DNA of 64,000 bases from Candidatus Nomurabacteria bacterium. GTDB taxonomy: Bacteria; Patescibacteriota; WWE3; UBA101185; UBA10185. The notes under the pieces were generated by a model. The model made no database searches. It had not been told where the DNA came from and saw nothing but the letters and a program-made list of their open reading frames with translations. Positions 1 through 64,000 of the stretch are shown in pieces. The position numbers and the translations under genes were made by a program. Each line of letters opens with the position of its first letter. Positions within the stretch are counted from its first letter, which is position 1. The DNA lies in the NCBI GenBank assembly GCA_020631855.1, contig JACKGU010000001.1:447597-511596 (forward strand), given 5' to 3'.

Positions 1-1432
1 TTATATAGCCACTTTTATCCAGCACCACATCTAAGAGCTCAAGGGTAGTTGAGTCCTTGGCCAACAAGCTCAAACCAACAAAATCTACCTTCGTTCTTCT
101 ACTTATTTCCTCAAGATTCCATCCCCCTTCTTCAAGCTCGGCCTGACCTTTTATACCTATTCCCCGAGAGGGTACGTTAATAATTCTTTGCCATGAAATT
201 GTATCTTGTGGATTATACAGAACCTTTAAATACGAGGTTATATCTTTGATTTCTTTTCTTGCATAAAACCTGAAACCCCCTACGATTCTATACGGAATGT
301 TATTTTTTATAAGCTGCTCTTCAATGTTTCGAGACTGAGCATTTGTTCTATATAAAATAGCAATATCATTTAAGGTTATGAGAGGAGACCTAGTTCTATC
401 AGAAACTATCTCGGTTATCTTATTAACTACATAGCCGGCCTCGTCGATCTCAGAGTCTGCGGTATAAAGTTCTATCAAATCGCCCTCAACCTTCTCGGTC
501 CAAAGATCAAGCTCAATGTGGCTAGTATTATTTTTAATAATGCTTTTTGCCGCATCTAAAATTATTTGAGTCGATCTATAGTTACGCTCAAGATTGAAAA
601 TACGAGCATCAGGGTAGTCTGTTTGAAAATTTAAAATATTCCTGTAATTTGCGCCTCGAAAACTATAAATGGCCTGCGACATGTCACCTACAACAAAAAT
701 GTTTTTGGATCCGTTTGACAAATTTTTGGTTAACACGTACTGTGCTTTATTTGTATCTTGGTACTCGTCTACTAAAATGTATTTGAATTTATTTTGATAC
801 TTTAACAACACTTCCGGTCTTTTCTCAAACAATAAAACGGCCTGCACCAACAAATCATCAAAATCTAGAGCGTTGTTATCTCTAAGCCTTTTTTGATACT
901 CAGGGTATATTCTTGCGACAGTTCTTTGAAAATATCCCTGAGCGTAATTTGCATAATCGGTCGACAAAATAAGCTCAGACTTTGCGCTGGAAATAGTAGC
1001 AAGCACTGCGTTCGGATTATACTGCTTAGGGTCAAGGCCAAAATCTTTAAGAATACGTTTTATTAATGCGACCTGATCGTCGGTATCGTAAATAACGAAA
1101 GTGCTGGGTATATTTATTTCCTTGCCGTCTATTCTTAATATTTTGGCACAAATAGAATGAAAGGTTCCCGACCAAGCAAGCTTTGTACTTCCTGCTTGAA
1201 GATTTCTTAGCAACTTTGCCACACGCTCATTTATCTCTCCCGAAGCTTTATTAGTAAAAGTTACGCACAAAATATTGAAGGGGCTAATGCCGTGATTAAA
1301 AATTAAATTTGCAACTCTGTAGGTTAAAACTCGTGTTTTTCCGCTTCCAGGGCCAGCAACAACCAACGCCGGCCCATCAACATGAAGCGCTGCCTCTTTT
1401 TGCTGTTCATTTAATTCGTTTAGAAAATCCAT
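1..1432 (-). CDS. UvrD/PcrA/Rep-family ATP-dependent DNA helicase (N-terminal ~477 aa; gene continues past window start)
   Basis: Reverse-strand translation from ATG at 1432: MDFLNELNEQQKEAALHVDGPALVVAGPGSGKTRVLTYR... The Walker A motif GPGSGKT and UvrD helicase motifs Ia-III are recognisable. No stop before position 1, so it is 3'-truncated by the window edge. Confidence 0.85.
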   Translation of the reverse strand, partial: MDFLNELNEQQKEAALHVDGPALVVAGPGSGKTRVLTYRVANLIFNHGISPFNILCVTFTNKASGEINERVAKLLRNLQAGSTKLAWSGTFHSICAKILRIDGKEINIPSTFVIYDTDDQVALIKRILKDFGLDPKQYNPNAVLATISSAKSELILSTDYANYAQGYFQRTVARIYPEYQKRLRDNNALDFDDLLVQAVLLFEKRPEVLLKYQNKFKYILVDEYQDTNKAQYVLTKNLSNGSKNIFVVGDMSQAIYSFRGANYRNILNFQTDYPDARIFNLERNYRSTQIILDAAKSIIKNNTSHIELDLWTEKVEGDLIELYTADSEIDEAGYVVNKITEIVSDRTRSPLITLNDIAILYRTNAQSRNIEEQLIKNNIPYRIVGGFRFYARKEIKDITSYLKVLYNPQDTISWQRIINVPSRGIGIKGQAELEEGGWNLEEISRRTKVDFVGLSLLAKDSTTLELLDVVLDKSGYI

Positions 1433-1491
1433 TATTTTTTTATTAACTATTGAAACTTCACAACACGAACCAAAAGCTATAATATTGAATA

Positions 1492-2016
1492 GTGAAGTTT
1501 GCTATAATAGCTTCGATTTTAATTGTTTTGTCTGTTGTATTATACACGCTAAGAACAGACCAAATAGTATCAATACATGATTTATCAAATAAAATTACAA
1601 AACGCATGAAACGAGAGAGCCCAAAATATGACAAAAAAATGGTCGTTAACAATATAGAAATGAGTGTGGCTTTAGCAATATCAAAAGAGGAGCAAACACA
1701 AGGCCTGATGGAAATTTCAACACTGCCCGATAACGCCGGAATGCTGTTTATATTTGATCAAGAAGGTGGGTGGGGATTTTGGATGAAGAACACGCTTATA
1801 CCTCTGGACATGATCTGGATAAATAAAAGTTTTGAAATAGTGGATATTCAAACTGCACCCCCCTGCCCCCCAGAAGAAAAAGACTGCCCCGCCTACAGAC
1901 CCACAGTTCCGGCAAAATATGTTCTAGAAGTAAACGGGGGATGGGCCAAAAGAAACAATGTCACAGTGGGAAATAAAGTTAACATTGATAGAATTTTATC
2001 GGACGTTAGCCTTTAA
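1492..2016 (+). CDS. DUF192 (COG1430) family protein with N-terminal hydrophobic anchor
   Basis: N-terminal TM/signal segment, then DUF192-like conserved blocks GLM...GMLFIF...FWMKNTLIPLDMIW...YVLEVNGGW. Confidence 0.6.
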   Translation: MKFAIIASILIVLSVVLYTLRTDQIVSIHDLSNKITKRMKRESPKYDKKMVVNNIEMSVALAISKEEQTQGLMEISTLPDNAGMLFIFDQEGGWGFWMKNTLIPLDMIWINKSFEIVDIQTAPPCPPEEKDCPAYRPTVPAKYVLEVNGGWAKRNNVTVGNKVNIDRILSDVSL

Positions 2017-2139
2017 TACAGGCCTCTTGGCAAAGCTCCAGAATCAAATTCTTAGGTTCGAATTATAAAAAAACAAAACTTATGATATGATTTGTATGTT
2101 TCAACCTAAAAAAGTAATTAAATTTCGGAGAATATAACA

Positions 2140-2406
2140 ATGATTAAAATAGTAGATTTTTATGCGGACTGGTGCGGCCCCTGCCAAATGATGAAGCCTG
2201 TATTTCACGAACTGGAAAAGGAATACGAAGGCAAAATAGAATTTAAACAGGTAGATGTAGAGGCCGACAACGCCACTGCTGCAAAATTTGGTGTTATGAG
2301 CATACCAACCTTCGTCATACTCAAAGACGAAAAAGAGATTGATAGAAGAATGGGCGCCATGCCAAAAGAAATGATGAAAAAATGGCTCGACAGCCATCTG
2401 GAATAA
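2140..2406 (+). CDS. trxA: thioredoxin
   Basis: 88 aa with WCGPCQ active-site motif and thioredoxin fold order (ADWCGPCQ...SIPT). Confidence 0.85.
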   Translation: MIKIVDFYADWCGPCQMMKPVFHELEKEYEGKIEFKQVDVEADNATAAKFGVMSIPTFVILKDEKEIDRRMGAMPKEMMKKWLDSHLE

Positions 2407-2416
2407 ACTTGCAAAT

Positions 2417-3469
2417 ATGATAAAAGCCACTGCCCAGCCAAACAAAAAAACCAGAATTGCAATTAACGGCTTCGGTCGTATAGGACGCGCCGCATTAAAA
2501 ATAGCCCTCTCAAAGCCCGAAGCCGAAGTTGTAGCCATAAACGATCTTTCCGACCCCGAAGCTTTAGCATACTACCTCAAGCATGACTCTGCGTATAAAA
2601 ACACCGAGCTTGATATATCAATACTTCATGAAAGTGACCGAAACTATATGGTTATAGGTTCGAGCAAAGTAGCAATGTTTGCAGAAGCCGATCCTAAAAA
2701 TTTGCCATGGAAAAACCTTAATGTAGATGTGGTTTTGGAATGCACAGGATTTTTTACAAAAGACGGCTCTGCTTCTGCCCACCTTGATGCCGGAGCAACA
2801 AAAGTCGTGATCTCAGCACCTGCAAAAGGAGGAAATATTCAAACCTTTCTTCTTGGAGTAAACGACAAGCAGTATTTGGGCCAAAACATAGTGTCTAACG
2901 CTTCCTGCACTACAAATTGTATTTCTCCCATAGTTTCAATAATAAATAAAGAGATGGGCATTGTAAAATCAATTATGACAACGGTACACGCCGTTACTTC
3001 GACACAAAATATCGTAGACAGTATGCCTAAGAAAGGCTCTTCAGATCTGAGAAAAGGCCGTGCGGGCTTTACCAACATGATTCCTACAACAACCGGGGCT
3101 GCGATAGCAACCACCGAAGTCCTGCCTGAACTTAAAGGTCTTTTTGACGGCGTATCCATAAGAGTTCCTGTAATTACCGGCTCACTCGCCGACATAACTA
3201 TGCTTGTAAGAAAAAAGACTACAGTCGAAGAAATTAACAGCGTCTTAGAGAAAGCGGCCTCTACAGAAGGCTTAAAAGGGGTGCTGAAGGTTACGCACGA
3301 ACAGCTTGTCTCATCAGACATAATAGGTGATCCGCACTCAGCTATTGTTGATGCTTCAATGACAAAAGTCGTAGACGGCGACCTTGTTAAAGTTTTGGCC
3401 TGGTACGACAACGAATGGGGCTATAGCAACAGATTGGTTGAGCTCGCGTTGACTATAGCACAAGTATAA
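2417..3469 (+). CDS. gap: glyceraldehyde-3-phosphate dehydrogenase
   Basis: INGFGRIGR NAD-binding motif, active-site ASCTTNC, C-terminal WYDNEWGYS. Confidence 0.9.
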   Translation: MIKATAQPNKKTRIAINGFGRIGRAALKIALSKPEAEVVAINDLSDPEALAYYLKHDSAYKNTELDISILHESDRNYMVIGSSKVAMFAEADPKNLPWKNLNVDVVLECTGFFTKDGSASAHLDAGATKVVISAPAKGGNIQTFLLGVNDKQYLGQNIVSNASCTTNCISPIVSIINKEMGIVKSIMTTVHAVTSTQNIVDSMPKKGSSDLRKGRAGFTNMIPTTTGAAIATTEVLPELKGLFDGVSIRVPVITGSLADITMLVRKKTTVEEINSVLEKAASTEGLKGVLKVTHEQLVSSDIIGDPHSAIVDASMTKVVDGDLVKVLAWYDNEWGYSNRLVELALTIAQV

Positions 3470-3553
3470 TCTAGAATTTTACAACAAAGTTTATAATTTA
3501 AAGAAAGAGTTGGGCCCTGTAAACTGCTCACAGAGCAATCAACGCAAATTAAA

Positions 3554-3919
3554 ATGGAACTGAACGACCAAGTAATAAAACGCAGATTAAAAATAATTGA
3601 CGACCTCACAACAGAACTTAGAGAGCTAAAATCCCAAATAGATGACTCTCTTGAAAACAATCCGGACCTTCAGGAATTAGAAGAGCAGATGACGCAGGTA
3701 CGCGAGGCAGTTAAAGAAAAAAAACAAAAAGCATTAGAAACCGAATCTCATAAGAGATTGCAAGAAGAGATAAGGCAAAAAAGGCAGGAAATCACTGAAA
3801 ACAAAGAGACCCTTTCGCAAGAACTTGCAGATTACTACGCACAAAGCGGCCTAATGGAAATTGAAGATCACGAAGGAAATATTAAAAAAATGAAATTTTC
3901 AGTTAAGCTGGTTAGCTAA
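3554..3919 (+). CDS. hypothetical coiled-coil protein
   Basis: 121 aa, highly charged (E/K/Q-rich) heptad-like sequence. No recognisable catalytic motif. Confidence 0.4.
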   Translation: MELNDQVIKRRLKIIDDLTTELRELKSQIDDSLENNPDLQELEEQMTQVREAVKEKKQKALETESHKRLQEEIRQKRQEITENKETLSQELADYYAQSGLMEIEDHEGNIKKMKFSVKLVS

Positions 3920-3962
3920 ACCTTATCTTATTGACGACACAAGTACTGGAAAGGTGTAAAGG

Positions 3963-5516
3963 CTATTTTTGTATATAAAGTATATAATCCCCTGTATTCA
4001 GGTCCTCACGCTCAAGTTTCATGAATGTGGGGGGCACGCTTTGGTACTTAGTAGCAACAAAAATTGCCGAAGACGGATCCTTGGGCCTTAAATCTCCTTC
4101 GATAAACGGCCAATGATTGTAAGTATTAAGTGGGTCTTCAGGACTGTAAAGCCTCAAAGTCCTATTCTCTCCCAAGTAGTATCGTCCAACGGTATATTCA
4201 ACCGGAGCTAAAAAAACAATTTCTTTATCAAAATCTTGCAAGGCCGTAGCTACTCGCTTCATTCCAAAAAGATACGGATGCGGAATTATAGCCTGTACTA
4301 ATAAAAAATACCCAAGAACAACAAAAGCCCTGATTTCGAACGATAACGATTTTACAATTAAATAAGCGAACGAGGCCAAAAAGAATATTGAAGCAGGAAA
4401 TAGATACCGCTCAACATACAAGTTGTTATCGAGATAAAAGCTCGCGCCTATTAGAAGTAGCTGTGGCACAATAAATAACAGAGTCAAACGAACAAACTCG
4501 TTATTTATAAAAGCCAGAATCTGCTCAAGCACATTTCTATCGCTCTTGGAAATACTAAGAATTTTTCGAATGTATTTCGTAACTATAAAAAGGACTAAGC
4601 CAAAGTAAACAACCACCAAAAAAGCTCCCCATATGCGGGCGTCAAATATAAAATCTACGTCATTTAGCGTATCTTGCCCGGGCAACTTAACCTTCACGCC
4701 AAGAAGATAAGCTTCCATGCTGCGCGAAACGTTTGAGTAAGCTACCGGCCTGATCCATTCTTTGCTTGCTTGGGCCTTTATTGTAGTTTCACCGTAATAA
4801 TTGAAAACATATGCCTTAAAATACAACAGGGAAGCAAAAACTGTAATCAAAGCGAAAATCTTTGGCAACTGAGATTTTAGCGATGATTTCTGTAGTAATG
4901 AAGAAACGAAATCGAAAAAAACAATACCAAAAAAGGCTGAGACAACGGTAAAAGCCATGAGATGAGTAAAAAGAAGCGGCACTAAAACAACCGGCAATGC
5001 CCAATACTTACGGTGCGTGTAAAAATATAAAGCCAAAGTTCCTAAAAATCCGTAAAAACTATACGACCTTGCCTCCACCGAATATTCAACTAAAAATGGG
5101 CTGATGCTAACCAGCAAAGCCGCAACCAAAGCCGTTTCTCGATCTATGAATTTTTTTATACTTAAATAGATAAAAAGAATCGTAAGTACCCCAAAAACCA
5201 GAGCCGGCAAACGCAAAGTTACGTCAGAGACACCAATAACATTTGTCAGGTACCGCATTGCAATATTATAAAAAGGAGGGTGCGGATCGAGCTTCAGCTC
5301 CGACAGGTAAAGTGCTTTAGGAACGCGCATCAAAATCCCTGTGTATGCTTCATCGAACCATAAATCAGATTTAGTGAATTGTCTTAATCTTAAAAAGAGG
5401 CCTAGCACCATAATAAGCCAAATATCGGCGCTGTTTAGTATCGTTCTTAGAGAGCCGCTCATTCTTCCAACATACGAGGAAGTCTTCTTTCTGCTTGTCA
5501 CAAGGTCTTTGGTCAC
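3963..5516 (-). CDS. polytopic membrane glycosyltransferase, GT-C fold (ArnT/PMT-like, GT83/GT39-type)
   Basis: 517 aa with more than 10 predicted TM helices. First extracytoplasmic loop carries DLWFDEAYTG, resembling the ArnT WDEARYA / PMT DE motif. Confidence 0.55.
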   Translation of the reverse strand: MTKDLVTSRKKTSSYVGRMSGSLRTILNSADIWLIMVLGLFLRLRQFTKSDLWFDEAYTGILMRVPKALYLSELKLDPHPPFYNIAMRYLTNVIGVSDVTLRLPALVFGVLTILFIYLSIKKFIDRETALVAALLVSISPFLVEYSVEARSYSFYGFLGTLALYFYTHRKYWALPVVLVPLLFTHLMAFTVVSAFFGIVFFDFVSSLLQKSSLKSQLPKIFALITVFASLLYFKAYVFNYYGETTIKAQASKEWIRPVAYSNVSRSMEAYLLGVKVKLPGQDTLNDVDFIFDARIWGAFLVVVYFGLVLFIVTKYIRKILSISKSDRNVLEQILAFINNEFVRLTLLFIVPQLLLIGASFYLDNNLYVERYLFPASIFFLASFAYLIVKSLSFEIRAFVVLGYFLLVQAIIPHPYLFGMKRVATALQDFDKEIVFLAPVEYTVGRYYLGENRTLRLYSPEDPLNTYNHWPFIEGDLRPKDPSSAIFVATKYQSVPPTFMKLEREDLNTGDYILYIQK

Positions 5517-5850
5517 AGTATTATTTTATCACAGCAAAGGAAGCAAAAGCGCATGTAGCTCCCGTTCTATAACCTACGGCGTCAAACAGAAAAGTATTTG
5601 GTTATATTGCTGCCCTCTGCTATAATGCCTATTGCTATGTCAATAAAGAAAAAGAAAAACGACGCACAAAATAATAAGATGGCTCGCCGTTCAAGAAAAA
5701 AATCAAAACGAATAACTACTATGTAGTCTCTAACTTGTAGCGCCCGGGCCGGCTTTTAAATATTCCGGCCTTATCCAGCCAAAATGATAAAGCAATAAAA
5801 AGAGTAAATGCTTATATAAATCTCTGTGGTCGAGGTCTGTTTTAGTTAAA

Positions 5851-5972
5851 TTTATAATTTCGTTACTTAATACTATTTGCGCAAGATAGTAGATGTAGTT
5901 TACCCAGCATGTTGGTCTTTGCAACGTAAAGAAATTACAGCAAGCCGCCTGCTTAAGCTTGTGGTGGTTGAT
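5851..5972 (-). repeat. intergenic repeat family copy 1 (~120 nt), inverted relative to copy 2
   Basis: Reverse complement aligns along its full length with 7673-7793, 56201-56320, 62841-62962 and the reverse complement of 10612-10733. Shared core CTGTAATTTCTTT(A/G)C-NNN-GCAAAG...CATG(C/T)TGGGTAAACTAC...GTAACGAAATTATAAA. Confidence 0.8.
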
Positions 5973-6013
5973 AAATAGAAGCACTGTAGCAAAGACTGCA
6001 AATAACACTTAAA

Positions 6014-6793
6014 CTATGCGCTATCGCTACTTCCGCCGTACTTACGATCTCGTGTTGAATAGGCTTTAAGAGCCCTGTAAATAAGCTCTTCATCAAAATC
6101 GGGCAACAATACGTTTTCGGTGTAAAGTTCAGAGTAAACACTTTGCCAAGGCATCCATCCGCTTAACCTAAGCTCTCCGGCACCTCTAATAATAAGATCG
6201 GGGTAGGGGTATGGTTGATCGCCTGTATCGAGATAGCGCTTAAAAAATCGATAAGGGTATTTGTCGTGGTACATGCCATCGGTTTTTTCTAAATCACTAA
6301 AACTGATTTTTCCCTCCGTCACATCATCAAAGGCCTTCTTCATCGCTCTTAAAAGTTCGTCGTGCCCACCGTAGTCAAAAGCTATATTCAGGGTATGTTT
6401 GGTATTATTTAGTGTTTTTTCTTGCCACTTGTCGATAAGATCAATTACTTTTTTTGGCAGCCTATCTCTTCGCCCCAAGTGAATTAATCTTGCGCCGTCT
6501 TTATGGGCCTCGTTTCCCCACTTGTCTAAAGAGTAGGACAACAAACGAATTAGATTCTCAACCTCATTCTTATCACGATTTGCAAAATTTTCTGTTGATA
6601 AACCCCACACAGAGGCTGTATGAACCCCGATGACCCTGAGCTCTCTAGCCAGGGAGGCTATTACCTCTACGCCTTTGTTGTGACCTTCCATAGGAGAAAG
6701 TCCTCTTTGCCTTGCCCATGTTCTATTACCGTTAGGTAAAATGGCTATGTGGTTTGGCATTTTTTCAACTGGAATATCTCGATACTGACTCAT
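6014..6793 (-). CDS. uppS: undecaprenyl-diphosphate synthase (cis-prenyltransferase)
   Basis: HIAILPNGNRTWA (UPPS DGNxRWA-type motif), VIGVHTASVWGLSTENF, ELLRAMK, DLIIRGAGELRLSGW (the RTSGE-like C-terminal motif). Confidence 0.85.
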   Translation of the reverse strand: MSQYRDIPVEKMPNHIAILPNGNRTWARQRGLSPMEGHNKGVEVIASLARELRVIGVHTASVWGLSTENFANRDKNEVENLIRLLSYSLDKWGNEAHKDGARLIHLGRRDRLPKKVIDLIDKWQEKTLNNTKHTLNIAFDYGGHDELLRAMKKAFDDVTEGKISFSDLEKTDGMYHDKYPYRFFKRYLDTGDQPYPYPDLIIRGAGELRLSGWMPWQSVYSELYTENVLLPDFDEELIYRALKAYSTRDRKYGGSSDSA

Positions 6794-6857
6794 GTTTTAA
6801 CTTTTTATTTTACTAATAAAATCTACTAAAGATAGATGCCTTTCGTTTGTTTGTTTT

Positions 6858-7613
6858 ATGGCAGGCAAAACTAAACATGCTTTAACCTATTTAAGATCTA
6901 CGAGCTTGGTAATTATACCATTAAATATGCTGTATAATACACTTATGGACCTATTAGTTATCTCAAATTTTCTAGTAAAATACAAATACAAGCTTGTTCT
7001 TTCTTCAGCCCTTGGCATATTACTTGGGTCATTGGTTTTTATTACTCGCCCAACATACTTCAACGTAAGTCAAACCTATGCCATCTTAATTCAAACTGAA
7101 GAAAGCCCAAAACCTAAAATTCAACTACAAGCCGACCGATTATTTGATGCCGATTCTCCCCAAAATGAGGCGGAGGCTTTAACACGCTCCCTGGCCTGGA
7201 TAGCGCAATCCTCAAACTTTCAGTCATCCATAGAGGAAACGAGAATAAAATACAATAAACAAAATCCGCAGAAAGAAATTTCCGCAAACACAAAGATGAA
7301 AGTTCAGAACCCGGCACCGCACATACTACTAACAACTACCGTAGCGAGAGATAGAGAGTCTGCTTTCTGGTACCATAAAGTTTTAGAGCAGGCCCTGCAG
7401 GCACAAATTTTTGACCTTAATCCCACCATAGAACCTGACTTGAAACTTATCGTTTTAAACGAACAGCCCGAGATAAAGGAGGTTAAAGCCGCCCTACTTT
7501 ACTGGACAATCGTTGGAACGGCACTAGGTTTTGGGGGCGGGGCTTTTTTTCTAGCAACAAGGGAATACGTAAGCATGCAGCAAAATACAGTAAAAAAAGC
7601 GAAACGGAACTAA
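6858..7613 (+). CDS. bitopic membrane protein with Wzz/polysaccharide-copolymerase-like topology (hypothetical)
   Basis: One TM near the N-terminus and one near the C-terminus (LLYWTIVGTALGFGGGAFFLA) flank a ~180-aa hydrophilic domain. The call rests on topology only. Confidence 0.3.
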   Translation: MAGKTKHALTYLRSTSLVIIPLNMLYNTLMDLLVISNFLVKYKYKLVLSSALGILLGSLVFITRPTYFNVSQTYAILIQTEESPKPKIQLQADRLFDADSPQNEAEALTRSLAWIAQSSNFQSSIEETRIKYNKQNPQKEISANTKMKVQNPAPHILLTTTVARDRESAFWYHKVLEQALQAQIFDLNPTIEPDLKLIVLNEQPEIKEVKAALLYWTIVGTALGFGGGAFFLATREYVSMQQNTVKKAKRN

Positions 7614-7672
7614 TTTCGCATCAATTTTAAAGCGAGCTTAAAACACATAAACACACACTCCAACATATATAG

Positions 7673-7793
7673 ATCAACCACCACCAGCTTAAGCAGGCGG
7701 CCTGCTGTAATTTCTTTACGTTGCAAAGCTCAACATGCTGGATAAACTACAGCTACTATTTGCGTAAGTAGGTTTGAGTAACGAAATTATAAA
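7673..7793 (+). repeat. intergenic repeat family copy 2 (archetype)
   Basis: ATCAACCACCACCAGCTTAAGCAGGCGGCCTGCTGTAATTTCTTTACGTTGCAAAGCTCAACATGCTGGATAAACTACAGCTACTATTTGCGTAAGTAGGTTTGAGTAACGAAATTATAAA. Contains hairpins AGCAGG-CGG-CCTGCT and CTTT(A/G)C-NNN-GCAAAG. Ends ~10 nt before the GT2 gene start region. Confidence 0.8.
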
Positions 7794-7795
7794 TT

Positions 7796-8485
7796 GTGTA
7801 TAATGCTTTCATGAAACTAGCGCTAGTGGTCATTCCGGCTTACAACGAAGATTCGCAAATAGAACCTTTGCTGGGGCAAATCAAAGAAATTACTGATATT
7901 GACATAGTCGTTGTAAACGATGGCAGCACCGATAAAACACTGGAAGTATGCAAAAACCTAAACGTTAAATGTCTATCCCATTTAATAAATTTGGGATATG
8001 GGGCGGCCGTTAGAACGGGCTTTGCTTACGCAAAAAAACACCCAAACTACAAATATATTGTCACTATGGACGGAGACGGACAACATACCGTTGATCAATT
8101 AAAACTCTTATTGGAAGAGTGCAAAAAGAACCAGCTCGACCTTATAGTCGGAAGAAGGGTAAGAAAGGAGCAAATGCCAATAAGTAGAAAGGCTATTAAT
8201 GCTCTAGCCGACCTGTTTTTCTGGGCATTAAGCGGAAAGTACTTTGTAGACACACAGTCGGGACTTAAAGCAATACGTTTGAATTCCTTATATGATCTTG
8301 AGCTGAATTCCGTAGATTACGAACTTTGCACCGAGATCCTGCTAAAATATAGTAAAAAAAAGTGCAAAATAGGCTGGGTTGACATTGAAGCCCTGTACTC
8401 AGAATACTCACTTAACAAACCGGTTAAACAAAGGGTTATAAATGCTCTTTCAATGGTAATTAATTTGCTCAAAATATCTACATGA
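7796..8485 (+). CDS. family 2 glycosyltransferase, polyprenol-phosphate sugar transferase type (DPM1/GtrB/ArnC-like)
   Basis: LALVVIPAYNE...VVVNDGSTD...TMDGDGQH (DxD), typical GT2 N-terminal catalytic domain. It is short (229 aa) and lacks C-terminal TM helices. Confidence 0.85.
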   Translation: MYNAFMKLALVVIPAYNEDSQIEPLLGQIKEITDIDIVVVNDGSTDKTLEVCKNLNVKCLSHLINLGYGAAVRTGFAYAKKHPNYKYIVTMDGDGQHTVDQLKLLLEECKKNQLDLIVGRRVRKEQMPISRKAINALADLFFWALSGKYFVDTQSGLKAIRLNSLYDLELNSVDYELCTEILLKYSKKKCKIGWVDIEALYSEYSLNKPVKQRVINALSMVINLLKIST

Positions 8486-8820
8486 CTCTATATCAAATAA
8501 TATTATTAACGGCGCTTGGTATATTTTTTTTAAAACAACTAGTATCTATTAAAAAGACTTCGGGTAAAAACTTTTTTAGAACTTATGTGTGGCTGATACT
8601 TACGTTCGCCGGAGCGACTGTAATTGCCGACCCTCGACTGACCGCGGTGCTTGCACAAAAGTTCGGCATCGGTAGAGGTACTGATATTGTTGTATATACT
8701 GTGATCGGTTGGCTTTTCTACAAAATGTATAGGGCCGATCAGCAAATCTCCAAGCAACAAGAGCAATTGAACAAGCTAGTTAGCCGCATGGCCCTAAAAG
8801 ATACGAATGAGCAAAAATAA
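8482..8820 (+). CDS. small membrane protein, DUF2304-like, translationally coupled to the GT2 gene
   Basis: 112 aa with 2-3 TM helices. Its start overlaps the GT2 stop (ATGA). My recollection is that this family accompanies GT2 enzymes. I assigned the family from memory, not from a search. Confidence 0.45.
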   Translation: MTLYQIILLTALGIFFLKQLVSIKKTSGKNFFRTYVWLILTFAGATVIADPRLTAVLAQKFGIGRGTDIVVYTVIGWLFYKMYRADQQISKQQEQLNKLVSRMALKDTNEQK

Positions 8821-10618
8821 TCTAAAACAAAACCTACTAGCCACTTTACTCGTAATATTCCCGATCATGCTGTACGAGCTAAACAACAACCTTTTACAAG
8901 GACTGCTTGTAATAGGGGTGTCTGTATATTTAGGATGTTTCTACTACATTCTAAGAAAGCAGTTTATATTCTCCGACAGAGCATTAAAAATTATTGTATT
9001 AGCTGCATGCGCATCTGCAATTTTTCTTTCCATAACACATCCTAGGAAAAACTCTTACGATGGACACAACGCATATGAAAAAATGGTGGTAAATTTGGTG
9101 AACACAAACTTCAATATAGAATATTTAGGAATCCCGCAGTACCCCTTCTTAGGCGAATTATCACTAGCCGTACTATACAAAGCTCTCGGCCGCGAATACT
9201 ATTTAATATTTTTCGCATTAACAGGTATAGGGTTTGTTTTTTCTGCGCATCTTCTTTTCCGCGAACTGGCAATAAAAAAAGAGATTGCTCGCTTTGCAGT
9301 TTTTTTGCTTGTGTGCAATTCGGTTTTTGCGGCCATGCTACTGCACGAATACAAAATTGATCATTTTCTCGGCATGCTGTCCAACATATTTTTTATATTG
9401 TTTATCAAAGTACTCAAAACAGGTTCTTTAAAATACTATCTCTTGGCTGGAGTTATAGGAGGGGCCGCTCTTTTGACTAAAGTTACTTTTGGCCCGATTC
9501 TAGCCCTATGCTTAGCCTTCGGCACAATATACAAAATAAAGCTGCAGGCAAAAGAGCGGCCTATACTGATAAAAAAAGCTGTCTTGGAACTTGCCAAATT
9601 TTCATTGACAGCAATAGTGGTAGTTTTTTTAGTACTACTATGGACATATAAATTTGGGCTATATGTAGGTCCTAATATATACTTTTACCCACAAACGCAA
9701 AAAATCAAACCTCTGGCCTTAAGTACAAACAAAGAAGTTGCAGCAGCATGTAATAAAGAAATATTAGCAAAAGATCAGGGGCTATTTTTACCTAAATACA
9801 AGTTTCCTCTAATGCAACCAATTAAGGTCATTTTCTGGAGTTCGTTGGGAGAAGGTAGAGCCAGCAACGCTATTAGCATTGCTCGCCTTGAAACAACTAT
9901 GTACTTAGGAGTATTTTCTCTGTCTTTATGGCCACTTTATATGTTTGTCAAAAAAAAGCCTTTGGGCATTGCCGAGCTACTGATTATAATAAGCAGTGTT
10001 TATGTGTGGCTTTTTTTCTTAGAAGTACAAACACTAATTTGGTATCTAATTCCTGTTTTTTCTATAATTGCCCTGATCGCCTCCTCTACAACCACAGCGT
10101 TAATAAAAGACGGGATAATAAAAACATACCTAGTTTTTCTTATTCTTGGAACCACAACAGTATCTGTTATATTTTTACTGAGCATATCATTTAACGGATT
10201 AAAGGTCTCTGGAACAGGGGAAAAAACAAAGCAAGATCCATACATCACGTCAGGATATGATCTCGTTGTAAACACTTCTTCTACTATAGATTCTGTAATA
10301 GGCAACAATCCAGGATCTTATATTCTCGATGCCGCCTTACATCCATATTTTGTCTTTACAACCTACACTTCAAACTACTACGCAACTATAACGAGAAACA
10401 ATCTATACTTTCTCGAAAATACAGACACGGATCTAATGCGCGACGAGCTCATTTCAAAAAATGTCAGGTACATACTTGTTTCCAGAGCAAATCTTCTAAA
10501 CACATGGTATGACGGATGTGCGGAAGAAAACAACAGGACTTTGGACAAATTTCTAAATAAATATACGGTGCCCATCTTTCCATTAACAAGGACTCCGGTG
10601 CTGTTCAAAATTTTATAA
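8807..10618 (+). CDS. large polytopic membrane protein, probable GT-C glycosyltransferase partner of the GT2 enzyme
   Basis: 603 aa with ~12 or more TM helices. It overlaps the upstream gene by 14 nt (operon). The architecture resembles GtrC/PMT-type GT-C enzymes. No firm catalytic motif identified. Confidence 0.45.
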   Translation: MSKNNLKQNLLATLLVIFPIMLYELNNNLLQGLLVIGVSVYLGCFYYILRKQFIFSDRALKIIVLAACASAIFLSITHPRKNSYDGHNAYEKMVVNLVNTNFNIEYLGIPQYPFLGELSLAVLYKALGREYYLIFFALTGIGFVFSAHLLFRELAIKKEIARFAVFLLVCNSVFAAMLLHEYKIDHFLGMLSNIFFILFIKVLKTGSLKYYLLAGVIGGAALLTKVTFGPILALCLAFGTIYKIKLQAKERPILIKKAVLELAKFSLTAIVVVFLVLLWTYKFGLYVGPNIYFYPQTQKIKPLALSTNKEVAAACNKEILAKDQGLFLPKYKFPLMQPIKVIFWSSLGEGRASNAISIARLETTMYLGVFSLSLWPLYMFVKKKPLGIAELLIIISSVYVWLFFLEVQTLIWYLIPVFSIIALIASSTTTALIKDGIIKTYLVFLILGTTTVSVIFLLSISFNGLKVSGTGEKTKQDPYITSGYDLVVNTSSTIDSVIGNNPGSYILDAALHPYFVFTTYTSNYYATITRNNLYFLENTDTDLMRDELISKNVRYILVSRANLLNTWYDGCAEENNRTLDKFLNKYTVPIFPLTRTPVLFKIL

Positions 10619-10733
10619 TTTCGTTACTTAAAACTACTTGCGTAAATCAGCAGATGTATTTTACCTAACATTTCTGGGCTTTGCAGAGCAAAGAAATTAC
10701 AGCAAACCACCTGCGTAAGCTGGTGGCGGTTAA
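10612..10733 (-). repeat. intergenic repeat family copy 3
   Basis: Reverse complement aligns with the copy-2 consensus (…CCACCAGCTTACGCAGGTGG…CTGTAATTTCTTTGCTCTGCAAAGC…GTAACGAAATTATAA). Overlaps the stop codon of the 8807-10618 gene. Confidence 0.8.
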
Positions 10734-10750
10734 TAAGACGGTAAAATTTC

Positions 10751-11119
10751 CTAAACCCGAGGATTTTGAGAGAGAGTGTCGTCTTTAGTTATATCTTTAT
10801 AATTCTTTTTACGCCAATCTCGAATTTTAAGTGTTCCTCCCGAACTTTCAACTAATTCCCCAATGAAATACCCCAGTAAAAGATACACGATCATGGCAAA
10901 GAAAGCGGAAATATCAACAACCGAAGTCCTCCCTAACATTGGAGACGGAAATATGCCATTAAACGGGGCAAGCATGCCAGAGGTAAACTCGTACAGCCAT
11001 TTAACAAACGGTGCCGCAGTGCTTGCTCCTAAAAATTTTAGAATTATTCTAAAACCTAACAAAAATCCGACTACCATAGTTCCAATATCAATTATTTTTG
11101 CGATCTTTTTAGTGTTCAT
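10751..11119 (-). CDS. small membrane protein, possibly YggT/Ycf19 family
   Basis: 122 aa with two TM helices. The segment ...FPSPMLGRTSVVDISAFFAMIVYLLL resembles the YggT P-x-R...D-(L/I)-S-P motif. Weak call. Confidence 0.35.
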   Translation of the reverse strand: MNTKKIAKIIDIGTMVVGFLLGFRIILKFLGASTAAPFVKWLYEFTSGMLAPFNGIFPSPMLGRTSVVDISAFFAMIVYLLLGYFIGELVESSGGTLKIRDWRKKNYKDITKDDTLSQNPRV

Positions 11120-11147
11120 ACATTAATATTCGCACATCTTTAGGTGC

Positions 11148-12614
11148 ATGAAAAGCATTGGTGTTATAATTTTTATAATGCCCGAAATCAAAGCCCCAAC
11201 AAACTTAATTTTATTCGGATTTACCGGAGATTTGGTTCAAAAAAAAGTCATACCGTCTCTTTTTCATCTTTATAAGGAGGGCAGACTGCCCGAACTATTC
11301 AATGTAGTTGGCTTTTCACGACGAACGCTAACTGTTGATGAGGTACAAGAAATTATATTTACATCACTGGAGAATCATCCCGATTTAGGGAAAAACGCAC
11401 GCCCACAAGACATGATTGCCTTTGCCAAGAAATTTCAATATATCAGCGGGGACTTTGTCGACCAAAGCAGTTACACAGCAATGGGAAATATACTAGGTCG
11501 CGTAGACGAGAGCTGGAGCACCTGCTCCAATAAACTTTTTCATCTGGCCGTGCCTCCAAAATACTATAAGGAGATATTTTTACAACTAAAAAAGTCAAAT
11601 CTAACTAAGCCCTGCGGGGCAGATGAGGGGTGGACCAGAGTAATTGTTGAAAAACCATTCGGAAGAGATCTTAAAACAGCCAAGGAGCTTGACATGCTTT
11701 TGGGGAAACTTTTCAAAGAGGAACAGATTTATAGAATTGACCACTATCTAGGCAAGGAGATGATGGAAAATATTTTGATGTTTAGATTTGCAAACAACCT
11801 GCTCGAGCCGGTTTGGAACTCTAAACACATTGAAAAAATTGAAGTCGAGGTATTGGAAAAAACGGACATAGGTTCGAGAGGAGTTTTTTATGATGAAGTC
11901 GGTGCACTGAGAGACATAGGCCAAAACCACCTTCTGCAGATGCTAGCCCTAGTTTTAATGGAAAACCCTTATAAAAATGGGCCAAGAGAAAGCCTAAGAA
12001 CTAAGCGTGCAAAACTACTTAAGGAATTGAGCAAAACAAAAGTAAATCCAAATAAAAATTCTTATCGCGGGCAATACACGGGCTACACTAAAACTGAAGG
12101 GGTCGATAAACAATCTTTTACTGAGACTTACTTCCTTTTAAAAACACAGGTTTCAAATCAAACCTGGCAGGAAATGCCCATATACATCGAGTGCGGAAAG
12201 AGCATGGAACAAACAAATAAAAAAATAAAAGTAACTTTTAAACCTTTGAACTCTTTTGGCCACCATAACAGACTCACTATTGATCTTGACGGAGACGATG
12301 CGGGCATTTACATTGACTTGTGGGCAAAGAAGCCGGGCCTTGGCCTCGTGCCTGAAAAGAGAACTCTCAGCTTTTCACTGTGTGACAATCGTGATGAGTG
12401 CACAAACAATTCCGAAGAATACGAATCGTTGATCTACGATTGTCTGGAAGGGAATCAGATGAGGTTTTTAACAACCGACGAACTGCAGTATATGTGGAAA
12501 GTTGTTGATCCTGTTTTGAAATCTTGGCAAAAACAAAAACATAACGGTTTAAAACTTTACAAGAAAGGAACTGAGCAGATAAGGCAAGATGCACGAGCTC
12601 GTGTAGGAATCTAA
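11148..12614 (+). CDS. zwf: glucose-6-phosphate 1-dehydrogenase
   Basis: NAD(P) motif LFGFTGDLVQKKVIPSLF, G6PD signature RIDHYLGKE, NNLLEPVWN block. Confidence 0.9.
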   Translation: MKSIGVIIFIMPEIKAPTNLILFGFTGDLVQKKVIPSLFHLYKEGRLPELFNVVGFSRRTLTVDEVQEIIFTSLENHPDLGKNARPQDMIAFAKKFQYISGDFVDQSSYTAMGNILGRVDESWSTCSNKLFHLAVPPKYYKEIFLQLKKSNLTKPCGADEGWTRVIVEKPFGRDLKTAKELDMLLGKLFKEEQIYRIDHYLGKEMMENILMFRFANNLLEPVWNSKHIEKIEVEVLEKTDIGSRGVFYDEVGALRDIGQNHLLQMLALVLMENPYKNGPRESLRTKRAKLLKELSKTKVNPNKNSYRGQYTGYTKTEGVDKQSFTETYFLLKTQVSNQTWQEMPIYIECGKSMEQTNKKIKVTFKPLNSFGHHNRLTIDLDGDDAGIYIDLWAKKPGLGLVPEKRTLSFSLCDNRDECTNNSEEYESLIYDCLEGNQMRFLTTDELQYMWKVVDPVLKSWQKQKHNGLKLYKKGTEQIRQDARARVGI

Positions 12615-13873
12615 TGGAGTTTATATACAAAAGATATGCTGCTATTGACGAAACAGTATTGCTGGAACAATCGACCCTAACTAACGAATACACAGAGTAC
12701 CTAAGACACGTCGCAGAAAAAAATAGCTATGAATACCCTGAAAGCTCTATTAACTTGCCTTTCGACGAAGATATATTCAACTTAATGATCCCTCTAAAAG
12801 AGAAAATGCTCTCTAAACCTGTTAAAAGAATAGTTTTGGTGGGCATAGGGGGAGACAATCTTGGCACAAAAGCTGTTTACGAAGCTTTAAAAACAGAAAA
12901 AACAACCGAGATTTTATTCTTAGATACACTGGACGAACCACAGCTGGAAAAAATATTGAAAATCCTTGAAGACGATGGATCTGACGACACCCTAATTATT
13001 ATTGCAAGCAAGTCAGGCAAGACAATTGAAACCTTGTATAACTCTTCTATGCTTCTCCAGGTAAATAAAGCTTATATACATAGAACAATATTCATCACTT
13101 CAGAAAACAGTCCTTTATGGAACTTTGCGCAAAAAAATAACTGCCCCGCGCTCCCAATACCACTAACGGTCGGGGGCAGATATTCTGTATTTTCAGCCGT
13201 AGGGCTGTTTCCTCTTTTTTGCGCGGGAATTGATACGGTTAAACTTCTTGAAGGTGCAATGGAGGCCCGCAACAACTGCTTGGATAAAAACATATTAAAC
13301 AATCCCGCTCGAATCTCAGCACAACTTATTTTCGGCAACCTCGAAAAAGATAAAAATATTCTCGACATGTTAGTTTTTGCACCCAAACTAGAGGCTCTTG
13401 CAAAATGGTATCGTCAGCTTGTCGCTGAAAGTCTAGGCAAAGACGGAAAAAATATTACCCCAACTATTTCTGTAGGCACTACTGACCTGCACTCTGTATG
13501 GCAATCATATATAGGCGGGCACAGGAACAAACAGCTCTGTTTAGTAACCCTGAAGCACGCTAACAAAACCTATAAAATAAAAGGTGCCGTAGAGTTACCG
13601 TCAGAGGTAAAGTTAAAAAATATAAATCTAATACAGCTTAGAAACAGCATCCAAGCAGGTGTAAAGGAAACACTTCTGGAAAATAGAATTCCCTTTACGG
13701 AAATAGCCTTAGGTTTAATTGAAGAAAAAGAAATAGGTAATTTCATGCAGTTTAAAATGATGGAGGTCATGCAGCTTGGCAAACTTCTTAAAATAAATGC
13801 CTTTGATCAGCCCGATGTAGAGGGTTACAAAAGAAAAAGTTTAGAGAACCTTAAAATATATGCAGATCATTGA
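12614..13873 (+). CDS. pgi: glucose-6-phosphate isomerase (short form)
   Basis: VLVGIGGDNLG, IIASKSGKTIET, GGRYSVFSAVGL match PGI signature blocks. Its start overlaps the zwf stop (TAATG). Confidence 0.8.
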   Translation: MEFIYKRYAAIDETVLLEQSTLTNEYTEYLRHVAEKNSYEYPESSINLPFDEDIFNLMIPLKEKMLSKPVKRIVLVGIGGDNLGTKAVYEALKTEKTTEILFLDTLDEPQLEKILKILEDDGSDDTLIIIASKSGKTIETLYNSSMLLQVNKAYIHRTIFITSENSPLWNFAQKNNCPALPIPLTVGGRYSVFSAVGLFPLFCAGIDTVKLLEGAMEARNNCLDKNILNNPARISAQLIFGNLEKDKNILDMLVFAPKLEALAKWYRQLVAESLGKDGKNITPTISVGTTDLHSVWQSYIGGHRNKQLCLVTLKHANKTYKIKGAVELPSEVKLKNINLIQLRNSIQAGVKETLLENRIPFTEIALGLIEEKEIGNFMQFKMMEVMQLGKLLKINAFDQPDVEGYKRKSLENLKIYADH

Positions 13874-14474
13874 TATATCAATAGAAATCTTCGAAAATAT
13901 GCCAACATACCCCGGCAACCCCAATGTCAGTTTTACACCAGTCATCAAAAGAAACTCACAAATAACCACGATATCTTTTGGCACACACACCGGAACCCAC
14001 ATCGATGCCCCGCTACACACTATTCCTTCAGGCTCTCCTATCGACGCTATAGACCTCGAGGCTTTTGTAGGGCCGTGCACTGTAGTAGACTTTTCACAAA
14101 AAAATATTCTGTCTATCTCTGGGCCAATGCTAGAAAAAATAAGTTTAACTAAAAACAATAAAGTGCTTTTTAAAACAGACAACTCTTATAGTGAAGGGGA
14201 GGTTTTTACAAAAGACTATGTATATATAGAACCTTCAGCCGCCGAATATCTAGCCCAGCAAAAAGTATCACTAGTAGGAATTGATGCTTTATCTATAAAA
14301 AAGTCGGGCGACACAGATAACACACCACACACAGCGCTCTTATCAAAAAATATACCCATTCTTGAAGGCATTAATCTGAAAGCGGTCTCTGAAGGGGAGT
14401 ATTTTCTAGTATGCGCACCGCTAAAGTTAAAAGGCCTGGACGGAGCTCCGGCAAGGGCGTTTTTGATAAAATAA
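13860..14474 (+). CDS. cyclase family protein (kynurenine formamidase / arylformamidase-like)
   Basis: HTGTHIDAPLH matches the HxGTHxDxPxH metal-binding signature of the cyclase (KynB-like) family. 204 aa. Confidence 0.7.
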   Translation: MQIIDISIEIFENMPTYPGNPNVSFTPVIKRNSQITTISFGTHTGTHIDAPLHTIPSGSPIDAIDLEAFVGPCTVVDFSQKNILSISGPMLEKISLTKNNKVLFKTDNSYSEGEVFTKDYVYIEPSAAEYLAQQKVSLVGIDALSIKKSGDTDNTPHTALLSKNIPILEGINLKAVSEGEYFLVCAPLKLKGLDGAPARAFLIK

Positions 14475-14481
14475 CTCTACA

Positions 14482-16143
14482 ATGATGTTATATAAAATGG
14501 CCTCCAAAATAAAATCACCAGGAAAACCAAAAACTCAAAATAACGAAATCGGGCCGAATCTGAAGAAGAACTTATTTTTAGTATTGGTATGGATACTAAT
14601 CTTGGGAACAGCCGCTTATTTAAGATTCTATAATATAAATTTTGGATTGCCGCAAAGCTTTCATGCAGACGAACCTGAACTTGTTGAGCCGGCAATAAAA
14701 TACACTTATGAAATACGTAAAATAATATCAAACAGGTCGTATGAGCAGCTTATACCTATTTCTTTTGTTTATGGCCAAGTCCCCACATATATACTGACAC
14801 CCATAATAATGACTTCAAGCAAATTAATGAACACGCTTGGTTACGCTTTCTCAAAGGAAACATTGTATGTAATAGCGAGAGCACTTTCTGCACTGCTTTC
14901 GCTAGTAATAATCCCTCTAACTCTTGCGTTATTTAATCTTGTAAACAAAAGGGAAAGTGCAAACAAAATAAAGGCGGCTTTGGTTGTTGTTTTAGCAACA
15001 GCGTATAACTGGAAATTAATTGTAATTGGACATTATGCAAATGCCGATATCTATCTGACTTTTTTCACCTTGCTCTCATCAATCTTTTTCTTGCAATACA
15101 TACAGAGCAGTACAAAGAAATTTCTTGTCTTATCGGCTGTTTTTTTCGGGCTTTCTGTAGGGACAAAAGTTACCGCACTCATAGTTCTGCCAATATACTT
15201 TTTCTTGCTATTTAAAAATAAAAGAATCTTTGCGATTGCGATATTCACACTATTAACTTTTGGGGCTTTTATTTTTTCAAATCCGTTTTCATGGGCTTTA
15301 GCACAGGATTTTGCATTTAGAGTTCTAACCCTAGCAACAAAAGAGAATGGCCTTGTTTTCGACTCGGCAAATTTATCATATACAAAATACCTAGTTGCGC
15401 TAGCTCAACAAGCATCTCCTATCGTGCTAGCTGCAGCAGTACTTGCTACGGCGCAAACTTCACTAAAACTTTTTCGAAAAAAAGAAAATGATACCGACAG
15501 AGCAACAAAAGACGCGCATATTTATTTGATTTTGTACGCTATGTTTTATATTGTATTTTATTCAATAAGCAACAGGCTTGTCGATCGATGGCTGTTACCG
15601 GTACTTCCAATAGTTTTTGTATATGCCGGCGTGTTTATTGAAAAACTAAACGGGAAGTTGGGGAATATCATATTCGCGTTATTTGTTTTATTGCTAATCT
15701 ACTCATATGGAGAAAAAGCTTTTCTATTAACAAAACAGTATCAAAGACAAACTCCTAAGTCCGAGGCTTACATTTGGGCGCAGTCCAACATAAGCGGCCC
15801 ACCAACAAAACTCGTGGTGACAGAAGAAGGTCTGGATCCAATGAATAAACTGCCCTCAACAACAGTTTTAACCTTCAACGTATATGAAAGCGAAAATGCC
15901 TACCTAGAATTTCCTCCTAACCCAAGCCTATATAATTATGTAATACTTAGTTCACGACCAATGTCTTACTTTAAAAACCCTATTATAAGCGAGAAATACC
16001 CTACATATGTGGCTGCTTGGTACAGTTTCGAGTCCACAATACAGAATAAAGAAAACTTTGAGTTGATTAGGTCTTTCTCCTTGCCCAAACCGGACTTAAT
16101 TAACGTCTCGGACGTTCATGTATACAAAAATCTAAACAAGTAG
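14482..16143 (+). CDS. polytopic membrane protein, GT-C glycosyltransferase-like (third paralogous-type membrane GT in the locus)
   Basis: 553 aa with more than 10 TM helices. Acidic DE pair in the first loop (SFHADEPELVE). Confidence 0.45.
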   Translation: MMLYKMASKIKSPGKPKTQNNEIGPNLKKNLFLVLVWILILGTAAYLRFYNINFGLPQSFHADEPELVEPAIKYTYEIRKIISNRSYEQLIPISFVYGQVPTYILTPIIMTSSKLMNTLGYAFSKETLYVIARALSALLSLVIIPLTLALFNLVNKRESANKIKAALVVVLATAYNWKLIVIGHYANADIYLTFFTLLSSIFFLQYIQSSTKKFLVLSAVFFGLSVGTKVTALIVLPIYFFLLFKNKRIFAIAIFTLLTFGAFIFSNPFSWALAQDFAFRVLTLATKENGLVFDSANLSYTKYLVALAQQASPIVLAAAVLATAQTSLKLFRKKENDTDRATKDAHIYLILYAMFYIVFYSISNRLVDRWLLPVLPIVFVYAGVFIEKLNGKLGNIIFALFVLLLIYSYGEKAFLLTKQYQRQTPKSEAYIWAQSNISGPPTKLVVTEEGLDPMNKLPSTTVLTFNVYESENAYLEFPPNPSLYNYVILSSRPMSYFKNPIISEKYPTYVAAWYSFESTIQNKENFELIRSFSLPKPDLINVSDVHVYKNLNK

Positions 16144-16160
16144 TTTGAGTTCCTTATATT

Positions 16161-17375
16161 CTATAGGTAATCTTTGAGACTCTTGCTTCTAGAAGGGTGT
16201 CGAAGCTTTCTAAGGGCTTTTGCTTCAATCTGCCTAATACGTTCGCGTGTGACACCAAACTCCTTGCCTACCTCTTCAAGTGTTCTGTTTCGACCGTCTC
16301 TTAAACCAAAGCGGAGCTCCAAAACTTTCTTTTCTCTAGGATTAAGTGTCTCAAGTACCTCGTCTATGTGGTCTTTTAACAAAACGTGGCTGGCAGAATC
16401 AAAAGGAGAAGCAATCGAAGTGTCTTCAATAAAATCTTTAAGAGAGCTGTCTTCTTCTCTCCCAACCGCTTTTTCCAGAGAGGCCGTATCTTGCATTATT
16501 TTCACAATCTCTCGGGCCTTTTCAACATCAATTTCCATCTCCTTTGCAACCTCCTCGGGTTTTGCGGGACGTTCAAGTTTCTGCTCTAAATCTCTGCTCA
16601 CCTTTCGGTACTTATTTATAGTTTCAATCATGTGAACCGGGATTCTAATTACACGAGCCTGATCGGCAATAGCCCTTGTTATTGCTTGGCGAACCCACCA
16701 TGTTGCATAGGTGGAAAATTTGTAACCTCTACGCCAATCAAACTTTTCAACCGCTTTCATAAGACCAATATTTCCCTCTTGAATCAAATCCAAAAAGGTA
16801 AGGCCTCTTCCCATGTAGCGTTTAGCTATAGAGACAACGAGCCTTAGGTTTGCGTTTATTAACCTTTGCTCTGCGCGATCGCACTCTTTTTTAGTTACTT
16901 TCTTTGAATAATTTTTAATTTCAGTTAAAACTTTAATGTTAATCTCGAAATGTTCGGCCGCCTGTTTGTCGGTAGGAGGCTTCTTATTTTCTTTTTTATA
17001 AGCACTTATGTATTTCTCATACTTTAATACTTCTACTTTACGCGCCAACTCAACCTCCTCAGCAGGAGTTAAAAGATCAACTTTTCCTATTTCTTTTAAA
17101 TACATTCGGACCGGGTCTACTGAAACTACTTTATCTAGTTTAATCTTTGATATGTCTAATTTTTCTAAGGTTAGTCTTTCGGCCTCTTTCACAGAATCAA
17201 CATCGTACACATCTACTGAGGCTTCGAGCAGCTTATCGTACAGAGTATCTAACAGTTCAATGTTTTCCTCTGCGTCAGGAAAGAATTCCAATATTTCGGA
17301 TTGGGTTATGTAACCTCTCTTTTTTCCCCTTGTTATTAACTTTTTAATGTTTTTTTCTAAATCTGTCGGTATCAT
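16161..17375 (-). CDS. rpoD: RNA polymerase sigma-70 factor
   Basis: Region 2 [36 protein letters not shown], region 4 [27 protein letters not shown]. Confidence 0.95.
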
Positions 17376-19144
17376 AATTCTTTTATTTTTTTTGATAGTT
17401 TTGTAAATTCTTGGGATAAACTTTTTACTTTTTGTGAGTCATTACCTAGTTCCGCAACTTTAATTTGATCAGATAAGGTTTTGAGCTCTCTTCTTAGGGC
17501 CTCCTTTCTTAACCTAGACACTAAATCGGCGAGCTCGTTTTTTAGTACTTTATCATTGTCAAGCAAATCGGCTTTATAGTCAAATAAAAACAGGTCCATA
17601 ACTCTTTTTCTCAAGATTTCATCCTGTATGGTTTCGGTGAACTGTTTAATACTAAAAATATCCTTTGCTGATAACAAATAATCTTTTAAAGAACTGAAGA
17701 GATCCCTATTTTCAAGAGTAAATACGGATGCGTCAAGTTTATACACGGTATCGTTGGCCAAGTCAATAGGCGCCTTCATTAGCAACGAGAACAAATAATC
17801 CTCTATCAATACTTTTGTTCCTGAATCGAGGCCGGTAGAGACGACTGCCGATTTGAGCTTTTCGTCTATATCCACCGACGATTCGGCAACTAAGTCCCTG
17901 ATTACGTCTTCGGAAACATCAAGCTGGGCAGATATTTTCTTTATATAGTGATCTTTTGTAACTCCGTTGGATATTAACGAAACTTTGGGAGCCAAATAAG
18001 CTAAAATCTTCTTTTTCCCTTCAGAGGAAGTGGCATCGTTGTCAGACATGGCATAAGAAATATAGAAATCATAGATATTTACAGCATCTCTTAGAACACG
18101 TTCTGCCTCAAGCGGATCGGCCCTTAACAACTCGTCTAGGTCTGCGTATTTAGAAGGTATAAGAGCAACTTTTATATCAAAACCGAACTTATCGGCCAGT
18201 AAAACCGCCCTGTCTGTAGCCGATCTTCCTGCCTTATCGGGATCGAAACAAAAAGTAATTTGATTAGTGTAATTACCTAATATCTTCAAATGCTCAGTTG
18301 TAAGGGCAGTTCCGGAAGAAGCAACAACATTTAAAAAGCCCGACTGGTGAGACGTTAACACATCCAACTGCCCTTCTACAAAAACAGCGCCTTCTTTTCT
18401 TATTGCTAACTTTGCTCTATCTAAGCCGTATATAAAAGAACTTTTATGAAAAACTAAAGTCTCAGAAGTATTTAAGTACTTTGGCTGTGAATCGTAAATG
18501 GTCCTGCCTGTAAATCCAACGGTCTTTTCGCTAACATCGCGCAAAGGGAAAACTACCCGCCCAACAAACTTGTCTATCAAGCCCTTTTTGCCTTCTACCG
18601 AGACACCCGACCTCAACAGCTGCTCTTTGGTATAACCTTTTTTTAACAAATATGAAGTTAGTAAATCCCAAGACTTGGTTTTGGGGGCAAACCCAACCTT
18701 AAAGTCCGAAATGGTGGTGCCAGTGAGCTTTCGCTTTTCTTTCAGATAAACTAAACCGGGTTTGCCCACAGCATGCGTTACTAACAAATGATTATAAAAA
18801 GAGGCAGTATCGGCATTTATCTTATATATGACCTTCCTTAACTCATGGTCCGGATCAAAATTCTTCTTTTCTATTACTATCCCTGCTAAATCAGCCAACC
18901 TTTCCAACGCCTGAGGAAACTCCACACCTTCTATTGCCTGAATAAATGAAAAAATGTCTCCGGCCTCACCACAGCCAAAACATTTAAAAATCTGGAGTTC
19001 CGATGAAACCATCAGCGAAGGAGTATTTTCTGAATGAAAAGGGCAGTTACCTTTATAATTACGGCCCGATTTCTTAAGATCAACATATTTGCCTATAACA
19101 TCGACGATATTAAGCGCTTGTTTAACTTGGGAAACTGAATCCAT
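17372..19144 (-). CDS. dnaG: DNA primase
   Basis: CHC2 zinc finger [13 protein letters not shown]...[17 protein letters not shown] region. 4-nt overlap with rpoD (classic dnaG-rpoD operon). Confidence 0.95.
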
Positions 19145-19829
19145 TGTATGATGTATATCATGGTATTAAAAAGGGTGCAACTTAAGCCCTATACAGAAAC
19201 CGGACCCACCTACTGCAGGGCCCTTCAACGTGTTTGGATTTTGTTGCGCGTACCAATTATTGCTGTTACAGCATCCCAAAATAATGAAGATTTCCTTTTG
19301 AAAGAACTACAAAACGAGCATTTTCTGTGTGGGCGTATTTTCTCGCTTGTTATTTTAAATCTAACGGGTTTTTATCTTCCTTTTCGGCTTCCAAAATTAC
19401 AAGAAGAAAACCTTTTTCATCAAGCAGTAAAAAATCAATAAAGTCGTTTTATGTGGATTCAAAATCTTCACTAAAAGTGTCGGTTTCTTTTTGGGTAAGT
19501 TTTACATTCGATTAAAGTGAAGTATTTGCCTGTCCTTTTTCATTATCAAAAAAGCTCCAGCCTGCTTGTTCAAGCAATATGTTTATTTTTATTCGTGCTT
19601 TTGCTTCTTTAGAATTTGCCATAGTTTAATATCCAAGTTAAGTATTTGTATTGTATTCGTTTTCCCCTTATAAATAAACGTTTTCGGAGCGTAGCGGAGA
19701 AAACACCTTATATTCCCCTCTATAATAAGTAAAAAACAAATTTATTCCCCTTTTTAAAAGCCTGTCAAAATTCCTTGTTAAAAGAAAAATATTTTTTGAA
19801 TTGCGTATAACGTTTGCGTATATCTGATG

Positions 19830-19985
19830 TCCTGCCGACACCTTATTTATTTTATCAAATTCGGCAGGATATGGGTCGAGGCTCCGCAAGAGCCGAGCCA
19901 GATATACCGCGTTAAACGACCCGACCCAGCTGTTCGCGAACAGCTGGAGAGAGTGCAACGTGGTGAGGAGCGTTAGCGACGAAAC
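19830..19985. other. GC-rich structured intergenic element (candidate ncRNA or operator) upstream of dnaG operon / 20053 gene
   Basis: Perfect 9-bp inverted repeat TCCTGCCGA...TCGGCAGGA, hairpin GGCTC-CGCAA-GAGCC, GGGTCG...CGACCC, and a perfect 22-nt palindrome CCAGCTGTTCGCGAACAGCTGG. Local GC is far above the window background. Confidence 0.25.
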
Positions 19986-20052
19986 GTACATTTTTTTCCC
20001 AATTTTTTTGCGAAGCTTTTTATTTGCTTCTTTTTAATGCTAGTATTAATTT

Positions 20053-20616
20053 ATGCCGTCTTTTTTGAAATATATTGGCCTTGTTAATATTTTTCTGTTT
20101 TTAACGATTGCTTCTACCTTGTTGAAAATTTCAGATAAGGTTGACCTAAAAAGCAAAACTGCTAGTAACCTAGCTACAGACAAAAAAACAGCCACTATTT
20201 TCAATCTTTCTCTTTTTGTTTTCGCTTTAGGGCAAATAATTTTTTCCTTGATAGCAAACTACTTTATTACCGGAAAAGTCTTTAGTGTTCCTTCAGGATT
20301 GTTCCTAATAGGAGGTGTCTGTTTAATATTATCAAGCTTTATTACCATGAAGAGCCACAAAGAAATGCACTCGAACTTTTCAAATTTTTCATCTCTTTTT
20401 GTTGGGCTGGGACTATTGCTATTATCCTTAAGCCTGCTTTCTACAAACCTTTATCTTGGAATTCTATTAATTCTGGGCTCTCTTCTTATTCCAATCAGTT
20501 ATTTAGTAAAAGGAAAGCTTCGTGGAGCTTACTGGGAAGTTGTTTTATTTACTGGTTTCTTAATTTGCAATGTGGTTCTATCAATTCCGCTTCTTTTTCC
20601 GTCGGTTTTAAAGTAA
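20053..20616 (+). CDS. hypothetical polytopic membrane protein
   Basis: 187 aa with 5-6 hydrophobic helices. No motif recognised. Confidence 0.4.
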   Translation: MPSFLKYIGLVNIFLFLTIASTLLKISDKVDLKSKTASNLATDKKTATIFNLSLFVFALGQIIFSLIANYFITGKVFSVPSGLFLIGGVCLILSSFITMKSHKEMHSNFSNFSSLFVGLGLLLLSLSLLSTNLYLGILLILGSLLIPISYLVKGKLRGAYWEVVLFTGFLICNVVLSIPLLFPSVLK

Positions 20617-20683
20617 TTTCTCTTCTCTTTTTATTCCTTTGATAAAAACAAGATTACTCCTTTTTCAGCTCAAAAAAGAGGGT

Positions 20684-21697
20684 CTAGGGGTGAATCTTTT
20701 GAGCTGAATCTTCTTGTATCAACACATGTCTTAAAACTTCAAATGCAGGCTTGGGTTTAAAACCTTCATTAAACAGACCTATTCCTGGTCGTTCCCAAGC
20801 TACTTTTTCATCACAAAATCCCCAGAAAGTAAAGCCATGAACATAATCTGTACTGTTGCAAATATCAAAAAAGCGTTTGTAAGCAAAGGCTTGATAATCA
20901 AACCAATTGTTGTATTTTGTACCACCACGGGTTACGAAAGGTTCATTCGGATCTATCTTTCGGCCACTGTGGATTGAATTGTCGAAGCTCAAATCAAACT
21001 CGGTGATATAAATTGGCAATCCTGTCTCTTCGTGGATTTGAGACAGTGTCTTTTCGATTTCGTCATCTGGCGGCAAATCAAATGTCCACATATGGCCTTG
21101 TAACCCTACTACGTCAATTGGGCCACCAGCTTTTTTCACTTCTTTGATCAGTTTAATGTACCCCCGCCTAATATCCTCTTTGTAAAAATTACCGAAATCA
21201 TTAATCATCATTAAAGAGTTTGGGCTTTCTTCTTTTGCCCACTTGAAGATTTGAGCAATCAAATTAATTCTATTCTCACCTGTTCCTAAAAAATTTTCTT
21301 CTTCATCTCGAACTGATTCGTTTACTAATTTATACAGATAAAACTTATTCTTATATCTCCCCACTACAGCCTTGACATGATTTTCTAGAAAACTTTTTTT
21401 GTCGGTATAGCTTAATTTCCAGTACCAATCTGGAAAACTGTCTTTGTTGTTAATTACAGTGTTGTAATGAAGTCGAAGGTTGTTTTTTGTAGCAAAATCT
21501 ACAAGATTATCAATTGTTTGCCAATTATAATCAACTGTGGTCTCTGGTTTACTTCGAACAATAAATTTGATTTGACCGAAAGCAACCATCCCCACTTCCT
21601 CGAAGTTGTCTACAACTAATTTCAAGTATCTTTGTGTTTCCTCCTCACTTGCTACACCGTTGAAGTATTTTTGTTGAACAACTGTAGATACGTTCAT
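20684..21697 (-). CDS. glycoside hydrolase family 10-like (endo-1,4-beta-xylanase-like)
   Basis: Candidate acid/base LVNESV (GH10 NE), nucleophile IYITEFDLS (GH10 ITELD), and VVGLQGHM (GxQxH). Confidence 0.65.
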   Translation of the reverse strand: MNVSTVVQQKYFNGVASEEETQRYLKLVVDNFEEVGMVAFGQIKFIVRSKPETTVDYNWQTIDNLVDFATKNNLRLHYNTVINNKDSFPDWYWKLSYTDKKSFLENHVKAVVGRYKNKFYLYKLVNESVRDEEENFLGTGENRINLIAQIFKWAKEESPNSLMMINDFGNFYKEDIRRGYIKLIKEVKKAGGPIDVVGLQGHMWTFDLPPDDEIEKTLSQIHEETGLPIYITEFDLSFDNSIHSGRKIDPNEPFVTRGGTKYNNWFDYQAFAYKRFFDICNSTDYVHGFTFWGFCDEKVAWERPGIGLFNEGFKPKPAFEVLRHVLIQEDSAQKIHP

Positions 21698-21930
21698 ATA
21701 CTGATTTTTAATTCCCCTCTAAAATAAAATCTTGTTTTTAACCTTTTTATTTATAAAAAGCTGAGCGAAAATTATAAATAGGAAAAATGTATGTCGCCTA
21801 ACGTTTCAGCGTATACGATGTTGCCGATTTCTCCTTTTTATTTTATCAAATTAAATCGGCAATATGGGCGAGGCAACGATAGTGTCCGACGAGCCGTATA
21901 TGCCGTGTTATATGATGTATTTTCAACTTT

Positions 21931-22131
21931 TTATAACCAATTCTTTTTCTTTAAATCTGTAAATAGTTCTGTATAGCCACAATCCTGGCACACATATGCA
22001 ACAACCTTAGAACGTAAATTGATCATTTTTTTATTAACATCAGATAAATATCCAGTTATGATTGCTGAGTTGCCAAGATTACCATGATCAATCTTTTCAC
22101 TACTGCACTTTGGGCATTTACACATCGCCAT
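21931..22131 (-). CDS. zinc-ribbon domain protein
   Basis: 66 aa with two CxxC pairs (CKCPKC ... CQDCGY). Strong SD AAGGAGGTG 6 nt upstream of the ATG. Confidence 0.5.
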   Translation of the reverse strand: MAMCKCPKCSSEKIDHGNLGNSAIITGYLSDVNKKMINLRSKVVAYVCQDCGYTELFTDLKKKNWL

Positions 22132-22173
22132 AATAGTTCACCTCCTTATAAGTTGAAAGTATTTCACTTAACG

Positions 22174-22308
22174 TCAGGATTATGAGAAGTCGTGCGTAGC
22201 ACGATTTGGGTGGAGAAGTCTGCAAGACTTCGTAACCTCATAATCCTTGTTATATTCCCCGAAGGGCTGAAATTTAGTGCAACGTCCCGAAGGGAAATTT
22301 CAGAGTTG
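22174..22308 (-). ncRNA. structured leader RNA element, copy A (5' leader of Zn-ribbon gene)
   Basis: Minus strand RNA: CUGAAAUUU / AAAUUUCAG 9-bp stem enclosing a CC-UUCG-GG hairpin, then a CCC-UUCG-GGG hairpin. An 11-bp stem AGGAUUAUGAG/CUCAUAAUCCU encloses GAAGUC-UUGCA-GACUUC and UCGUGC-UAC-GCACGA. A near-identical copy with compensatory changes lies at 24983-25116. Confidence 0.5.
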
Positions 22309-22341
22309 TCGTGTCTAAAAAAAATTGTAGTCGGGCACACA

Positions 22342-23379
22342 CTAATTTTCAAATATTTTTTCAATCAATTTAAATTCTTCTTTATGGCAATCAAACTCTG
22401 CTTTTATTCCTAATGGCAAAATCCATTGTGGATCTGTATGTCCAAAATCCATGTTAGTAACTATTGGAAGACTGGTATTTCTGAATTCGGTATTTACCAC
22501 ATTGAGAATGTTTTCATTTAACTCTTTCTTTTCTTCTTCTGAATAATCTCTTGGTCTTCCAATAAGTAAAGCCGAAATTTTATCAAAAATTCCTTGCATA
22601 CCATAATTACGTAGCATCCATTTGACTTGGTCTGGAGATGGTTTGTCTTCCGATGTTTCTAAAAATAGGATTTTGCCATTCCAAAAATCATCATTTGGCC
22701 AAAATTTTGTACTTTTCAAAAATTCAAGGACTTCAATACAACCACCGAATAATTCACCTTGAATTTTTGAACTTCCCTGTAAAATATTCCAACCAATATT
22801 TTTTGACATCGGTTTTACTTTTCCTACGTTGGACTTGTCACTCCAGTCTAAATAACCCTGCGTATAAGAATCGTATGGTTTGTATTCGTAATGTTCAGGA
22901 TTTTCAAATAGAATTGTTTTGATATGCTCTTCAAATTTTTTTCCCAATGCATCCCATTGAGAAAATCCTGCCATGATTGCAGGTCCATGCAAGGTGACAA
23001 GTCCTAATTGATTAAAATATGTCAAAAGAGTGGTTGTATCAGAATATCCGATGATGATTTTTGGGTTTTTCCGAATTTCAGTTGCATTTAGAAAAGGCAT
23101 TATTCTTACAGAGTCATCACCGCCGATTGATATAAAAATCGCTTTAACTTCTTTGTCAGCAAAGGCGTCATTTATATCTTTGGCTCTAAATTCTGGATTT
23201 TTGTAAAGATAATCTGCATCTTTTCTAGCAGATGGATACTCTTTAACTTTAAGACCTAAGTTTTCAAGTGTCTTAATGCCTGATTCATAAATATGAGGAA
23301 AAACACTTGGACCGCCCCAAGATGGCGATACTACTGCAACGGTGTGTCCTTTCTGTAATTTCTTTGGTTTGATTGCCAT
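22342..23379 (-). CDS. LD-carboxypeptidase (peptidase S66; LdcA/MccF-like)
   Basis: S66 family blocks: KIIIGYSDTTTLL (GxSDxT nucleophile region), IGGDDS, and C-terminal FGHTDP-like DFGHTDPQ. Confidence 0.8.
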   Translation of the reverse strand: MAIKPKKLQKGHTVAVVSPSWGGPSVFPHIYESGIKTLENLGLKVKEYPSARKDADYLYKNPEFRAKDINDAFADKEVKAIFISIGGDDSVRIMPFLNATEIRKNPKIIIGYSDTTTLLTYFNQLGLVTLHGPAIMAGFSQWDALGKKFEEHIKTILFENPEHYEYKPYDSYTQGYLDWSDKSNVGKVKPMSKNIGWNILQGSSKIQGELFGGCIEVLEFLKSTKFWPNDDFWNGKILFLETSEDKPSPDQVKWMLRNYGMQGIFDKISALLIGRPRDYSEEEKKELNENILNVVNTEFRNTSLPIVTNMDFGHTDPQWILPLGIKAEFDCHKEEFKLIEKIFEN

Positions 23380-23671
23380 ATTATTCTGATAAATTGATTG
23401 ATTTATATAATTTGTGTGCCCGACTACTCCTAATTAATTTACACGACAATTGAATATAACGTTCCTGAGTATCCGAAGTTTTTTGCCGGATTTCTCAGTA
23501 TTTACGTGTATTTTAGCACTTTCGTTTATTTGTTGGAAGACGTTCAGTTTCAGCACATTCGAAGGCAAAAAATTTGGGTGAAACAAAATGAACAGTCCTT
23601 TGAAAGTAATTGAGTTCATTTTGTGGAACCGGATACTCAGTGTTATACGATAGTTTAAATTCTGTGCCGGT

Positions 23672-24925
23672 TTATTGCTTCATACGTTTTATTAAATCCT
23701 TTAGTTTAACAATCTCAATTTTATCTTCATCACGTCTTTTTACTTCTATTGCTTCTTGCGAAATTGTTTTATCGCTTAAAACTAATCTATAAGGACATCC
23801 GATGAGATCAGAATCAGCAAATTTTTCTCCAGGTCTTACACTTTCTCTATCATCAAGCAAAACATCAAAACCAGCTGAAGTAAGTTTCTCATAATATTCT
23901 TTTGCAAGCTGGCTGGCTTTATCAGTATTGGAAATGTTTAATAAGTGAATAAAAAATGGTGCGACTTCTTTTGGCCAAATAATCCCCTTATCATCGTTAC
24001 ACAATTCAACGATTGTGCCCATAATACGAGCTGGCGCTGTACCATAGCTTCCCATAACAACAGAATTAGATTTTCCTTCTTGATCTAAGTAACTCAAATG
24101 AAGAGCCTTTGAATACTTGGTTCCCAGTTTAAAAATATTTCCAACTTCAATAGATTTGGCTTTTTCTAGCTTATTTTTATCAATTTCTAATTCTTTCAAT
24201 ACTTCATCGCTGTAAACTTCTTTATTTATCGCAATATTTTTTTGCCTATCAATATAAATAATATCTTCACCTGCTTCGCAAATAGTTTGAAATTCGTGAC
24301 TAAATTTACAAAAAGAACCCCCACTGGCAAAAGTGAAAAAAGTTTGATCTCCAATTCCAGTTCTTTTAAAAATATTGCGGTAAGCATCAGTACATTTATT
24401 ATAAAAAGCGTCTAATTCTTCTTGTGTACGATTGAAAGAATATAAATCTTTCATGATAAATTCGCGAGTTCTTAATATCCCCGACTTAGCTCTTGTTTCA
24501 TTGCGAAACTTTGTTTGAAATTGATAAACATAAGCAGGCAAATCTTTGTAAGAACTAATGAATTTCTTCATTAGATTAGTCAAAGGCTCTTCATGAGTTG
24601 TAGCTAATCCAAGCTCAGCACCATTTTTTAGTTTTGTTTTGAACCATACGTCTATAACTTCATCATTCCATCTTTCAGTTTTTTGCCATACTTCTGGTGA
24701 TTGTAATGCTGTAAGTGATAATTTTTGGCCACCAATAGCATTCATTTCTTCTTGGATGATTCTTGTAATTTTCTCCATTACAATCAATCCTAATGGCAAA
24801 AATGAATAGGCGCCTGCCATTTCTTTGTCGATAAAGCCAGCTTGCAAAAGTAATTTCGCATTTAAACTTACTTCACCTTTAGAAATTGTTTTGCTTGTTT
24901 TTGTGAATAATTGAGATTGTTTCAT
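23672..24925 (-). CDS. proS: prolyl-tRNA synthetase, short bacterial form without editing insertion
   Basis: Class II motifs: QSQLFTKT...AGFI, motif 2 FRNETRAKSGILRTREFIMKD, motif 3 GSYGTAPARIMG. C-terminal anticodon-binding region. Confidence 0.9.
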   Translation of the reverse strand: MKQSQLFTKTSKTISKGEVSLNAKLLLQAGFIDKEMAGAYSFLPLGLIVMEKITRIIQEEMNAIGGQKLSLTALQSPEVWQKTERWNDEVIDVWFKTKLKNGAELGLATTHEEPLTNLMKKFISSYKDLPAYVYQFQTKFRNETRAKSGILRTREFIMKDLYSFNRTQEELDAFYNKCTDAYRNIFKRTGIGDQTFFTFASGGSFCKFSHEFQTICEAGEDIIYIDRQKNIAINKEVYSDEVLKELEIDKNKLEKAKSIEVGNIFKLGTKYSKALHLSYLDQEGKSNSVVMGSYGTAPARIMGTIVELCNDDKGIIWPKEVAPFFIHLLNISNTDKASQLAKEYYEKLTSAGFDVLLDDRESVRPGEKFADSDLIGCPYRLVLSDKTISQEAIEVKRRDEDKIEIVKLKDLIKRMKQ

Positions 24926-24982
24926 TGTAGGACGTGATATTATAAATTAACGTAAGGCACAGAATATAAATTTCACATAACA

Positions 24983-25116
24983 TCAGGGATAAAAGAAGTT
25001 TGCGAAGCAATTTTGGACGAAGAAACCTGCAAGGTTTCGTAGTCTTTTATCCCGTGTTATATTCCCCGAAGGGCTGAAATTTAGTGAAACGTCCCGAAGG
25101 GAAATTTCAGAGTTTG
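24983..25116 (-). ncRNA. structured leader RNA element, copy B (5' leader of proS)
   Basis: Same architecture as copy A. Outer stem GGGAUAAAAGA/UCUUUUAUCCC, inner hairpins GAAACC-UUGCA-GGUUUC and UUGC-UUC-GCAA, and an identical 65-nt UUCG-hairpin module. The 3' end overlaps the last codons of the hydrolase gene. Confidence 0.5.
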
Positions 25117-25667
25117 ATTTTTTGGCGTTCAATATACTTTTCAACTACTGTAATTATTTCAGGAAATTCAGATTTATTTACATCAGCTCCAAAATGTCCC
25201 TCATCCTTATACTCATGATATTCGGGTTCAATTTTGTCTTTGATAAATAAAGCTTCAGAAATTGGGATATATGGGTCATTCCTCGAGGCAAATAGTACAA
25301 TCTTTTCGGCGTTGCTTTTTATTTTGTCCCATTTCCACGGATTATCAAAGTATCCACTTTTCTTCTCGTGTTCATCGCCCAAATCTGTATAACAAGCGCC
25401 GACTAGAATTGCGAGCTTACATTTATTTTCCTCAAGATATCTTAGAATAGCTACAGCACCAGAGGAATGACCTATTAAAATCGCATCCTCGGTTGATAAT
25501 CTTTCCTTGATGAACGGAAGCCAATATTCTTTTCTTGCCAAATCAGGATCTGGCATATTTTCTGCAATTACATCCAATCCCAATTTGTGAAGTCCACTTT
25601 TCACATTTTGGAACCAATTTTCCGTAATGTCTGTATTGCCATTTCCTGGAATAATTATCGCTTTCAT
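25107..25667 (-). CDS. alpha/beta-hydrolase fold serine hydrolase (YdeN/RBBP9-like)
   Basis: 186 aa with GHSSGA (GxSxG) nucleophile elbow and downstream Asp/His candidates. Size and order fit the Ser_hydrolase family. Confidence 0.7.
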   Translation of the reverse strand: MKAIIIPGNGNTDITENWFQNVKSGLHKLGLDVIAENMPDPDLARKEYWLPFIKERLSTEDAILIGHSSGAVAILRYLEENKCKLAILVGACYTDLGDEHEKKSGYFDNPWKWDKIKSNAEKIVLFASRNDPYIPISEALFIKDKIEPEYHEYKDEGHFGADVNKSEFPEIITVVEKYIERQKIKL

Positions 25668-26055
25668 AATATTTATAAGTTTGATAACTAAATAAAGTTT
25701 ATGTTTTCAGAGCCGAAAAATCAAATTGAATATAACTCGTTTTTATACGATATCTTTTCACAATATACACCATGAGTCGTATATTATACGAGATGGTGGT
25801 AAATTTAGACCAAATAAAAACTGCCTTTATTTTACAATTTTCAAGGAATTGTGCAATCAGAGCTTCAAAAAACAGTACGAGAGTTAAAAATCAAAAACTT
25901 ACAGCCCCAAAACTGTAAAAAGTTATCTTTATGGCTTACGGAAATACTTTTCTTTTAAAGGCAGCGATTTTGCAAAGCTCGGCCAAGAAAACATTAGAGA
26001 TTTTCTACTTCATTGTGAGAAAAAGCACATTTCACCTCAAAGCAGGAATCTGTTT

Positions 26056-26691
26056 TTGAATAGTATCAAGTTTTACTATCGTAATGTCCTTAAGAATACA
26101 AAAAAAATCGAGGTTCAATTAGCTAAAAAGCCAAAGAGTTTACCCATTGTCTTATCACGAAGCGAAGTCGAGAAGATCTTAAAATCTCCCAAAAATGCAA
26201 AGCACAGACTCTTGTTGGCTCTTGCCTATGGAGCAGGACTACGAGTAAGCGAAGTTGTATCTCTGAAAATACAAGATTTGGATTTTGAAGAACTAACTGT
26301 GCACATTAAACAGGCGAAAGGACAAAAAGATCGAATAAGCGTAATGCCAGAAAGCTTGGCTGATAGTTTGAGGGGTTTAACTGCAGGGAAGGAAAGAGAC
26401 GATCTTGTCTTTGCTAGTGAGAGAGGCGGAAAGTTGGCAACGCGAACAGCACAGAAAATTTTTGAAAATGCGTTGAAGGACTCGAACGTAAAAAAAGATG
26501 CTACTTTTCATTCACTCCGACACTCCTTCGCGACGCATTTGCTTGAGAACGGAACTGATGTTCGCTATGTTCAAGAGTTGCTGGGGCATCAAAACATTAG
26601 AACAACTCAAAGATATACACAAGTAACCAACCCGAAGCTTAAAAATATAAGAAGCCCACTACGATTAAGGGTGAAGAAACTCGGCCTTTGA
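26056..26691 (+). CDS. tyrosine site-specific recombinase/integrase, catalytic C-terminal domain (N-terminal part frameshifted upstream at ~25818-26055)
   Basis: R...HSLRHSFATHLLENGTDVRYVQELLGHQNIRTTQRYTQV (R-H-R-Y catalytic tetrad region). Upstream 25860-26055 encodes the N-terminal SAM-like domain in another frame with a stop (ELQKTVRELKIKN... then YSPKTVKSYLYGLRKYFSFK). Paralog of the 47346-48261 remnant. Confidence 0.8.
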   Translation: MNSIKFYYRNVLKNTKKIEVQLAKKPKSLPIVLSRSEVEKILKSPKNAKHRLLLALAYGAGLRVSEVVSLKIQDLDFEELTVHIKQAKGQKDRISVMPESLADSLRGLTAGKERDDLVFASERGGKLATRTAQKIFENALKDSNVKKDATFHSLRHSFATHLLENGTDVRYVQELLGHQNIRTTQRYTQVTNPKLKNIRSPLRLRVKKLGL

Positions 26692-26773
26692 AAGATGAGA
26701 GGTCCGGCTTAAAGGAAAAATCGGTTTACGTGCCCTCGAGAGAGGTGACGAGCAAACAAAGACACTTCCTAAC

Positions 26774-26863
26774 TGGCGGAGGGAGAGGGATTCGAACCCT
26801 CGTGCCGGTTTCCCGACGCGTCGCTTTCCAGGCGAGCCGATTAGTCCACTCTCGCATCCCTCC
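26774..26863 (-). tRNA. tRNA-Ser (anticodon GGA), CCA encoded
   Basis: GGAGGGATGCGAGAGTGGACTAATCGGCTCGCCTGGAAAGCGACGCGTCGGGAAACCGGCACGAGGGTTCGAATCCCTCTCCCTCCGCCA. 7-bp acceptor, long variable arm, T-loop GGTTCGAATCC. Confidence 0.9.
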
Positions 26864-27000
26864 AAAACTACTGCTTATACTACCATGCAAGGGCTATAAG
26901 CTAAACCCCTGCTGCATATTTCCCGACATATCTTTCGAGCCACGAACCAAACATTCGCCTTTATAACAACGTCAATAACACTAAGCCGATGCGCAAAATA

Positions 27001-28263
27001 CTAGGAAAGAACCTTCTCAGTCTCTGAGGTCGTAAGTAGAGTATACAAAGAAGGAATTGCGAGTAAAAGAGCAAAAACTAAAAAAGTGTAGTTACCTAAC
27101 AAAGAATATAAGAAACCGGATAAAAGAGGCGAGAGTCCGCTACCAAAAGCCAAGATTGACGCGTCCAGACCCGTAACCTGGCCTTGCTGGTGAGGCTCGA
27201 CACTGTTTGCTAAATAGGCTCTGAATGTAGTTATGTTCAAAGAAAGACCCAAATTAACGAAGAAGGCGCTCACTAAAAGCATCGGCAGGGCAAGGTTAAA
27301 GCTCCCGACCATCAGCTTACTAGGCAACAACGGCATGACGAGCATAGAAACAAAAATTATAAATATTCCAACATAAAAAGACTTGAGCTCTCCGTACTTC
27401 TTTCCAAGTTTTGGTACAAAAAAAGCCTGATTTGTAATTGAAAAAAGTCCTATAGCAGCCAGCATTTCTCCCAACTGGTAAACCGAGAGACCAAAGTAAA
27501 TTTGCAATAACAAAGTTATGGTTGTCGTGTAAGCGGCGAAAACAAAAGCAAAAATAATCCTAATATATAAAAGCTTTTTAATTTCTTCACTTTTAAAAAG
27601 ATTGAACTTATTGAAAATGTTCACCTCAGACAACAACTTGATATTAAGGTGATGAGCGCGTTTCTCATACGGCAAGGACTCGGGCAATACAAAAACTATT
27701 AGAAACAAAGTAATAATTGAAATAATTAAAGCAACAAAAATAGTTCCAAGGAGTCCGGGACCCAAGCTATAAGAATAACCTCCAATAATCGGTCCTAATA
27801 AAAAACCCAAACCAAAAACACCGCCCATCATACCAAAAACCTTTGTGCGTTCTTCTTTAACTGTGGAATCCGATACCCAGGCCTGTGCAACTGAAATATT
27901 TCCCCCGGTAATACCGTCAGCTATTCTAGAAATTATTATAATAAGCAAAGGAACAGGTAGCCATCCAAACACGATACGGCCGTGGGCAAAATAAGCTAAG
28001 GTAAATATTAACCAACTAATTATGGTGCCCACCTGGCTAAGAACAAGAATAGGCTTACGGCCGTACCTATCACTTAAAGAACCTAGGAGCGGGGCGGCTA
28101 GGAATTGCGAAAAAGCGTAAGATGACAGAATAGCACCGTATGCAATGCTGAGATACTTTGTAGCTACATACTGCTGGACCATTTCGGGGAGAATCGGTAT
28201 TAATATACTAAAACCAACGACGTTGACAAAAGATAGTAATAAAACCGGCAATAATTTTTTCAT
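27001..28263 (-). CDS. MFS transporter
   Basis: 420 aa, 12 TM. MFS signature GSLSDRYGRKP between TM2 and TM3. Confidence 0.85.
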   Translation of the reverse strand: MKKLLPVLLLSFVNVVGFSILIPILPEMVQQYVATKYLSIAYGAILSSYAFSQFLAAPLLGSLSDRYGRKPILVLSQVGTIISWLIFTLAYFAHGRIVFGWLPVPLLIIIISRIADGITGGNISVAQAWVSDSTVKEERTKVFGMMGGVFGLGFLLGPIIGGYSYSLGPGLLGTIFVALIISIITLFLIVFVLPESLPYEKRAHHLNIKLLSEVNIFNKFNLFKSEEIKKLLYIRIIFAFVFAAYTTTITLLLQIYFGLSVYQLGEMLAAIGLFSITNQAFFVPKLGKKYGELKSFYVGIFIIFVSMLVMPLLPSKLMVGSFNLALPMLLVSAFFVNLGLSLNITTFRAYLANSVEPHQQGQVTGLDASILAFGSGLSPLLSGFLYSLLGNYTFLVFALLLAIPSLYTLLTTSETEKVLS

Positions 28264-28518
28264 TGTAATTTACAGAAAATAGACTCGCTAAAAACGAATT
28301 AGTGGTTTTTTCTCTCACACAACAGTATACCAAATTAGGACACGTTGTTGCTAATTAATTATTTTAAGATCTATGTTTATAATTAACTTCTATAACATTT
28401 AAAAATATATAATTCCCATTAAAACTACATGTTATAGAAATAACAACTGCGCCAAAACGGGAGATAAAAGAAATCCAACAAAGAGTATTTAAAATACTTT
28501 ATGAACACTAGCTACTCT

Positions 28519-28767
28519 TTAAAAAATGAAAGCTAACAATAAAACAACAATGCCCATAACAAACAAGTACTTGGCTTGAAAATTTAGTAGCCTCATCTGC
28601 TTCTTTTCATTAACATCATACGGGACCCATTTTTTGGCCTGTTTTATCATCCAATTTTTGTAAGAATCAGTCTGACCAAAAAAGCCCATTACTATAAGTA
28701 AAGCAGCAACAATAAATAGCGCTGTTTTCTCAAAGTCCAACATATTATAATCTTTTCCTCTTTTCAA
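28519..28767 (-). CDS. small hypothetical membrane protein
   Basis: 82 aa with two hydrophobic helices. Confidence 0.35.
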   Translation of the reverse strand: MKRGKDYNMLDFEKTALFIVAALLIVMGFFGQTDSYKNWMIKQAKKWVPYDVNEKKQMRLLNFQAKYLFVMGIVVLLLAFIF

Positions 28768-29098
28768 ATAGTTAAACTAAAAATATTTGATTACCCTCAC
28801 TATAGAAAAAAATCAAGATTTCTTCCTTTATTTTATCCTTTAACATTCTTCTTGCAAGAATTTTCAGAAAATATGTCGTGTTGTGTGGTGTGTGCTTTTT
28901 ATAATTAACAAATTCTTTGTCTTCACACAAGAACCGAGGGACTGAGGGCGAGGCTCAGTGAAGGTATAAATCGCAACCACGGCCCTATCTGGCGGGACGT
29001 TGTGAACAACGTTAGAACTATTATACAAAACACTCCAGGCTACATCCACATTCCCGACCTACAACCACAATTAGCTATTCGCTCTGCTTATTAGAATG

Positions 29099-32000
29099 TT
29101 ACGCTGACTTAGACCATCTCTGGCGAAGATTTTGCATGGCTACGATGTTCCTAATCATTAATCGATACTCTATAGGGACTTCAATTGCCTTTTTACGGAC
29201 AAACCCTTTGTCCTGCATCTGAGCCAATAACTCCTTAAATTGTTGGTAAGTCAATGTCCTAGTACCATTTTCTCCATTAACTAAATTATCTTTAAGAGCA
29301 TTATAGGCGCTTAAAGCATGTGTTTCGGGGTTATTTCTAAAGTATGAATTTACAACTCCTTCTATAGGAGACTGTTCAACAGTAGTGTCTAGAGGAAGAT
29401 ATTTTTCACCATATTTGGAAAACTCCTGCATTATTACCTGCAAATATGAGGCTGTATCAGTTCTTCCTCTCAACCTTTGTCTTACTAACTCTCCTCCAAG
29501 TTGATTAAGCACTCCATACCTAATTCTAGTTGCTTCAGACCCTTCAATTCCACTTACTTCTAAACATCTAGCTATAAACCCATTAATGAATTGTGCGCCA
29601 TTACCTGATTTCAATAACTTAAACATCTCCACATCTCTTTCTTCTAAAGCCAGGTACATACTTCTATCAATTGCACCAAGCGACTGGCCTGAGGCTTCCG
29701 GATCAATCATATAATTACCAGCATGGGGGTCAGAATGAAAAACAAATACTTTTTCCCCTTCTGGGGTTGTTATGGGAGCAAAATCAAACTGATAATCGAA
29801 GAAACCCAACAAGTTGTCGACAACTTGTTGTTTAGTCTCACTGGAAATTTCAGAAGATGACAGGAACTTGTTGAGTGTGATCCCTTGATACTGATCTTCG
29901 ACCTTGACTTTTTTGGAGGTGTAGCGCCTTTCGGGGGCATCAATGGCAGTTTTTCCGCTTTTTTCATTGTATGATTGAACTGTTAACCTAAAGGCATCAT
30001 CACGCTCAGCGTAAGTAGAATCATTAATATCTCTGATACACCAGGTATTTGAGAGATCTAGCAATGACTCGGCTAGTCGAGCGTTTTGCCTAGTTTTTCC
30101 TCTAGTATTTTGCTCTACTTCACCTAATACCGTTGAACTGAAAGTGTAGGATAATCGAATAAATTCTTCAGCATTAGGGTTTAACATTTTAATAACTACT
30201 TTTTTTGAAGACCCATCTTCGGCTCGAATAGTCGCTCCATAAGTGGTAAAAAGACTCCCTCCTCCTAAATAAGAATCAAGTGAAATTAAATCCTCCTCTA
30301 ATAATCTGGCCAATTCAGGATCACTTTGCGCCTTGGATAGCAAGTTATCCCAAAAACGCAATTTTTCCATTCCTTTCATACTGTCTTGTGTTTGTGACAA
30401 ACGTTCACGGACAGCAGGTTCAAAATTTATAAGCTGAACTGCCATTTGCATACCTCTTACGAAAACCGGAGAAGTTTCTCCCGCTTTGATCATTGCTTCA
30501 GTAGCTGCAGGCAGATTGCTCACTATTTCAGTTTGCTCCTGACTATAAGCAGAAATTACTTGACCTTGTAAGTTCTCTAAGGTTTCGAAGTATGTAGAGC
30601 CGCTTTCTTGAGCTTGTTTGCCAATGACAGAATTAGGTTGATGATGATATCTAAAACCGAAATAGCGTATATTACGAGTTCCTGAAGTAAGAATTTGTGG
30701 CAGATCTTCCGAATAATCTTTGTTTTTCACCTTTCTGTAAACGTATTTCCCATCTTCCCTTTCTCTAAACTCCACATTTCGTAGCCTTCTCATATCAACA
30801 GAGTCGGTTTTGAGAGCCTGGAACATGAAGGGAATAAGCATCTGTGCAGCTGGCAACCCTACCACTTTTGCGTCACCTTTTTTGATAGCACTACTCAAAG
30901 CTGCCCTGAAAAACTCTTCTTTTAATCCCAAGCCATCAACAAGCATTCTCTCAAGTAAGTTGCGACCATCTTCAGAAACAAGTAACCCGTCTTGATCAGA
31001 CATAGCTTTTAGCGCGATTGCCAACTTTTGGCTATCTGGCAGATTTTTAAAGTAGTCAATGGTATCACTGAAAGTAGCGAAAGCCGACCTGCCAGACTCA
31101 GTTAAAATAAACTTTCCTGATTTCTTATCGTATTGAATGTCATTTTTTCGCCATTCCTTTTCACCGAGATAAGTCCTAACCCATTCAACAGCTAAATCAG
31201 TAGAGACTTCTCTTGCAACTTGACCACTACCAGAAGCAGTCTTGATTAAGAGATCTGCTTTTTGGGTTAAGATGGAACTAGCAATATCGGTTGTAGCAAC
31301 TCCATCTAGACTTTCCTCACCAGAAATATACTCAATTGCAAGCTCATCTAATCTCTGTTTAAAGGCTTGGTAAGTGGGTATATCTGTGATTTGCTCTGCA
31401 ACCAGAATGGCCCCTTCAAATCCAAGCAACTTATATTCCTTGAAATAAAAGTCCATCTTATCCTGAATCACAACTTCAGGGTCATTCAGGTATGCGGTAT
31501 TAAGGGCTTTTATCAATTCTCTACGTTGGGGACTGTAAGGAAAATTTTCATTTAATAACCCTACTAATGCTGGATAATCTTGTTGTCGAAGTTTTCCTGG
31601 CTCGGTTAGTCTATGCAACTCATCTCTCACAGGTTTTGCAAGTAAAACAGAGTAAACATCGTCTTCATACAAAGAAAATTTTGCATTAACTGGTCGCTGG
31701 CTATATTTGTTTTTAGCGTCCTTCACATAAGCCGCAAGATCCTGGATGTTCTCAAAATGTACTTCTTCTATTTGCTTAACTATCTCTTGGACAAAATGTA
31801 GTTGATAAAATCTATCAAAGTCCCTTATGCGATCTCTTTCGAAAACTCCATTCCGATCATCTTCATTTGCCAATTTAAACAACGGGTGACATAAGGCTAA
31901 AAGCTGGTATTGATCCATCGCACCTATGTCGGCATGGGTATCTCTCATGATAGATTCAACAAATACAAAAAGCTTTTCTTCGGAGGATGCAATGGTGTTG

Positions 32001-34189
32001 GTAACAAATTCAATTTTAGTACTAGTTCTCTCAATCTCTCCCTTTTTGCCAGCTTCAGCATAAAGCAACTCTCTATCTAAACTATATTCTTGAATCAGGT
32101 CATCAATCGTAAGCTTTCGTGGTTTCGGCTCTTCACCTTGCCCTGAAGCCTCAACAAACGAGCTTTTAAGATTTGCTCGCATTGAGTTCATGGCACTCCA
32201 CTTAGGATCACCATGCTCTCGCCAGTTCTTCATAGCAGAGTACCCGATTTTGTCTTGGACTAAAGACTCAAGATGTTTTCGTGCAAAGTCGTAATCATCA
32301 AGATAGGCAAGACCTACTGCAACGTATTGTGCTTTGGTTTCTGGATCTAATTCATGATCATAGGCGTATTTATTTAATAGTTGTTCAATATCCCATCTGG
32401 ATTTACCGTCAATTTGCTCCCTAAACTCGGCAGGGGTTGGCAAGGACTCTATTTCTTTTCCATCATCACGTCTAACCAACTCTTTTCCAAATATCTTTTT
32501 ATAAGCAGATTCGATTATTTGTCTATTGCCAGGTCCAATGTTTTTATCCTTTATGGGGAAATAATAAGAATTTGTTAGTGGTTCAAAGCCAGCCAATTTA
32601 ACCGCCTGAAAGATATCTTCAATTTGTTCCTGGTCCAACTCTCCATCCGGAACATCAGGCAAATAATATCGTTCAATATAGTCAAATAAAATATTTTTTA
32701 ACTCTTCATGTAGTTGAGCTGAGCGGTTTGAGTCATATCTCAATGAGTTTCCGTCTGAATCCACAAAACTACCATCCTTTGTGGTAGGGAGGTCTCCTTT
32801 AACTAAATTATTCACACTACCTAAAAACTGGGCTATAGAGTCCACATCCGTATAAAACACAGCGTCTTTATCAGTAAACTGATCAAATCGATAGTTTACA
32901 AAATAAACTAAGCTCCTGAGGGGATCGCCATTCCTCTCATAACCAAACAATTTTTGAGTTAACTCGCTGATTTTGCTATTTTGAAACATATGTTCTGCAA
33001 TTTGTGCGTAACCAGTAATTTCCGAAATGTCTTTGAAACTTGGTGACAAATGAGAATAACCTCTGGTATTTGTTAAGAAAAACATCTTAATTTCATTTTC
33101 TGACATTCCTTCAGCCATTAATCTTTGAACTACCAATGATCCGACTTTCTTAGCAACCTCTTTTTCCGTGTCTTTCTCTGGGTATACCTCGCTCAAGCCA
33201 TAATATGAGCCATTGTCAGCTACATCAAAAAAAGTGCCAAGGTCTCTTGGGTGCAGTTTTGTTAAATATTGTTCAACAGAGCCTAAATCATCCTTAACAG
33301 CAGCATCAATAATTGCTTCAAAATTAGTCATTCTTGGCTCTCTCCTTAATTCTGGAGGTAGCGGGGTGTAATCAAGATGACTTGTCTCGTAATCTTTTAT
33401 CGCATGGATTCCTAATTGTTGTATTGCTCTTAAGACAGGAGCCTGGTGTTCAGTTCCTCTGCGATTGCCAAAATGATCAGCTAACTTAGTAAGCACGTCT
33501 GCAGTGGCAGTGGACTTAAGACCTACTTTTTCTAGCAATTCTGGAGCTCCAAAATCAGAGGCCATTTCATGCAACCAATCAACACCCAATGAAGTACCTC
33601 GTTTTGCCTCTGCGTTAAATGCAGCTCTAGTAGTACCATTTGTCAAATGTTTAACCTCATGAGCCATAATACCCACTACCTCATCTAGGCTGTCGTAAAG
33701 ATTCATTAAGGATTGCGAAATGAAGATTGTCCCATCAGGATAAGCAAAGGCAGTGGGTTCCTGACCTTTGTTCATGATGACAACTCTTACTTTTCCTTCC
33801 CACTGTTGATTACCCTGAACCATTTTGTCGACATAATCTTGGATAATATCCGTCCTGGCACTACCCACCTCCAAGGCCTTAGTTGCAGACAAGTATTTAA
33901 ATTCTGCTCGAACTTGTTCGGTAATGTCCTTGTTAACTTTTTGCCCCTTACTATCTTCTGCCTCAAGAATTATTGGCTCTAAAACATCAATTTCCACTGC
34001 AGGGTTTGAGTTATATTCATTATCTAAATCAATCCTGACATGTTCGGCTTTGTTTTTGTTTCTACGCCCCCTAAACAACTCTGTGTTGGTAGACAGGGAA
34101 GTAGGCACCTCTTTTACTGATACTGCAGACGGAGTTTCCCCTTGTGGAGGGACACTAAGATTTTCTGGTAGAGATCCTTCAAAACTCAT
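29099..34189 (-). CDS. giant mosaic protein (1696 aa): N-terminal HEXXH metalloprotease-like motif + long central region + C-terminal ABC1/UbiB-type atypical kinase-like motifs
   Basis: Residues ~130-180: NKGQEPTAFAYPDGTIFISQSLMNLYDSLDEVVGIMAHEVKHL (zincin HEXXH in M48-like context). Residues ~1290-1520: LGGGSLFTTYGA (Gly-rich loop), VVIKMLNP (ABC1 VAVKVQRP-like), FVFHSDPHAGNYMID (ABC1 HADPHPGN catalytic loop), AIDRS. No signal peptide or TM seen. Confidence 0.75.
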   Translation of the reverse strand: MSFEGSLPENLSVPPQGETPSAVSVKEVPTSLSTNTELFRGRRNKNKAEHVRIDLDNEYNSNPAVEIDVLEPIILEAEDSKGQKVNKDITEQVRAEFKYLSATKALEVGSARTDIIQDYVDKMVQGNQQWEGKVRVVIMNKGQEPTAFAYPDGTIFISQSLMNLYDSLDEVVGIMAHEVKHLTNGTTRAAFNAEAKRGTSLGVDWLHEMASDFGAPELLEKVGLKSTATADVLTKLADHFGNRRGTEHQAPVLRAIQQLGIHAIKDYETSHLDYTPLPPELRREPRMTNFEAIIDAAVKDDLGSVEQYLTKLHPRDLGTFFDVADNGSYYGLSEVYPEKDTEKEVAKKVGSLVVQRLMAEGMSENEIKMFFLTNTRGYSHLSPSFKDISEITGYAQIAEHMFQNSKISELTQKLFGYERNGDPLRSLVYFVNYRFDQFTDKDAVFYTDVDSIAQFLGSVNNLVKGDLPTTKDGSFVDSDGNSLRYDSNRSAQLHEELKNILFDYIERYYLPDVPDGELDQEQIEDIFQAVKLAGFEPLTNSYYFPIKDKNIGPGNRQIIESAYKKIFGKELVRRDDGKEIESLPTPAEFREQIDGKSRWDIEQLLNKYAYDHELDPETKAQYVAVGLAYLDDYDFARKHLESLVQDKIGYSAMKNWREHGDPKWSAMNSMRANLKSSFVEASGQGEEPKPRKLTIDDLIQEYSLDRELLYAEAGKKGEIERTSTKIEFVTNTIASSEEKLFVFVESIMRDTHADIGAMDQYQLLALCHPLFKLANEDDRNGVFERDRIRDFDRFYQLHFVQEIVKQIEEVHFENIQDLAAYVKDAKNKYSQRPVNAKFSLYEDDVYSVLLAKPVRDELHRLTEPGKLRQQDYPALVGLLNENFPYSPQRRELIKALNTAYLNDPEVVIQDKMDFYFKEYKLLGFEGAILVAEQITDIPTYQAFKQRLDELAIEYISGEESLDGVATTDIASSILTQKADLLIKTASGSGQVAREVSTDLAVEWVRTYLGEKEWRKNDIQYDKKSGKFILTESGRSAFATFSDTIDYFKNLPDSQKLAIALKAMSDQDGLLVSEDGRNLLERMLVDGLGLKEEFFRAALSSAIKKGDAKVVGLPAAQMLIPFMFQALKTDSVDMRRLRNVEFREREDGKYVYRKVKNKDYSEDLPQILTSGTRNIRYFGFRYHHQPNSVIGKQAQESGSTYFETLENLQGQVISAYSQEQTEIVSNLPAATEAMIKAGETSPVFVRGMQMAVQLINFEPAVRERLSQTQDSMKGMEKLRFWDNLLSKAQSDPELARLLEEDLISLDSYLGGGSLFTTYGATIRAEDGSSKKVVIKMLNPNAEEFIRLSYTFSSTVLGEVEQNTRGKTRQNARLAESLLDLSNTWCIRDINDSTYAERDDAFRLTVQSYNEKSGKTAIDAPERRYTSKKVKVEDQYQGITLNKFLSSSEISSETKQQVVDNLLGFFDYQFDFAPITTPEGEKVFVFHSDPHAGNYMIDPEASGQSLGAIDRSMYLALEERDVEMFKLLKSGNGAQFINGFIARCLEVSGIEGSEATRIRYGVLNQLGGELVRQRLRGRTDTASYLQVIMQEFSKYGEKYLPLDTTVEQSPIEGVVNSYFRNNPETHALSAYNALKDNLVNGENGTRTLTYQQFKELLAQMQDKGFVRKKAIEVPIEYRLMIRNIVAMQNLRQRWSKSA

Positions 34190-34446
34190 AACTTCATTAT
34201 GCCATAATGACTAAATTAGCGAAACATGAACAAGTGCCATAAGATATATCACGAGCCCTGAGCCACTGTGGCCACTTTTGTGGGGCGTTTGCTGCCTGGT
34301 TGGAGAAGTTATACCTCCGGAGCTTTTAAACCGCTTCTTGGGGACGTTGTGAAGAACGAAAAACCAAACGTTTTAATAGCTTAACCTGCATTTCTATAAA
34401 CACCAAAAGTTTGATAACAATAAAACGATGTAGCTTTTTCATAAGA

Positions 34447-35337
34447 TTATCTGATAGTGGCTCTACTAACTGGTCCATCTAACTCATTGGAGAAGCTAAT
34501 GAGTTGACCGCCATTGGTAAAGGCAATGCTGATATTTGGCGTTTCTGTGGATTCGTAGACCTTAATGCAGGGAACGCCGTTGCCGTTGTAATACAAGCCT
34601 TCAATGTCCTTATTTAAGTCCTCACTGCAGGTTTCAAGCGGTTGGTTATGCTGGATTGTTTGCGCTTCACCCCTCCAAATGAAAAAATAATTTACCCTAT
34701 CATTACCACCGTCTTTTTTGCCAGTTTCCAGTGCCAATTTACTCAGATCAATGTTGCCAATAGACGAGGAATGTTTGGCAATAAAGGCTTTGGCAATTTG
34801 TTCCACCTCTTCCTGAGAGTAGTTAGCGGAGTAATCATACTCTTTGCCCTCACTAAACCAGCGACTGCCATCAGTCCTGTATCCCCAGGTTCCAGGAGTT
34901 TCTTCTACCTGCAAAACATGATTAGTTTCAGGATCCACAATAAAGTAAGTTAAGCCAACAGTATAGGTTTCACCTTTGGCAGGAACAAACTTGTCTTCCT
35001 CCAAGCTATAAAAAGCATTACTGCACTCATATTCCACTTCCACGGTCGGCATTTCCAAGAATTCACGAATAGAGGCAATAGCTTTTTCTCGCTCATCTAC
35101 CGGCCGAGCGGTCAGAGAACACAACTTTTCTTTTAATTCTTTGGTGGCTTGAGCGGTGTGGTCCCGATATTTTGGGTTGGTACTAAGCTTTTCTGTGATC
35201 TCTTTGATCTCCTGGATCTTTTGATCCTCAACCTGTTGTGCCTGAAACGACTGGTATTTTGAGCGTACGACATTAAGACCAAAGACGATTACTGTCAGAA
35301 GTAAAGCTGTGATTATTAAACCTTTTATGATTTTCAT
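34447..35337 (-). CDS. membrane-anchored hypothetical protein
   Basis: 296 aa. N-terminal signal anchor MKIIKGLIITALLLTVIVFGLNVV, then a hydrophilic extracytoplasmic domain. No motif recognised. Confidence 0.45.
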   Translation of the reverse strand: MKIIKGLIITALLLTVIVFGLNVVRSKYQSFQAQQVEDQKIQEIKEITEKLSTNPKYRDHTAQATKELKEKLCSLTARPVDEREKAIASIREFLEMPTVEVEYECSNAFYSLEEDKFVPAKGETYTVGLTYFIVDPETNHVLQVEETPGTWGYRTDGSRWFSEGKEYDYSANYSQEEVEQIAKAFIAKHSSSIGNIDLSKLALETGKKDGGNDRVNYFFIWRGEAQTIQHNQPLETCSEDLNKDIEGLYYNGNGVPCIKVYESTETPNISIAFTNGGQLISFSNELDGPVSRATIR

Positions 35338-35370
35338 ATAAACCTCCTTTCAGAGTGTTGGGATGTTAGC

Positions 35371-35712
35371 TTGGGTGGTCCCAAAATGTCAAATTCAAAT
35401 TATTTCTTTCACCTGGCTAAATATAACATAAATGATGACAAGGAGTCCGTGTTGAATGTGACTGAGAGTCACTACCCTAAAGACATGGGTAAACCAATTT
35501 CACACCAACACATTCTCAAAAAATTTGGAGCTAAACTGCAGAAAACCAGGAAAAGCAAAGGGGTCACTCAGGAAGAACTAGCGTTCAAGATGTCCATGGA
35601 CAGAACCTACATTGGTATGATTGAGCGTGGGGAACGCAACCCTACTATACGAACACTGTACAAAATTGCCAAGGCTTTGAAAGTTGATTCTTCAGAATTG
35701 TTGCCGTTTTAG
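35371..35712 (+). CDS. XRE-family helix-turn-helix transcriptional regulator
   Basis: GVTQEELAFKMSMDRTYIGMIERGERNPTIRTLYKIAKAL is a Cro/C1-type HTH. Divergent from the upstream minus-strand gene (cI/cro-like arrangement). Confidence 0.8.
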   Translation: MGGPKMSNSNYFFHLAKYNINDDKESVLNVTESHYPKDMGKPISHQHILKKFGAKLQKTRKSKGVTQEELAFKMSMDRTYIGMIERGERNPTIRTLYKIAKALKVDSSELLPF

Positions 35713-35720
35713 CTTATACT

Positions 35721-36362
35721 TCACCACTCGTTTGGTCCTACAGTTCCAGAAGCGTTTAACGATTGAATTGCAGTTCCTGTGGCTAATGAAGCTAGAGTAC
35801 TTGGTGGGATCAGTTTCTCGACTTCAACGGGCATAATCGGTAATTGTTCCTTGTAGAAACGCCACACTTTTACTTTAAGAACATCGTTTCTTTTCAAATC
35901 TTCATAATATTTCTTTACAGCCTCTTCTAAATCCTTAACTGCCCACCCTAAATGAAGCATGGTCCCTCTCTTGTTTTGAGTCAGATGAATAGATTTGTTT
36001 TTATCCAAATCGCCTTCATGATACAAAACAAAGTGGTGGGGAGAATAATAGTGTGTCAACGACCAACGCAAGTCTTCAATTTTTTGCCAATCGTACTTGT
36101 TCATGTACTTTTGGATAAACTCTTTAAACCTGGCTTTTGTATTACTCGGTTCCGTTAAACCTGTATATAAACCACCAAAATATTCAATAGCACAACACCA
36201 TAAAATAAAAGCTCCCACCAACGCTCCGTTATCATCACAGGTTCCGTCTTTGCTCATTCTGCAACACCGGCGGATGTCGCCAATAGACCAGTCGATTATC
36301 CTATCAAAATGTGCATCTATGTATGCTTTAGCCAGTTGGATTTCACCCTTCTTAATATTCAT
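35721..36362 (-). CDS. hypothetical protein (downstream gene of two-gene cassette)
   Basis: 213 aa, Cys-rich N-terminal region (RRCCRMSKDGTCDDNG...WCCAIEYFGG). No known family recognised. Confidence 0.45.
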   Translation of the reverse strand: MNIKKGEIQLAKAYIDAHFDRIIDWSIGDIRRCCRMSKDGTCDDNGALVGAFILWCCAIEYFGGLYTGLTEPSNTKARFKEFIQKYMNKYDWQKIEDLRWSLTHYYSPHHFVLYHEGDLDKNKSIHLTQNKRGTMLHLGWAVKDLEEAVKKYYEDLKRNDVLKVKVWRFYKEQLPIMPVEVEKLIPPSTLASLATGTAIQSLNASGTVGPNEW

Positions 36363-36364
36363 AT

Positions 36365-37204
36365 TTATTTGCTTAACTTCAAAAAATTTATAAAAACTCG
36401 ACCGAAGCCGGTATTGATGTATCCTCCAGGGTAATCAAACTGATCTGGTCTTTTGCCCTTATAAAGCTCGTCAGCTGTAGGGGCTTCAGCAACCATGGGC
36501 GAGCTAACTTTCATAGGCTGTATCAATGATTCTGACTGGAGCCGTTGGATTGATCGATCGATAACAGCCTCATCTATTGCGCGGTCCTTAAGCAAAGTAC
36601 AAATAGAGTCGCGAGTAACACCTTTTGCCCCATTGCCACCGTTTTTGGGCAAGTTAGAAAGAAAATGTTGGTCCATTGTTTTGAGAACCAGCAAATCAAC
36701 ACTATCAAGATTCAGCAACGTTGATAGCACTAAATCTTTTGTCTGAGGGTGAACATCTAAATTTTGCAGAGCAGTGGCCACAAATTCTGCAATAACTTCA
36801 TCAAAACCTCTTCCTGGATGAGTCAGTAGTTTTCTGGTAATGTCCTCTAGTCTAAAAACGATTGAATCTTCAAAATAGTCAACTGCTTCCTGCTTAAGTT
36901 CAACCCCATTAAGCCTTTTATTTATATGCTCAATGCACGAGTCAATTTCAGCCTCACGCTTTTTGTTGATTTTTTCATCTACATAATCTTTCCAAGTTCC
37001 CAGAGTCAGTTGGTAGAAAGGGAAGATGTACTGTGCCAGATTGTGGAAGAAGTGACCGGTTAAACTAACAACCTCTTCCTTATTATCAACAGTAGCATTA
37101 TCCAGCACTTTACCCACTGACTGAGCTAAATTCCTTTGCTGGCGAGGCATTAATGATTGGTTGTTATCTTGACTCATAAATTGACCGTAGTGTAACAAAA
37201 GCAA
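36365..37204 (-). CDS. hypothetical protein (upstream gene of two-gene cassette), weak HEPN-like Rx4H motif
   Basis: 279 aa. Contains ITRKLLTH (R-x4-H). 3-nt spacing to the downstream gene. No other motif recognised. Confidence 0.4.
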   Translation of the reverse strand: MLLLHYGQFMSQDNNQSLMPRQQRNLAQSVGKVLDNATVDNKEEVVSLTGHFFHNLAQYIFPFYQLTLGTWKDYVDEKINKKREAEIDSCIEHINKRLNGVELKQEAVDYFEDSIVFRLEDITRKLLTHPGRGFDEVIAEFVATALQNLDVHPQTKDLVLSTLLNLDSVDLLVLKTMDQHFLSNLPKNGGNGAKGVTRDSICTLLKDRAIDEAVIDRSIQRLQSESLIQPMKVSSPMVAEAPTADELYKGKRPDQFDYPGGYINTGFGRVFINFLKLSK

Positions 37205-37320
37205 ACTGTTCTTACCAGATAATGATTACTACTCGTCACTATATGTTGGTATAAATCACCACTTAATTTATTGAGACTTACAGTGTGTTTTGCCTAGACT
37301 TTTAGTCAGCAGAACATACT

Positions 37321-37587
37321 ATGACTAGAAAATTTGACGCTTCTACTAACGATTCCCATTTTTTGAGCTATGACATTGGTTTGGCAGCTGCTTTAGCTAC
37401 CCTTCATTTTGAGTTGATCTCCTTGAACCGGGACAATCCCAGAAAAATAGGCTTTATCTTTTCTCGCACTCCTGAGCTGGAACAAGCCACTCAGGAGTAC
37501 TTTGCTGGTCGGTTATCAGTGGATGCCCGGTCGTTCTTTGAAAACATCAAAATGCCTAAAAACAGAATTTTCTCATCAGCAATATGA
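37321..37587 (+). CDS. hypothetical small protein (first gene of phage-like overlapping operon)
   Basis: 88 aa. Its stop overlaps the next start. Confidence 0.35.
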   Translation: MTRKFDASTNDSHFLSYDIGLAAALATLHFELISLNRDNPRKIGFIFSRTPELEQATQEYFAGRLSVDARSFFENIKMPKNRIFSSAI

Positions 37588-37778
37588 AGATCAGTGAAGC
37601 CCAACTCACCAGCTTCAAAGCTTTATACAAACAGCATTTTGGTGAGGAGTTGAGCCGGGAAGACGCTTTAGAGAAAGCTCTCAAATTGGTCCGAATGATG
37701 CAGCTGGTTTATAAGCCAATGACCAAAGAGCAATACCAACAAGTTATCAAACGCCAGCAACAAATTTTTAACTTATGA
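37584..37778 (+). CDS. hypothetical small protein
   Basis: 64 aa. ATGA-type overlaps on both sides (translational coupling). Confidence 0.35.
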   Translation: MKISEAQLTSFKALYKQHFGEELSREDALEKALKLVRMMQLVYKPMTKEQYQQVIKRQQQIFNL

Positions 37779-38524
37779 AAGACAGAGCCTTTAACATTAA
37801 AGATGAATCCAGTGACAAAGCCTACTTTTCTATTGTACCTAATTACATCATTAACCACTCCAGTTTAGAGGAAAGAGGCTTTTATTTAACCCTTAAACGC
37901 ATCGCTGGTGAGCATGGTGCTGTTTACTACTCAGCCAGAGAGTTGGGCGCTAAGTGTGGTATCAGCAAAAACACCGTCTACAGGTTATTGAGGTCCCTGC
38001 TTAAAAGAGGCTGGATAAAAGAATCCGGCACTATTCCCGCCAAAACTAAACCTCGCATGACCTACTCAATTGTTGATTTATGGCAACTCAATACAGACTT
38101 TTATCGCTCGCAAAAGATTGTCCCATCAGAGGGACAATCTCAATTAAATAAACAGATAGTTACAGCAGAGGGGCAAACATCGTCCCAAATGAGGGACACA
38201 AAAGAAGAACCAGGTAAAGAAGAAAATAATTCCGCTGAGAAAGTTCAAAAGAAAACCCGCTCGACTAAGTGCCCCAATCCTCATGGTCATCACCGTTGCA
38301 TTGAAAACATTCACTCAGTCGAATTGGAGTTTGGCAAAAAATTCGTCAATTTTCCTAAACAAATCAATGCTCTGCACAAATTGTATAAAGCAGGTTTTGG
38401 TGATGAGCAGATCAATCACTGTCTTAACGCTATGGACAAGGATCCATTTTGGAGCGAGCAGGGCTGGGACTTGATGAATGTGGCCAATACCCTGAGTAAA
38501 GGAGGTAAAAAATATGGCGTTTAA
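37775..38524 (+). CDS. HTH/winged-helix DNA-binding protein (phage replication/regulatory-like)
   Basis: ARELGAKCGISKNTVYRLLRSLLKRGWIKESG HTH segment. C-terminal part has Cys/His-rich KCPNPHGHHRC. Confidence 0.45.
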   Translation: MKDRAFNIKDESSDKAYFSIVPNYIINHSSLEERGFYLTLKRIAGEHGAVYYSARELGAKCGISKNTVYRLLRSLLKRGWIKESGTIPAKTKPRMTYSIVDLWQLNTDFYRSQKIVPSEGQSQLNKQIVTAEGQTSSQMRDTKEEPGKEENNSAEKVQKKTRSTKCPNPHGHHRCIENIHSVELEFGKKFVNFPKQINALHKLYKAGFGDEQINHCLNAMDKDPFWSEQGWDLMNVANTLSKGGKKYGV

Positions 38525-38831
38525 AAAAGATCAACCAGCCGATAAACAACTTAAGACGGTCCCAGAGGTGTTAATAGACAATCAAGAGTTGGCTTTAAGA
38601 AGAAGGGCGTGGAGTCAGTATTACAGTAAAGTCAGAAGGTCCACTACTTGCAGGCGATTTTTTAAGATGAAAGCAGCTTTTAAAGCAGGCAATATGAAAC
38701 TCTTTTGGACACTCCATAGGCAAAACCATCAGGCATTAGTTGAAGATAGAGCTATGGCCACTCCGCCTTTTCCGGATCCGGATATAGAAATGGTTTATGG
38801 TCGCTTAGGCAGAAAGGAAAACTATGAATGA
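38514..38831 (+). CDS. hypothetical protein
   Basis: 105 aa, overlapping neighbours on both sides. Confidence 0.3.
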   Translation: MAFKKDQPADKQLKTVPEVLIDNQELALRRRAWSQYYSKVRRSTTCRRFFKMKAAFKAGNMKLFWTLHRQNHQALVEDRAMATPPFPDPDIEMVYGRLGRKENYE

Positions 38832-39399
38832 AATCATAACCGCTAAATTATCAGGAGAAACCGAGCAGCAGTACACTGCCTTTCTGTTGTACTGTGAAGT
38901 GGGAAGCTTGCGAAAGCTCTTTGACACCTGGGACAAGTTAGGGCAGGCTTCGGGCGAAGTGAGGGCAGATTTTATGAATAAACTTGGGGATCGACCTAGC
39001 CATGCCACCATTGAGCGTTGGAGCAAAAAATACCAGTGGGTTAAGCGAGCCGATGCTAGACTCTCAGAAGAAATGCAGGATTTGGATGAAAAGCTAAGAA
39101 AAATTAAACAGCGTCGTGCCTATCTTATTTCCGAGATTTTTTGGGAGAAACTCAAGCGGGTGCAAAAGCAAATGAAGTCAGGCGAACTAGCAACAGTCCA
39201 AGAAGTTAAAACTCTCTGGGAAATGATGCGCATCGAGTTTGGGGAAACTACCAGTAAACACGAGTTTGTAAACGGAATTAACGAAGCTGAGCAAAAGCCT
39301 CCTACCCCGGAAGAAGAGGAATTGGGCATGGCTATTGATCAGGCGGTGAAAGATTACTACGACAAGTTGCGCCAGAAAAAAGATGAAACAAACAAATGA
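38824..39399 (+). CDS. hypothetical protein (phage-like)
   Basis: 191 aa. Position immediately upstream of the recombinase. Confidence 0.3.
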   Translation: MNEIITAKLSGETEQQYTAFLLYCEVGSLRKLFDTWDKLGQASGEVRADFMNKLGDRPSHATIERWSKKYQWVKRADARLSEEMQDLDEKLRKIKQRRAYLISEIFWEKLKRVQKQMKSGELATVQEVKTLWEMMRIEFGETTSKHEFVNGINEAEQKPPTPEEEELGMAIDQAVKDYYDKLRQKKDETNK

Positions 39400-39468
39400 T
39401 GACTAAAATACATCTTTTAGCCTAGCTATTAATGAACGCTTGCGCTACTATGTAGCTAAAAACAGAAC

Positions 39469-41229
39469 ATGACCATACCAAAAAATAAGAAAAGTTTACG
39501 CTATGTGCTCTATGCTCGTAAGTCTTCAGACAGCGAGGATCGGCAAGTGCAATCCATCGAAAGCCAAGTCACCAAGCTCAGAGAACTGGCTCAGGATAAA
39601 GGTTTTCGGATAGTCAAATCTTTCACTGAAGCCAAGTCAGCCAAGAAACCAGGTAATCGAATCGTTTTTGAAGAAATGATGGCCACTGTTGAGAATGGTG
39701 AAGCAGACGGAATCCTTTGCTGGCAGATCAATCGTCTTTCCAGGAATCCGGTTGATAGCGGCAGAATCAGCTGGCTTCTCCAACAAAATGTGATCAAGTC
39801 CATCCAAACCTATGACCGGGAATACTTGCCAGGTGATAATGTCATTATCTTTAGTGTGGAAGCTGCCAGCTCCAACCAATACATCTTAGACTTGAGCAAG
39901 AATGTCAAACGGGGCTTGGAAACCAAACTTAATAAAGGCTGGTTGCCCAATCTAGCTCCGGCCGGATACTTAAACGAAAAAGTCGAAAACACCATAGTCA
40001 AGGATACAGAGCGGTTTAATTTAATTGCCAAAATGTGGGAATTAATGCTGACCGGAGCCTACACTCCTCCCCAAATTCTCAAGATTGCCAACGAAGATTG
40101 GGGCTACTTAACCAGAAAAACTAAGAGACTAGGTGGCAAGCCCTTATCTAGAAGCGGTATCTATCGAATCTTCACCAATATTTTCTATGCCGGAGTCCTG
40201 GAGCATAAAGGCAGACAGTATGAAGGCAAGCATGAACCAATGATTACTCTGGACGAGTTTGACAGGGTTCAGATGCTTTTAGGTAGAAAGGGCAAACCAA
40301 GACGGAAAACCCATGACTTTGCTTTTACTGGTTTTATTCGTTGTGGAGAGTGTGGTTGCCTCTACACAGCTGAAACTAAGAGGAAGCTGATCAAAAAGAC
40401 CGGCAAATTCAAAGAATACACCTATTACCACTGCACCAGGAAGAAAAAGACCACTAACTGCAGCCAACGCAAGATGGTCCCTTTAAACAAACTAGAAAGA
40501 CAAATTGAGGAGGAACTAGCCAGTATTACTATCATTCCCGACTTTAGGAAGTGGGCCCTAGAAGTCTTAAACGAAAATAATGACCGAGAAATTGCCGATA
40601 GAACCAAGATTCATGAGATGCAAAGCAAAACCTTGCTAACTACCCAGGCGGAATTGGATAACCTAACCAAGATGAGATATCGAGACTTAATTGATGACGA
40701 GATGTTTCTCAAACAAAAGAATGAACTCCAAACCAAGTTAACCGATCTTAAGGCAAAATTGCGCCACACAGAAGAAAGAGCTGAGAAATGGCTAGAACTG
40801 ACTGAGCAAACCTTTAACTTTGCTACCTACGCTCACTCGGCTTTCCTAACCGGAGGGTTAGAACTGAAGAAGGAAATTTTGATGGCTCTGGGTTACAACC
40901 CCAAAATCAAGGCAGGAAAACTCTACCTGGAGACGATGAAGTGGTTTGTGCCCATCAAAAACAATGCCCCAGCACTGCAAAAGGAATATCAAAGGTTAGA
41001 ACTAACCAAAAAGAGCGATAATCAGGCATATTCAGAAGATTTGTTGGCTCTGCGTACACGATGGCGGAGGAGGTGGGATTCGAACCCACGTGCAGGTTGC
41101 CCCGCGCTTGGTTTTCGAGACCAGCCCGTTATGGCCACTTCGGTACTCCTCCACATACAAAATATAGCCAAGGAAAAACGTGCGTTGAACCAAATTGCTT
41201 ACAATCTTAGGCGCATGAGTCGTCCCTAG
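39469..41229 (+). CDS. large serine recombinase (serine integrase)
   Basis: N-terminal resolvase catalytic domain YVLYARKSSDSEDRQVQSIESQ (catalytic Ser), recombinase domain, zinc-ribbon FIRCGECGCLY...YYHCTRKKKTTNC, coiled-coil C-terminus. The last ~55 codons run across tRNA-Ser(CGA) on the opposite strand, so the true C-terminus is uncertain. Confidence 0.85.
   Translation: MTIPKNKKSLRYVLYARKSSDSEDRQVQSIESQVTKLRELAQDKGFRIVKSFTEAKSAKKPGNRIVFEEMMATVENGEADGILCWQINRLSRNPVDSGRISWLLQQNVIKSIQTYDREYLPGDNVIIFSVEAASSNQYILDLSKNVKRGLETKLNKGWLPNLAPAGYLNEKVENTIVKDTERFNLIAKMWELMLTGAYTPPQILKIANEDWGYLTRKTKRLGGKPLSRSGIYRIFTNIFYAGVLEHKGRQYEGKHEPMITLDEFDRVQMLLGRKGKPRRKTHDFAFTGFIRCGECGCLYTAETKRKLIKKTGKFKEYTYYHCTRKKKTTNCSQRKMVPLNKLERQIEEELASITIIPDFRKWALEVLNENNDREIADRTKIHEMQSKTLLTTQAELDNLTKMRYRDLIDDEMFLKQKNELQTKLTDLKAKLRHTEERAEKWLELTEQTFNFATYAHSAFLTGGLELKKEILMALGYNPKIKAGKLYLETMKWFVPIKNNAPALQKEYQRLELTKKSDNQAYSEDLLALRTRWRRRWDSNPRAGCPALGFRDQPVMATSVLLHIQNIAKEKRALNQIAYNLRRMSRP
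41062..41152 (-). tRNA. tRNA-Ser (anticodon CGA), CCA encoded
   Basis: GGAGGAGTACCGAAGTGGCCATAACGGGCTGGTCTCGAAAACCAAGCGCGGGGCAACCTGCACGTGGGTTCGAATCCCACCTCCTCCGCCA. Long variable arm, perfect acceptor and T stems, one 27:43 mismatch. Confidence 0.8.
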
Positions 41230-41343
41230 ATAAAAGGTAAAAACGCTTGTATTAAAACTTCGGCTTTAGTGATTATACACTGCCGCAAAGCAAATTTCTA
41301 AAAAATCACGGCAAACCCGGGCAAAGCTCTGTCCTAAGAGTAA

Positions 41344-41787
41344 TTAGTTTGCAGGAACTGGAAGATCTTCGGAAATGCTTGTGACTAAAGGGTTCTGCCT
41401 GAGCTCTTCGTACGTTTCTGCATTCACTCGTACGGCTAGATTCGGCAAAGTGGTATAAACCTTATACACCTCTATGCGGTCGCCAAACTCATCAATTAGA
41501 AACTCTTGAGCTTCAGAAATGGCCTCACGTTGTGCTTCTACCTGCTCTGGTAATAAGTTTCCTTCCGGAGTAAAGGGTACTTTTAGAGAAAGTATTAAAT
41601 TAAAGGTTTTTTCCTGAGACTCATTCAAGCCCAGGCCCTGTTCTGTAAACTCTGTAAGCCGTTTTTGCTGCATTTTCTTAACAACTTGTGAAACTAAAAC
41701 GGCCGCTAAAAGCAACAACAGCACAAAAAAAAGTGCCCAGAACTTGCTTTTAAAAATATAGGCTGTATCTTTTTTGTGTTTTTCCAT
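41344..41787 (-). CDS. hypothetical membrane-anchored protein
   Basis: 147 aa. N-terminal TM (FWALFFVLLLLLAAVLV), acidic C-terminal domain. Confidence 0.4.
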   Translation of the reverse strand: MEKHKKDTAYIFKSKFWALFFVLLLLLAAVLVSQVVKKMQQKRLTEFTEQGLGLNESQEKTFNLILSLKVPFTPEGNLLPEQVEAQREAISEAQEFLIDEFGDRIEVYKVYTTLPNLAVRVNAETYEELRQNPLVTSISEDLPVPAN

Positions 41788-41816
41788 AGACCCTCAAGAA
41801 TAACTTGGTGCAAATC

Positions 41817-41892
41817 TGGTGGACTGTAGCGGAATCGAACCGCTGGCCTCTTCAATGCGAATGAAGCGCTCTACCAACTGAGCTAACAGCCC
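41817..41892 (-). tRNA. tRNA-Ala (anticodon CGC), CCA encoded
   Basis: GGGCTGTTAGCTCAGTTGGTAGAGCGCTTCATTCGCATTGAAGAGGCCAGCGGTTCGATTCCGCTACAGTCCACCA. G3:U70 alanine identity pair present. Confidence 0.9.
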
Positions 41893-41965
41893 GTACACTG
41901 CACATTATACCAATAATTCAAAAAAACGTGCTGTTTAGATAAGGGACATTCTTCAAGGCGTACAT

Positions 41966-43672
41966 CTAAGAATGATCTTTTGTCGGGTGGGTGTGTCCCA
42001 GCTCTACTCTATTTTTGAGATACTCGATATTTTTTTCTCGTTGTTTTAGTAAATCGTCAACCCCTGCCCAGTGCTTGCCGGCAAGCATCGAAGAGAAATG
42101 TCCGCCAATAAAATGCGGCAAAATTACATAAGCCGCTCCTTTATCGTAAAGCTGAAGAGCCTCCGCGAGGTTATGTGACATTACTATGGCCGCAATACTA
42201 GGATTTATAGATATTGCCTTAGATATCAGAAATGTGTTTGTCTCATAATCCGGAATGGTCGAGATTATCATTTTTACATTTTGTAAATTCAAGGCTTCAA
42301 TAAGCTCCGCGTCTTCGGCATCGCCATAAATACAATTAAATCCTTGGGCATTCAGTTGTTTTATTATTAAGGGATCAAAATCAACTGCTAAAAATCCGTT
42401 GCCAAGTTCTTTAAATAGCTTTAGGAAATCGTACCCGACCCTGTTACAACCAAAAAGAACAACCTCGGGAGAAGAAATTTTATAATGTTCCGATTTTGAA
42501 GATTTCCGCTCAAAGATAACGAGATATTTTGCTAATTTTGCGTAAATAGTTTCGGAATATATAATCAAATAAGTTGAGCCTGCAATAGTAATTAGACCCA
42601 CTACCGTAACTAGCGAGAGTATTTTCTGGCTTAAATGTCCGGCCTGGACTCCAAGTAAAATCAAGATCAGGGAGAACTCACTTATCTGAGCCACCGTAAG
42701 TCCTGCCATAAATCCTGTTTTTTTGTTATAACGCAGAAGCCCCATTAACACCATAACGATTACCGGATTACCAATAAGAACAAAGGCCGAAAAAACTAGG
42801 GCTTGAGGAAGAATTGTAGCAATACTATCAAGACTCATTTTCATCCCTAATAAAACAAAAAACATAATTATAAAAAAATCACGTAGAGGCTTGAGCTTAG
42901 ATCCTATTTCGTGGTTATAGGGAGACATCGACAGTGTGACACCAGCTATCAAAGCTCCTATTTCAATAGAAAAGCCCATATAGGCAAAAATGTTTGCTAA
43001 ACCCAGCCCCCACCCAATTGCAAAAAGAAATAAAAATTCCTGTGATTTAGCAAAAAATCCGCTTAGTGTAGGTAGAATCTTAATGCTTATGAAGGAAAGT
43101 ATCGCTGTTAAAACTGCGCCTTTCAGGATTGTGAAAAGAATAAGAGTATAAGCGTTCATGTCTCCCTTCGAGGCGGTGGAAACGACAACCAGAATAATTG
43201 TTGCGATAATGTCCTGAACGAGCAAAAAACCTATTGAGATTCTGCCGTAAAGCTTTTCGACATCTTTTTTATCTGTTAACAACTTTAAAATTATGATTGT
43301 GCTACTAAACGTGAGCGCAACGGCTATAAAAAGGGTTTCAACCAAACTGTACCCAAAAGCTAAAGCTATGAGGGAACCGAAAAAAGTGGTAAAAAGAACT
43401 TGCCCGACTCCGGTTATTACAGCAATCTTTCCAACTTCGCGCACAATTTTAGGGCTTAAACCCAAGCCTACAATAAACAACAGCACTGCAATTCCGATTT
43501 GCGAAAAAGTCTCAATAGTTTCTGAGGAATGGGTTAAGTTTAAAAAATATGGCCCAGCAACCAACCCCGTAAGAATATGGCCCATGATCAAGGGCTGCTT
43601 CAGTAACTGCATTATACCGGCCATAGTCATAGCTATAAAAATAATAATGCTGATCTCTGTAAAAACGTTCAT
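41966..43672 (-). CDS. CPA2-family monovalent cation:proton antiporter with C-terminal RCK/TrkA-N domain (KefB-like)
   Basis: 568 aa with ~12 TM (Na_H exchanger-like), then a GxGxxG Rossmann region VVLFGCNRVGYDFLKLFKELGNGFLAVDFD. Confidence 0.85.
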   Translation of the reverse strand: MNVFTEISIIIFIAMTMAGIMQLLKQPLIMGHILTGLVAGPYFLNLTHSSETIETFSQIGIAVLLFIVGLGLSPKIVREVGKIAVITGVGQVLFTTFFGSLIALAFGYSLVETLFIAVALTFSSTIIILKLLTDKKDVEKLYGRISIGFLLVQDIIATIILVVVSTASKGDMNAYTLILFTILKGAVLTAILSFISIKILPTLSGFFAKSQEFLFLFAIGWGLGLANIFAYMGFSIEIGALIAGVTLSMSPYNHEIGSKLKPLRDFFIIMFFVLLGMKMSLDSIATILPQALVFSAFVLIGNPVIVMVLMGLLRYNKKTGFMAGLTVAQISEFSLILILLGVQAGHLSQKILSLVTVVGLITIAGSTYLIIYSETIYAKLAKYLVIFERKSSKSEHYKISSPEVVLFGCNRVGYDFLKLFKELGNGFLAVDFDPLIIKQLNAQGFNCIYGDAEDAELIEALNLQNVKMIISTIPDYETNTFLISKAISINPSIAAIVMSHNLAEALQLYDKGAAYVILPHFIGGHFSSMLAGKHWAGVDDLLKQREKNIEYLKNRVELGHTHPTKDHS

Positions 43673-44023
43673 AGGCAGTGCTTCAATGATAGCACGAGGG
43701 AATATGTGTTTCTACCTGATATACATTCCACGGACTTCTCGAACAGAATACCCTAAAAAATTGATACAACTAATGGGAATTTTTATACCACGGATAGTTC
43801 TGGGGGCGGGGTCCTCAGTAAATTTTTTTACTTAAGACAAGCTTCTCTTTTCCTGGGGGAAGGGTTCTTGGGTACTCGAATTGGCGCCCCAGTAATATAA
43901 AACGCAGTACTGAAAAAAACAAGCTGGCCCAAGAAAGCCGAAGAAATGTAATAAAAACACAGCAACACTATAGTAAAAATAGCACTGAGCGGGCACTATA
44001 GGACAGTAAAGATTCTATGCGGG

Positions 44024-44695
44024 CTATTCCTCAGTATTCTTTACAATAATGGCTTCGCGTAAACGTACAAAGCCCGTAGTCTGTTCCCACCATTGAAAAA
44101 AATCAGTTTTTTTACTTTCCTGTAATTTTGAGGGGTCGTTGGGATCATAATAAACATAGGCTTCATCTTCCTGCCTAACAATAACAACATAATGATTGGC
44201 TCCCACTAAACATATCACGAAGGCGCCGCCAGTCAAAGCAAGTTTAAAAGTTATTTCAGGATCTTCATCCGTTTCCCAAAGACTGAAAGAATGTTCATAT
44301 ACTAGCGAATTAGCACATTCTTTTAAACCAGAGGCGGTCACCAAAACACCATCAGAGCCGTCTAATTCCCTAGCAACATCTTCCAACTTGTTGCTGTCAA
44401 AGTGGAGGAATTCCTCCCAGTCTACTTGTGTTCTATATTCACACTGTAACCCCTGCGTCGCTAGAAACTTCAAAATTTTATCGGGCAAAGTACCCAGATC
44501 TTTTTCTTTGCCAATCTCAGCACGCATATCGTTTAAAGGCCTGTACTGTATTCCTCTAAAATTATGAGCACAAAAGAAAGCGGCAAAAACACCACAATCT
44601 TTAAGCCCCCTATTCGACGCCGTAGGGAGAAAATACTCACCTTCAATTCTTTTTCGGCCTTCCGACCCATGTGTAATTTCTTCTTTAATAGACAT
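44024..44695 (-). CDS. papain-like cysteine peptidase domain protein (C39-like)
   Basis: Candidate catalytic Cys in LKDCGVFAAFFC (C39 DCGxAC-like) and His in GANHYVVIVR (C39 HYVVL-like). Assigned by motif resemblance only. Confidence 0.5.
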   Translation of the reverse strand: MSIKEEITHGSEGRKRIEGEYFLPTASNRGLKDCGVFAAFFCAHNFRGIQYRPLNDMRAEIGKEKDLGTLPDKILKFLATQGLQCEYRTQVDWEEFLHFDSNKLEDVARELDGSDGVLVTASGLKECANSLVYEHSFSLWETDEDPEITFKLALTGGAFVICLVGANHYVVIVRQEDEAYVYYDPNDPSKLQESKKTDFFQWWEQTTGFVRLREAIIVKNTEE

Positions 44696-44724
44696 GCCCT
44701 AATTTACACGGTTTTATGCAACAG

Positions 44725-44800
44725 TGGTGTGCCCGGAGGGACTCGAACCCCCGACTTCAGCGTCCGCAACGCTGCGCTCTATCCTCTGAGCTACGGGCAC
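44725..44800 (-). tRNA. tRNA-Arg (anticodon GCG), CCA encoded
   Basis: GTGCCCGTAGCTCAGAGGATAGAGCGCAGCGTTGCGGACGCTGAAGTCGGGGGTTCGAGTCCCTCCGGGCACACCA. Anticodon loop UUGCGGA, A20 in D-loop. The gene encodes G34, not the usual A34. Confidence 0.8.
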
Positions 44801-44900
44801 ATAAAACCTTTTCGATACTTGGGATTATAGTAGAGTAAGAGCAAAATTGCTACAGTTTGCGACTTTTTACTTAAAAAGGCGGAGTCAACAACTACTCGAC

Positions 44901-45500
44901 TTACACATTAAGCTTGCTTATCAATTCTCGATATGCCTTATCCAAAAAGTTTTCCGGCATTTCTTCCAACATGTCCATATGTACAGAAAGTAATTGGATT
45001 AACTCCTGCTCATCAATTTTGCTACCGGTTAAAGTGAGGTAGATTCTTGGAGGAAAAGCTTCGTAAGCATCAATACCTAGAACTCTAAGATCGTCGCGGT
45101 CAAAAATAAAGAAATGCTTTAGTTCATCCCAAAAATAGAACTTTCCCTCTATCTCTAGGCCTTGATTTGTTATTTTATATAAAACGGTTTCGGGAGCATT
45201 TTTTGTAAGAGCATAAGATAGTATGTATATACCCAGTATCAAAGCTATTAATGTAAATTCTTTTGCCGCTATAAGAAGTGCAGCAAAAAACACACCTATT
45301 ACCATAAGAGTTCGTAAAAACTTTTGGCTGAGTGGCTTTCTGTGAGGCCTTGCTAAAGCCTCCCATTCATATATAGTTTTTCTGTCTGATTTTTTTGGTC
45401 GTGCTTTTTCTTTTAGCTCTTGCTCTCTTTGATAGATGTTTTCTTCTTTTCTAGTGGTGAAACCCATAACCTCACTAAGATATTTTAGGTTTAAATTCAT
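44901..45500 (-). CDS. hypothetical membrane protein
   Basis: 199 aa. Two central TM helices (LMVIGVFFAALLIAA..., LIALILGIYILSYAL). Confidence 0.4.
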   Translation of the reverse strand: MNLNLKYLSEVMGFTTRKEENIYQREQELKEKARPKKSDRKTIYEWEALARPHRKPLSQKFLRTLMVIGVFFAALLIAAKEFTLIALILGIYILSYALTKNAPETVLYKITNQGLEIEGKFYFWDELKHFFIFDRDDLRVLGIDAYEAFPPRIYLTLTGSKIDEQELIQLLSVHMDMLEEMPENFLDKAYRELISKLNV

Positions 45501-45690
45501 ACTACAATGATATAGTTTTTTTAGTCTTTATTCAACAACACTCCATAAAAAAGTTTTGAGTTGGTGTGTTTCTAACAAAACGAGCTATTTTTTCGTGGAG
45601 TATTTCTGATCTGGTTGTTTTGGCAGGAAAAGATGGTGGCCGCGGATAAATCCGCGGCCACTAAATCAAAAAAACACAAAGTAAACTGCT

Positions 45691-46161
45691 CTAAGCTTTA
45701 GGCTCAGACTCAGCCGTCGCCTGTGGCGCACTATTGCTAACAACAGGGGCTGCGGGTGCCTCGCCGTAAGCATTGGGGCCTGCATCGCTTGGCAAAACAG
45801 TAAATACAAAAACTATGATACCGCCAATAAAAGGTATGAGGCTTAGAAGCAACAACCAGCCGGATTTATTTGTATCATGTAGCCTTCTAACAGAAACGGC
45901 TATAGACGGTATAAGTACGGCAAACATATATACGTAGTAGACTATGGAAAAAATTGCTCCAAGATTTGTGTTTATATTAGAAGAAACTCCCATTACAAAA
46001 GCAAGGGCAAAATAAATTCCGACGTTGATTAGCTGGAACATCCAGTATTCACTACGGCCGGCCCGCCCGCTAAAATCAGCGTATTTTTTTAAAACAGTTA
46101 TGTACCAATCCATGGTAATCTCCTTATAAATAAATATATATCTACGATAAGTAGACAACAT
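45691..46161 (-). CDS. DUF805 family inner-membrane protein
   Basis: SGRAGRSEYWMFQL and SVRRLHDTNKSGWLLLL match the DUF805 (YhaH-like) signature. True start is probably the internal Met (MDWYITVLKKY). Confidence 0.7.
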   Translation of the reverse strand: MLSTYRRYIFIYKEITMDWYITVLKKYADFSGRAGRSEYWMFQLINVGIYFALAFVMGVSSNINTNLGAIFSIVYYVYMFAVLIPSIAVSVRRLHDTNKSGWLLLLSLIPFIGGIIVFVFTVLPSDAGPNAYGEAPAAPVVSNSAPQATAESEPKA

Positions 46162-46235
46162 AATAATACAGCAGTTGCATTCCTAGGGCAATCTGGGATA
46201 AAGGAAAGGTAAATCTTTCAAATAGTCGGGGTGCG

Positions 46236-46523
46236 CTAAATTTGCTGTTTAAAAGTCTGCAACCTAAGCCTAAGAACTAAAATGAGAACATTTAGTAATA
46301 ACATAACCAAGGAAACTACTCTGAATAAAACATCGGGAAGTACAAAAAGGCTATATAAAAAGGTGACAATAGCCGACAAAGTCCAGACTTGATATGACCT
46401 TGAGTTGGCGGAGGGTTTTTTGTGAAACCACAAATCTTTAATTGTAGGCCAATACGCAATCGCATCAACTAAAGAAGTTGCGCCATAAGCAAAAATAATA
46501 AATTTCAAAATAATTTCATGCAT
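46236..46523 (-). CDS. small hypothetical membrane protein
   Basis: 95 aa, three hydrophobic helices. Confidence 0.3.
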   Translation of the reverse strand: MHEIILKFIIFAYGATSLVDAIAYWPTIKDLWFHKKPSANSRSYQVWTLSAIVTFLYSLFVLPDVLFRVVSLVMLLLNVLILVLRLRLQTFKQQI

Positions 46524-46879
46524 ATATACCGGAAAGGCAGCGTTTTACACAAATCAAAATTCAAAAAAACCTCCGAACACAAAAGCTTTTCTAGAGAATA
46601 TCCCTACAAAACGACATTTCAGCCTAAGCATCAGCGGCGTGTTTTCGAAAACTCCAACAGATTTCGCCAAAAACTCGTAGAGAGTGCGGTATTCGTGTCA
46701 AACCCCCGCCCCCTCAGCTAACCTATAGAAACAATCCTTTCAAGACGAACTATTTCAAGTTTTTAGTTTCTCTTTTAGCGTTGCTCAACGCTTAGCCTAG
46801 TTTTGCGGAAAATTCTTTTCTTTAACTTTTCGAGATACGCAAAGTTAAGCTATATCAATATTTTATCATTTTTTTAATT

Positions 46880-47010
46880 TTCAGAGCGAAATATGAGAGA
46901 GTGCTGAGCTGAGGCGCGAACCAGATATACTGTAGTTAGGCGAGGGTGAGCGAGGAGAGTAGAATCTCCCCTACTATCCGAGCGAAAGCGCAGCGTCCCC
47001 TTGAGTCGCG
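46880..47010. other. GC-rich intergenic island, possible small structured RNA or degraded att region
   Basis: GAGAGAGTGCTGAGCTGAGGCGCGAACCAGATATACTGTAGTTAGGCGAGGGTGAGCGAGGAGAGTAGAATCTCCCCTACTATCCGAGCGAAAGCGCAGCGTCCCC, containing hairpin GGAGA-GTAGAA-TCTCC. About 60% GC against ~35% background. Confidence 0.2.
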
Positions 47011-47345
47011 AAGAAATAAGCTACTTACTTTTTTGGCTTGTAAATGATTTTGAATGCAAGTTCAAAAATGAACAAAAAACCTACTGCTTTGAGAGCCGAG
47101 CTATCAACATCCAACAAGCTTAGTATGACGAAAACTCCCAATGCCATGGCAATTGAGAGAGAGTGAATTTGTTCTAGTGAAAATCGTTTATTATTCATAA
47201 TTTACAAGCCTAATTATAATCTATTTCTTCGCAATTTCGCCTAACTAATTCTTATACGACGTATCTTCACCAACATAACTACAGTTCGTAGACTATACGA
47301 AACTACAGCAGTGTTTATAACTACATAATACACTTAGATATTCAT

Positions 47346-48261
47346 ATGTTAAACAGCTTTATGCAAACAGAATTACAAAAAACAGAAAGGGAGTTAAAAA
47401 TCAATAACTATAGCTTTAAAACCTCTAAAAGTTGTCTCTATGGCTTACGAAAGTATTTTTCTTTTAAAGAAAACAATTTAGCGGAATTTGAACTGGATAG
47501 CATTAAAAATTTTCTTCTCCAATGCCAACAAAAACGTATATCGCCTCAAAGCAGAAATTTATTTCTAAATGCAATTAAATTTTACTACCGTAATGTAGCA
47601 AAGAACATACAAAAAATCGATATTAGATCGGCTAAAGAGCCTAAAAGCCTACCTGCCGTTTTGTCTAGAAGTGAGGTAAAAAGAGTCTTGGAATCCCAAA
47701 AAACATTAAGCACAAGCTTCTGCTTTCACTTGCTTACGGGGCAGGGTTGAGAGTAGCGAAGTGGTTAACTTGACAGTACAAAATTTAGATCTTGAAGAGC
47801 TGACAGTGCATGTTAAACAAGCAAAAGGCCAAAAAGATAGAATAAGCGTAATACCGAAAGCCTTAGTTACCGGTTTGGATAATTTAACTACAGCAAAAAA
47901 GCCGGGGACATTGTCTTTGAAAGCGAACGTGGGGGAAAATTATCCACCAGAACAGCACAAAAAGTTTTTAAAAATGCTTTACGAGCATCTAGTATAAAAA
48001 AGAACGCCACTTTTCATTCACTAACACTCTTTTGCAACACACTTGCTTGAAAATGGTACCGATGTCCGCTATGTACAAAACTTCTTGGGCATCAAAATAT
48101 CAGAACAACACAAAGATATACACAGGTCACCAATCCATTACTCAAAAATATTAAAAGTCCGCTATTATAAAAATGGGGGAAACCGGCCTTTGACTAGACT
48201 TTCGATAGCGGGACAAAATAAAAAATCCAATTTGTGCTTGGAATTGGCCGGTAAGCTCTAA
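47346..48261 (+). pseudogene. tyrosine recombinase/integrase pseudogene (three frame-disrupted fragments), paralog of 26056-26691
   Basis: ORFs 47346-47750, 47761-47997 and 48043-48261 together align with the 25.8-26.7 kb integrase (…SLPAVLSRSEV…LAYGAGLRVAEVVNL…TVHVKQAKGQKDRISV…ATFHSL…LENGTDVRYVQNFLG…). Frameshifts and stops interrupt it. Confidence 0.8.
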
Positions 48262-48293
48262 CCTCGAGCGAGCCAACAAAGACATTTTCCAAC

Positions 48294-48381
48294 TGGCGGA
48301 GGGTGTGGGATTCGAACCCACGGACGGTTTTATCCGTCACGGCTTAGCAAGCCGCTGCATTAGCCACTCTGCCAACCCTCC
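48294..48381 (-). tRNA. tRNA-Ser (anticodon GCU), CCA encoded
   Basis: GGAGGGTTGGCAGAGTGGCTAATGCAGCGGCTTGCTAAGCCGTGACGGATAAAACCGTCCGTGGGTTCGAATCCCACACCCTCCGCCA. Long variable arm. Confidence 0.9.
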
Positions 48382-48438
48382 AAATGTGAGGTTATTATAC
48401 TACACAATCATACAATTTTGACATGAGCCAAAAACACA

Positions 48439-49527
48439 ATGTTGTATAATAACAGCACTATGACAAGCGCCCCAGTAGACAATAACGTAAATGCACTAAA
48501 AACCCAAAACATGGTTGAGCGGGCTCAAAAAACGCACATTCTTCAAACAGATGTTTGGGGAGATTTTAAAACAGCTATGGGAACAAAGGCTATAAGGGTG
48601 GCCGGTGTACAGTACACTTTACACAGATTACCTAAAACTAACATAGCCTACGCTTATTGCCCAAAAGTAAACCCAAAAAATATAATTTGGGAAGAATTAG
48701 AAAAGTCTTTAATAAGTAACAGGTGTTTCGCAATAAAATTTGATGTTCCGAATATAATTTCTACCGCCGCTAATTATAATAACTCAAACACAAAAGAATT
48801 GGAGATATTTACGTCAAAAAAAGGGTGTATCAAAACTTATAAAAGTACAATTACTCAAAACAACGTTCTACTAAACATCGAGGAGGAAGAAAACAAGCTT
48901 CTGTCGAACATGCATCCGAAACACCGATATAACATTAAGTACGCGCAGAAAAAAGGCGTGCAAGTAAGAATTACACCATATAATAACTATGACGAGCAGG
49001 CTAAAAGAGACTTTGAAATCTTCTGGAATCTACAGAAAGAAACTAGAGCCAGGCAAAACTTTTTAACACACTCTAAAAACTATTTCGAGAAGGCTTTCGA
49101 AACACTTGGTAAACAAAATGCAGCTTTTTTGATTACAGCCGAATATAGAGAAACGCCCCTGACCTCATGGATGGTTTTTATAAAAGACGGAACACTTTAC
49201 TACCCTTATGGCGGCTCCTCCGAAAAATACAGAAACTTTCAAGCAAGCACATTAACTGGATGGGAAGCTATTACGTTGGGTAAAAAATTTAACTGCGACC
49301 TTTTTGATATGTGGGGAGCATGCAAAGATCTAACAAAAGAATCTGATCCGGAAGTAGGATTTACAACTTTTAAAATTAGGTATGGAGGTACGTATGTAAG
49401 ATTTATTGATTCTTATGATTATGTTCTCAACAAACCTATTTATCACGCTTTTAAAAACATTTATCCAAAAGTACTTGGTGGTTTAAAATTTGCAGCTAAA
49501 ATTAAAAATTTAGGGAAAACATCATAA
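48439..49527 (+). CDS. FemAB-family aminoacyltransferase (peptidoglycan interpeptide bridge formation, FemX/MurM-like)
   Basis: N-terminal HILQTDVWGDFKTAMGTK (Fem FLQSxxWxxxK-GW-like) and C-terminal YPYGGSSEKYRNFQASTLTGWEAI (Fem YxYGASxxE...QWE-like). Confidence 0.6.
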   Translation: MLYNNSTMTSAPVDNNVNALKTQNMVERAQKTHILQTDVWGDFKTAMGTKAIRVAGVQYTLHRLPKTNIAYAYCPKVNPKNIIWEELEKSLISNRCFAIKFDVPNIISTAANYNNSNTKELEIFTSKKGCIKTYKSTITQNNVLLNIEEEENKLLSNMHPKHRYNIKYAQKKGVQVRITPYNNYDEQAKRDFEIFWNLQKETRARQNFLTHSKNYFEKAFETLGKQNAAFLITAEYRETPLTSWMVFIKDGTLYYPYGGSSEKYRNFQASTLTGWEAITLGKKFNCDLFDMWGACKDLTKESDPEVGFTTFKIRYGGTYVRFIDSYDYVLNKPIYHAFKNIYPKVLGGLKFAAKIKNLGKTS

Positions 49528-49562
49528 GTACTAAACAAACTTTCCGGTAAAAGCTTAAAAAA

Positions 49563-50183
49563 CTATCCTATTTCGTAGTAATAACTATCAAACTCTTCTC
49601 CCTTGATCACCGAGGTCGGGGGTATACCACTTAAAGAATAACGGCAACACACAATACGGAACGGTCGTTTCTGTTCGAGCAGCTGTATATAGATTCTGTC
49701 TATCATTGAGGGGAATAAATACATATAGACCGCGGTTATTTGAGACAGGTCTTCAAGCAGCTTGGTTGAGGGTCTAAATATGTCCTCTCTATATACGCAG
49801 TAAGTGCCGTATCCTTTATAGCGAAGCTTTAGAAATATTTTGGATTTTAGGGCTTGGTAACGATCTTTTTCAACACCTATTGCCCTTTTAACTCCGTGCT
49901 CTCGGAGAGCCGACAGTAAAACTCTCCCATCACCGCTACCGAAATCAACGAAAACGTCATTTCCGCTAAGCTGCAAGACTTCTAGAGCTAAATCAATGTT
50001 TTTCTTATCTAGCGGAAGATACGGCGCGTCGCAAAGATACGTTGTGTATACAAACGTGAACAGCTCCAAAAAAACTAAAGATCCTGCAACAACAAGTATG
50101 AAAAATAGCAACATTAAAAATAATAAAATTAACATTAGTAAGATACTTTCTGCGCGTGAGGGCAAATATCTGAGTAAGGACAC
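49563..50183 (-). CDS. class I SAM-dependent methyltransferase with N-terminal TM anchor
   Basis: Motif I VFVDFGSGDGRVLLSA, acidic motif II. N-terminal hydrophobic segment. Confidence 0.6.
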   Translation of the reverse strand: MSLLRYLPSRAESILLMLILLFLMLLFFILVVAGSLVFLELFTFVYTTYLCDAPYLPLDKKNIDLALEVLQLSGNDVFVDFGSGDGRVLLSALREHGVKRAIGVEKDRYQALKSKIFLKLRYKGYGTYCVYREDIFRPSTKLLEDLSQITAVYMYLFPSMIDRIYIQLLEQKRPFRIVCCRYSLSGIPPTSVIKGEEFDSYYYEIG

Positions 50184-53032
50184 AGCTTACACACGTGCCC
50201 CGGAGTAGGATCAAACTTATTGTCTTGAATCTTAGAGAACACTGCTAAAGCTTTTGTTTTTATGGCCTCGAGCTGATCGAGTGTTCGAGTGGTAGATACT
50301 TTTTCGTTATGCTCAACAAAGTACAGCGTTAGTTTTTTTGGCACCAGCTTTAGCACTTCTTTCGCCGCTAATGCATAAATAGTTACCTGCTCATTTTCAT
50401 CTACCTCTTTTTGAGACTTACTTTGCCCGGTCTTGTAGTCTATTATTTCGACTTCGTTGACACCATCTTCTGAGTCCAGCCTGTCTATTCTGTCTATTCT
50501 TCCGTTTAGTGTTTTATCTTGATCTAAGCTTAGATAAAAATTTTTCTCCAATGCAAATGTTTTAGCAGAATTTAAAATATCAACTTCAAAATATTTTTTT
50601 AGAACGTCTTCTCCTTTTTTGTAATATCCTTCGCGCTGTTCTTTACTTTGATATCCTGTAGGATCCCAGTTAGCTTTGTACATCTGCAATACGTCTTCAA
50701 TTTTTACAGATGGCGAAACAAGTTTTTTCATGTGATAGTCCCGTAGGGTGTTGTGAATTGTGTTTCCAAAACTTAAACTATATTTTGACGGCGTAGGAAC
50801 ATTCAGGACATGTTCATATCTGTACCTAAACGGACACGAAAGATAAGACTCCATTTTAGAATAGCTTAGTACCAATTTCTTTTCATTTAGATTTTTTTTG
50901 GGTTTCGGTTTGCGATAGACTGAATTTTTATCGAAAAGGGTGCTCTGACTCTCGGCTCCCTCGAAGTCTTGAGAAGATAATTGTGTGGTTTCTATTTTTG
51001 TTTCAGCTAAATAGCCGCTGGGAACGGTGTTTCTTTTTCCGCCATAGCTCTTTGCGTAAGTTAAGTAAAGATATTTTTTTGCCCTAGTCATGCCAACATA
51101 AAACAATCTCCTCTCTTCTTGCAAATGTGCGTCTCCTGAGGGCAATCTTTCTTTCACCAGGCTATCGGGCAAATCAATTGCGTCTGATCTATTACGTGTA
51201 GGGAACCTTCCGGAAACAAGGTTAATCATAAACACCACGGGATATTCCAGACCTTTACTCGCATGTGTAGTCATAAGCTGAACAGTGTCGTAGTCCTGTA
51301 TTTCTGCCTGAGCCGGGCTGTCCCCGGCCTCCAGCATCAGATCAATATAGTTTACTAAATCAACAACAGTAGCGATTTCTCTTGTATCTGCGTAGTGAGA
51401 AAGCTCAAACTTCTTTATTTTCTCTAAAAACAGGTCGAGGTTTTTCAATCTTAGCTCATTTTCCAGAGATTCTTCAGACGTTAGACGTTTTATCATACCT
51501 ACCGCATGCACAAGTTCATAGGTTAGTTGGGAGGGCGTTTGGCTCGCCAAACGCCCTCTATAATCTTCAAATAGCTTTAAGAAACTCTGCACCTCCTCCA
51601 CCGGGGTACTCACTAACTTATCCCACAGATCAACTCTCTCCTTCTTCACCTCAGCAAGAATTTTTGAAATAAGATCAGGGGAAATATTAAAATGCTGAAG
51701 GTTCAAAATACGATACAGGCTGATAGCATCATATGGATCAACTAAAATTCTTAACAAGGCAATAACATTTCTTACTTCATCGGTATCATATAAACCGCGG
51801 TTACCTACCAACTGATAGGGGAGGCCGTGTCTCCTCAGAGCCATAATAAAAGGATCAAGGTGGTTATTTGCACGAGCAAGTATTGCAAAATCTTTGTATG
51901 AATACGAGGGCTCTTGTCCCAGTATTAAAAGTATTTTCTTTACAATAAACTCAGCTTCGCTCTCCAATGTGTCTAGCTCAATAATCTCAGGCTTTATCGA
52001 GCCGGAAAAATCGGCCCCAAAACTACTAACCAATTCTTTAGAAATATTAAGTTTTATTTCGAGAGTATCCGGATTATTTTTCTGTATCAAACTATAAGCA
52101 GGGTCCAATATCGCTTGGGATGAACGGTAATTAGTAAGCAGAGTCAGCATTGTTGTGTTTGGATAATCGGCCCTAAAATCTAAAATATTTGAAACTGCAG
52201 CACCTCTAAATTTATAAATTGACTGAGAATCATCTCCAACTACCATTAGGCTTCTCTTCTCAACCTCCAGTTCCGCAGAAGGAGAGAGAAGTTTTATTAA
52301 TTCGTACTGTGCATAATTCGTATCCTGAAACTCATCCACCAAAACATGCGTAAATTGTTTCTTATACCTGTTTAGAATATTATTCCTCTCTTTAAAAAGT
52401 TTAATGGTCCAAACGATAAGATCTCCAAAGTCCATGGCAGACTGCTGCAACTTCAACTCAGTGTATTTTTTATAAAAAGAGGAGAGCTCTTTCCACCTTT
52501 TGATTTCTTCAGGCTCGCCAACATAAGACTCGACGTAACTTTGCAGATCTTCCACACTAGTATTTTCATCTTGCAGTCTTGAAACAAATTTTAACAATGC
52601 GGAAATTGCTTTTGTGGGGTTACTCAAAGGGCGATAATAATCCAGTTCAAAATCAAATAAATGTCTACGAACCAAAACCCACTGATCTGAATAGGATAAA
52701 ATTTTGTAAGAAGGATTCAGCCCGATTTCAAGACCTTCAAGTTTGAGCACTCGATCACAAAAAGAGTGAAAAGTGTCAACCCAAGGCTCGGTATAACCTA
52801 AAGGCATAACAGTGTCTAATCTAGCCAGCATTTCTGCTGCAGCCTTATCTGTAAAAGTTAGTGCTAGTAGTTTCTCGGGAGGAAGGTTGTCGTGCTGAAT
52901 CAGTTTTTTTATACGTTCAGTAATAACTCGAGTCTTTCCGGTTCCTGCACCGGCGACCACAAGCAAGGGGCCCACAGCATGATCCACAGCGGCTTGTTGC
53001 TCAGGATTTAGTACAAAGGTTCCCTTTTTCAT
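50135..53032 (-). CDS. UvrD-like helicase fused to C-terminal PD-(D/E)XK nuclease domain with Cys cluster (AddA/AddB- or helicase-Cas4-like)
   Basis: Walker A VVAGAGTGKTRV, UvrD motifs through motif VI. C-terminal RIDRLDSEDGVNEVEIIDYKTGQ (PD-(D/E)XK D...EIIDYK) plus CPFRY...CKLCPYSDICP (Fe-S-type Cys cluster). 965 aa. Confidence 0.85.
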   Translation of the reverse strand: MKKGTFVLNPEQQAAVDHAVGPLLVVAGAGTGKTRVITERIKKLIQHDNLPPEKLLALTFTDKAAAEMLARLDTVMPLGYTEPWVDTFHSFCDRVLKLEGLEIGLNPSYKILSYSDQWVLVRRHLFDFELDYYRPLSNPTKAISALLKFVSRLQDENTSVEDLQSYVESYVGEPEEIKRWKELSSFYKKYTELKLQQSAMDFGDLIVWTIKLFKERNNILNRYKKQFTHVLVDEFQDTNYAQYELIKLLSPSAELEVEKRSLMVVGDDSQSIYKFRGAAVSNILDFRADYPNTTMLTLLTNYRSSQAILDPAYSLIQKNNPDTLEIKLNISKELVSSFGADFSGSIKPEIIELDTLESEAEFIVKKILLILGQEPSYSYKDFAILARANNHLDPFIMALRRHGLPYQLVGNRGLYDTDEVRNVIALLRILVDPYDAISLYRILNLQHFNISPDLISKILAEVKKERVDLWDKLVSTPVEEVQSFLKLFEDYRGRLASQTPSQLTYELVHAVGMIKRLTSEESLENELRLKNLDLFLEKIKKFELSHYADTREIATVVDLVNYIDLMLEAGDSPAQAEIQDYDTVQLMTTHASKGLEYPVVFMINLVSGRFPTRNRSDAIDLPDSLVKERLPSGDAHLQEERRLFYVGMTRAKKYLYLTYAKSYGGKRNTVPSGYLAETKIETTQLSSQDFEGAESQSTLFDKNSVYRKPKPKKNLNEKKLVLSYSKMESYLSCPFRYRYEHVLNVPTPSKYSLSFGNTIHNTLRDYHMKKLVSPSVKIEDVLQMYKANWDPTGYQSKEQREGYYKKGEDVLKKYFEVDILNSAKTFALEKNFYLSLDQDKTLNGRIDRIDRLDSEDGVNEVEIIDYKTGQSKSQKEVDENEQVTIYALAAKEVLKLVPKKLTLYFVEHNEKVSTTRTLDQLEAIKTKALAVFSKIQDNKFDPTPGHVCKLCPYSDICPHAQKVSY

Positions 53033-53080
53033 TTAACAGTCATTATACAGCAAAGCAGTACCGAAGAAAGAACGAACATT

Positions 53081-54163
53081 CTATTCTAAAAGGTTCTTTT
53101 GCTCCAAACCAAGTTTAGAGCTGTCTTCCGCTGGTTTAACCTGCTGTATGTTTTCAAGCTTATTAATAATTTTTTGGTAATTGGTTTTAACTGTATCCAT
53201 AGAGTTAGTAGCTCTTCTCAAATGACCGTCTAAAACCCCAAGGTCAGAATCGAATTTTTTAGCTTCTACTTTAAGTCCTCCGAGTGCTTTTAGAATTACT
53301 CCTGCGTGTTGCTGTAGCTCCTGCTGCTGATAAGCAACCAAAAGTATTTTTAGGAAATATGAAAATGTATTTGGGGAAGCTAAAACAACATTCTTAGCTT
53401 TTGCATAATCCTCTATCTCTGCGGTATTAACAAGAAGCTCATAATAAACATTTTCAGAAGGAATATACATTACTGCCTGGTCTGTTGTATTTTCGGCCGG
53501 CAAAATATACTTTGTTGCCACCTCGTCAATTCTCTTTTTCACATCTCTAATAAACGTCTTTTTCGCCTTTTCCCTTTCTTCAGGGCTATCTTGAGTCTGC
53601 ATCAGTTTAAAGTTTTCCATTGGGAATTTAGAATCTACAGGAATCAAACCTTTATCAGTCTTGATGATTGCGTCACAAACATCTCCGGTTCTAAATTTAT
53701 ATTGAGTTTTATACAAATCTTTTGGCAAGGCATTAGCCAAAACGTCATATAAAAACTGCTCTCCGAGCCCTCCGCGAAGCTTTGGGGATTTTAGAACATT
53801 ACTAAGATCCTTCATGTCCTTACTAAATTCTTGAAGCCCTCCTAGGTTTTTTTGTACATCGGAAATAACTTTTGTAGCATTGTCTAGTCTGTCCCACATT
53901 AGTTTTTGGGCTTTTTGCAAAGAATCTTGCTGATTTTTTAACTGAACATTCAGAGATTCACGCTGATCTTTCAGTTGACTAGCTATAACATCTGCATTCT
54001 TGTCCACCGACCCTTTCATCTCTTTCAACCACTCGATCAAGGTCGTATCTTCTTTTGGTGCCTGTAGTTCTTCTTTCAGCTTTTTTAGCGCTGTATTTAT
54101 GTAATAAATAATTCCTAAAGCCACCAGCGCCAGCGCAAATATTATTAGTGTAGAAGTACTCAT
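53081..54163 (-). CDS. rmuC: DNA recombination protein RmuC-like
   Basis: N-terminal TM, long coiled-coil, C-terminal RmuC block DAIIKTDKGLIPVDSKFPMENF. Confidence 0.7.
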   Translation of the reverse strand: MSTSTLIIFALALVALGIIYYINTALKKLKEELQAPKEDTTLIEWLKEMKGSVDKNADVIASQLKDQRESLNVQLKNQQDSLQKAQKLMWDRLDNATKVISDVQKNLGGLQEFSKDMKDLSNVLKSPKLRGGLGEQFLYDVLANALPKDLYKTQYKFRTGDVCDAIIKTDKGLIPVDSKFPMENFKLMQTQDSPEEREKAKKTFIRDVKKRIDEVATKYILPAENTTDQAVMYIPSENVYYELLVNTAEIEDYAKAKNVVLASPNTFSYFLKILLVAYQQQELQQHAGVILKALGGLKVEAKKFDSDLGVLDGHLRRATNSMDTVKTNYQKIINKLENIQQVKPAEDSSKLGLEQKNLLE

Positions 54164-54272
54164 AGGGTTATTGTAACAAGAATTCTCATAAATCTCTCGT
54201 TCTTTTAAGCAGAGAGAGTAAAGGCGCGTTTCCTAAAAAACGTTCTCTTTCGTATTAAGGTATAATGTTGGT

Positions 54273-54566
54273 GTGCCTAAATTTTTATATACGCTCACGG
54301 TCGTAATATTGGTAAGCTGGCTAACCTTACTAACATACATGAAAACTGTTCCACCAAAAAATATTCCTGCAGCACTGCTTTGGGGCATTCTCTTCTTCAT
54401 CACAACCTACAGCACAACCTCAGTGCTGGTTTATATTTTTAATAAAGGAAAGAAATCCGACAAAACAGACAGGGAGTTATACAGACAAGGCCTTCGCGCC
54501 TCCACAGCAATAGCACTCATACTAACTTTAACCATTACTATAAAGATTGTGTTAAAACTTATTTAA
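54273..54566 (+). CDS. small hypothetical membrane protein
   Basis: 97 aa, 3 TM helices. Confidence 0.3.
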   Translation: MPKFLYTLTVVILVSWLTLLTYMKTVPPKNIPAALLWGILFFITTYSTTSVLVYIFNKGKKSDKTDRELYRQGLRASTAIALILTLTITIKIVLKLI

Positions 54567-54660
54567 ACTTCTATCTAACGAGAGGCACGATTCGGCCTCG
54601 AGCTTTTCTACGCTTGCTCTTTGTATTCTAACCTGCAACACATCTGCTATAATCCAAAGC

Positions 54661-56106
54661 ATGGAAAAAAGATTTTATGTTACAACCCCAATATACTATG
54701 CCAACGGAAGTCCTCATATCGGGCACTTTCTGACCACGACGATAGGGGATGTTTTGGCAAGGTATAACAGGCTTATCGTGGGGGCTGAAAATGTGTATTT
54801 TACAACCGGGATCGACGAACACGGCACCACTGTCTCTGACGCAGCAAAAAAAGCCGGGTACGAAGAAAATATTCAAGCCTATGTTGACGAGGCCGCACAA
54901 GAATGGAAAGCTGTATTTGATAAGACGCACATTTCATATGATTATTTTGTAAGAACAACAAGCCCGTACCACGCAAAATTCGTTAAAGAACTTGTATTAA
55001 AAATGCAAAAAGCCGGAGATATTTACAAGGGAAATTATGAGGGCACTTATTGCAATGGGTGTGAAAAACACCTGACCCTATCGGACCTTAATGAAGAAGG
55101 GTACTGCCCTCTACACCGACCGGACCAAACCATAAAAATTACTGAAGAAAATTATTTTTTCCGCCTATCAAAATATGCGAACCGCCTAGTTGAAATTTTT
55201 GAAAAAGATTCTGTAGTAATCTTTCCTGAATCGAAAAAAAACGAGATCCTTTCTCGCCTTAAAAGCGGGGTAGAAGACTTGAGCATAACACGGCCAAAAG
55301 AAAAAGTGTCGTGGGGAATAGAATTTCCCGGGGATTCGGAACAAACTTTATATGTTTGGGCCGACGCGTTATCAAACTACATATCTTCTCTTGTTATAAA
55401 TAACAATTATGATTATTTTTGGGGCAAATATACAACCCACTTAGTAGGAAAAGATATTAACTGGTTTCATTCTGTAATATGGACTGCGTTTTTACTTTCA
55501 GCGGGCTATCCTCTTTATAAAAATATTTTTGCGCACAGTTTTCTAAATATAGGCGGCAAAAAAATAAGTAAATCTTTAGGCAACCTAATAACCCCTGACG
55601 AACTTATAAAATATTTTGGTGTTGATGGGGCACGTTATTTAGTTCTAAAAAACATTCCTTACAAAGACGACATAGATGTAACTATAGAAACACTAACACA
55701 GCAATATAACGCCGACCTTGCAAACGGCCTAGGCAACACAGTGGCGAGAGTCACAAAATTAGCGGAAAATTCACAAATTTCTTTTGACAACATATCAGAG
55801 GCTCAGTCTAGAAAGGAGATATTAGAAACTATACAGGAAGATATTGAACAGGTAAAAGTGCATGAGGCTTTGTCCAAAATATGGCTTAAACTATCGGATC
55901 TTGAAAAGCATATAAATACAAACGAGCCGTGGGCGATTGAAGATAAAAATCAATTAAAAACTATCCTGTCCCACGAGCTAAGGGAACTGTACAGCATTGG
56001 CATACTGCTCGAGCCTTTCTTACCTGAAACAGCGAATCAAATAGTTTCCTCAGTCTCCTCCTCAAAGATTATCAAAGATAAGGCCTTGTTTGAAAGAATA
56101 AAATGA
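54661..56106 (+). CDS. metG: methionyl-tRNA synthetase (short form)
   Basis: HIGH-region YYANGSPHIGHFLTT, KMSKS-like KISKSLGN, Zn-knuckle region CNGCEKH...CPLH. Confidence 0.9.
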   Translation: MEKRFYVTTPIYYANGSPHIGHFLTTTIGDVLARYNRLIVGAENVYFTTGIDEHGTTVSDAAKKAGYEENIQAYVDEAAQEWKAVFDKTHISYDYFVRTTSPYHAKFVKELVLKMQKAGDIYKGNYEGTYCNGCEKHLTLSDLNEEGYCPLHRPDQTIKITEENYFFRLSKYANRLVEIFEKDSVVIFPESKKNEILSRLKSGVEDLSITRPKEKVSWGIEFPGDSEQTLYVWADALSNYISSLVINNNYDYFWGKYTTHLVGKDINWFHSVIWTAFLLSAGYPLYKNIFAHSFLNIGGKKISKSLGNLITPDELIKYFGVDGARYLVLKNIPYKDDIDVTIETLTQQYNADLANGLGNTVARVTKLAENSQISFDNISEAQSRKEILETIQEDIEQVKVHEALSKIWLKLSDLEKHINTNEPWAIEDKNQLKTILSHELRELYSIGILLEPFLPETANQIVSSVSSSKIIKDKALFERIK

Positions 56107-56200
56107 TGTGCTTCTGACTTAAGTCCGTAGCCTCTTCTTCACTGCTTCTTTGTTACACTTTCGCCTTCGAATCTAATTTATAAATCTTATCTCAGCAAAT

Positions 56201-56320
56201 AAACCACCACCGGCTTACGCATATGGTTTTCTGTAATTTCTTTGCATTGCAAAGCCCGGCATGTTGGGTAAACTACGTCTACTGGCCCACGCAAGCAGTT
56301 TTAGGTAACGAAATTATAAA
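56201..56320 (+). repeat. intergenic repeat family copy 4
   Basis: AAACCACCACCGGCTTACGC...CTGTAATTTCTTTGCATTGCAAAGCCCGGCATGTTGGGTAAACTACGTCTACTGG...GGTAACGAAATTATAAA, between metG and the stop of the 56331 gene. Confidence 0.8.
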
Positions 56321-56330
56321 AAGAGTGTAA

Positions 56331-56690
56331 TTACATCCCTATTTCCGGAATATCCAACATCAAGTCTTCATTATTTGGTAAAGTGTCCAGGCTTTCTATT
56401 GAACCTTCAATGACTTTTACACGCTCCTTTATTTCAGCACCCTGCGATATATCTTCCTCAGGCTCAATTGCAAAATCTTTTTTTTCATCTTCTGTACCTG
56501 ATGGCTGTGAAACTGCTGAATGAAAAATACGACTATCAAAGTTTGGCATTAAAATATATTTTATAAAAAGTCCTAACAAAAACAATAAAACAAAAAGCGC
56601 CATATGCATTATTTTTTTACCACTCAAAAAACTTCTACCCGGTGAGGGTTTATCGTCAAATATCGATGAGATGCTGTCCTTTTTTTTCAT
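56331..56690 (-). CDS. hypothetical membrane-anchored protein
   Basis: 119 aa. Central TM (MHMALFVLLFLLGLFIKYIL). Confidence 0.35.
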   Translation of the reverse strand: MKKKDSISSIFDDKPSPGRSFLSGKKIMHMALFVLLFLLGLFIKYILMPNFDSRIFHSAVSQPSGTEDEKKDFAIEPEEDISQGAEIKERVKVIEGSIESLDTLPNNEDLMLDIPEIGM

Positions 56691-56702
56691 AAATAATAGA
56701 GT

Positions 56703-57425
56703 TTAAATATAACCTAAAGAGTTCAATAATTCTCGCAAATCATCAAATAAGGAGTCTATGTCTTCTGTGTTCTCTGTCAAATCTCTATTAAAGCTTGAAC
56801 TACTTATGTTATCGTGGTTTTCTAACAATGCATCAATGTTTACCATAAGTTCTTGCGCCCTATAACTCAGGTCTGCGAGCCTATCCTTATCCTCTTGGGA
56901 GTAAGTAGCTTGAGTATCCTCAAGAACGTCTATAAGAGAAACGATCTTATCTAAAACAACCTTCTGTTTTAGTAGACTTTCTTTGTATATAAAGGAGTTA
57001 AGTTTATTTAGCAGTACGGAGTAAGCAGGCTGTAAATTCGATACAACTATTTCTACATCACCGACTGTTTCAGCCTCGTTTACCAACTCCAGGTTTTCTT
57101 TTTTAAATGTATAAAAATCAGCCTTAAGTATTTTTAAGTCCGAGAGCTCGGCGTCGTCCCATATTTCGGAAGAGCCCAAAAGACGGTTAAGGCGATTTTC
57201 AAAAGCCTCAAATGTATTTGCTAGTCTGTTTTTGGAAAAAATTAACGCTTGTTGCCTATACCTATTACAAACTGCCGAAGTGTCGTTCTCCTCGTTGCAT
57301 TTTTTAACCACTTCAAGATAATCAGAACGCTGATCTACATCTTGTGCCCGAACACTTTGAGAAAGCAGTGATATTACGAATAACAATATTGAAAAAACGA
57401 GTGCTTTTTTTAACCAAACGTGCAT
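56703..57425 (-). CDS. hypothetical secreted protein
   Basis: 240 aa. N-terminal signal peptide (LLFVISLLSQSVRAQD), acidic helical protein. Confidence 0.4.
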   Translation of the reverse strand: MHVWLKKALVFSILLFVISLLSQSVRAQDVDQRSDYLEVVKKCNEENDTSAVCNRYRQQALIFSKNRLANTFEAFENRLNRLLGSSEIWDDAELSDLKILKADFYTFKKENLELVNEAETVGDVEIVVSNLQPAYSVLLNKLNSFIYKESLLKQKVVLDKIVSLIDVLEDTQATYSQEDKDRLADLSYRAQELMVNIDALLENHDNISSSSFNRDLTENTEDIDSLFDDLRELLNSLGYI

Positions 57426-57474
57426 CGTAAAATGTAGTATATCTTATTAGATGTTAGTCTTCAATGTGTTGTTT

Positions 57475-58146
57475 CTAGTCGTTTTTCTCGTCAGTAGAAC
57501 TTCCTTCATCAGTCTCGTCCTTAGCGGTTTCCTCAGTTGCTTCAATCTTGCTCAACGCATCTTCTTCGGTCTCTTCAACTATTTCTTCTTGAACTGCGTA
57601 GCCTATTTTTACAACTAAGTCTTCGTCTTCGTAGTCTTTTATTTCAACCTTGGATCGATCATAATTTAGTTCTTTTACTGTTATTCCTTGGTCAATCTCT
57701 ACAAGCCCGGAAACATCAACTGTAAAGTTATTCGGCAAGTCTGTCGGTAATGCTTCAACATCAATTTCATTAAGTAATACAAGTACTAAGCCTTGCCCAT
57801 TTTTCACTAAAGGATTTTTTTCTTCCCCAACAATCTCAACCGGTATAGTGGCTGAAATTTTCTCTTTTAAGTTTACCTTGTGAAAATCAACGTGAAGAAT
57901 TGTAGAAGTCACAGGATGAACTGCAATTCCTTTTGTTAATACTTTGTATTCAGTCCCATCAACCATTAAATCAATAACGTTTGTTTCACCTGCCTTGTTG
58001 TTAACTCTTACAAAGTCAACGTAGTTAATAGAAACAGGCACAGATTCCATGCCTTTTCCAAAAATAACTGCAGGAATAAGGCGGTTTTCTCTTAAGCTTT
58101 TTGTTTTTTTACCGAAGACTTCTCTTTTTTGTGCATTAAGTTGCAT
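57475..58146 (-). CDS. rplY: 50S ribosomal protein L25 / general stress protein Ctc form
   Basis: MQLNAQKREVFGKKTKSLRENRLIPAVIFGKG... L25 N-domain plus Ctc-type C-terminal extension with an acidic tail. Confidence 0.8.
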   Translation of the reverse strand: MQLNAQKREVFGKKTKSLRENRLIPAVIFGKGMESVPVSINYVDFVRVNNKAGETNVIDLMVDGTEYKVLTKGIAVHPVTSTILHVDFHKVNLKEKISATIPVEIVGEEKNPLVKNGQGLVLVLLNEIDVEALPTDLPNNFTVDVSGLVEIDQGITVKELNYDRSKVEIKDYEDEDLVVKIGYAVQEEIVEETEEDALSKIEATEETAKDETDEGSSTDEKND

Positions 58147-58445
58147 ACAGACTCCTTTTTTAGTTTCTTATGTACCTGTAATACTTCTTCCAAACTAACG
58201 GCAGGCACATTAATATACTTTCTTACTTCACTGCTCATTAAATCCGACTCCAAAGGCAAAACACCAAGTCCAATAGAGGTTATGGTTACCATATTTTCAG
58301 CACGGCAATTACTACAAACAGCATGGGCTATCGTAATTAATGGCATTTCGCTGATAGGCACGAATTTTGCGCTGTCCAAGCTGGTTCCGCACTTAGTGCA
58401 AAAGGCTTTAGATAGCTGGTTTTTTAGGCTTACTGATGATGTCAT
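58092..58445 (-). CDS. hypothetical zinc-ribbon protein
   Basis: 117 aa. CTKCGTSL...CSNCRAE. 3' end overlaps rplY start by ~55 nt. Confidence 0.3.
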   Translation of the reverse strand: MTSSVSLKNQLSKAFCTKCGTSLDSAKFVPISEMPLITIAHAVCSNCRAENMVTITSIGLGVLPLESDLMSSEVRKYINVPAVSLEEVLQVHKKLKKESVCNLMHKKEKSSVKKQKA

Positions 58446-58536
58446 AATACTATTTTTCCTAGAAACAAAGAGATTTTACCCTTGTTTGCACATTTTTGCA
58501 ACTTTAACACACTCGGCACTTAAAAGCTATAGATAG

Positions 58537-61500
58537 TTAGTTTATTTTCAAAGAAGTTGTGAAATCAGTGTTCAAGTAGCCGCTATAAGAGCCCGACAGC
58601 GACCCCAAAATAAGCCTGGGATCGTCTGAAGAAATTGAGGTACCAAAAGGCCCGTCAAAGCTAAAAGACATTAAATCGTCGTTTGTACCCGGCTGTTTTT
58701 GCCAATACAGGCTGTACTCACCGTTTTCCTTTGAAATATTCAACATCTCGGGGAGATCGTACTCAAAAATAACCTTCAATTTTTTCTGAGGATCGAGCTT
58801 AAAGCCTACACCAAAGGAGTTATACGCTCCTTCCTTTTCAGCAACCACTGAGTCAAAAACGTTTGTTTCTACATCATTTGCAGAAATTTTTGCGCCGGTT
58901 AAAAACGTGCCCTCAGGGGTTATTATGCGTACATAATTTGTGTAGGGTCCTCCGGGCCAAGCAGAATCTGTGCCTGTGTGGTCGTATAAAAGCTCCAGCC
59001 TAGCCCTTAAAACCCCGTCCCTAGTCAAAGATGTTACTGAATAAGCCATTTCGTTCTTAATGTAATAGTTAGCTTTCGTACCTCCTAAATTAGCGTTTAC
59101 TACCTGAAGATAATCTCCGCCGGTAGGGCGTATTGCTCCATCCCAGCCAAGATCGTTAAAAACGGTGCCAAGAGAACTACCCGGAAGATAAACCATTAGA
59201 TGACGCTCGTCTAAAAGCTTTTTTGTAGCTAAAACCATCTTAGGTAGCTTGGTGTCGCTCAGCCCGAACACACTTTCCAACAACTTACCCCCCATTACAG
59301 TTAAGAACGTCTTTTTCTGCTCGGATCCTGCTTCAAAAGTGAATTCGCTGTGAAATTGAGTCCTTTCGTATATATTTTGTGCTGTAATTTCCTCGTTATA
59401 AGCCGTTAAAAAGATCGGGCCGGTAATCTCAAGAAATTCTTTTGCCATATTAAGATCTACAGCAAAAACACCGTCAAAATTTCTCCCATCTACCTTGAAA
59501 AAAAGCTCTTTTATAACTTCAGCGCTCTGGCTGAACTCGGGATACCAATTAGCGTTTCTTATAAAAAGGCTATCTTCCTGCAAATATGTCTTTATAGGTG
59601 CCGGGGAATCAATTTTTATCTCTCTTAAAGCTATCTGACCATCGGGGTTATAAACATCGTCAATCACTATAGAAGCTATCTTGCCGTCTTTAAAATTTAC
59701 TACCGCGTAAGACCCGATAAACCCGCCGGTAGGTCTTAGTTCGTTATTGTTCTGAAATAATACCAGATATGATTTTGTTCCATCCACCCCAATAATACTG
59801 GGAAATTGCTCTAAAAACGGGCTTGCTAGGTCGCTTAGATAGAGCGCGTTTTGTAGCTGTTCTTTATAAGAGGCGGTTCTATTCTTCAATTTTGGATAGT
59901 CTATTTGATCAAGTTCGTAAGCAGCTAGCTGAAGGTTTTCTTTTGCCACTTCAAGATCTTCTGTAGCTTCAACTATCTTAGAGGTGTCTATGGGATTTTC
60001 TGAAGTGGGCTTCATTGTGTCCCACAAATCTTTTAGAGGCATTCCTGCTGATGCCAAAAAATATATACTTTTTATTGAATACTTTCCTGAGTTTAGTGCC
60101 TGCCTAGTATCGGTAAAAAGATCTTCGCGCCCAACAACTTTAAAAAGATAATATGTTCGTGACAGGGCCGCATCGGCCCTATATAGCTCGTTAAAGGCTT
60201 TTTCGGAATTACTGATAGCGTCGTCCAAACGCATGCTTCTGGTCGCAGAGATAGCTTCTTGGGCAAAGCCCTCGGCCCTCATAGCGTGTAATGCAATCTG
60301 CAACCCGGGCATAATAACAAAAACTATCAAGAAAGCTAAAAACACTAAAGCCAGAGAGAGTACAAACTGTACTTTTTTAGAACTTAAGAACCCTCCTCTA
60401 TCAGCGCTTGACACGATACTTGAAGAGCCGGAATCGCCTAAATTTGATGAGGAATATAAAGTTTCAAGCTGAGAAGGCTTTGTCGACAAACTTTTATCTC
60501 TTGCGGTTTTTCTAAAACTAAAAAATCTTCTATTCGGCTTACTCTTTACAGAAAATTGCTTCTCCGGCGCAAGTATACTCAAGCTTGATACAGGGGCCCC
60601 TTTTTCGGAACCGTAGCTATCAACCGTGCTGATACCTTCTATGGTGCTTGGGTTGTTGCTTATTTGATTTTGCGAAGTTATAAGTACCGCGTTTTTGTCT
60701 TCAGGTGCAGGGACATTTGTTGACACAGGTGTATTTGGCTTTTCTCCGGGTTTAATTGATACGTCGTCTATTCCCATAGAAGTTTCGTCGACCAAAGAGT
60801 CTATTTTTACCTCATCAGAGGACTTAGGGTTTTTCTTTTTTGAAATTAGACTGGCCGGCTTAAATGAATGAGAACTAACATCGTAACCAAAAGACTCCAA
60901 AGTCTTTTTTAAACCTTCTTTCAAGTAAACTTTTTGGGACCATTTTATTTTTTTAAGTGCTGCGGAATCTAAGGTTATTTTATCTACCCCTGCATATGAA
61001 GTAGTTTTTGGTTTAAAGGTTACCTCTATTTCTGAGCTGGCTAGGTTTTTTAATAAATAGGCAGTTTCAAGAACAGTACTATATTCTTCGCTAATAAAGG
61101 TGAATATCTCGCCTGATGTATTATCGGAAAACATTCCTTTTACCAGGCCAGAAACTGCATCTGAAATGTAAATATAGTTTTCTTTTTCTACTCCGTCGCC
61201 ATAAATGACAATATCGGTATTTTCAAGTGTGTTTTTAATAGCTTTTCCTAAACTACCACTGGCTTCAAAGCTCATTCGTGGTCCGTATATCTCTGAGAAT
61301 CTTGCTATTCTAACATCTGATTGAAACTCTTTGTAATACTCCCAGGTCAAAGCTTCTGCATATCTCTTAGCCTCGTTGAGTGTGTATTTATTTTCTACCT
61401 CTTTAGAGGTGCCATAATAATGATCAAGGCCTGCTGGGGATATAAGACCTTTGTATACATCAACTAAAGACGCGAGCATGAATTTTGCGTTGCAGGCCTT

Positions 61501-61899
61501 ACAGAAATCCAAGATTACTTTTGTCCCAACGCTATTAGTCAATAGGGTGTAGTAGCTTAATGAAGAAGCATCGGTGAGATAAGCTTCCAATCCTGCCAAG
61601 TGATAAACATAGTCAACACTTTCTATCTCTTTAGGCAAACCAACATTTATATCAGCCTCGAATAAAGCGAATTTGGGATTCTCAAGAAATTTATTAACGT
61701 ATATTTGTTTACCGGTACTGAAATTGTCAACCACAATCACGCGAGCATCTTTTAATAATAAGGCTTCGGCAAGGTGAGATCCGACAAAACCTGCTCCTCC
61801 TACAATGAGGACTGTCGGCGATAGTGCAGATTTTTTAATAACATTTGTATTAGGCATAGGGCAGTAAGCAACACAACAATATAAAATATTGTTGTGCAT
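58537..61899 (-). CDS. fusion protein: N-terminal NAD-dependent epimerase/dehydratase (UDP-sugar 4,6-dehydratase/decarboxylase-like) + TM + large C-terminal extracytoplasmic domain with ELRPTGGFIGS motif (DUF4012-like)
   Basis: N-terminus VLIVGGAGFVGSHLAEALL (GxxGxxG Rossmann) with a YxxxK-type region, then a Ser/Pro-rich linker, TM helix LSLALVFLAFLIVFVIM, then ~600 aa containing LVLFQNNNELRPTGGFIGSYAVVNF. Confidence 0.7.
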   Translation of the reverse strand: MHNNILYCCVAYCPMPNTNVIKKSALSPTVLIVGGAGFVGSHLAEALLLKDARVIVVDNFSTGKQIYVNKFLENPKFALFEADINVGLPKEIESVDYVYHLAGLEAYLTDASSLSYYTLLTNSVGTKVILDFCKACNAKFMLASLVDVYKGLISPAGLDHYYGTSKEVENKYTLNEAKRYAEALTWEYYKEFQSDVRIARFSEIYGPRMSFEASGSLGKAIKNTLENTDIVIYGDGVEKENYIYISDAVSGLVKGMFSDNTSGEIFTFISEEYSTVLETAYLLKNLASSEIEVTFKPKTTSYAGVDKITLDSAALKKIKWSQKVYLKEGLKKTLESFGYDVSSHSFKPASLISKKKNPKSSDEVKIDSLVDETSMGIDDVSIKPGEKPNTPVSTNVPAPEDKNAVLITSQNQISNNPSTIEGISTVDSYGSEKGAPVSSLSILAPEKQFSVKSKPNRRFFSFRKTARDKSLSTKPSQLETLYSSSNLGDSGSSSIVSSADRGGFLSSKKVQFVLSLALVFLAFLIVFVIMPGLQIALHAMRAEGFAQEAISATRSMRLDDAISNSEKAFNELYRADAALSRTYYLFKVVGREDLFTDTRQALNSGKYSIKSIYFLASAGMPLKDLWDTMKPTSENPIDTSKIVEATEDLEVAKENLQLAAYELDQIDYPKLKNRTASYKEQLQNALYLSDLASPFLEQFPSIIGVDGTKSYLVLFQNNNELRPTGGFIGSYAVVNFKDGKIASIVIDDVYNPDGQIALREIKIDSPAPIKTYLQEDSLFIRNANWYPEFSQSAEVIKELFFKVDGRNFDGVFAVDLNMAKEFLEITGPIFLTAYNEEITAQNIYERTQFHSEFTFEAGSEQKKTFLTVMGGKLLESVFGLSDTKLPKMVLATKKLLDERHLMVYLPGSSLGTVFNDLGWDGAIRPTGGDYLQVVNANLGGTKANYYIKNEMAYSVTSLTRDGVLRARLELLYDHTGTDSAWPGGPYTNYVRIITPEGTFLTGAKISANDVETNVFDSVVAEKEGAYNSFGVGFKLDPQKKLKVIFEYDLPEMLNISKENGEYSLYWQKQPGTNDDLMSFSFDGPFGTSISSDDPRLILGSLSGSYSGYLNTDFTTSLKIN

Positions 61900-62228
61900 T
61901 TGTATAAAGTATATGTAGAGTTAGCCCTTTTGACAAGCAGTAACTAAAGTGATAATATACTATCGTCACCAAACCAAATGAAGTTGTTTGGTGTTTTTTT
62001 TTGATGTGCGTGTCAAGTACGTTGCTTTCAACAAGTACAGACAGCTTATAAAGCGAGTAGCTTATTTTCAAAAAAAACACCATAGAAGCTTGATTAATAC
62101 TTGAGCCCAAAGAGCTGCTTAAACAAAAGCCCAGAAAAAAGAGAAAAATAGCGGCCAGAGAAGCTCTAAAAGAAGTACAAAGGTAAGGTGTCTGGTGCGT
62201 AATTAATTAGAAATTAAATATAAAAAAA

Positions 62229-62693
62229 ATGAACGATCAACAAATATTAATATCAGCAGAAGGTTTAGAGAACTTGAAAAAAGAGTTGCAAGACTTAATT
62301 GAACTCAAAAGACCGGAAATAGCTAAAAACATTCAAATGGCACGAGACCAAGGAGACCTTTCCGAAAACGCACAGTACGATGCTTTCAAACACGAGCAGG
62401 GTTTGGTTGAAGGAAGAATCAAAGAGCTTGAAGATATAATTAAAAAAGCAAAAATAATTGAGGAGAGCGAATCCAACGGAACAGTAAAAATAGGCTCAAC
62501 TGTGACTATACATGTAGAAGGCGAGAAAGAGGTAATTAAGATTGTAGGCAGCATGGAAGCGGACGCAATGAATAAAATGATCTCACACGAATCTCCTATA
62601 GGAACAGCGCTGTTAGGAAAAAAGGTTGGCGATGTTGCAGAGGTTTCTGCTCCTGTGGGCAAACTAAAATATAAAATTCTACAAATAGATTAA
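62229..62693 (+). CDS. greA: transcription elongation factor GreA
   Basis: Gre N-terminal coiled-coil with DLSENAQYDAFKHEQ acidic tip region, and the C-terminal FKBP-like domain. Confidence 0.9.
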   Translation: MNDQQILISAEGLENLKKELQDLIELKRPEIAKNIQMARDQGDLSENAQYDAFKHEQGLVEGRIKELEDIIKKAKIIEESESNGTVKIGSTVTIHVEGEKEVIKIVGSMEADAMNKMISHESPIGTALLGKKVGDVAEVSAPVGKLKYKILQID

Positions 62694-62840
62694 TCGAGCT
62701 CGACAGCTAAAAACCCCGGCTCGCTTACAAAAGACATAATACTTACTACCTATAAAGTGCGGCATAGCCACTCTTTAACATGTAAAAATATTTCACAGAA
62801 ATACTATTAAGCTGATTATATTGGTTTGAAGAAAAGTATT

Positions 62841-62962
62841 ATCAACTGTCTCCAGCTTACGCAGGTTATTTGCTGTAACTTCTTTGCGCTGCAAAGCGCA
62901 ACATGTTGGGTAAACTATATCTACTAGTTTACGCAAGTAGTTTTATGTAATGAAATTATAAA
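62841..62962 (+). repeat. intergenic repeat family copy 5
   Basis: ...CTCCAGCTTACGCAGG...CTGTAACTTCTTTGCGCTGCAAAGCGCAACATGTTGGGTAAACTATATCTACTAG...GTAATGAAATTATAAA, between greA and the stop of the substrate-binding-protein gene. Confidence 0.8.
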
Positions 62963-62977
62963 AAGCTCAACAATAAC

Positions 62978-64000
62978 CTATTTTTCTATCTCAACTTTTG
63001 CTCTGGATAAAGCATCTTTAGCAGATGCTCCGCTAAGGACCTCTTCGATAGAAGTGTTGAGTGCGTCGGCTTGCCTTCTGTTTCCGGCACGGCCTGCAAT
63101 TTCTGAACTTTTAGCAAACGGAGCTGAATCTAAAACCGGCGTTATGTAAGGATTTGCTACGGTATCTTTTAAGCTGACGGCGCTATACGGAGGTCCAAAA
63201 GCACGAATTTTAGATGCTTCGCTAAAGTAAAGTTGTTGTTGCTCCGGCTGTGCCAAAAAATTTATAAAATCCCACGCCACCGCTGAATTTGTTGAATTTG
63301 ACGGCACAGCATACATCCAAAAACTTCCCCAGGAAACAGGGTTATCTATAAGAGCCTGCGGAACAGCGGCAACTCCAACATCATTAATATTCGGCATAGC
63401 CTTCAAAATATCCAGAATCTGCCATGTAGGGACGAAGATCATCGAGGCTTGCTCTTTAGTAAAGGCTTCTGTAGCGTTCGGCATAGCTTCTGACCAGACT
63501 TTATCAACTTTTGCAAAATTCGTATAAAAAGTAAGCGCATCTTGTGCAGGCTTTGTATCCATTTGCTCAGGAACAGCTATACCGGCTTGAGCCATCATTA
63601 ACCCTACTATATCGGTTGAGTGGTCAATGTTCTTGGCTGTTCCAATTGCGGCTCCGCCTCTTTTTAGCTCACCATCGGGACCTCTGACAGTAAGTTCGAT
63701 GGCAAGTCTTCTAAACTCTTCCCAAGCGGTAGGAGGAAAATTCTGACCTATTTCTTTAAAATGCTTCTTGTTATAAACAAGAACGAGCCCGTCATAGTAT
63801 GCGGGAACTGCATATATTTCGCCGTCAAACACGGCACTTTGAGCAGCAACCGGATAATACGATGTTGTATATTGAGACACATCCATTAAATTTTTCGGCA
63901 TTGGAGCTAGTAAAGTAACAAGATCAGGCACCCATGTGTTGTGAACCAATGCTAAATCTATTCCCGAAGACTGCTGAGAACGGGTAAATATCCTCTCCTT
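62978..64000 (-). CDS. ABC transporter substrate-binding protein (sugar-type, family 1), 5'-truncated by window end
   Basis: The reading frame stays open to position 64000. The sequence resembles extracellular solute-binding proteins (…VPTWQILDILKAMPNINDVGVAAVPQ…WDFINFLAQPEQQ…). Confidence 0.65.
   Translation of the reverse strand, partial: KERIFTRSQQSSGIDLALVHNTWVPDLVTLLAPMPKNLMDVSQYTTSYYPVAAQSAVFDGEIYAVPAYYDGLVLVYNKKHFKEIGQNFPPTAWEEFRRLAIELTVRGPDGELKRGGAAIGTAKNIDHSTDIVGLMMAQAGIAVPEQMDTKPAQDALTFYTNFAKVDKVWSEAMPNATEAFTKEQASMIFVPTWQILDILKAMPNINDVGVAAVPQALIDNPVSWGSFWMYAVPSNSTNSAVAWDFINFLAQPEQQQLYFSEASKIRAFGPPYSAVSLKDTVANPYITPVLDSAPFAKSSEIAGRAGNRRQADALNTSIEEVLSGASAKDALSRAKVEIEK

Follow-up and report, generated by a model that had tools for sequence, protein, structure and literature searches.

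Transposons of the IS200/IS605 family insert 3' of their target and leave no duplication behind (PMC5027513). The IS608 transposase binds imperfect palindromes in subterminal position on the top strand. Cleavage at the left end takes place at TTAC, beyond the border of the element and 19 nt 5' of the left hairpin, and the right-end site, TCAA, is internal, 10 nt 3' of the right hairpin (PMC3201880). Recognition of each cleavage site depends on base pairing with the tetranucleotide that adjoins the hairpin foot on its 5' side, as in the left pair of C_L TTAC and G_L AAAG; one adenine per guide inserts into the protein (A+18 on the left; on the right A-34, which is the second base), and at position 3 of the cleavage site an unpaired adenine contacts the first T (PMC3201880). 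Gene-less elements with conserved ends, referred to as palindrome-associated transposable elements (PATEs), have been described among the ISGst elements of Geobacillus stearothermophilus, where TTTAT, a known target-adjacent motif of IS605-type elements, stands next to ISGst2 (PMC10055086). PATEs are also reported from Haloquadratum walsbyi (PMC3119063).

Here we analysed a 64-kb stretch of DNA (64,000 nt, the window) from a 520-kb contig of a MAG with 38% G+C that NCBI labels 'Candidatus Nomurabacteria bacterium'. A reading based on the sequence alone had pointed to a family of ~120-nt repeats in this window and had offered REP/MITE-like mobile repeats, a mobile promoter/terminator cassette or small RNA genes as possible identities. 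The first of these suggestions stands in refined form, while the cassette and the small RNA genes fit poorly. The repeats are very probably a mobile non-autonomous element of some kind and, judging from the layout of their ends, probably a ~117-nt non-autonomous element of the IS200/IS605 type, that is, a PATE. The case is built on the ends, the target, the hairpin pair, the complementarity between guides and cleavage sites, a tandem junction and the decay of the copies. Most likely the repeats add one more member to a kind of selfish DNA that is already known, here in an unusual host, and are not a new RNA gene.

Results

A dispersed intergenic repeat family

All five copies that the sequence-only reading had located in the window are present. 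They align across ~122 nt, homology stops abruptly on both sides (mean column identity 75%, unalignable flanks included), and each is recovered by the nhmmer profile with an E-value of about 1e-38. No sixth copy or fragment was found in the 64 kb at E <= 10, nor at E <= 50 with --max, and exact matches to the blocks CTGTAANTTCTTTNCNNNGCAAAG and GTAAYGAAATTATAAA occur in those five places alone, with 0.00 and 0.33 matches expected from shuffled sequences. In line with the earlier description, all five copies are intergenic with respect to both the open reading frames and the genes called on the source contig, and stops are abutted at 10616-10618, 56331 and 62978; the gene start that had been put at 7796 is placed at 7811 by the database calls. 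The genes flanking the copies encode PMT_2 glycosyltransferases, UppS, GT2, YggT, MetRS, GreA and a solute-binding protein. As these housekeeping and envelope genes are unrelated to each other, and the flanks of the copies likewise, a scenario in which the repeats are remnants of one duplicated gene-flanking region is excluded.

Seven further copies were identified outside the window, six of them on the same 520-kb contig and one on a short contig (L020) that we took to be of the window's own species. An extra copy lies just right of the window (L026, 12092-12208), and a 22-kb stretch beyond dnaA (L043) holds five copies, comprising two single ones, one tandem dimer and one with a degraded half. 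Six copies thus fall within one contiguous 80 kb, or about one per 13 kb. Pattern scans of genomes and metagenomes returned, beyond chance matches, one Saccharibacteria MAG (34% G+C, locus L004) and three short contigs; one of the latter is proven to belong to the window's own species by an ABC-transporter protein of 100% identity, and the other two were assumed to do so. The contig L013 was considered as that of a relative and rejected, since its ABC-transporter protein is 100% identical and it thus stems from the same genome. The Saccharibacteria copy, the one copy found in these scans outside the source species, is 72-82% identical, carries an extra 7-bp hairpin and is no more distant than copies within the source genome.

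The distribution of the family is patchy. No copies were present in 88 kb from five related genomes, which were found via UppS homologues of 58-63% identity or an ABC-transporter homologue. In the closest other genomes UppS identity is 58-66% and gene order is little conserved, so different that an empty-site comparison with relatives is not possible. The source species recurs almost unchanged across many metagenomes; the sampled strains are nearly identical, every one carries the same copies, and neither an empty site nor presence/absence polymorphism was seen among them. Scans of viral contigs with element, hairpin, LE and RE patterns gave chance matches at most, none of which was extended by nhmmer, and BLASTN against plasmid and phage collections gave no match. 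Nothing related to the family sequence turned up in Rfam or in the searched collections of phages, plasmids and viruses, and the literature searched yielded no relevant account of MITEs or ncRNA repeats in Patescibacteria.

Element anatomy

The anatomy was read from twelve full copies aligned, on the complement of the orientation that had been called '+', here referred to as the top strand. With hairpins in round brackets and element boundaries marked by a slash, the left part reads 5'-(T)TTAT/AATTTCGTTACTT-AAAA-(CTACT-T-GC-GTAA-GC-T-AGTAG)-ATGTAGTTTA, the middle (CCCAA-CATG-TTGGG)-(CTTTGC-NNN-GCAAAG)-AAATTACAG, and the right part CAAA-(CCACC-T-GC-GTAA-GC-T-GGTGG)-TGGT-TGAT/flank. Unit length is 116-118 nt in eleven copies, 143 nt in the Saccharibacteria copy and 123 nt in the degraded copy. 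TTAT abuts the left end at 12 of 12 independent insertion sites, extended to TTTAT at 10 of the 12; the sequence to the right of the element varies, and the target does not recur there. Defined ends and target-site duplications had been proposed as a check: the ends are sharp and a duplication is absent. Terminal inverted repeats are likewise absent from the twelve-copy alignment, in which the ends AATTTCG... and ...GGTTGAT are unrelated; the lack of both features fits the IS200/IS605 family, for which it is expected. In the tandem dimer the two units are joined exactly, as ...GGTTGAT/AATTTCG..., and the second unit abuts TGAT, not TTAT. The sole inverted repeat is formed by TGTAATTTC and GAAATTATA, and one of its arms sits about 35 nt within the element; as a long-range closing stem of an RNA this helix was dropped, both arms being nearly invariant.

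Based on the twelve-copy alignment, the element proper occupies 5856..5972 in copy 1 (117 nt, top strand +, target TTAT at 5852-5855). In copy 3 it extends over 10617..10734 (118 nt, top strand +, target TTAT at 10613-10616), and the TAA stop of the gene at 8807-10618 straddles the element junction as T/AA. Copies 4 (56199..56315, 117 nt, target at 56316-56319) and 5 (62841..62957, 117 nt, target at 62958-62961) have their top strand on the minus strand, as does copy 2, for which alignment and tandem junction together give 7673..7788 (116 nt). The positions originally assigned to the copies hold, apart from the 3' end in the reader's sense: the transposed unit ends 5 nt earlier, and the 4 nt beyond the 3' end in that sense are ATAA, or TTAT on the other strand, which is the target site.

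In copy 2, where all features lie on the minus strand, the target and left cleavage site C_L (TTAT, or TTTAT with the next base) is found outside the element at 7789..7792. It is followed by a nearly invariant left-end linker, AATTTCGTTACTC (consensus AATTTCGTTACTT), which forms the first 13 nt of the element at 7776..7788, and by the left guide G_L at 7772..7775, which is AAAC in this copy (consensus AAAA) and occupies the 4 nt 5' of the foot of the left palindrome IP_L (7753..7771, consensus CTACT-T-GC-GTAA-GC-T-AGTAG). Two central short hairpins, CCCAA-CATG-TTGGG and CTTTGC-NNN-GCAAAG, span 7714..7742; the stem of the latter is retained and its loop varies. The right guide G_R at 7701..7704 reads CAGG here (consensus CAAA), the right palindrome IP_R (consensus CCACC-T-GC-GTAA-GC-T-GGTGG) covers 7681..7700, and the right cleavage site C_R, TGAT at 7673..7676, makes up the last 4 nt of the element.

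The two palindromes are imperfect, both are predicted in the ssDNA fold, and they stand in direct orientation on the same strand with 18 of 21 consensus positions identical. Their local alignment score is 27 versus 12.1 +/- 1.9 in shuffles, none of 2000 of which scored as high. The spacing is asymmetric, with 17 nt from the cleavage site to the foot of IP_L and 8 nt from the foot of IP_R to the end. Conservation is highest in two blocks, (TAT/)AATTTC, which belongs to the left end, and GAAATTACA, immediately 5' of G_R. Both are almost invariant and mutually complementary, the left-end linker pairing with the conserved block upstream of the right guide, and they are not the parts that the IS608 model predicts to be most constrained. 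This complementarity might help the ends of so short an element to meet.

Guide and cleavage sequences

For IS608, Barabas et al. are said to have given GAAT as the right guide G_R in 2008. Taking the protein-inserted adenine as position 2 in both guides, we derived from IS608 only a register in which G1 pairs with C2, G3 with C1 and G4 with C4; the rule also demands A at G2, T at C1 and A at C3. The consensus combinations, AAAA with TTAT at the left end and CAAA with TGAT at the right end, satisfy all six pairs, and the TTAT and TGAT predicted by the guides are exactly what stands at the homology boundaries. The three fixed bases (A at G2, T at C1, A at C3) are present in 12 of 12 copies. Several copies break one guide/cleavage pair, and copy 4 exhibits a compensated change in which G_R is AAAA and C_R is TTAT. 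The strand originally called '+' was also considered as the active transposon strand and was rejected, as guide position 2 is not A on that strand and the predicted cleavage sites mismatch; in this mirror orientation no part of the rule holds.

Replication orientation and the structured strand

The GC skew, negative in 16 of 16 bins of the window, turns positive at dnaA/rpmH, ~6 kb past the window's right edge; in the stretch beyond dnaA, 5 of 6 bins have positive values. Relative to this pattern, the top strand is placed on the template of the lagging strand in 9 of 11 copies, copies 1 and 3 having the opposite orientation; in this small sample the bias is marginally significant (binomial P = 0.033, Fisher P = 0.045), and we regard it as suggestive. 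The same direction has been reported for the IS200/IS605 family (PMC5027513). Together with the end geometry and the guide/cleavage rule, the replication orientation points to the complement of the strand called '+' as the structured strand, acting as ssDNA. The counts of G.T versus A.C cells lean likewise: summed over the four hairpins, G.T cells number 29 on the top strand and 13 on the other strand, and mismatches 28 and 44, respectively.

Alternative explanations

Small RNA genes or a cis-acting structured RNA, for example a 3'-UTR element, would require that one strand is transcribed and its fold selected, an explanation we consider quite improbable. The repeats do fold into a set of four hairpins, some copies having z values of -2.7 to -3.9; the stem of CTTTGC-NNN-GCAAAG is kept while its loop varies, IP_R contains two compensated pairs, and TATAAT arises at the TTAT/AAT junction. 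GCAGG-NNN-YYTGC, moreover, gives a series of G-C, G-U and A-U pairs on the strand called '+', and the difference between copy 1 (CTTGCT) and copy 2 (CCTGCT), from which a hint of function at the RNA level had been drawn, is correct. Over the twelve copies, however, 83.6% of stem cells are paired versus 84.6% after partner shuffling, leaving 16% unpaired, double changes affect 2 pairs versus 3.0 expected, and all five covariation measures, including pair types and covariation score, lie at or below the shuffled controls. The RNAalifold comparison that the sequence-only reading had proposed yields a covariation term of +0.07 for twelve copies, the values for five copies being +1.4 to +1.6. In another repeat of the window, 145 nt long, the comparison of just two copies reveals 7 compensated pairs, and compensation is thus detectable in this window when present. 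Since the stem changes in the family are uncompensated, a selected structured RNA is unlikely. Some copies have lost the fold entirely: as ssDNA, a near-consensus copy reaches z = -3.9 and copy 4 about 0, no better than shuffles. Nor is there a match in Rfam 15, either at gathering score over the window or at E <= 10 over 5700-10900, or a conserved -35 box or terminator across the copies, and in tandem spacers 2 copies are co-directional with the flanking genes and 3 antisense. The GCAGG-NNN-YYTGC hairpin, which is followed by the U-rich tail UGUAAUUUCUUU, pairs only on the '+' strand (13 G.U cells, against 16 mismatches on the top strand) and is unexplained by the transposon model; it may be a by-product of columns that overlap IP_R and G_R, and a terminator-like role is conceivable.

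The gene context bears on the remaining alternatives. The 11 sites mapped on the contig comprise 5 convergent, 5 tandem and 1 divergent spacer, and all copies but one adjoin at least one gene 3' end. Such a location would suit a host-recruited cassette whose copies persist through terminating or starting the transcription of neighbouring genes, but it is also expected for any mobile element under purifying selection, and we give the cassette marginally less credence even than the structured RNA. Orientation relative to the flanking genes is mixed, and one copy stands between divergent genes. Copies 1 and 2, flagged as terminator-like, are the only ones to pass the terminator scan (AGCAGGCGGCCTGCT then GTAATTTCTT), and promoter-like and terminator-like matches are no commoner at the copies than in shuffles. 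The TTGCAA-16-TAAACT block, previously noted as resembling a promoter, agrees at 8 of 12 consensus positions and stays below the threshold of the promoter scan, which did not report it. The 7-bp hairpin gained by the Saccharibacteria copy is rich in G+C, immediately precedes a TTTT run and is situated just downstream of a gene with the same orientation, which would be in keeping with a terminator. Host effects, with hairpins at gene 3' ends serving as terminators or stabilisers, are in our view secondary and unproven. There is a somewhat larger, still small, chance that the repeats are another kind of non-autonomous mobile or dispersed repeat, either REP/BIME (REPIN)-like and dependent for mobility on a RAYT, which is a Y1 enzyme related to TnpA, or a classical MITE of a DDE transposase. 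The copies are dispersed, intergenic and hairpin-rich, convergent-gene spacers are enriched (5 of 11, compared with 1 divergent), and no transposase of any kind was found near them. REPs are similar to the subterminal hairpins of IS200/IS605 elements, and Y1 transposases act on them (PMC3333891). A DDE-type MITE is nevertheless unlikely because terminal inverted repeats and a target-site duplication are both absent, and REP/BIME units are at odds with hairpins that are direct, not inverted, and with a fixed 117-nt unit that has distinct left and right ends. Asymmetric spacing and guides complementary to the cleavage sites match IS200/IS605 ends in particular. Two further identities were rejected: integron attC sites, as R'/R'' core sites are missing and the copies lie in both orientations among housekeeping genes, and a coding mini-ORF, as the copies differ through 1-nt indels.

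Discussion

We favour an IS200/IS605-type PATE as the identity of these repeats, and we infer both a transposase and actual mobility for the family. The mechanism we propose starts at the replication fork, where a Y1 HUH transposase (TnpA) encoded elsewhere would attach to both subterminal hairpins of the ssDNA, and the guides 5' of the hairpins would pair with TTAT in the left flank and TGAT at the right end. The top strand would then leave as a circle and re-insert 3' of another TTAT, and the insertion would leave no duplication. Pairwise identities between copies of 72-95%, arranged star-like around the consensus, complete the picture: the copies look like insertions that decay after landing, with those in genes and promoters removed by selection.

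The gene calls for ~110 kb of this genome include neither a Y1 transposase nor TnpB. We see a slim chance that the family is more than junk, being mobilised in trans by a non-resident TnpA or having had copies co-opted. If the former were true, a phage, a plasmid or the host bacterium would be the source of the TnpA for an episymbiont genome of ~1 Mb. In the case of co-option, TATAAT might drive guide-like RNAs into the flank, as in omega-RNA-bearing PATEs, or the hairpins might act as terminators at gene ends.

An assignment to the PATEs accounts for a conspicuous repeat that no database names and prevents its annotation as an sRNA, a promoter or a terminator. It would show that a streamlined CPR genome can carry a derivative of a single-strand transposon at about one copy per 13 kb, which bears on the persistence of mobile DNA in ultra-small episymbionts. 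The copies may mark the direction of replication and their targets are predictable (TTTAT), so that they are usable as strain markers, and they give a starting point for tracking down the cognate TnpA or TnpB in these poorly known lineages. Otherwise they would be ordinary selfish DNA.

Among described systems, classical MITEs such as Correia/NEMIS, RUP, ERIC and BOX resemble the family in their length of 100-150 nt and in being intergenic, hairpin-forming and close to gene ends, but they have terminal inverted repeats and usually a TA or other short target duplication, neither of which is found here. REP/BIME (REPIN) sequences are likewise intergenic, high-copy palindromic units with hairpins like those of IS200/IS605 ends, and are handled on single strands by a Y1 HUH enzyme; they consist of 20-40 nt units in inverted pairs with variable linkers, in contrast to the one fixed 117-nt unit of this family. 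With IS608 the family shares a left cleavage site outside and a right one inside the element (at spacings of 17 and 8 nt, compared with 19 and 10 nt in IS608), guides 5' of the hairpin feet whose complementarity to the cleavage sites follows the same register, a conserved A at guide position 2 and conserved T and A at cleavage positions 1 and 3, and a left end with additional hairpins 3' of IP_L. IS608 differs in that it carries tnpA and tnpB and uses TTAC and TCAA, whereas the repeats use TTAT and TGAT and contain no genes, their transposase being postulated.

The closest correspondence is with the PATEs, which are also short and free of open reading frames, have similar subterminal hairpins in direct orientation and lack terminal inverted repeats and target-site duplications. 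They too insert 3' of a fixed tetra- or pentanucleotide, which in the case of Geobacillus ISGst2 is the same TTTAT motif, and occur in many copies per genome, presumably mobilised in trans. Many PATEs encode an omega-RNA scaffold, for which the 117 nt of the present element are probably too short. The family further differs from them in its CPR host and in the absence of tnpA and tnpB from the ~110 kb in which genes were called.

Additional copies of the 117-nt element and their position relative to the origin

The 117-nt family of intergenic repeats, read as an IS200/IS605-type PATE, extends beyond the five copies of the window. A sixth copy lies on the same contig only ~320-440 nt past the window's right end (12092-12208 of L026, the stretch reaching to the right of the window), flanked by a solute-binding-protein gene and a Wzy_C gene. 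Sharing 82-89% identity with all other copies, it is the one nearest to the family consensus. Further copies are present in L043, a 22-kb stretch of the contig on the other side of dnaA. At 11813-12046 of L043, ~48 kb past the window's right end, the element forms a head-to-tail dimer, the units of which are joined exactly end to end (TGAT|AATTTCG). A gene for an ABC transporter and one of 1110 aa flank this dimer, which two other assemblies also carry. Decay has gone furthest in the copy at L043 15546-15668, which is recognisable only in its left-end half and is separated by ~110 nt from the tmRNA gene (L043 15778-16181), itself located beside smpB.

All 16 bins of the window show a negative GC skew, and the switch to the opposite sign occurs at dnaA and the rpmH-rnpA-yidC-dnaN cluster (L026 16146-17716), ~4.4-6 kb past the window's right end. 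The window therefore lies wholly on one replichore, adjoining the origin.

Insertion junction within a stop codon

The TAA stop codon of the gene at 8807-10618 straddles the insertion junction of one copy (window 10613-10618): its T is the final base of the target TTAT, and its AA are the first two bases of the element. As the right flank of this copy likewise begins with AA, the stop codon would have been identical before the insertion.

Other repeated sequences of the window

No copy of the 117-nt family is present between 11 and 56 kb of the window. Two modules of ~1 kb with 72-83% identity, in pieces, each combine a phage-integrase-type gene with an adjoining tRNA gene. In the module at 25849-26863, the integrase gene occupies 26056-26691 and the tRNA 26777-26863, while in the module at 47359-48381 an integrase that looks split (47346-47750 plus a 75-aa fragment) accompanies the tRNA at 48297-48381. 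The 21 kb separating both modules encode HTH proteins, a DUF5659 protein and a 1696-aa M48-peptidase protein, and together with the modules may represent one or two integrated elements.

An intergenic repeat of ~145 nt, unrelated to the 117-nt family, occurs in two copies that are 85% identical (22170-22320 and 24977-25125). Each copy is located directly upstream of a gene on the - strand, the former preceding a small Zn-ribbon gene (21931-22131) and the latter a class-II aminoacyl-tRNA synthetase gene (23672-24925). Folding of the - strand yields a multi-stem structure containing two CCCUUCGGG hairpins, and a comparison of the two copies shows that 7 of its 40 pairs differ at both positions but remain paired. 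An Rfam search with this repeat returned no match at E <= 1. We consider the repeat a candidate structured leader or cis-regulatory RNA.

A copy in a Saccharibacteria genome

The only copy of the 117-nt family found in another organism is located at 87-229 of L004, the Saccharibacteria MAG contig CAZHJE010000027. It carries a 27-nt insertion that gives rise to a perfect 7-bp hairpin (GTTGCTT-GCG-AAGCAAC); this hairpin separates the left guide AAAA from the old left palindrome and sits exactly between the two. Read on the opposite strand, the insertion presents a hairpin followed by TTTT directly downstream of a co-oriented gene, and could be a terminator gained by the element.

Follow-up and report, generated by a model that had tools for sequence, protein, structure and literature searches.

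The window analysed here, a stretch of 64,000 nucleotides from a Candidatus Nomurabacteria genome (GCA_020631855.1, JACKGU010000001.1:447597-511596), carries two tRNA-Ser genes on the minus strand, tRNA-Ser(GGA) at 26774-26863 and tRNA-Ser(CGA) at 41062-41152. A tyrosine recombinase gene at 26056-26691 is frameshifted and lies outside the mobile element described below. To the right of tRNA-Ser(GGA) follow an MFS transporter gene (27001-28263) and a gene for 82 amino acids, and then, on the minus strand, a gene for a giant protein of 1696 amino acids (29099-34189) with an N-terminal M48 metalloprotease motif (Peptidase_M48) and a weak ABC1 kinase-like region according to Pfam. A stop codon interrupts the giant gene in some populations. 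The next protein on the minus strand (34447-35337) is 296 amino acids long, carries a membrane anchor at its N-terminus and has weak homologues at the same position in the related loci L103, L114, L115 and L058/L059. Divergent from its gene is that of an XRE-family HTH regulator (35386-35712, plus strand; HTH_3, E=1e-17; PHROG repressor families), which is 108 or 75 amino acids long depending on the assembly and the start codon. The next two minus-strand genes encode proteins of 213 and 279 amino acids (35721-36362 and 36365-37204). This cassette gave no match in Pfam, PHROG, PADLOC or NCBIfam, is absent from all 80 relatives considered below and represents element-specific cargo.

Five plus-strand genes at 37321-39399 overlap by 4-11 nt. 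The first two (37321-37778) encode a DUF5659 protein of 88 amino acids and a helical protein of 64 amino acids, which are the backbone of a wider family and candidate excision or regulatory factors. The third encodes a 249-aa winged-helix protein resembling DnaD/O-type initiators (37775-38524; HTH_36, DnaD_N; PHROG 186/678/270, E about 5e-9), and the last two (38514-39399) encode proteins of 105 and 191 amino acids. The 191-aa protein matches phrog_6299, "terminase small subunit" (E=2e-15), as do 37 of 37 tested homologues, and its AF2 model (pLDDT 84.9) had no significant fold match, terminases included. A large serine recombinase (LSR) is encoded at 39469-41229 on the plus strand, and its open reading frame continues antisense through tRNA-Ser(CGA). 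It is composed of Resolvase, Recombinase and Zn_ribbon_recom domains (PF00239, E=4e-19; PF07508; PF13408), and residues 212-442 align with the C-terminal domain of A118 integrase (4kis, E=2.7e-10). The reading frame is intact and retains the conserved catalytic motif YARKSS, which is nearly invariant in an alignment of 36 sequences. The NCBI annotation of the source genome calls no recombinase gene at this locus. An earlier sequence-only reading of the same DNA had placed both tRNA genes, the giant gene, the two-gene cassette, the five overlapping genes with their winged-helix protein and a serine integrase running into tRNA-Ser(CGA) as we find them. The divergent pair that it described as "cI/cro-like" is also real, the label being an analogy only.

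Extent of the element and its empty site

The sequence-only reading had taken the whole ~14 kb between the two tRNA-Ser genes as one genomic island. We find a smaller mobile unit of 12,072 bp (28,996-41,067), whose left end is intergenic and separated by 2.1 kb from tRNA-Ser(GGA), which lies to its left. An empty site at tRNA-Ser(CGA), which that reading had proposed to look for, was found in two independent assemblies of the same species as the window (L041/L051, GCA_020427845.1, and L047, ERZ28655783), in which window position 41062 is joined to 28995 with an overlap of 6 bp. These strains lack only 28,996-41,061 and retain 26,864-28,995 at 99-100% identity. The MFS transporter gene, correctly recognized but wrongly counted as part of the island, is therefore chromosomal, and so are the 82-aa gene and tRNA-Ser(GGA). 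Filled and empty genomes are 100% identical in the right flank over 10.7 kb, up to 41062, which indicates a recent event. Within one species, some strains harbour the element and others have a precise empty site instead. Contigs from other samples break off at the junctions, namely at 28995, 41061 and 41066. Base composition deviates exactly over 29-41 kb (GC 0.406 vs 0.381), where the tetranucleotide distance is about twice the baseline.

The hexamer TGGCGG is the sole sequence common to both junctions. It is the antisense of the CCGCCA-3' end of tRNA-Ser(CGA), which is intact in filled and empty genomes. The direct repeats of the tRNA 3' end that the sequence-only reading had suggested searching for are limited to this 6-bp core: repeat searches of the window found no other tRNA-derived repeat, and none of useful length is to be expected, a short core being normal for serine recombinases. 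Because only 6 bp of the tRNA are repeated, the distal end of the element carries no displaced tRNA fragment. Instead of a product of excision, the empty site could be the ancestral state, and a 28-mer spanning the attP of the circularized window element had 0 matches in JGI metagenome contigs. We consider it very probable that 28,996-41,067 is a 12.07-kb integrative, plasmid-like element of Patescibacteria which was put into the extreme 3' end of tRNA-Ser(CGA) by an LSR of the A118 type.

Attachment sites and the split recombinase gene

The left attachment site, attL (28970-29020), consists of a B arm up to 28989, the core TGGCGG at 28990-28995 and the P' arm GACGTTGTGAACAACGTTAGAACT, which contains the T-loop-like motif TTAGAAC. 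In attR (41037-41090), the P arm is formed by the last LSR codons, the core lies at 41062-41067 and the B' arm is the acceptor stem and T arm of the tRNA, with TTCGAAC. The reconstructed attP thus reads …GCGTACACGA TGGCGG GACGTTGTGAAC…, and attB in the empty site reads …GGCCCTATC TGGCGG AGGAGGTGGGATTCGAAC…. The P' arm is kept in relatives with attP-type junctions and matches over ~27 nt that of a circular relative, L164, a contig which closes through an 88-bp terminal overlap into a circle of 10,383 bp lacking any tRNA. Across P' and B' arms, a motif [TA][TC]NGAA[CT] starts at nt 23 from TGG at attP-type junctions and at nt 18 at tRNA junctions, an outward displacement of exactly 5 bp in the P' arm relative to the tRNA. 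For LI integrase, the motif bound by the zinc-ribbon domain (ZD) is likewise reported to be shifted by 5 bp, lying nearer to the centre in attB than in attP half-sites (PMC3783163). The offset in our alignments matches the prediction of the A118-integrase model. We propose that the zinc-ribbon domain recognizes the T-loop of the tRNA (TTCGAAC) in attB and, in attP, a sequence that mimics this loop 5 bp farther from the core, and that this offset may be the feature by which LSRs distinguish the two sites. Strand exchange would take place inside TGGCGG, most likely at GG (41066-67 and 28994-95), and insertion at the 3' end of tRNA-Ser(CGA) regenerates an intact tRNA. Evidence that the LSR drives integration by attP x attB recombination is indirect and comes from the filled and empty sites and the circular relative.

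A second, decayed copy of core and P' arm (TTGGGGACGTTGTGAAGAACGAAAAACC, plus strand) is present at 34338-34370, where it repeats 28994-29011 directly at 17 of 18 positions. It is degenerate, since a 25-mer search allowing 3 or fewer mismatches missed it. The giant protein is recurrent cargo, divided from the core element by this P'-like site: it is lacking at all 80 related LSR loci, and its homologues adjoin four different recombinases or occupy plain chromosomal contexts. The element would be a composite of a core (34.3-41.07 kb) and a giant-protein module (29.0-34.3 kb) joined across the decayed site, an origin reconstructed from a single 33-nt relic.

The conserved part of the LSR stops at W532 (TGG, 41062-41064), and the att core corresponds to codons W532-R533. 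In the integrated state, residues 534-586 are encoded by the antisense strand of the tRNA and by flanking DNA. A further 32 codons and a stop codon, DVVNNVRTIIQNTPGYIHIPDLQPQLAIRSAY, lie at the opposite end of the element (28996-29094, plus strand) and continue the LSR frame only once the element is excised. The LSR gene thus spans its own attachment site, and upon insertion its 32 terminal codons come to lie at the opposite end of the element. Excision would reunite them with the gene and yield an enzyme of 565 amino acids, and the integrated copy would encode a variant of 586 amino acids whose tail is not under selection. The sequence-only reading had missed both that the recombinase frame crosses the att site and that the same arrangement occurs in most relatives.

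It is nearly as probable as not that the reading frame over the att site has no functional meaning, W532 being the effective C-terminus, both tails tolerated junk and the overlap a product of genome compaction. Tails beyond the xRT motif are not conserved family-wide, and in the integrated form the tail is whatever the antisense of the tRNA happens to encode. Conservation of the first ~10 tail codons is explicable at the DNA level and could stem from a DNA-binding site instead of the protein, since these codons coincide with the P' binding site. However, in the subgroup of the window the tail is conserved well past the 25-bp half-site, in the motif YIxIPDL, with synonymous sites saturated and few non-synonymous changes. 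The tail of circular L164 (WLRTVNNVRTIIQQQNEYIYIPDL; VNNVRTIIQ..YIYIPDL) is homologous to that of the window (WRDVVNNVRTIIQNTPGYIHIPDL) and differs mostly synonymously; L148, L155 and L135 also have homologous tails, that of L148 being identical to that of L164. Over tail codons 18-24 (YIxIPDL), window and L148 differ by 7 synonymous and 1 non-synonymous changes, a signal of selection that is based on four sequences and seven codons. In addition, the LSR family has a C-terminal extension of ~45 amino acids that ends exactly at the core and is missing from phage LSR relatives, which also speaks against a meaningless overlap.

A bolder proposal, rather improbable as a whole in our view, is that the split recombinase gene senses the state of the element. 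The complete enzyme of 565 amino acids, with its YIxIPDL tail under selection, would be encoded by the excised circle alone, in an integration-competent or stable form, and the integrated copy would give a tail-swapped 586-aa enzyme differing in activity, stability or directionality. Moreover, the family would have evolved to read the universally conserved tRNA T-loop as the zinc-ribbon-domain motif, and small changes near the core would retarget it among at least 10 tRNA species, so that nature would offer a set of retargetable integrases for tRNA ends.

Nature of the element and its family

The element proteins contain no capsid, portal, tail, large terminase or lysis genes in PHROG and Pfam scans, consistent with the earlier remark that structural phage genes are absent; a prophage was rejected on this ground. 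The sole phage-type matches are the replication-initiator-like winged-helix protein and the terminase-small-subunit-like protein. Searches of the element proteins with Pfam and NCBIfam gave no match to relaxase, oriT, type IV secretion or coupling proteins, as would mark an ICE or IME, and the element contains no recognisable genes for cell-to-cell transfer. An Islander-type island was also rejected, the recombinase being a serine and not a tyrosine enzyme and the tRNA repeat being confined to 6 bp. The element agrees with the characteristics of large serine recombinase systems: catalytic, Recombinase and zinc-ribbon domains, very short att identity and the 5-bp P'/B' offset. We suggest that the DUF5659 and 64-aa genes together with the XRE regulator control excision, and that the DnaD/O-like protein may replicate the excised circle.

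The gene layout is compatible with that of PICI-like elements, the terS-like call being one PHROG profile with no fold match. It is unlikely, though conceivable, that the element is a phage satellite (PICI- or tycheposon-like) whose terS-like protein diverts the packaging of a helper phage to the excised and replicated element. Its size of 12 kb, the integrase, XRE regulator and replication initiator, the terS-like gene adjoining the integrase and the absence of structural genes would suit such a life style, and tycheposons share the logic at tRNA genes. However, only the closest subgroup has the terminase-like gene, and in most of the family a Zn-ribbon protein or a rolling-circle Rep takes its place. 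No helper phage is known, the AF2 model has no significant fold match to a terminase and the family is absent from IMG/VR.

Even less probable is a decayed remnant of a prophage or element fixed in place, with the empty genomes resulting from chance deletion between the TGGCGG hexamers. The lack of structural and transfer genes, the lack of a recombinase in the NCBI annotation and the giant gene split by a stop codon in some populations would fit such decay. On the other hand, a 6-bp microhomology deletion hitting both att cores exactly is very unlikely, the LSR frame is intact, the junction is the same as in 50 of 80 relatives and the right flank speaks for a recent event. The earlier description as an integrative element and not a complete prophage therefore holds, and "remnant" does not, since the arms of the att sites agree with the consensus of the family (the P' arm also that of the circular relative), the LSR is intact, filled and empty sites with identical right flanks coexist and a circular relative exists. 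Finally, it is extremely unlikely that the entire 14.4 kb between the two tRNA-Ser genes is a single island: these genes are 0.4-2.2 kb apart in distant relatives (436 bp in L010) with different genes between them, so that the MFS/82-aa segment is also lineage-variable, but the empty-site strains keep this segment, the tetranucleotide deviation begins at ~28-29 kb and 26.9-29.0 kb has neither a recombinase nor an att-like sequence linked to it.

Patescibacteria (CPR bacteria) have tiny genomes, and to our knowledge their mobile elements are barely described. The integrative element of the window belongs to a large family in this group that is apparently undescribed. We found 4335 LSR homologues, in which similarity ends near residue 532. 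At 50 of 80 metagenomic loci a tRNA gene on the opposite strand abuts the conserved end of the LSR (Ser 16, Asn 17, Gln 6, plus seven other tRNAs), at 49 of the 80 the tRNA CCA is the TGG codon of W532, and about 12 have attP-type junctions. Among the 47 relatives with more than 3.5 kb of upstream sequence, the 64-aa gene is present in 46 and the DUF5659 gene in 39; the two are always adjacent, 0.9-4.5 kb upstream of the LSR. The window element fits this definition, with the Trp532 codon at the tRNA CCA end and the DUF5659 and 64-aa pair upstream. Circular L164 encodes this pair, a rolling-circle Rep-like gene, an LSR and a Type III R-M system. tRNA genes behave as hot spots where elements occur in tandem, as in tycheposons and Islander-type islands. 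No member of the LSR-tRNA family was found in IMG/VR, and the LSR is at most 29% identical to annotated recombinases of phages or plasmids. The element, with its exact boundaries, att sites and empty site, stands for thousands of recombinases, a very large family that phage, plasmid and IMG/VR catalogues lack.

Comparison with known systems

Compared with phage serine integrases (A118/LI, Bxb1, phiC31, TP901-1), the LSR is the same three-domain enzyme with a very short identity core, and its motif offset of 5 bp is that of the LI integrase model. Unlike these integrases, it targets the CCA/acceptor end of a tRNA gene and not a protein-coding gene, its carrier is not a phage and its ~45-aa extension carries the attP core within the reading frame. 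The att sites fit the structural model of attP/attB discrimination, and the family offers dozens of natural attP/attB pairs to test this model. Genome engineering could also profit from serine integrases whose tRNA targets are short and conserved.

Islander-type and tycheposon islands (Prochlorococcus) likewise occupy the 3' side of tRNA genes, do not inactivate them and are modular, combining an integrase with replication genes and distally placed cargo. In contrast to Islander-type islands, the element uses a serine recombinase and shares 6 bp with the tRNA. As far as the abstract of the Islander study states, integration into tRNA genes is usually carried out by tyrosine integrases, which were also found in 910 of 937 tycheposon-type elements. 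Here, integration at the CCA/acceptor end, without tRNA duplication, would be the work of a serine recombinase. SCCmec (Ccr) and Tn4451-type IMEs are, like the element, small, non-conjugative and moved by large serine recombinases. The similarity of the LSR to CcrB, CcrA and XisF in NCBIfam is weak, with scores far below the family cut-offs, and the targets of these systems (the rlmH 3' end, or sites within genes) differ from the tRNA end.

An attP within a gene of the element is known from SSV-type (fusellovirus) integrases and from the integration-dependent immunity of mycobacteriophages, both of which use tyrosine integrases. In these systems, integration alters the product of the gene that holds attP: SSV integration splits the gene mid-way, and in mycobacteriophages the repressor is truncated. 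In contrast, integration of the element of the window detaches no more than the 32 terminal codons of a serine recombinase, which makes this enzyme a candidate for self-regulation of directionality.

Boundaries and gene content

Contigs were looked up by identity of their encoded 147-aa and MFS proteins. Among those recovered, the element is present in several metagenomic copies and in the genome of the window itself (GCA_020631805.1, 100% identical), and two assemblies lack it, GCA_020427845.1 (contigs L041/L051) and ERZ28655783 (L047). In BLAST alignments these empty-site contigs match the window at 100% from the right flank to 41062 and resume at 28995 (99.1-100%), with a 6-bp overlap at the join. 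The overlapping hexamer TGGCGG, found at 28990-28995 and 41062-41067, is the antisense of CCGCCA-3'. The element therefore spans 28,996-41,067, which is 12,072 bp with one core counted, and the MFS transporter, an 82-aa gene and tRNA-Ser(GGA) are chromosomal. The sequence-only reading had placed an island between tRNA-Ser(gga) (26774-26863, minus strand) and tRNA-Ser(cga) (41062-41152, minus strand; both by ARAGORN). Mobility at tRNA-Ser(CGA) is borne out by the empty site with its exact join in both assemblies, while the left part of the proposed island belongs to the chromosome. A deviation in GC content (0.406 versus 0.381) coincides exactly with the element, as does one in tetranucleotide distance, which is about double the baseline. 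A further suggestion of that reading, direct repeats of the tRNA 3' end, was not borne out: a search of 25.5-42 kb returned only the paralogous tRNA-Ser genes. Such a result is expected for a serine recombinase and is thus not evidence against mobility. The junction sequences are GGCCCTATCTGGCGGAGGAGGTGGG (empty-site attB) and GCGTACACGATGGCGGGACGTTGTGAAC (reconstructed attP), the latter giving 0 exact matches in JGI metagenome contigs. Contigs from other samples, such as SRR12358676, SRR23493589/90, SRR8205411 and ERZ27248703, terminate at 28995, 41061 and 41066, an outcome that assembly-graph branching in populations with both forms would produce. The element is a real, precisely delimited integrative element and is probably active.

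GCA_020427845.1 is 100% identical to the window across 10.7 kb of the right flank and 99.1% in the left flank (27 mismatches in 3.3 kb). Its collinearity with the window is lost just upstream of a tyrosine recombinase (L041 13983-14900; window <25733), where an ADP-ribosyl-exotoxin-like gene stands in place of the window's serine hydrolase.

All genes listed in the sequence-only reading were recovered as ORFs: the MFS transporter (27001-28263), a 1696-aa giant protein (29099-34189) with a Peptidase_M48 match and a weak ABC1 match, a membrane-anchored 296-aa protein whose gene diverges from an HTH_3/XRE gene, a 213/279-aa cassette of two genes without annotation (35721-37204), five overlapping plus-strand genes (37321-39399) and the integrase. 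The last is a 586-aa large serine recombinase (LSR) ORF (39469-41229) with Resolvase, Recombinase and Zn_ribbon_recom domains, which stays in frame through the antisense of the tRNA, its codon 532, TGG (41062-41064), being the complement of the tRNA 3' CCA. PHROG matches comprise a repressor-type XRE protein, a DnaD/O-like replication initiator (249 aa), the integrase, and a 191-aa protein that matches a family annotated as terminase small subunit (E=2e-15). The same scans yielded no structural phage genes among the element proteins, in agreement with the sequence-only reading. Cargo genes had no matches in PADLOC or NCBIfam and the giant protein had none in a PDB sequence search. Promoter and terminator scans gave no signal above shuffled background, and only weak operator-like repeats were found in the divergent intergenic regions. 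In the recorded gene lists of GCA_020631805.1 (L038, NCBI) and a JGI copy (L040) the LSR locus has no gene call though its ORF is intact. This is likely due to the overlap with the tRNA, and LSRs that overlap tRNAs may be systematically under-annotated.

A recombinase family at tRNA ends

Homologues of the LSR at E<=1e-10 number 4335. The top 120 share 62-96% identity, are mostly from Patescibacteria, and lose similarity at about residue 532. The tails of most homologues are tRNA antisense (e.g. WRRRWDSNPR, WLPGLDSNQD), and a minority share the pattern W-x6-[IVF]-R-T. A profile scan of metagenome contigs gave 80 LSR loci at 61-82% identity. At 50 of the 80 an opposite-strand tRNA (ARAGORN) abuts the conserved LSR end, and in 49 of these 50 the CCA is the W532 codon; the tRNAs are Asn (17), Ser (16), Gln (6), Glu, Trp, His and Lys (2 each), and Asp, Pro and Met (1 each). 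The contig stops within 75 nt past the conserved end in 11 of the 80 loci, about 12 have a non-tRNA (attP-type) junction, and 5 show a tRNA 3' half only. These five are L125, L128, L129, L159 and L178, the half in L178 being identical to tRNA-Asn up to the anticodon loop by comparison with L177. They look like halves displaced by a further element that crosses over in the anticodon loop, in nested or tandem use of one tRNA.

Upstream sequence exceeds 3.5 kb in 47 loci; 46 of these have a homologue of the window's 64-aa gene and 39 one of its DUF5659 gene, always as an adjoining pair upstream of the LSR. None of the 80 loci has the giant protein or the 213/279-aa cassette. In most relatives a Cys-rich, Zn-ribbon-like protein of about 200 aa (TTPCNYGGKRYWFICP...CGRRVGVLY...FGCRHC; L111-L115, L119, L121, L132, L137 and others) lies directly upstream of the LSR, at the position of the window's terminase-like gene, and could be an accessory factor in recombination. 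In L186, the left end of the related element was sought and not located. IMG/VR gave no match in a single-protein LSR scan. A profile scan there returned only distant phage relatives (32-37% identity, about 420-440 aa), which differ from the window family in that they do not abut tRNAs and end about 45 residues earlier. No LSR relative above 29% identity was found among annotated phages and plasmids.

With attachment positions numbered from the T of TGG as 1, the T-loop TTCGAAC begins at position 18 in every tRNA junction, whereas a T-loop-like motif (TTAGAAC, TCCGAAC or TTCGAAC) begins at position 23 in attP-type junctions, in the window's left junction attL and in L164, a circular relative. 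In LI integrase of the A118 family, the zinc-ribbon domain (ZD) motif occupies positions 16-24 of the attP half-site and lies 5 bp nearer the centre in attB (Rutherford et al. 2013, PMC3783163), a shift that underlies attP/attB discrimination (PMC3783163). The window LSR aligns with the sequence of the LI integrase structure 4kis. We infer that the family may read the tRNA T-loop as the ZD motif of the chromosomal arm B' and a T-loop mimic as that of the element arm P', which would put the crossover near positions 5-6, where TGGCGG has its final GG. For the left arms (P in coding sequence, B in the tRNA downstream flank) convincing symmetry was not found.

Detached tail, proposed composite structure and lifestyle

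Among 98 contigs tested for circularity, only L164 (Ga0172369_10009880) is circular, its 88-bp terminal overlap giving a 10,383-bp circle without a tRNA. The attP-type P0006 contigs showed no terminal overlap, and all end at a poly-T about 50 nt past the stop codon. L164 encodes a 644-aa protein, DUF5659, the 64-aa protein, a 376-aa protein matching G2P-type rolling-circle Rep just above the Pfam cut-off, a 563-aa LSR and a Type III restriction-modification pair. Its LSR ends in ...SIRAHW LRTVNNVRTIIQQQNEYIYIPDLRIYASA (stop), and the window LSR with both junctions joined ends in ...ALRTRW RDVVNNVRTIIQNTPGYIHIPDLQPQLAIRSAY (stop). The final 32 codons and the stop of the latter lie at 28996-29094, filling the gap up to the giant gene stop codon at 29099; integration has therefore detached the LSR 3' end, which is now 12 kb off. 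The tail is kept at the protein level past the 25-bp half-site. Across the YIxIPDL codons the window and L148, whose tail is identical to that of L164, differ by 7 synonymous and 1 non-synonymous changes, and tail codons 11-25 give a pS near 1 and a pN near 0.3 in a small sample. These substitutions point to purifying selection on a tail peptide that would be producible from the excised form only.

The element appears to be composite. A 17/18 repeat of the junction P' arm at 34341-34358, with its surroundings TTGGGGACGTTGTGAAGAACGAAAAACC, carries a 2-nt deletion, is preceded by no P arm, and resembles a core and P' arm in decay. It lies precisely where the giant gene gives way to the 296-aa gene, and rightward of it (34.3-41.07 kb) the layout is that of a 5.3-kb minimal relative (L059). 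The giant protein has only about 30 homologues. Those at 65-69% identity lie in housekeeping neighbourhoods with no recombinase, at 74% the gene adjoins a different LSR element (LSR end again ...ETW at the CCA of tRNA-Asn), at 77% it is near a tyrosine integrase, and at 81% it is followed directly by a 436-aa LSR. We read this as repeated capture of the giant gene by mobile elements. In our reconstruction a core element would have gained the giant-gene module, the outer P' arm now being the functional one. Tandem arrays exist in the family: L101 (ERZ27316756 k141_104463) carries two different LSR elements in series at tRNA-Gln(ctg), with a 489-aa LSR overlapping the tRNA and, upstream, a 559-aa LSR of the window family whose closing attP-type junction is some 7 kb away from this tRNA. 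In the ERZ795048 and JGI 3300009772 populations (L003, L049, L050) gene calls split the giant gene into two ORFs (477 and 1214 aa), apparently because of a single-base difference, which suggests that some of the population is losing a working copy of this cargo gene.

No relaxase, secretion or virion genes were found in the element. A satellite lifestyle is possible but weakly supported: phrog_6299, the family annotated as terminase small subunit, is matched by the 191-aa protein and by each of the 37 homologues tested, but the protein's confident AF2 model (pLDDT 84.9), an N-terminal helical bundle plus a 48-residue helix, retrieved nothing at E<=0.001 in a fold search of PDB and BFVD, and in most relatives other genes fill its position. 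The data would fit equally well with an element that replicates as a small plasmid and is then taken up by transformation or some other passive means.

Genomic neighbourhood and known systems

Housekeeping genes make up the flanks: RpoD, DnaG, UvrD, an aminoacyl-tRNA synthetase and a Na+/H+ exchanger. The nearest species-representative genomes are Patescibacteria MAGs, several named Candidatus Saccharibacteria, with exchanger identities of 56-63%. A 1.1-Mb contig, L010, has the order exchanger, tRNA-Ser(cga), tRNA-Ser(gga), DnaG, RpoD with 436 bp between both tRNAs, and in L005 unrelated genes occupy 2.2 kb between them; the inter-tRNA space is therefore lineage-variable. A second compositional anomaly (19200-23500; GC about 0.35, tetranucleotide distance 0.20-0.23 versus a baseline of about 0.11) covers genes for DUF998, GH10 xylanase-like and LD-carboxypeptidase proteins that lie between those of DnaG and the aminoacyl-tRNA synthetase; in L010, a distant relative, DnaG adjoins tRNA-Ser(GGA). 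Secondary BLAST matches showed an intergenic repeat of about 145 bp in two inverted copies (22161-22307 and 24970-25114; 81.6% identity).

ARAGORN also places tRNA-Ala, tRNA-Arg and a third tRNA-Ser(gct) farther right in the window. Paralogous tyrosine recombinases at 25860-26691 and 47346-48260 point into the 3' ends of tRNA-Ser GGA (26774) and GCT (48294). With the LSR, a recombinase thus lies 3' of all three tRNA-Ser genes in a 22-kb stretch. The first is frameshifted within a poly-A run, so that a 211-aa catalytic-domain ORF is left, for which many assemblies have identical calls; the second is in several fragments. A tyrosine integrase split as in SSV, with its C-terminal domain at 26 kb and its N-terminal domain at 47 kb, was rejected, these being two separate decayed paralogues with both domains in each. 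Between tRNA-Arg and tRNA-Ser(GCT) the window has 3.5 kb (44900-48290) versus about 0.7 kb in L010; the additional DNA, which holds small membrane-protein genes (a DUF805 gene among them) as well as the decayed tyrosine recombinase, probably represents an island that is old and eroded.

In conclusion, the element is of an ordinary kind, a recombinase-driven genomic island, with unusual features common to a very large family. These are the targeting of tRNA-gene CCA ends by a serine recombinase, the position of the attachment core within the LSR ORF and, as the tail comparison points to, a selected C-terminal tail detached on integration. The literature searched, with incomplete coverage, gave nothing relevant on tRNA acceptor-stem serine integrases, Saccharibacteria serine recombinases or DUF5659, and for that reason the family can be called undescribed only provisionally. 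The Islander work describes tRNA integration as usually the domain of tyrosine integrases, and IMEs with serine recombinases are described as inserting within genes (PMC5704250). The nearest functional analogue is the tycheposons, yet 910 of 937 of these use tyrosine recombinases.

Follow-up and report, generated by a model that had tools for sequence, protein, structure and literature searches.

UbiB/ABC1 proteins are ancient and linked to disease (COQ8A ataxia), and their substrate and mechanism are still undefined. Canonical members are ATPases without a known substrate, and we know of no UbiB protein shown to act on a protease. To our knowledge, all characterised M48 and UbiB proteins handle hydrophobic clients at membrane or lipid surfaces. 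In COQ8A, the A339G substitution raises both ATPase activity and cis-autophosphorylation. Among M48 proteases, the periplasmic BepA (YfgC) combines the protease with a TPR domain; its Glu-201 is the third zinc ligand, and its His-246, reported to be conserved in M48, is an autoinhibitory fourth ligand acting as a latency switch. In plant plastoglobules, PGM48 (M48) is co-expressed with ABC1K7 and ABC1K3, and its abundance shifts with ABC1K6 dosage. There, an M48 protease and UbiB-family proteins occupy one lipid-droplet surface as separate proteins, and their direct coupling is undemonstrated. The plant ABC1-S12 fusion (At5g24810 / LOC_Os06g48770) is a precedent for ABC1 and a peptidase-clan hydrolase in one polypeptide, but its partner is a serine beta-lactamase-like S12 domain, its ABC1 domain is N-terminal, it lacks a solenoid, and it is a eukaryotic, mitochondrial protein.

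The window analysed here is a 64,000-nt stretch of DNA from a Candidatus Nomurabacteria bacterium, a member of the candidate phyla radiation. Its largest ORF (29099..34189, minus strand, as are all features of the protein given below) starts with ATG and encodes a soluble protein of 1696 aa (192.5 kDa, pI 5.1); the runners-up encode 1120 and 965 aa. The preliminary description, made from the sequence by eye, had singled out this giant ORF as the largest of the window, and the ORF proved to be real. The NCBI record of the protein (MCB9823464.1, Candidatus Nomurabacteria bacterium GCA_020631805.1) is named 'M48 family metalloprotease'. Every motif peptide quoted in the preliminary description is present in the translation (EPTAFAYPDGTIFISQSLMNLYD, VVGIMAHEVKHL, GGGSLFTTYGA, VVIKMLNP, FHSDPHAGNYMID and IDRS), and the motif coordinates were confirmed by re-translation. 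As had been proposed, neither a signal peptide nor a TM segment was detected in the 1696-aa protein (maximum 19-residue Kyte-Doolittle mean: 1.29). Residues 1-45 are predicted to be disordered. A promoter and terminator scan found sites no more numerous than in shuffled sequence. As judged from its sequence, the protein is an M48 zinc protease joined to a ~940-residue alpha-solenoid and a divergent UbiB/ABC1-type domain, a new architecture of known constituent domains. No description of a protease-UbiB fusion was found in the searchable literature, in line with the initial impression of novelty, and the M48-solenoid-UbiB design is apparently undescribed so far.

The M48 (minigluzincin-type) zinc metalloprotease domain (33395..33982) covers residues ~70-265. 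The Pfam M48 profile (PF01435) scored 34.4 bits against a cut-off of 20.3 (E 2.5e-8), with profile positions 4-82 of 186 covered, and the N-terminal domain conforms to the minigluzincin fold. HEVKH (33647..33661; H177, E178 and H181), predicted to provide zinc ligands and the catalytic base, is kept in 122 of the 123 family members, which bears out the M48-type HEXXH N-terminus recognised earlier and shows its glutamate to be conserved. EMASD (33554..33568; E208...D212) is probably the helix of the third zinc ligand (ExxxD), with E208 in 123/123 and D212 in 122/123 members, and its alignment with BepA 'NEQEAD' scores below significance. HQAPVLR (33428..33448; H248...R254) probably corresponds, by conservation and spacing, to the M48 'HP...R' motif and to BepA His-246. 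Both H248 and R254 are invariant in alignment A1, within T-E-H-Q-A-P-x-x-R, and the E208-to-H248 spacing is 40 residues versus 45 in BepA, no BepA/3C37 alignment having extended to the H248 region. By analogy with BepA His-246, H248 is a probable autoinhibitory fourth zinc ligand. The N-terminal domain is predicted to be a complete M48 metalloprotease of the soluble BepA/3C37 type, with H177, H181 and E208 as ligands and E178 as the base.

The NAFA-like strand, the HEXXH motif, the ExxxD helix and probably the fourth-ligand His are common to this domain, BepA and Geobacter Q74D82 (PDB 3C37). A helical domain that may bind clients comes after the protease, an order also seen in BepA. However, only ~198 BepA residues align, the third ligand lies 31 residues from HEXXH versus 65 in BepA, the helical region of ~940 residues fails to match the TPR domain of BepA, and the UbiB domain sets the protein apart from both BepA and 3C37. 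Whereas BepA is periplasmic, the family protein is predicted to be cytoplasmic because it has no signal peptide. The central all-alpha solenoid or scaffold (30515..33322, residues ~290-1225) is family-specific; it has no specific known relative, and all 123 hits of the central region were family members.

The UbiB/ABC1-type protein-kinase-like domain (29102..30502) comprises residues 1230-1696 and takes in both the N-terminal 'KxGQ' lid region and the C-lobe helices; at about 465 aa it is considerably longer than the C-terminal ~250 aa first assigned to it. The Pfam ABC1 profile (PF03109) reached 21.5 bits, just under its gathering score of 22.9 (E 1.5e-4), TIGR01982 reached 12.7 bits against a cut-off of 487, and ADCK3 was missed by sequence-only PDB searches. 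When the family alignment was compared by hhalign with four proteins having PF03109 scores of 241-273 bits, the probability was 98.0% (E 2.1e-13), with residues 1230-1686 aligned against 45-395 over 343 columns. The protease and UbiB halves were modelled separately, and the UbiB fold was the best structural match of the C-terminal domain, distinct from RIO, APH and Hanks kinases. The assignment by eye to ABC1/UbiB, and not to Hanks kinases, therefore held.

The motifs of this domain are conserved throughout the family. RGMQ (30446..30457; R1245...Q1248), the family form of the UbiB KxGQ motif, is paired with KLGQ by hhalign; its Gln is found in 123/123 members, its first position is R in 117 and K in 5, and L or M takes the place of the Gly. 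GGGS (30254..30265; G1309-S1312), aligned to ASGS of canonical ABC1, is a Gly-rich nucleotide-binding loop that replaces the UbiB Ala-rich loop (G 118/123, G 106/123, G 122/123 and S 123/123; GGGSL in 92/123). K1334 of VVIK (30188..30190), the predicted ATP-anchoring lysine, aligns to VVVK and is K in 106 and R in 17 of the 123. The predicted catalytic loop HSDPHAGN (29714..29737; H1485-N1492) aligns to HSDPHPGN, with G1491 and N1492 in all members and the catalytic-loop Asp, D1487, whose conservation had been in question, in 121/123. DRS (29660..29668; D1508-S1510) aligns to DFG and would supply the equivalent metal-binding Asp (D 122/123, R 120/123).

Relative to UbiB/ABC1/ADCK proteins (COQ8A/ADCK3, E. 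coli UbiB, M. tuberculosis Rv3197 and plant ABC1K), homology extends across the whole UbiB core and the N-terminal lid, and includes the lid Gln, the VxxK Lys, the HxDPHxGN catalytic loop, the metal-binding Asp and the C-lobe 'LPxE..L' helix. Nevertheless, identity is only 14-20%, and the family differs in the change of the Ala-rich loop to GGGS, QVH to TT[YF], KxGQ to Rx[LM]Q and DFG to DR[SN]. Canonical bacterial ABC1 proteins (A5) have C-terminal TM helices, which the family protein lacks. Unlike canonical UbiB, the domain sits at the C-terminus of a 1700-aa protein and is found in Patescibacteria, a group that generally lacks quinone biosynthesis. By its alignment and motifs, the C-terminal domain is a complete UbiB/ABC1 protein-kinase-like domain, though a highly divergent one.

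The family comprises 123 clusters among 1.84 billion proteins, full-length and nearly all of 1500-1750 aa. Residue conservation was counted from an alignment of the 123 full-length members, across which the catalytic motifs are near-invariant. With M48 above its gathering score, ABC1 just below it and this near-invariance in 123 homologues, the motif matches are not due to chance. The analysis establishes the domain identities, a fixed domain order and length across the family, near-invariant catalytic centres, and the lack of TM segments and signal peptide. Named family records are from Patescibacteria throughout, with members from Parcubacteria, Microgenomates and Gracilibacteria MAGs. Several binchicken TPA MAGs carry the titles 'Gammaproteobacteria', 'Pseudomonadales' and 'Ectothiorhodospiraceae', which we do not trust and which are not disproved; their loci have 36-46% GC, and the encoded proteins share 28-70% identity with the Nomurabacteria one. 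The family is apparently specific to Patescibacteria. Databases list it solely under the names 'M48 family metalloprotease' or 'hypothetical protein', which hides half of its enzymology.

As a whole, these data are best explained by a soluble, cytoplasmic three-part enzyme of a resident gene, an inferred ATP-coupled protease, and we hold this reading with slightly better than even confidence. The UbiB domain, with GGGS at the position of the COQ8 Ala-rich loop, would bind ATP and hydrolyse or transfer it. The nucleotide cycle or a phosphorylation would pass through the solenoid, which may double as a client-binding platform, and the signal would unlatch the M48 site or deliver substrate to it. 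The client would most likely be a membrane-associated or lipid-modified protein, given the hydrophobic clients of the characterised M48 and UbiB proteins. The coupling between the protease and the UbiB domain is purely inferred from their fusion. The broader proposal, that the family is a new class of ATP-coupled protease widespread in Patescibacteria, in which a UbiB domain with a kinase-like Gly-rich loop and no membrane tie drives or licenses M48 via the solenoid, is doubtful. By analogy, the Patescibacteria fusion could be a 'Rosetta-stone' form of the PGM48-ABC1K partnership, orthology between the plant and Patescibacteria proteins not being indicated.

The preliminary description had placed the gene inside an integrase-flanked island and concluded from this mobile context that it encodes an effector, toxin or defence protein. 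Recombinase genes indeed flank the gene on both sides (Tyr, 26056-26691, 2.4 kb downstream; Ser, 39469-41229), with tRNA genes and an MFS transporter gene between them, but a location inside one island is unsupported. Immediately upstream lies a phage-derived, satellite-like integrative element (34447..41229, from p296 through the Ser integrase) that is separate from the system of the protein. It contains the membrane-anchored p296, XRE, two unknowns, DUF5659, a replication initiator, a TerS-like protein and the large Ser integrase, which ends over tRNA-Ser(cga). If the gene were mobile-element cargo, an accessory effector, toxin or defence gene spread laterally among Patescibacteria, the recombinases or XRE genes near all four closest homologue loci would fit. 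In L005 (74% identity), a Ser recombinase...DUF5659...XRE...Ltp series stands directly upstream; L029 (81%) has the order XRE, gene, Ser recombinase, the last 46 nt downstream; and the upstream side of L030 (77%) carries a Tyr integrase together with an SLFN/AlbA_2 gene. Between the window and L029, the XRE genes share about 50% identity (54% / 49%). The same reading gains from the conservation of the protein, 65-66% identical between genomes whose RpoD, DnaG and GAPDH are 52%, 37% and 43% identical, and from a gene GC3 (0.26-0.37) out of step with the flanks in L001 (0.53) and L006 (0.20). However, the Ser recombinases of the close loci are only 24-34% identical to one another, and each of the four has its own recombinases and gene order; no common element is present. 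GC3 groups the gene (0.324) with host genes in the window, apart from the genes of the adjacent element (0.37-0.51), and the pattern is the same in L005. Only 5 loci (the window, L005, L029, L030 and L011) have recombinases less than 10 kb away, and no recombinase match was found in L009, L013, L014, L016-L019 and L023. Ten Pfam-annotated or syntenic homologue loci have housekeeping neighbours; such neighbourhoods surround L001, L003, L006, L035, L036 and L037. Ribosomal, replication and metabolic genes surround relatives of 65-69% identity (L001 and L006) as well as all distant ones, and an rpoD-dnaG linkage is common with L010. Searches of 2.9 M viral contigs (IMG/VR), 50,697 phage records and 72,556 plasmids found no relatives, and neither the protein nor its neighbours matched PADLOC-DB models at E 0.01 or better. 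Across 18 loci, no neighbour or partner gene is conserved except XRE and Tyr recombinase, each in 3 loci. No att-type repeat was found around the gene and the element together; since long repeats are not left behind by serine integrases, the boundaries of the element are not proven. An 18-nt direct repeat flanking the gene (28994 and 34341) is unique in the window; it was rejected as an att site, being non-extending and absent from relatives, and the homologue loci have no flanking repeats in common. We therefore regard the mobile-cargo reading, and with it the effector, toxin or defence role, as unlikely. The gene is a resident chromosomal gene adjoining a mobile element, a conclusion that is not airtight: recombinases near all four closest homologue loci make some mobility, and lateral spread, possible within the closest clade.

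Two further readings concern what the protein does. The protease might be the sole enzyme, with the UbiB-like domain as a non-catalytic, pseudokinase-like nucleotide or lipid sensor and the solenoid as a passive spacer. The great divergence of the domain (14% identity to ADCK3), DRS in place of DFG, RxxQ in place of KxGQ and Arg for K1334 in 17/123 members would agree with this, as would the literature on canonical UbiB, in which ATPase activity is merely low and trans-kinase activity is not seen. However, the Lys, the catalytic-loop Asp and Asn, the metal-binding Asp and the lid Gln are essentially invariant, and the P-loop has become more kinase-canonical, a shift not expected in a dead domain; we judge a silent UbiB domain improbable. 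It is very unlikely, in our estimate, that the protein is exported as an effector that modifies proteins or lipids of the host bacterium. Many Patescibacteria are established episymbionts, and a large protein with two enzyme domains and a 45-residue disordered N-terminus could suit that role. Against export stand the lack of a signal peptide or TM segment, with the hydrophobicity threshold exceeded in only 8/123 members, and the lack of conserved secretion-system genes beside the gene in the comparison of 18 loci. Host-interaction effectors typically diversify, and conservation above RpoD would be unusual for one. In the few comparisons possible, the protein ranks above RpoD and among the better-conserved large Patescibacteria proteins.

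The fusion carries no membrane anchor and is found in organisms generally regarded as quinone-free. A Gly-rich P-loop occurs naturally in the UbiB domains of this family, and the same change in COQ8A raises ATPase activity and autophosphorylation. The fusion offers a Rosetta-stone hypothesis, in which UbiB activity gates M48 proteolysis, together with a soluble, self-contained test protein. If the ATP-coupled reading is true, this would be the first UbiB-family domain with a hard-wired, identifiable partner activity, the co-localisation of PGM48 and ABC1K proteins in plastoglobules might reflect the same partnership, and the question of UbiB function would become directly testable in one polypeptide.

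The longest ORF of the window occupies positions 29099-34189 on the minus strand, begins with ATG and encodes 1696 residues (192.5 kDa, pI 5.1); the next longest ORFs encode 1120 and 965 amino acids. The protein lacks a signal peptide and any hydrophobic segment (its highest Kyte-Doolittle mean over 19 residues is 1.29); it is predicted to be soluble, and disorder was predicted for residues 1-45. The preliminary description had likewise reported the largest ORF of the window without a signal peptide or transmembrane segment; all of its peptides were found in the translation, and its assignment of domains was confirmed. The window corresponds to contig JACKGT010000005.1 of GCA_020631805.1 (Candidatus Nomurabacteria bacterium). 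The NCBI product name (MCB9823464.1) is 'M48 family metalloprotease', and databases annotate the M48 half alone.

In the M48 domain, H177, E178 (the glutamate of the HEVKH motif) and H181 are kept in 122 of 123 full-length homologues, as is D212, while E208 is kept in all of them. E208 and D212 (HEMASD) were paired with the 'NEQEAD' motif of BepA in an alignment with a sub-significant score. The third zinc ligand of BepA is Glu-201; His-246, 45 residues further on and reported to be conserved in M48 proteins, acts as an autoinhibitory fourth ligand. The segment H248...R254 (TEHQAPVLR), 40 residues beyond E208, is invariant, and H248 might correspond to BepA His-246, although no alignment covering this region was obtained.

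At the C-terminal end, Pfam ABC1 (PF03109) matched residues 1311-1520 with 21.5 bits, just under the cut-off of 22.9, and ADCK3 was not retrieved by sequence-only PDB searches. Four ordinary ABC1 proteins from the genome scan (PF03109, 241-273 bits) were aligned and compared profile to profile with the alignment of the giant family by hhalign, which gave a probability of 98.0% and an E value of 2.1e-13 over 343 aligned columns (giant residues 1230-1686 versus positions 45-395 of the first, 551-aa ABC1 sequence). Because of this homology, the earlier call of a UbiB-type rather than a Hanks kinase was correct. The signature motifs are partly altered. The canonical KLGQ is R-x-[LM]-Q in the giant family, with Q1248 in 123/123 homologues and the Arg in 117 (Lys in 5), and the Ala-rich loop A-S-G-S-I-G-Q-V-H is replaced by G-G-G-S-L-x-T-T-[YF]. 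VVVK corresponds to VVIK (residue 1334: Lys in 106 homologues, Arg in 17) and HSDPHPGN to HSDPHAGN, whose catalytic-loop D1487 and N1492 are kept in 121/123 and 123/123, respectively, whereas DFG is D-R-[SN] (D1508 in 122/123). In addition, the hydrophobic C-terminal helices in the consensus of the ordinary ABC1 proteins are absent from the giant protein. In the UbiB literature, the lid Gln positions a candidate nucleophilic water for ATP hydrolysis, and the loop mutant A339G of COQ8A has raised ATPase and cis-autophosphorylation activities; the Gly-rich version of this loop is the natural state of the giant family. A perfect 24-nt palindrome, CAACAAGTTGTCGACAACTTGTTG, is located at 29807-29830 in the coding sequence of this domain, shortly 5' of the codons for the catalytic loop.

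A word-indexed search retrieved 30 homologues with 28-100% identity, of which the 13 closest full-length ones were covered end to end. Named records belong to Nomurabacteria, Moraniibacteriota, Curtissbacteria, Gottesmanbacteria, Gracilibacteria, the 'Microgenomates group' and the 'Patescibacteria group', and MAGs with two matches contain one gene with its halves split over contig ends. Many binchicken TPA MAGs carrying the gene have proteobacterial titles (Gammaproteobacteria, Pseudomonadales, Ectothiorhodospiraceae), and their loci have 36-46% GC. These records (L018/L021 and L015/L022, and the titles of L007-L009, L011, L012, L014, L016, L018, L020, L021 and L023) are probably mislabelled or misbinned. 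The individual domains are known; no description of the M48 and UbiB combination, the family-specific solenoid or the altered UbiB motifs was found in the searchable literature.

Along the strand of the giant gene, the region begins with tRNA-Ser(cga) (41062-41152, minus), a large Ser integrase (39469-41229, plus; phrog_95, E 1e-67), a small-terminase-like (TerS-like) protein (38824-39399; phrog_6299, E 2e-15), a 105-aa ORF, a HTH_36/DnaD-like replication initiator (37775-38524), a 64-aa ORF, a DUF5659 protein, two proteins of unknown type, an XRE regulator (35371-35712) and a membrane-anchored 296-aa protein (34447-35337). The giant gene is followed by small ORFs, an MFS transporter, tRNA-Ser(gga) (26774-26863) and a short Tyr recombinase (26056-26691). 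Based on these gene assignments and the 49-51% relatives of the TerS-like protein on IMG/VR viral contigs (L038-L040), the 34447-41229 block is a compact phage-derived, satellite-like integrative element; it contains no capsid or large-terminase gene. In L005, a close homologue locus, the equivalent place is taken by a relative of different composition (Ser recombinase, Prim-Pol, DUF5659, XRE, Ltp lipoprotein). About the last 56 codons of the Ser integrase gene lie antisense over the complete tRNA-Ser(cga) gene, which suggests integration at this tRNA with the attachment site within the integrase reading frame. This integrase gene was not called by NCBI (gap in L031) and encodes 586 aa in the Logan record (L032). 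Two paralogous short Tyr recombinases (26056-26691 and 47565-48164; 49.5% identical, approximately 200 aa, catalytic domain only) are convergent with and directly beside tRNA-Ser(gga) and tRNA-Ser(gct) (48294-48381), so that, of the four tRNA-Ser isoacceptors that a bacterium would be expected to have, three (gga, gct and cga) are recombinase-adjacent within 22 kb. The giant gene lies between the two copies of an 18-nt direct repeat, GGGACGTTGTGAA[C/G]AACG (28994-29011 and 34341-34358; 17/18 identical), one 88 nt past its stop and the other 152 nt ahead of its start. The repeat has no further copy in the 64 kb (0.02 expected), does not extend further and was not found around homologues in eight other loci.

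The preliminary description regarded the giant gene as mobile-island cargo and hence as a possible effector, toxin or defence gene. Indeed, a recombinase lies within 8 kb in all four loci of at least 74% identity (the window, L005, L029 and L030), and an XRE gene is located just upstream in three of them (window; L029, 3516-3728; L005, 9007-9282). However, the recombinases and gene orders differ among these four loci, with Ser recombinases 24-34% identical at most. The XRE copies of the window and L029 are 54% identical over 56 aa, the gene being divergent from the giant gene in the window and L005 and co-directional in L029; rather than belonging to the mobile element, this XRE protein could be dedicated to regulating the giant gene. 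Moreover, the GC3 of the giant gene (0.324) falls within the range obtained for 13 host ORFs of the window (0.22-0.40), whereas element genes have 0.37-0.51, and L005 repeats this contrast (0.26 versus about 0.40-0.42). At L001 (a 1.08-Mb contig), L003, L006, L035, L036 and L037, the neighbours are RNR, MnmA, RecG, MreB/PBP2, ribosomal-protein, ATP-synthase and repair genes and a recombinase is absent; by tblastn, none was detected at eight further loci. The rpoD-dnaG pair adjoins the giant gene in L010 (66% identity) and lies 10 kb off in the window (16161-19144). Searches of IMG/VR, of the INPHARED phages and of the PLSDB plasmids found no relatives, and PADLOC gave no match. The cargo reading and the function derived from it were thus not supported, and we take the giant gene to be resident, within a region that is plastic.

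Some mobility of this resident gene may nevertheless have occurred. Where RpoD, DnaG and GAPDH share 52%, 37% and 43% identity between genomes (window versus L001, L006 and L010), the giant protein shares 65-66%, and its GC3 is steady at 0.26-0.37 while that of flanking genes ranges from 0.20 (L006) to 0.53 (L001). This points either to an exceptional constraint on the protein or to its lateral exchange among Patescibacteria. Such exchange may have taken place within the closest clade.

The architecture of the family is fixed and includes two complete, nearly invariant catalytic centres. We propose that the UbiB domain hydrolyses ATP or transfers its phosphate, an ATP-dependent step which the Gly-rich loop would favour, and that this step is relayed via the solenoid to an M48 site, whose proposed latency is based on the precedent of BepA and on the invariance of H248. 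In plant plastoglobules, the M48 protease PGM48 and ABC1K proteins occupy the same lipid surface and show co-expression, and an ABC1-S12 hydrolase fusion exists in plants; both are parallels from published work to the giant protein. Its clients are probably hydrophobic or membrane-associated, since all characterised M48 and UbiB proteins, to our knowledge, act at membranes or lipid surfaces.
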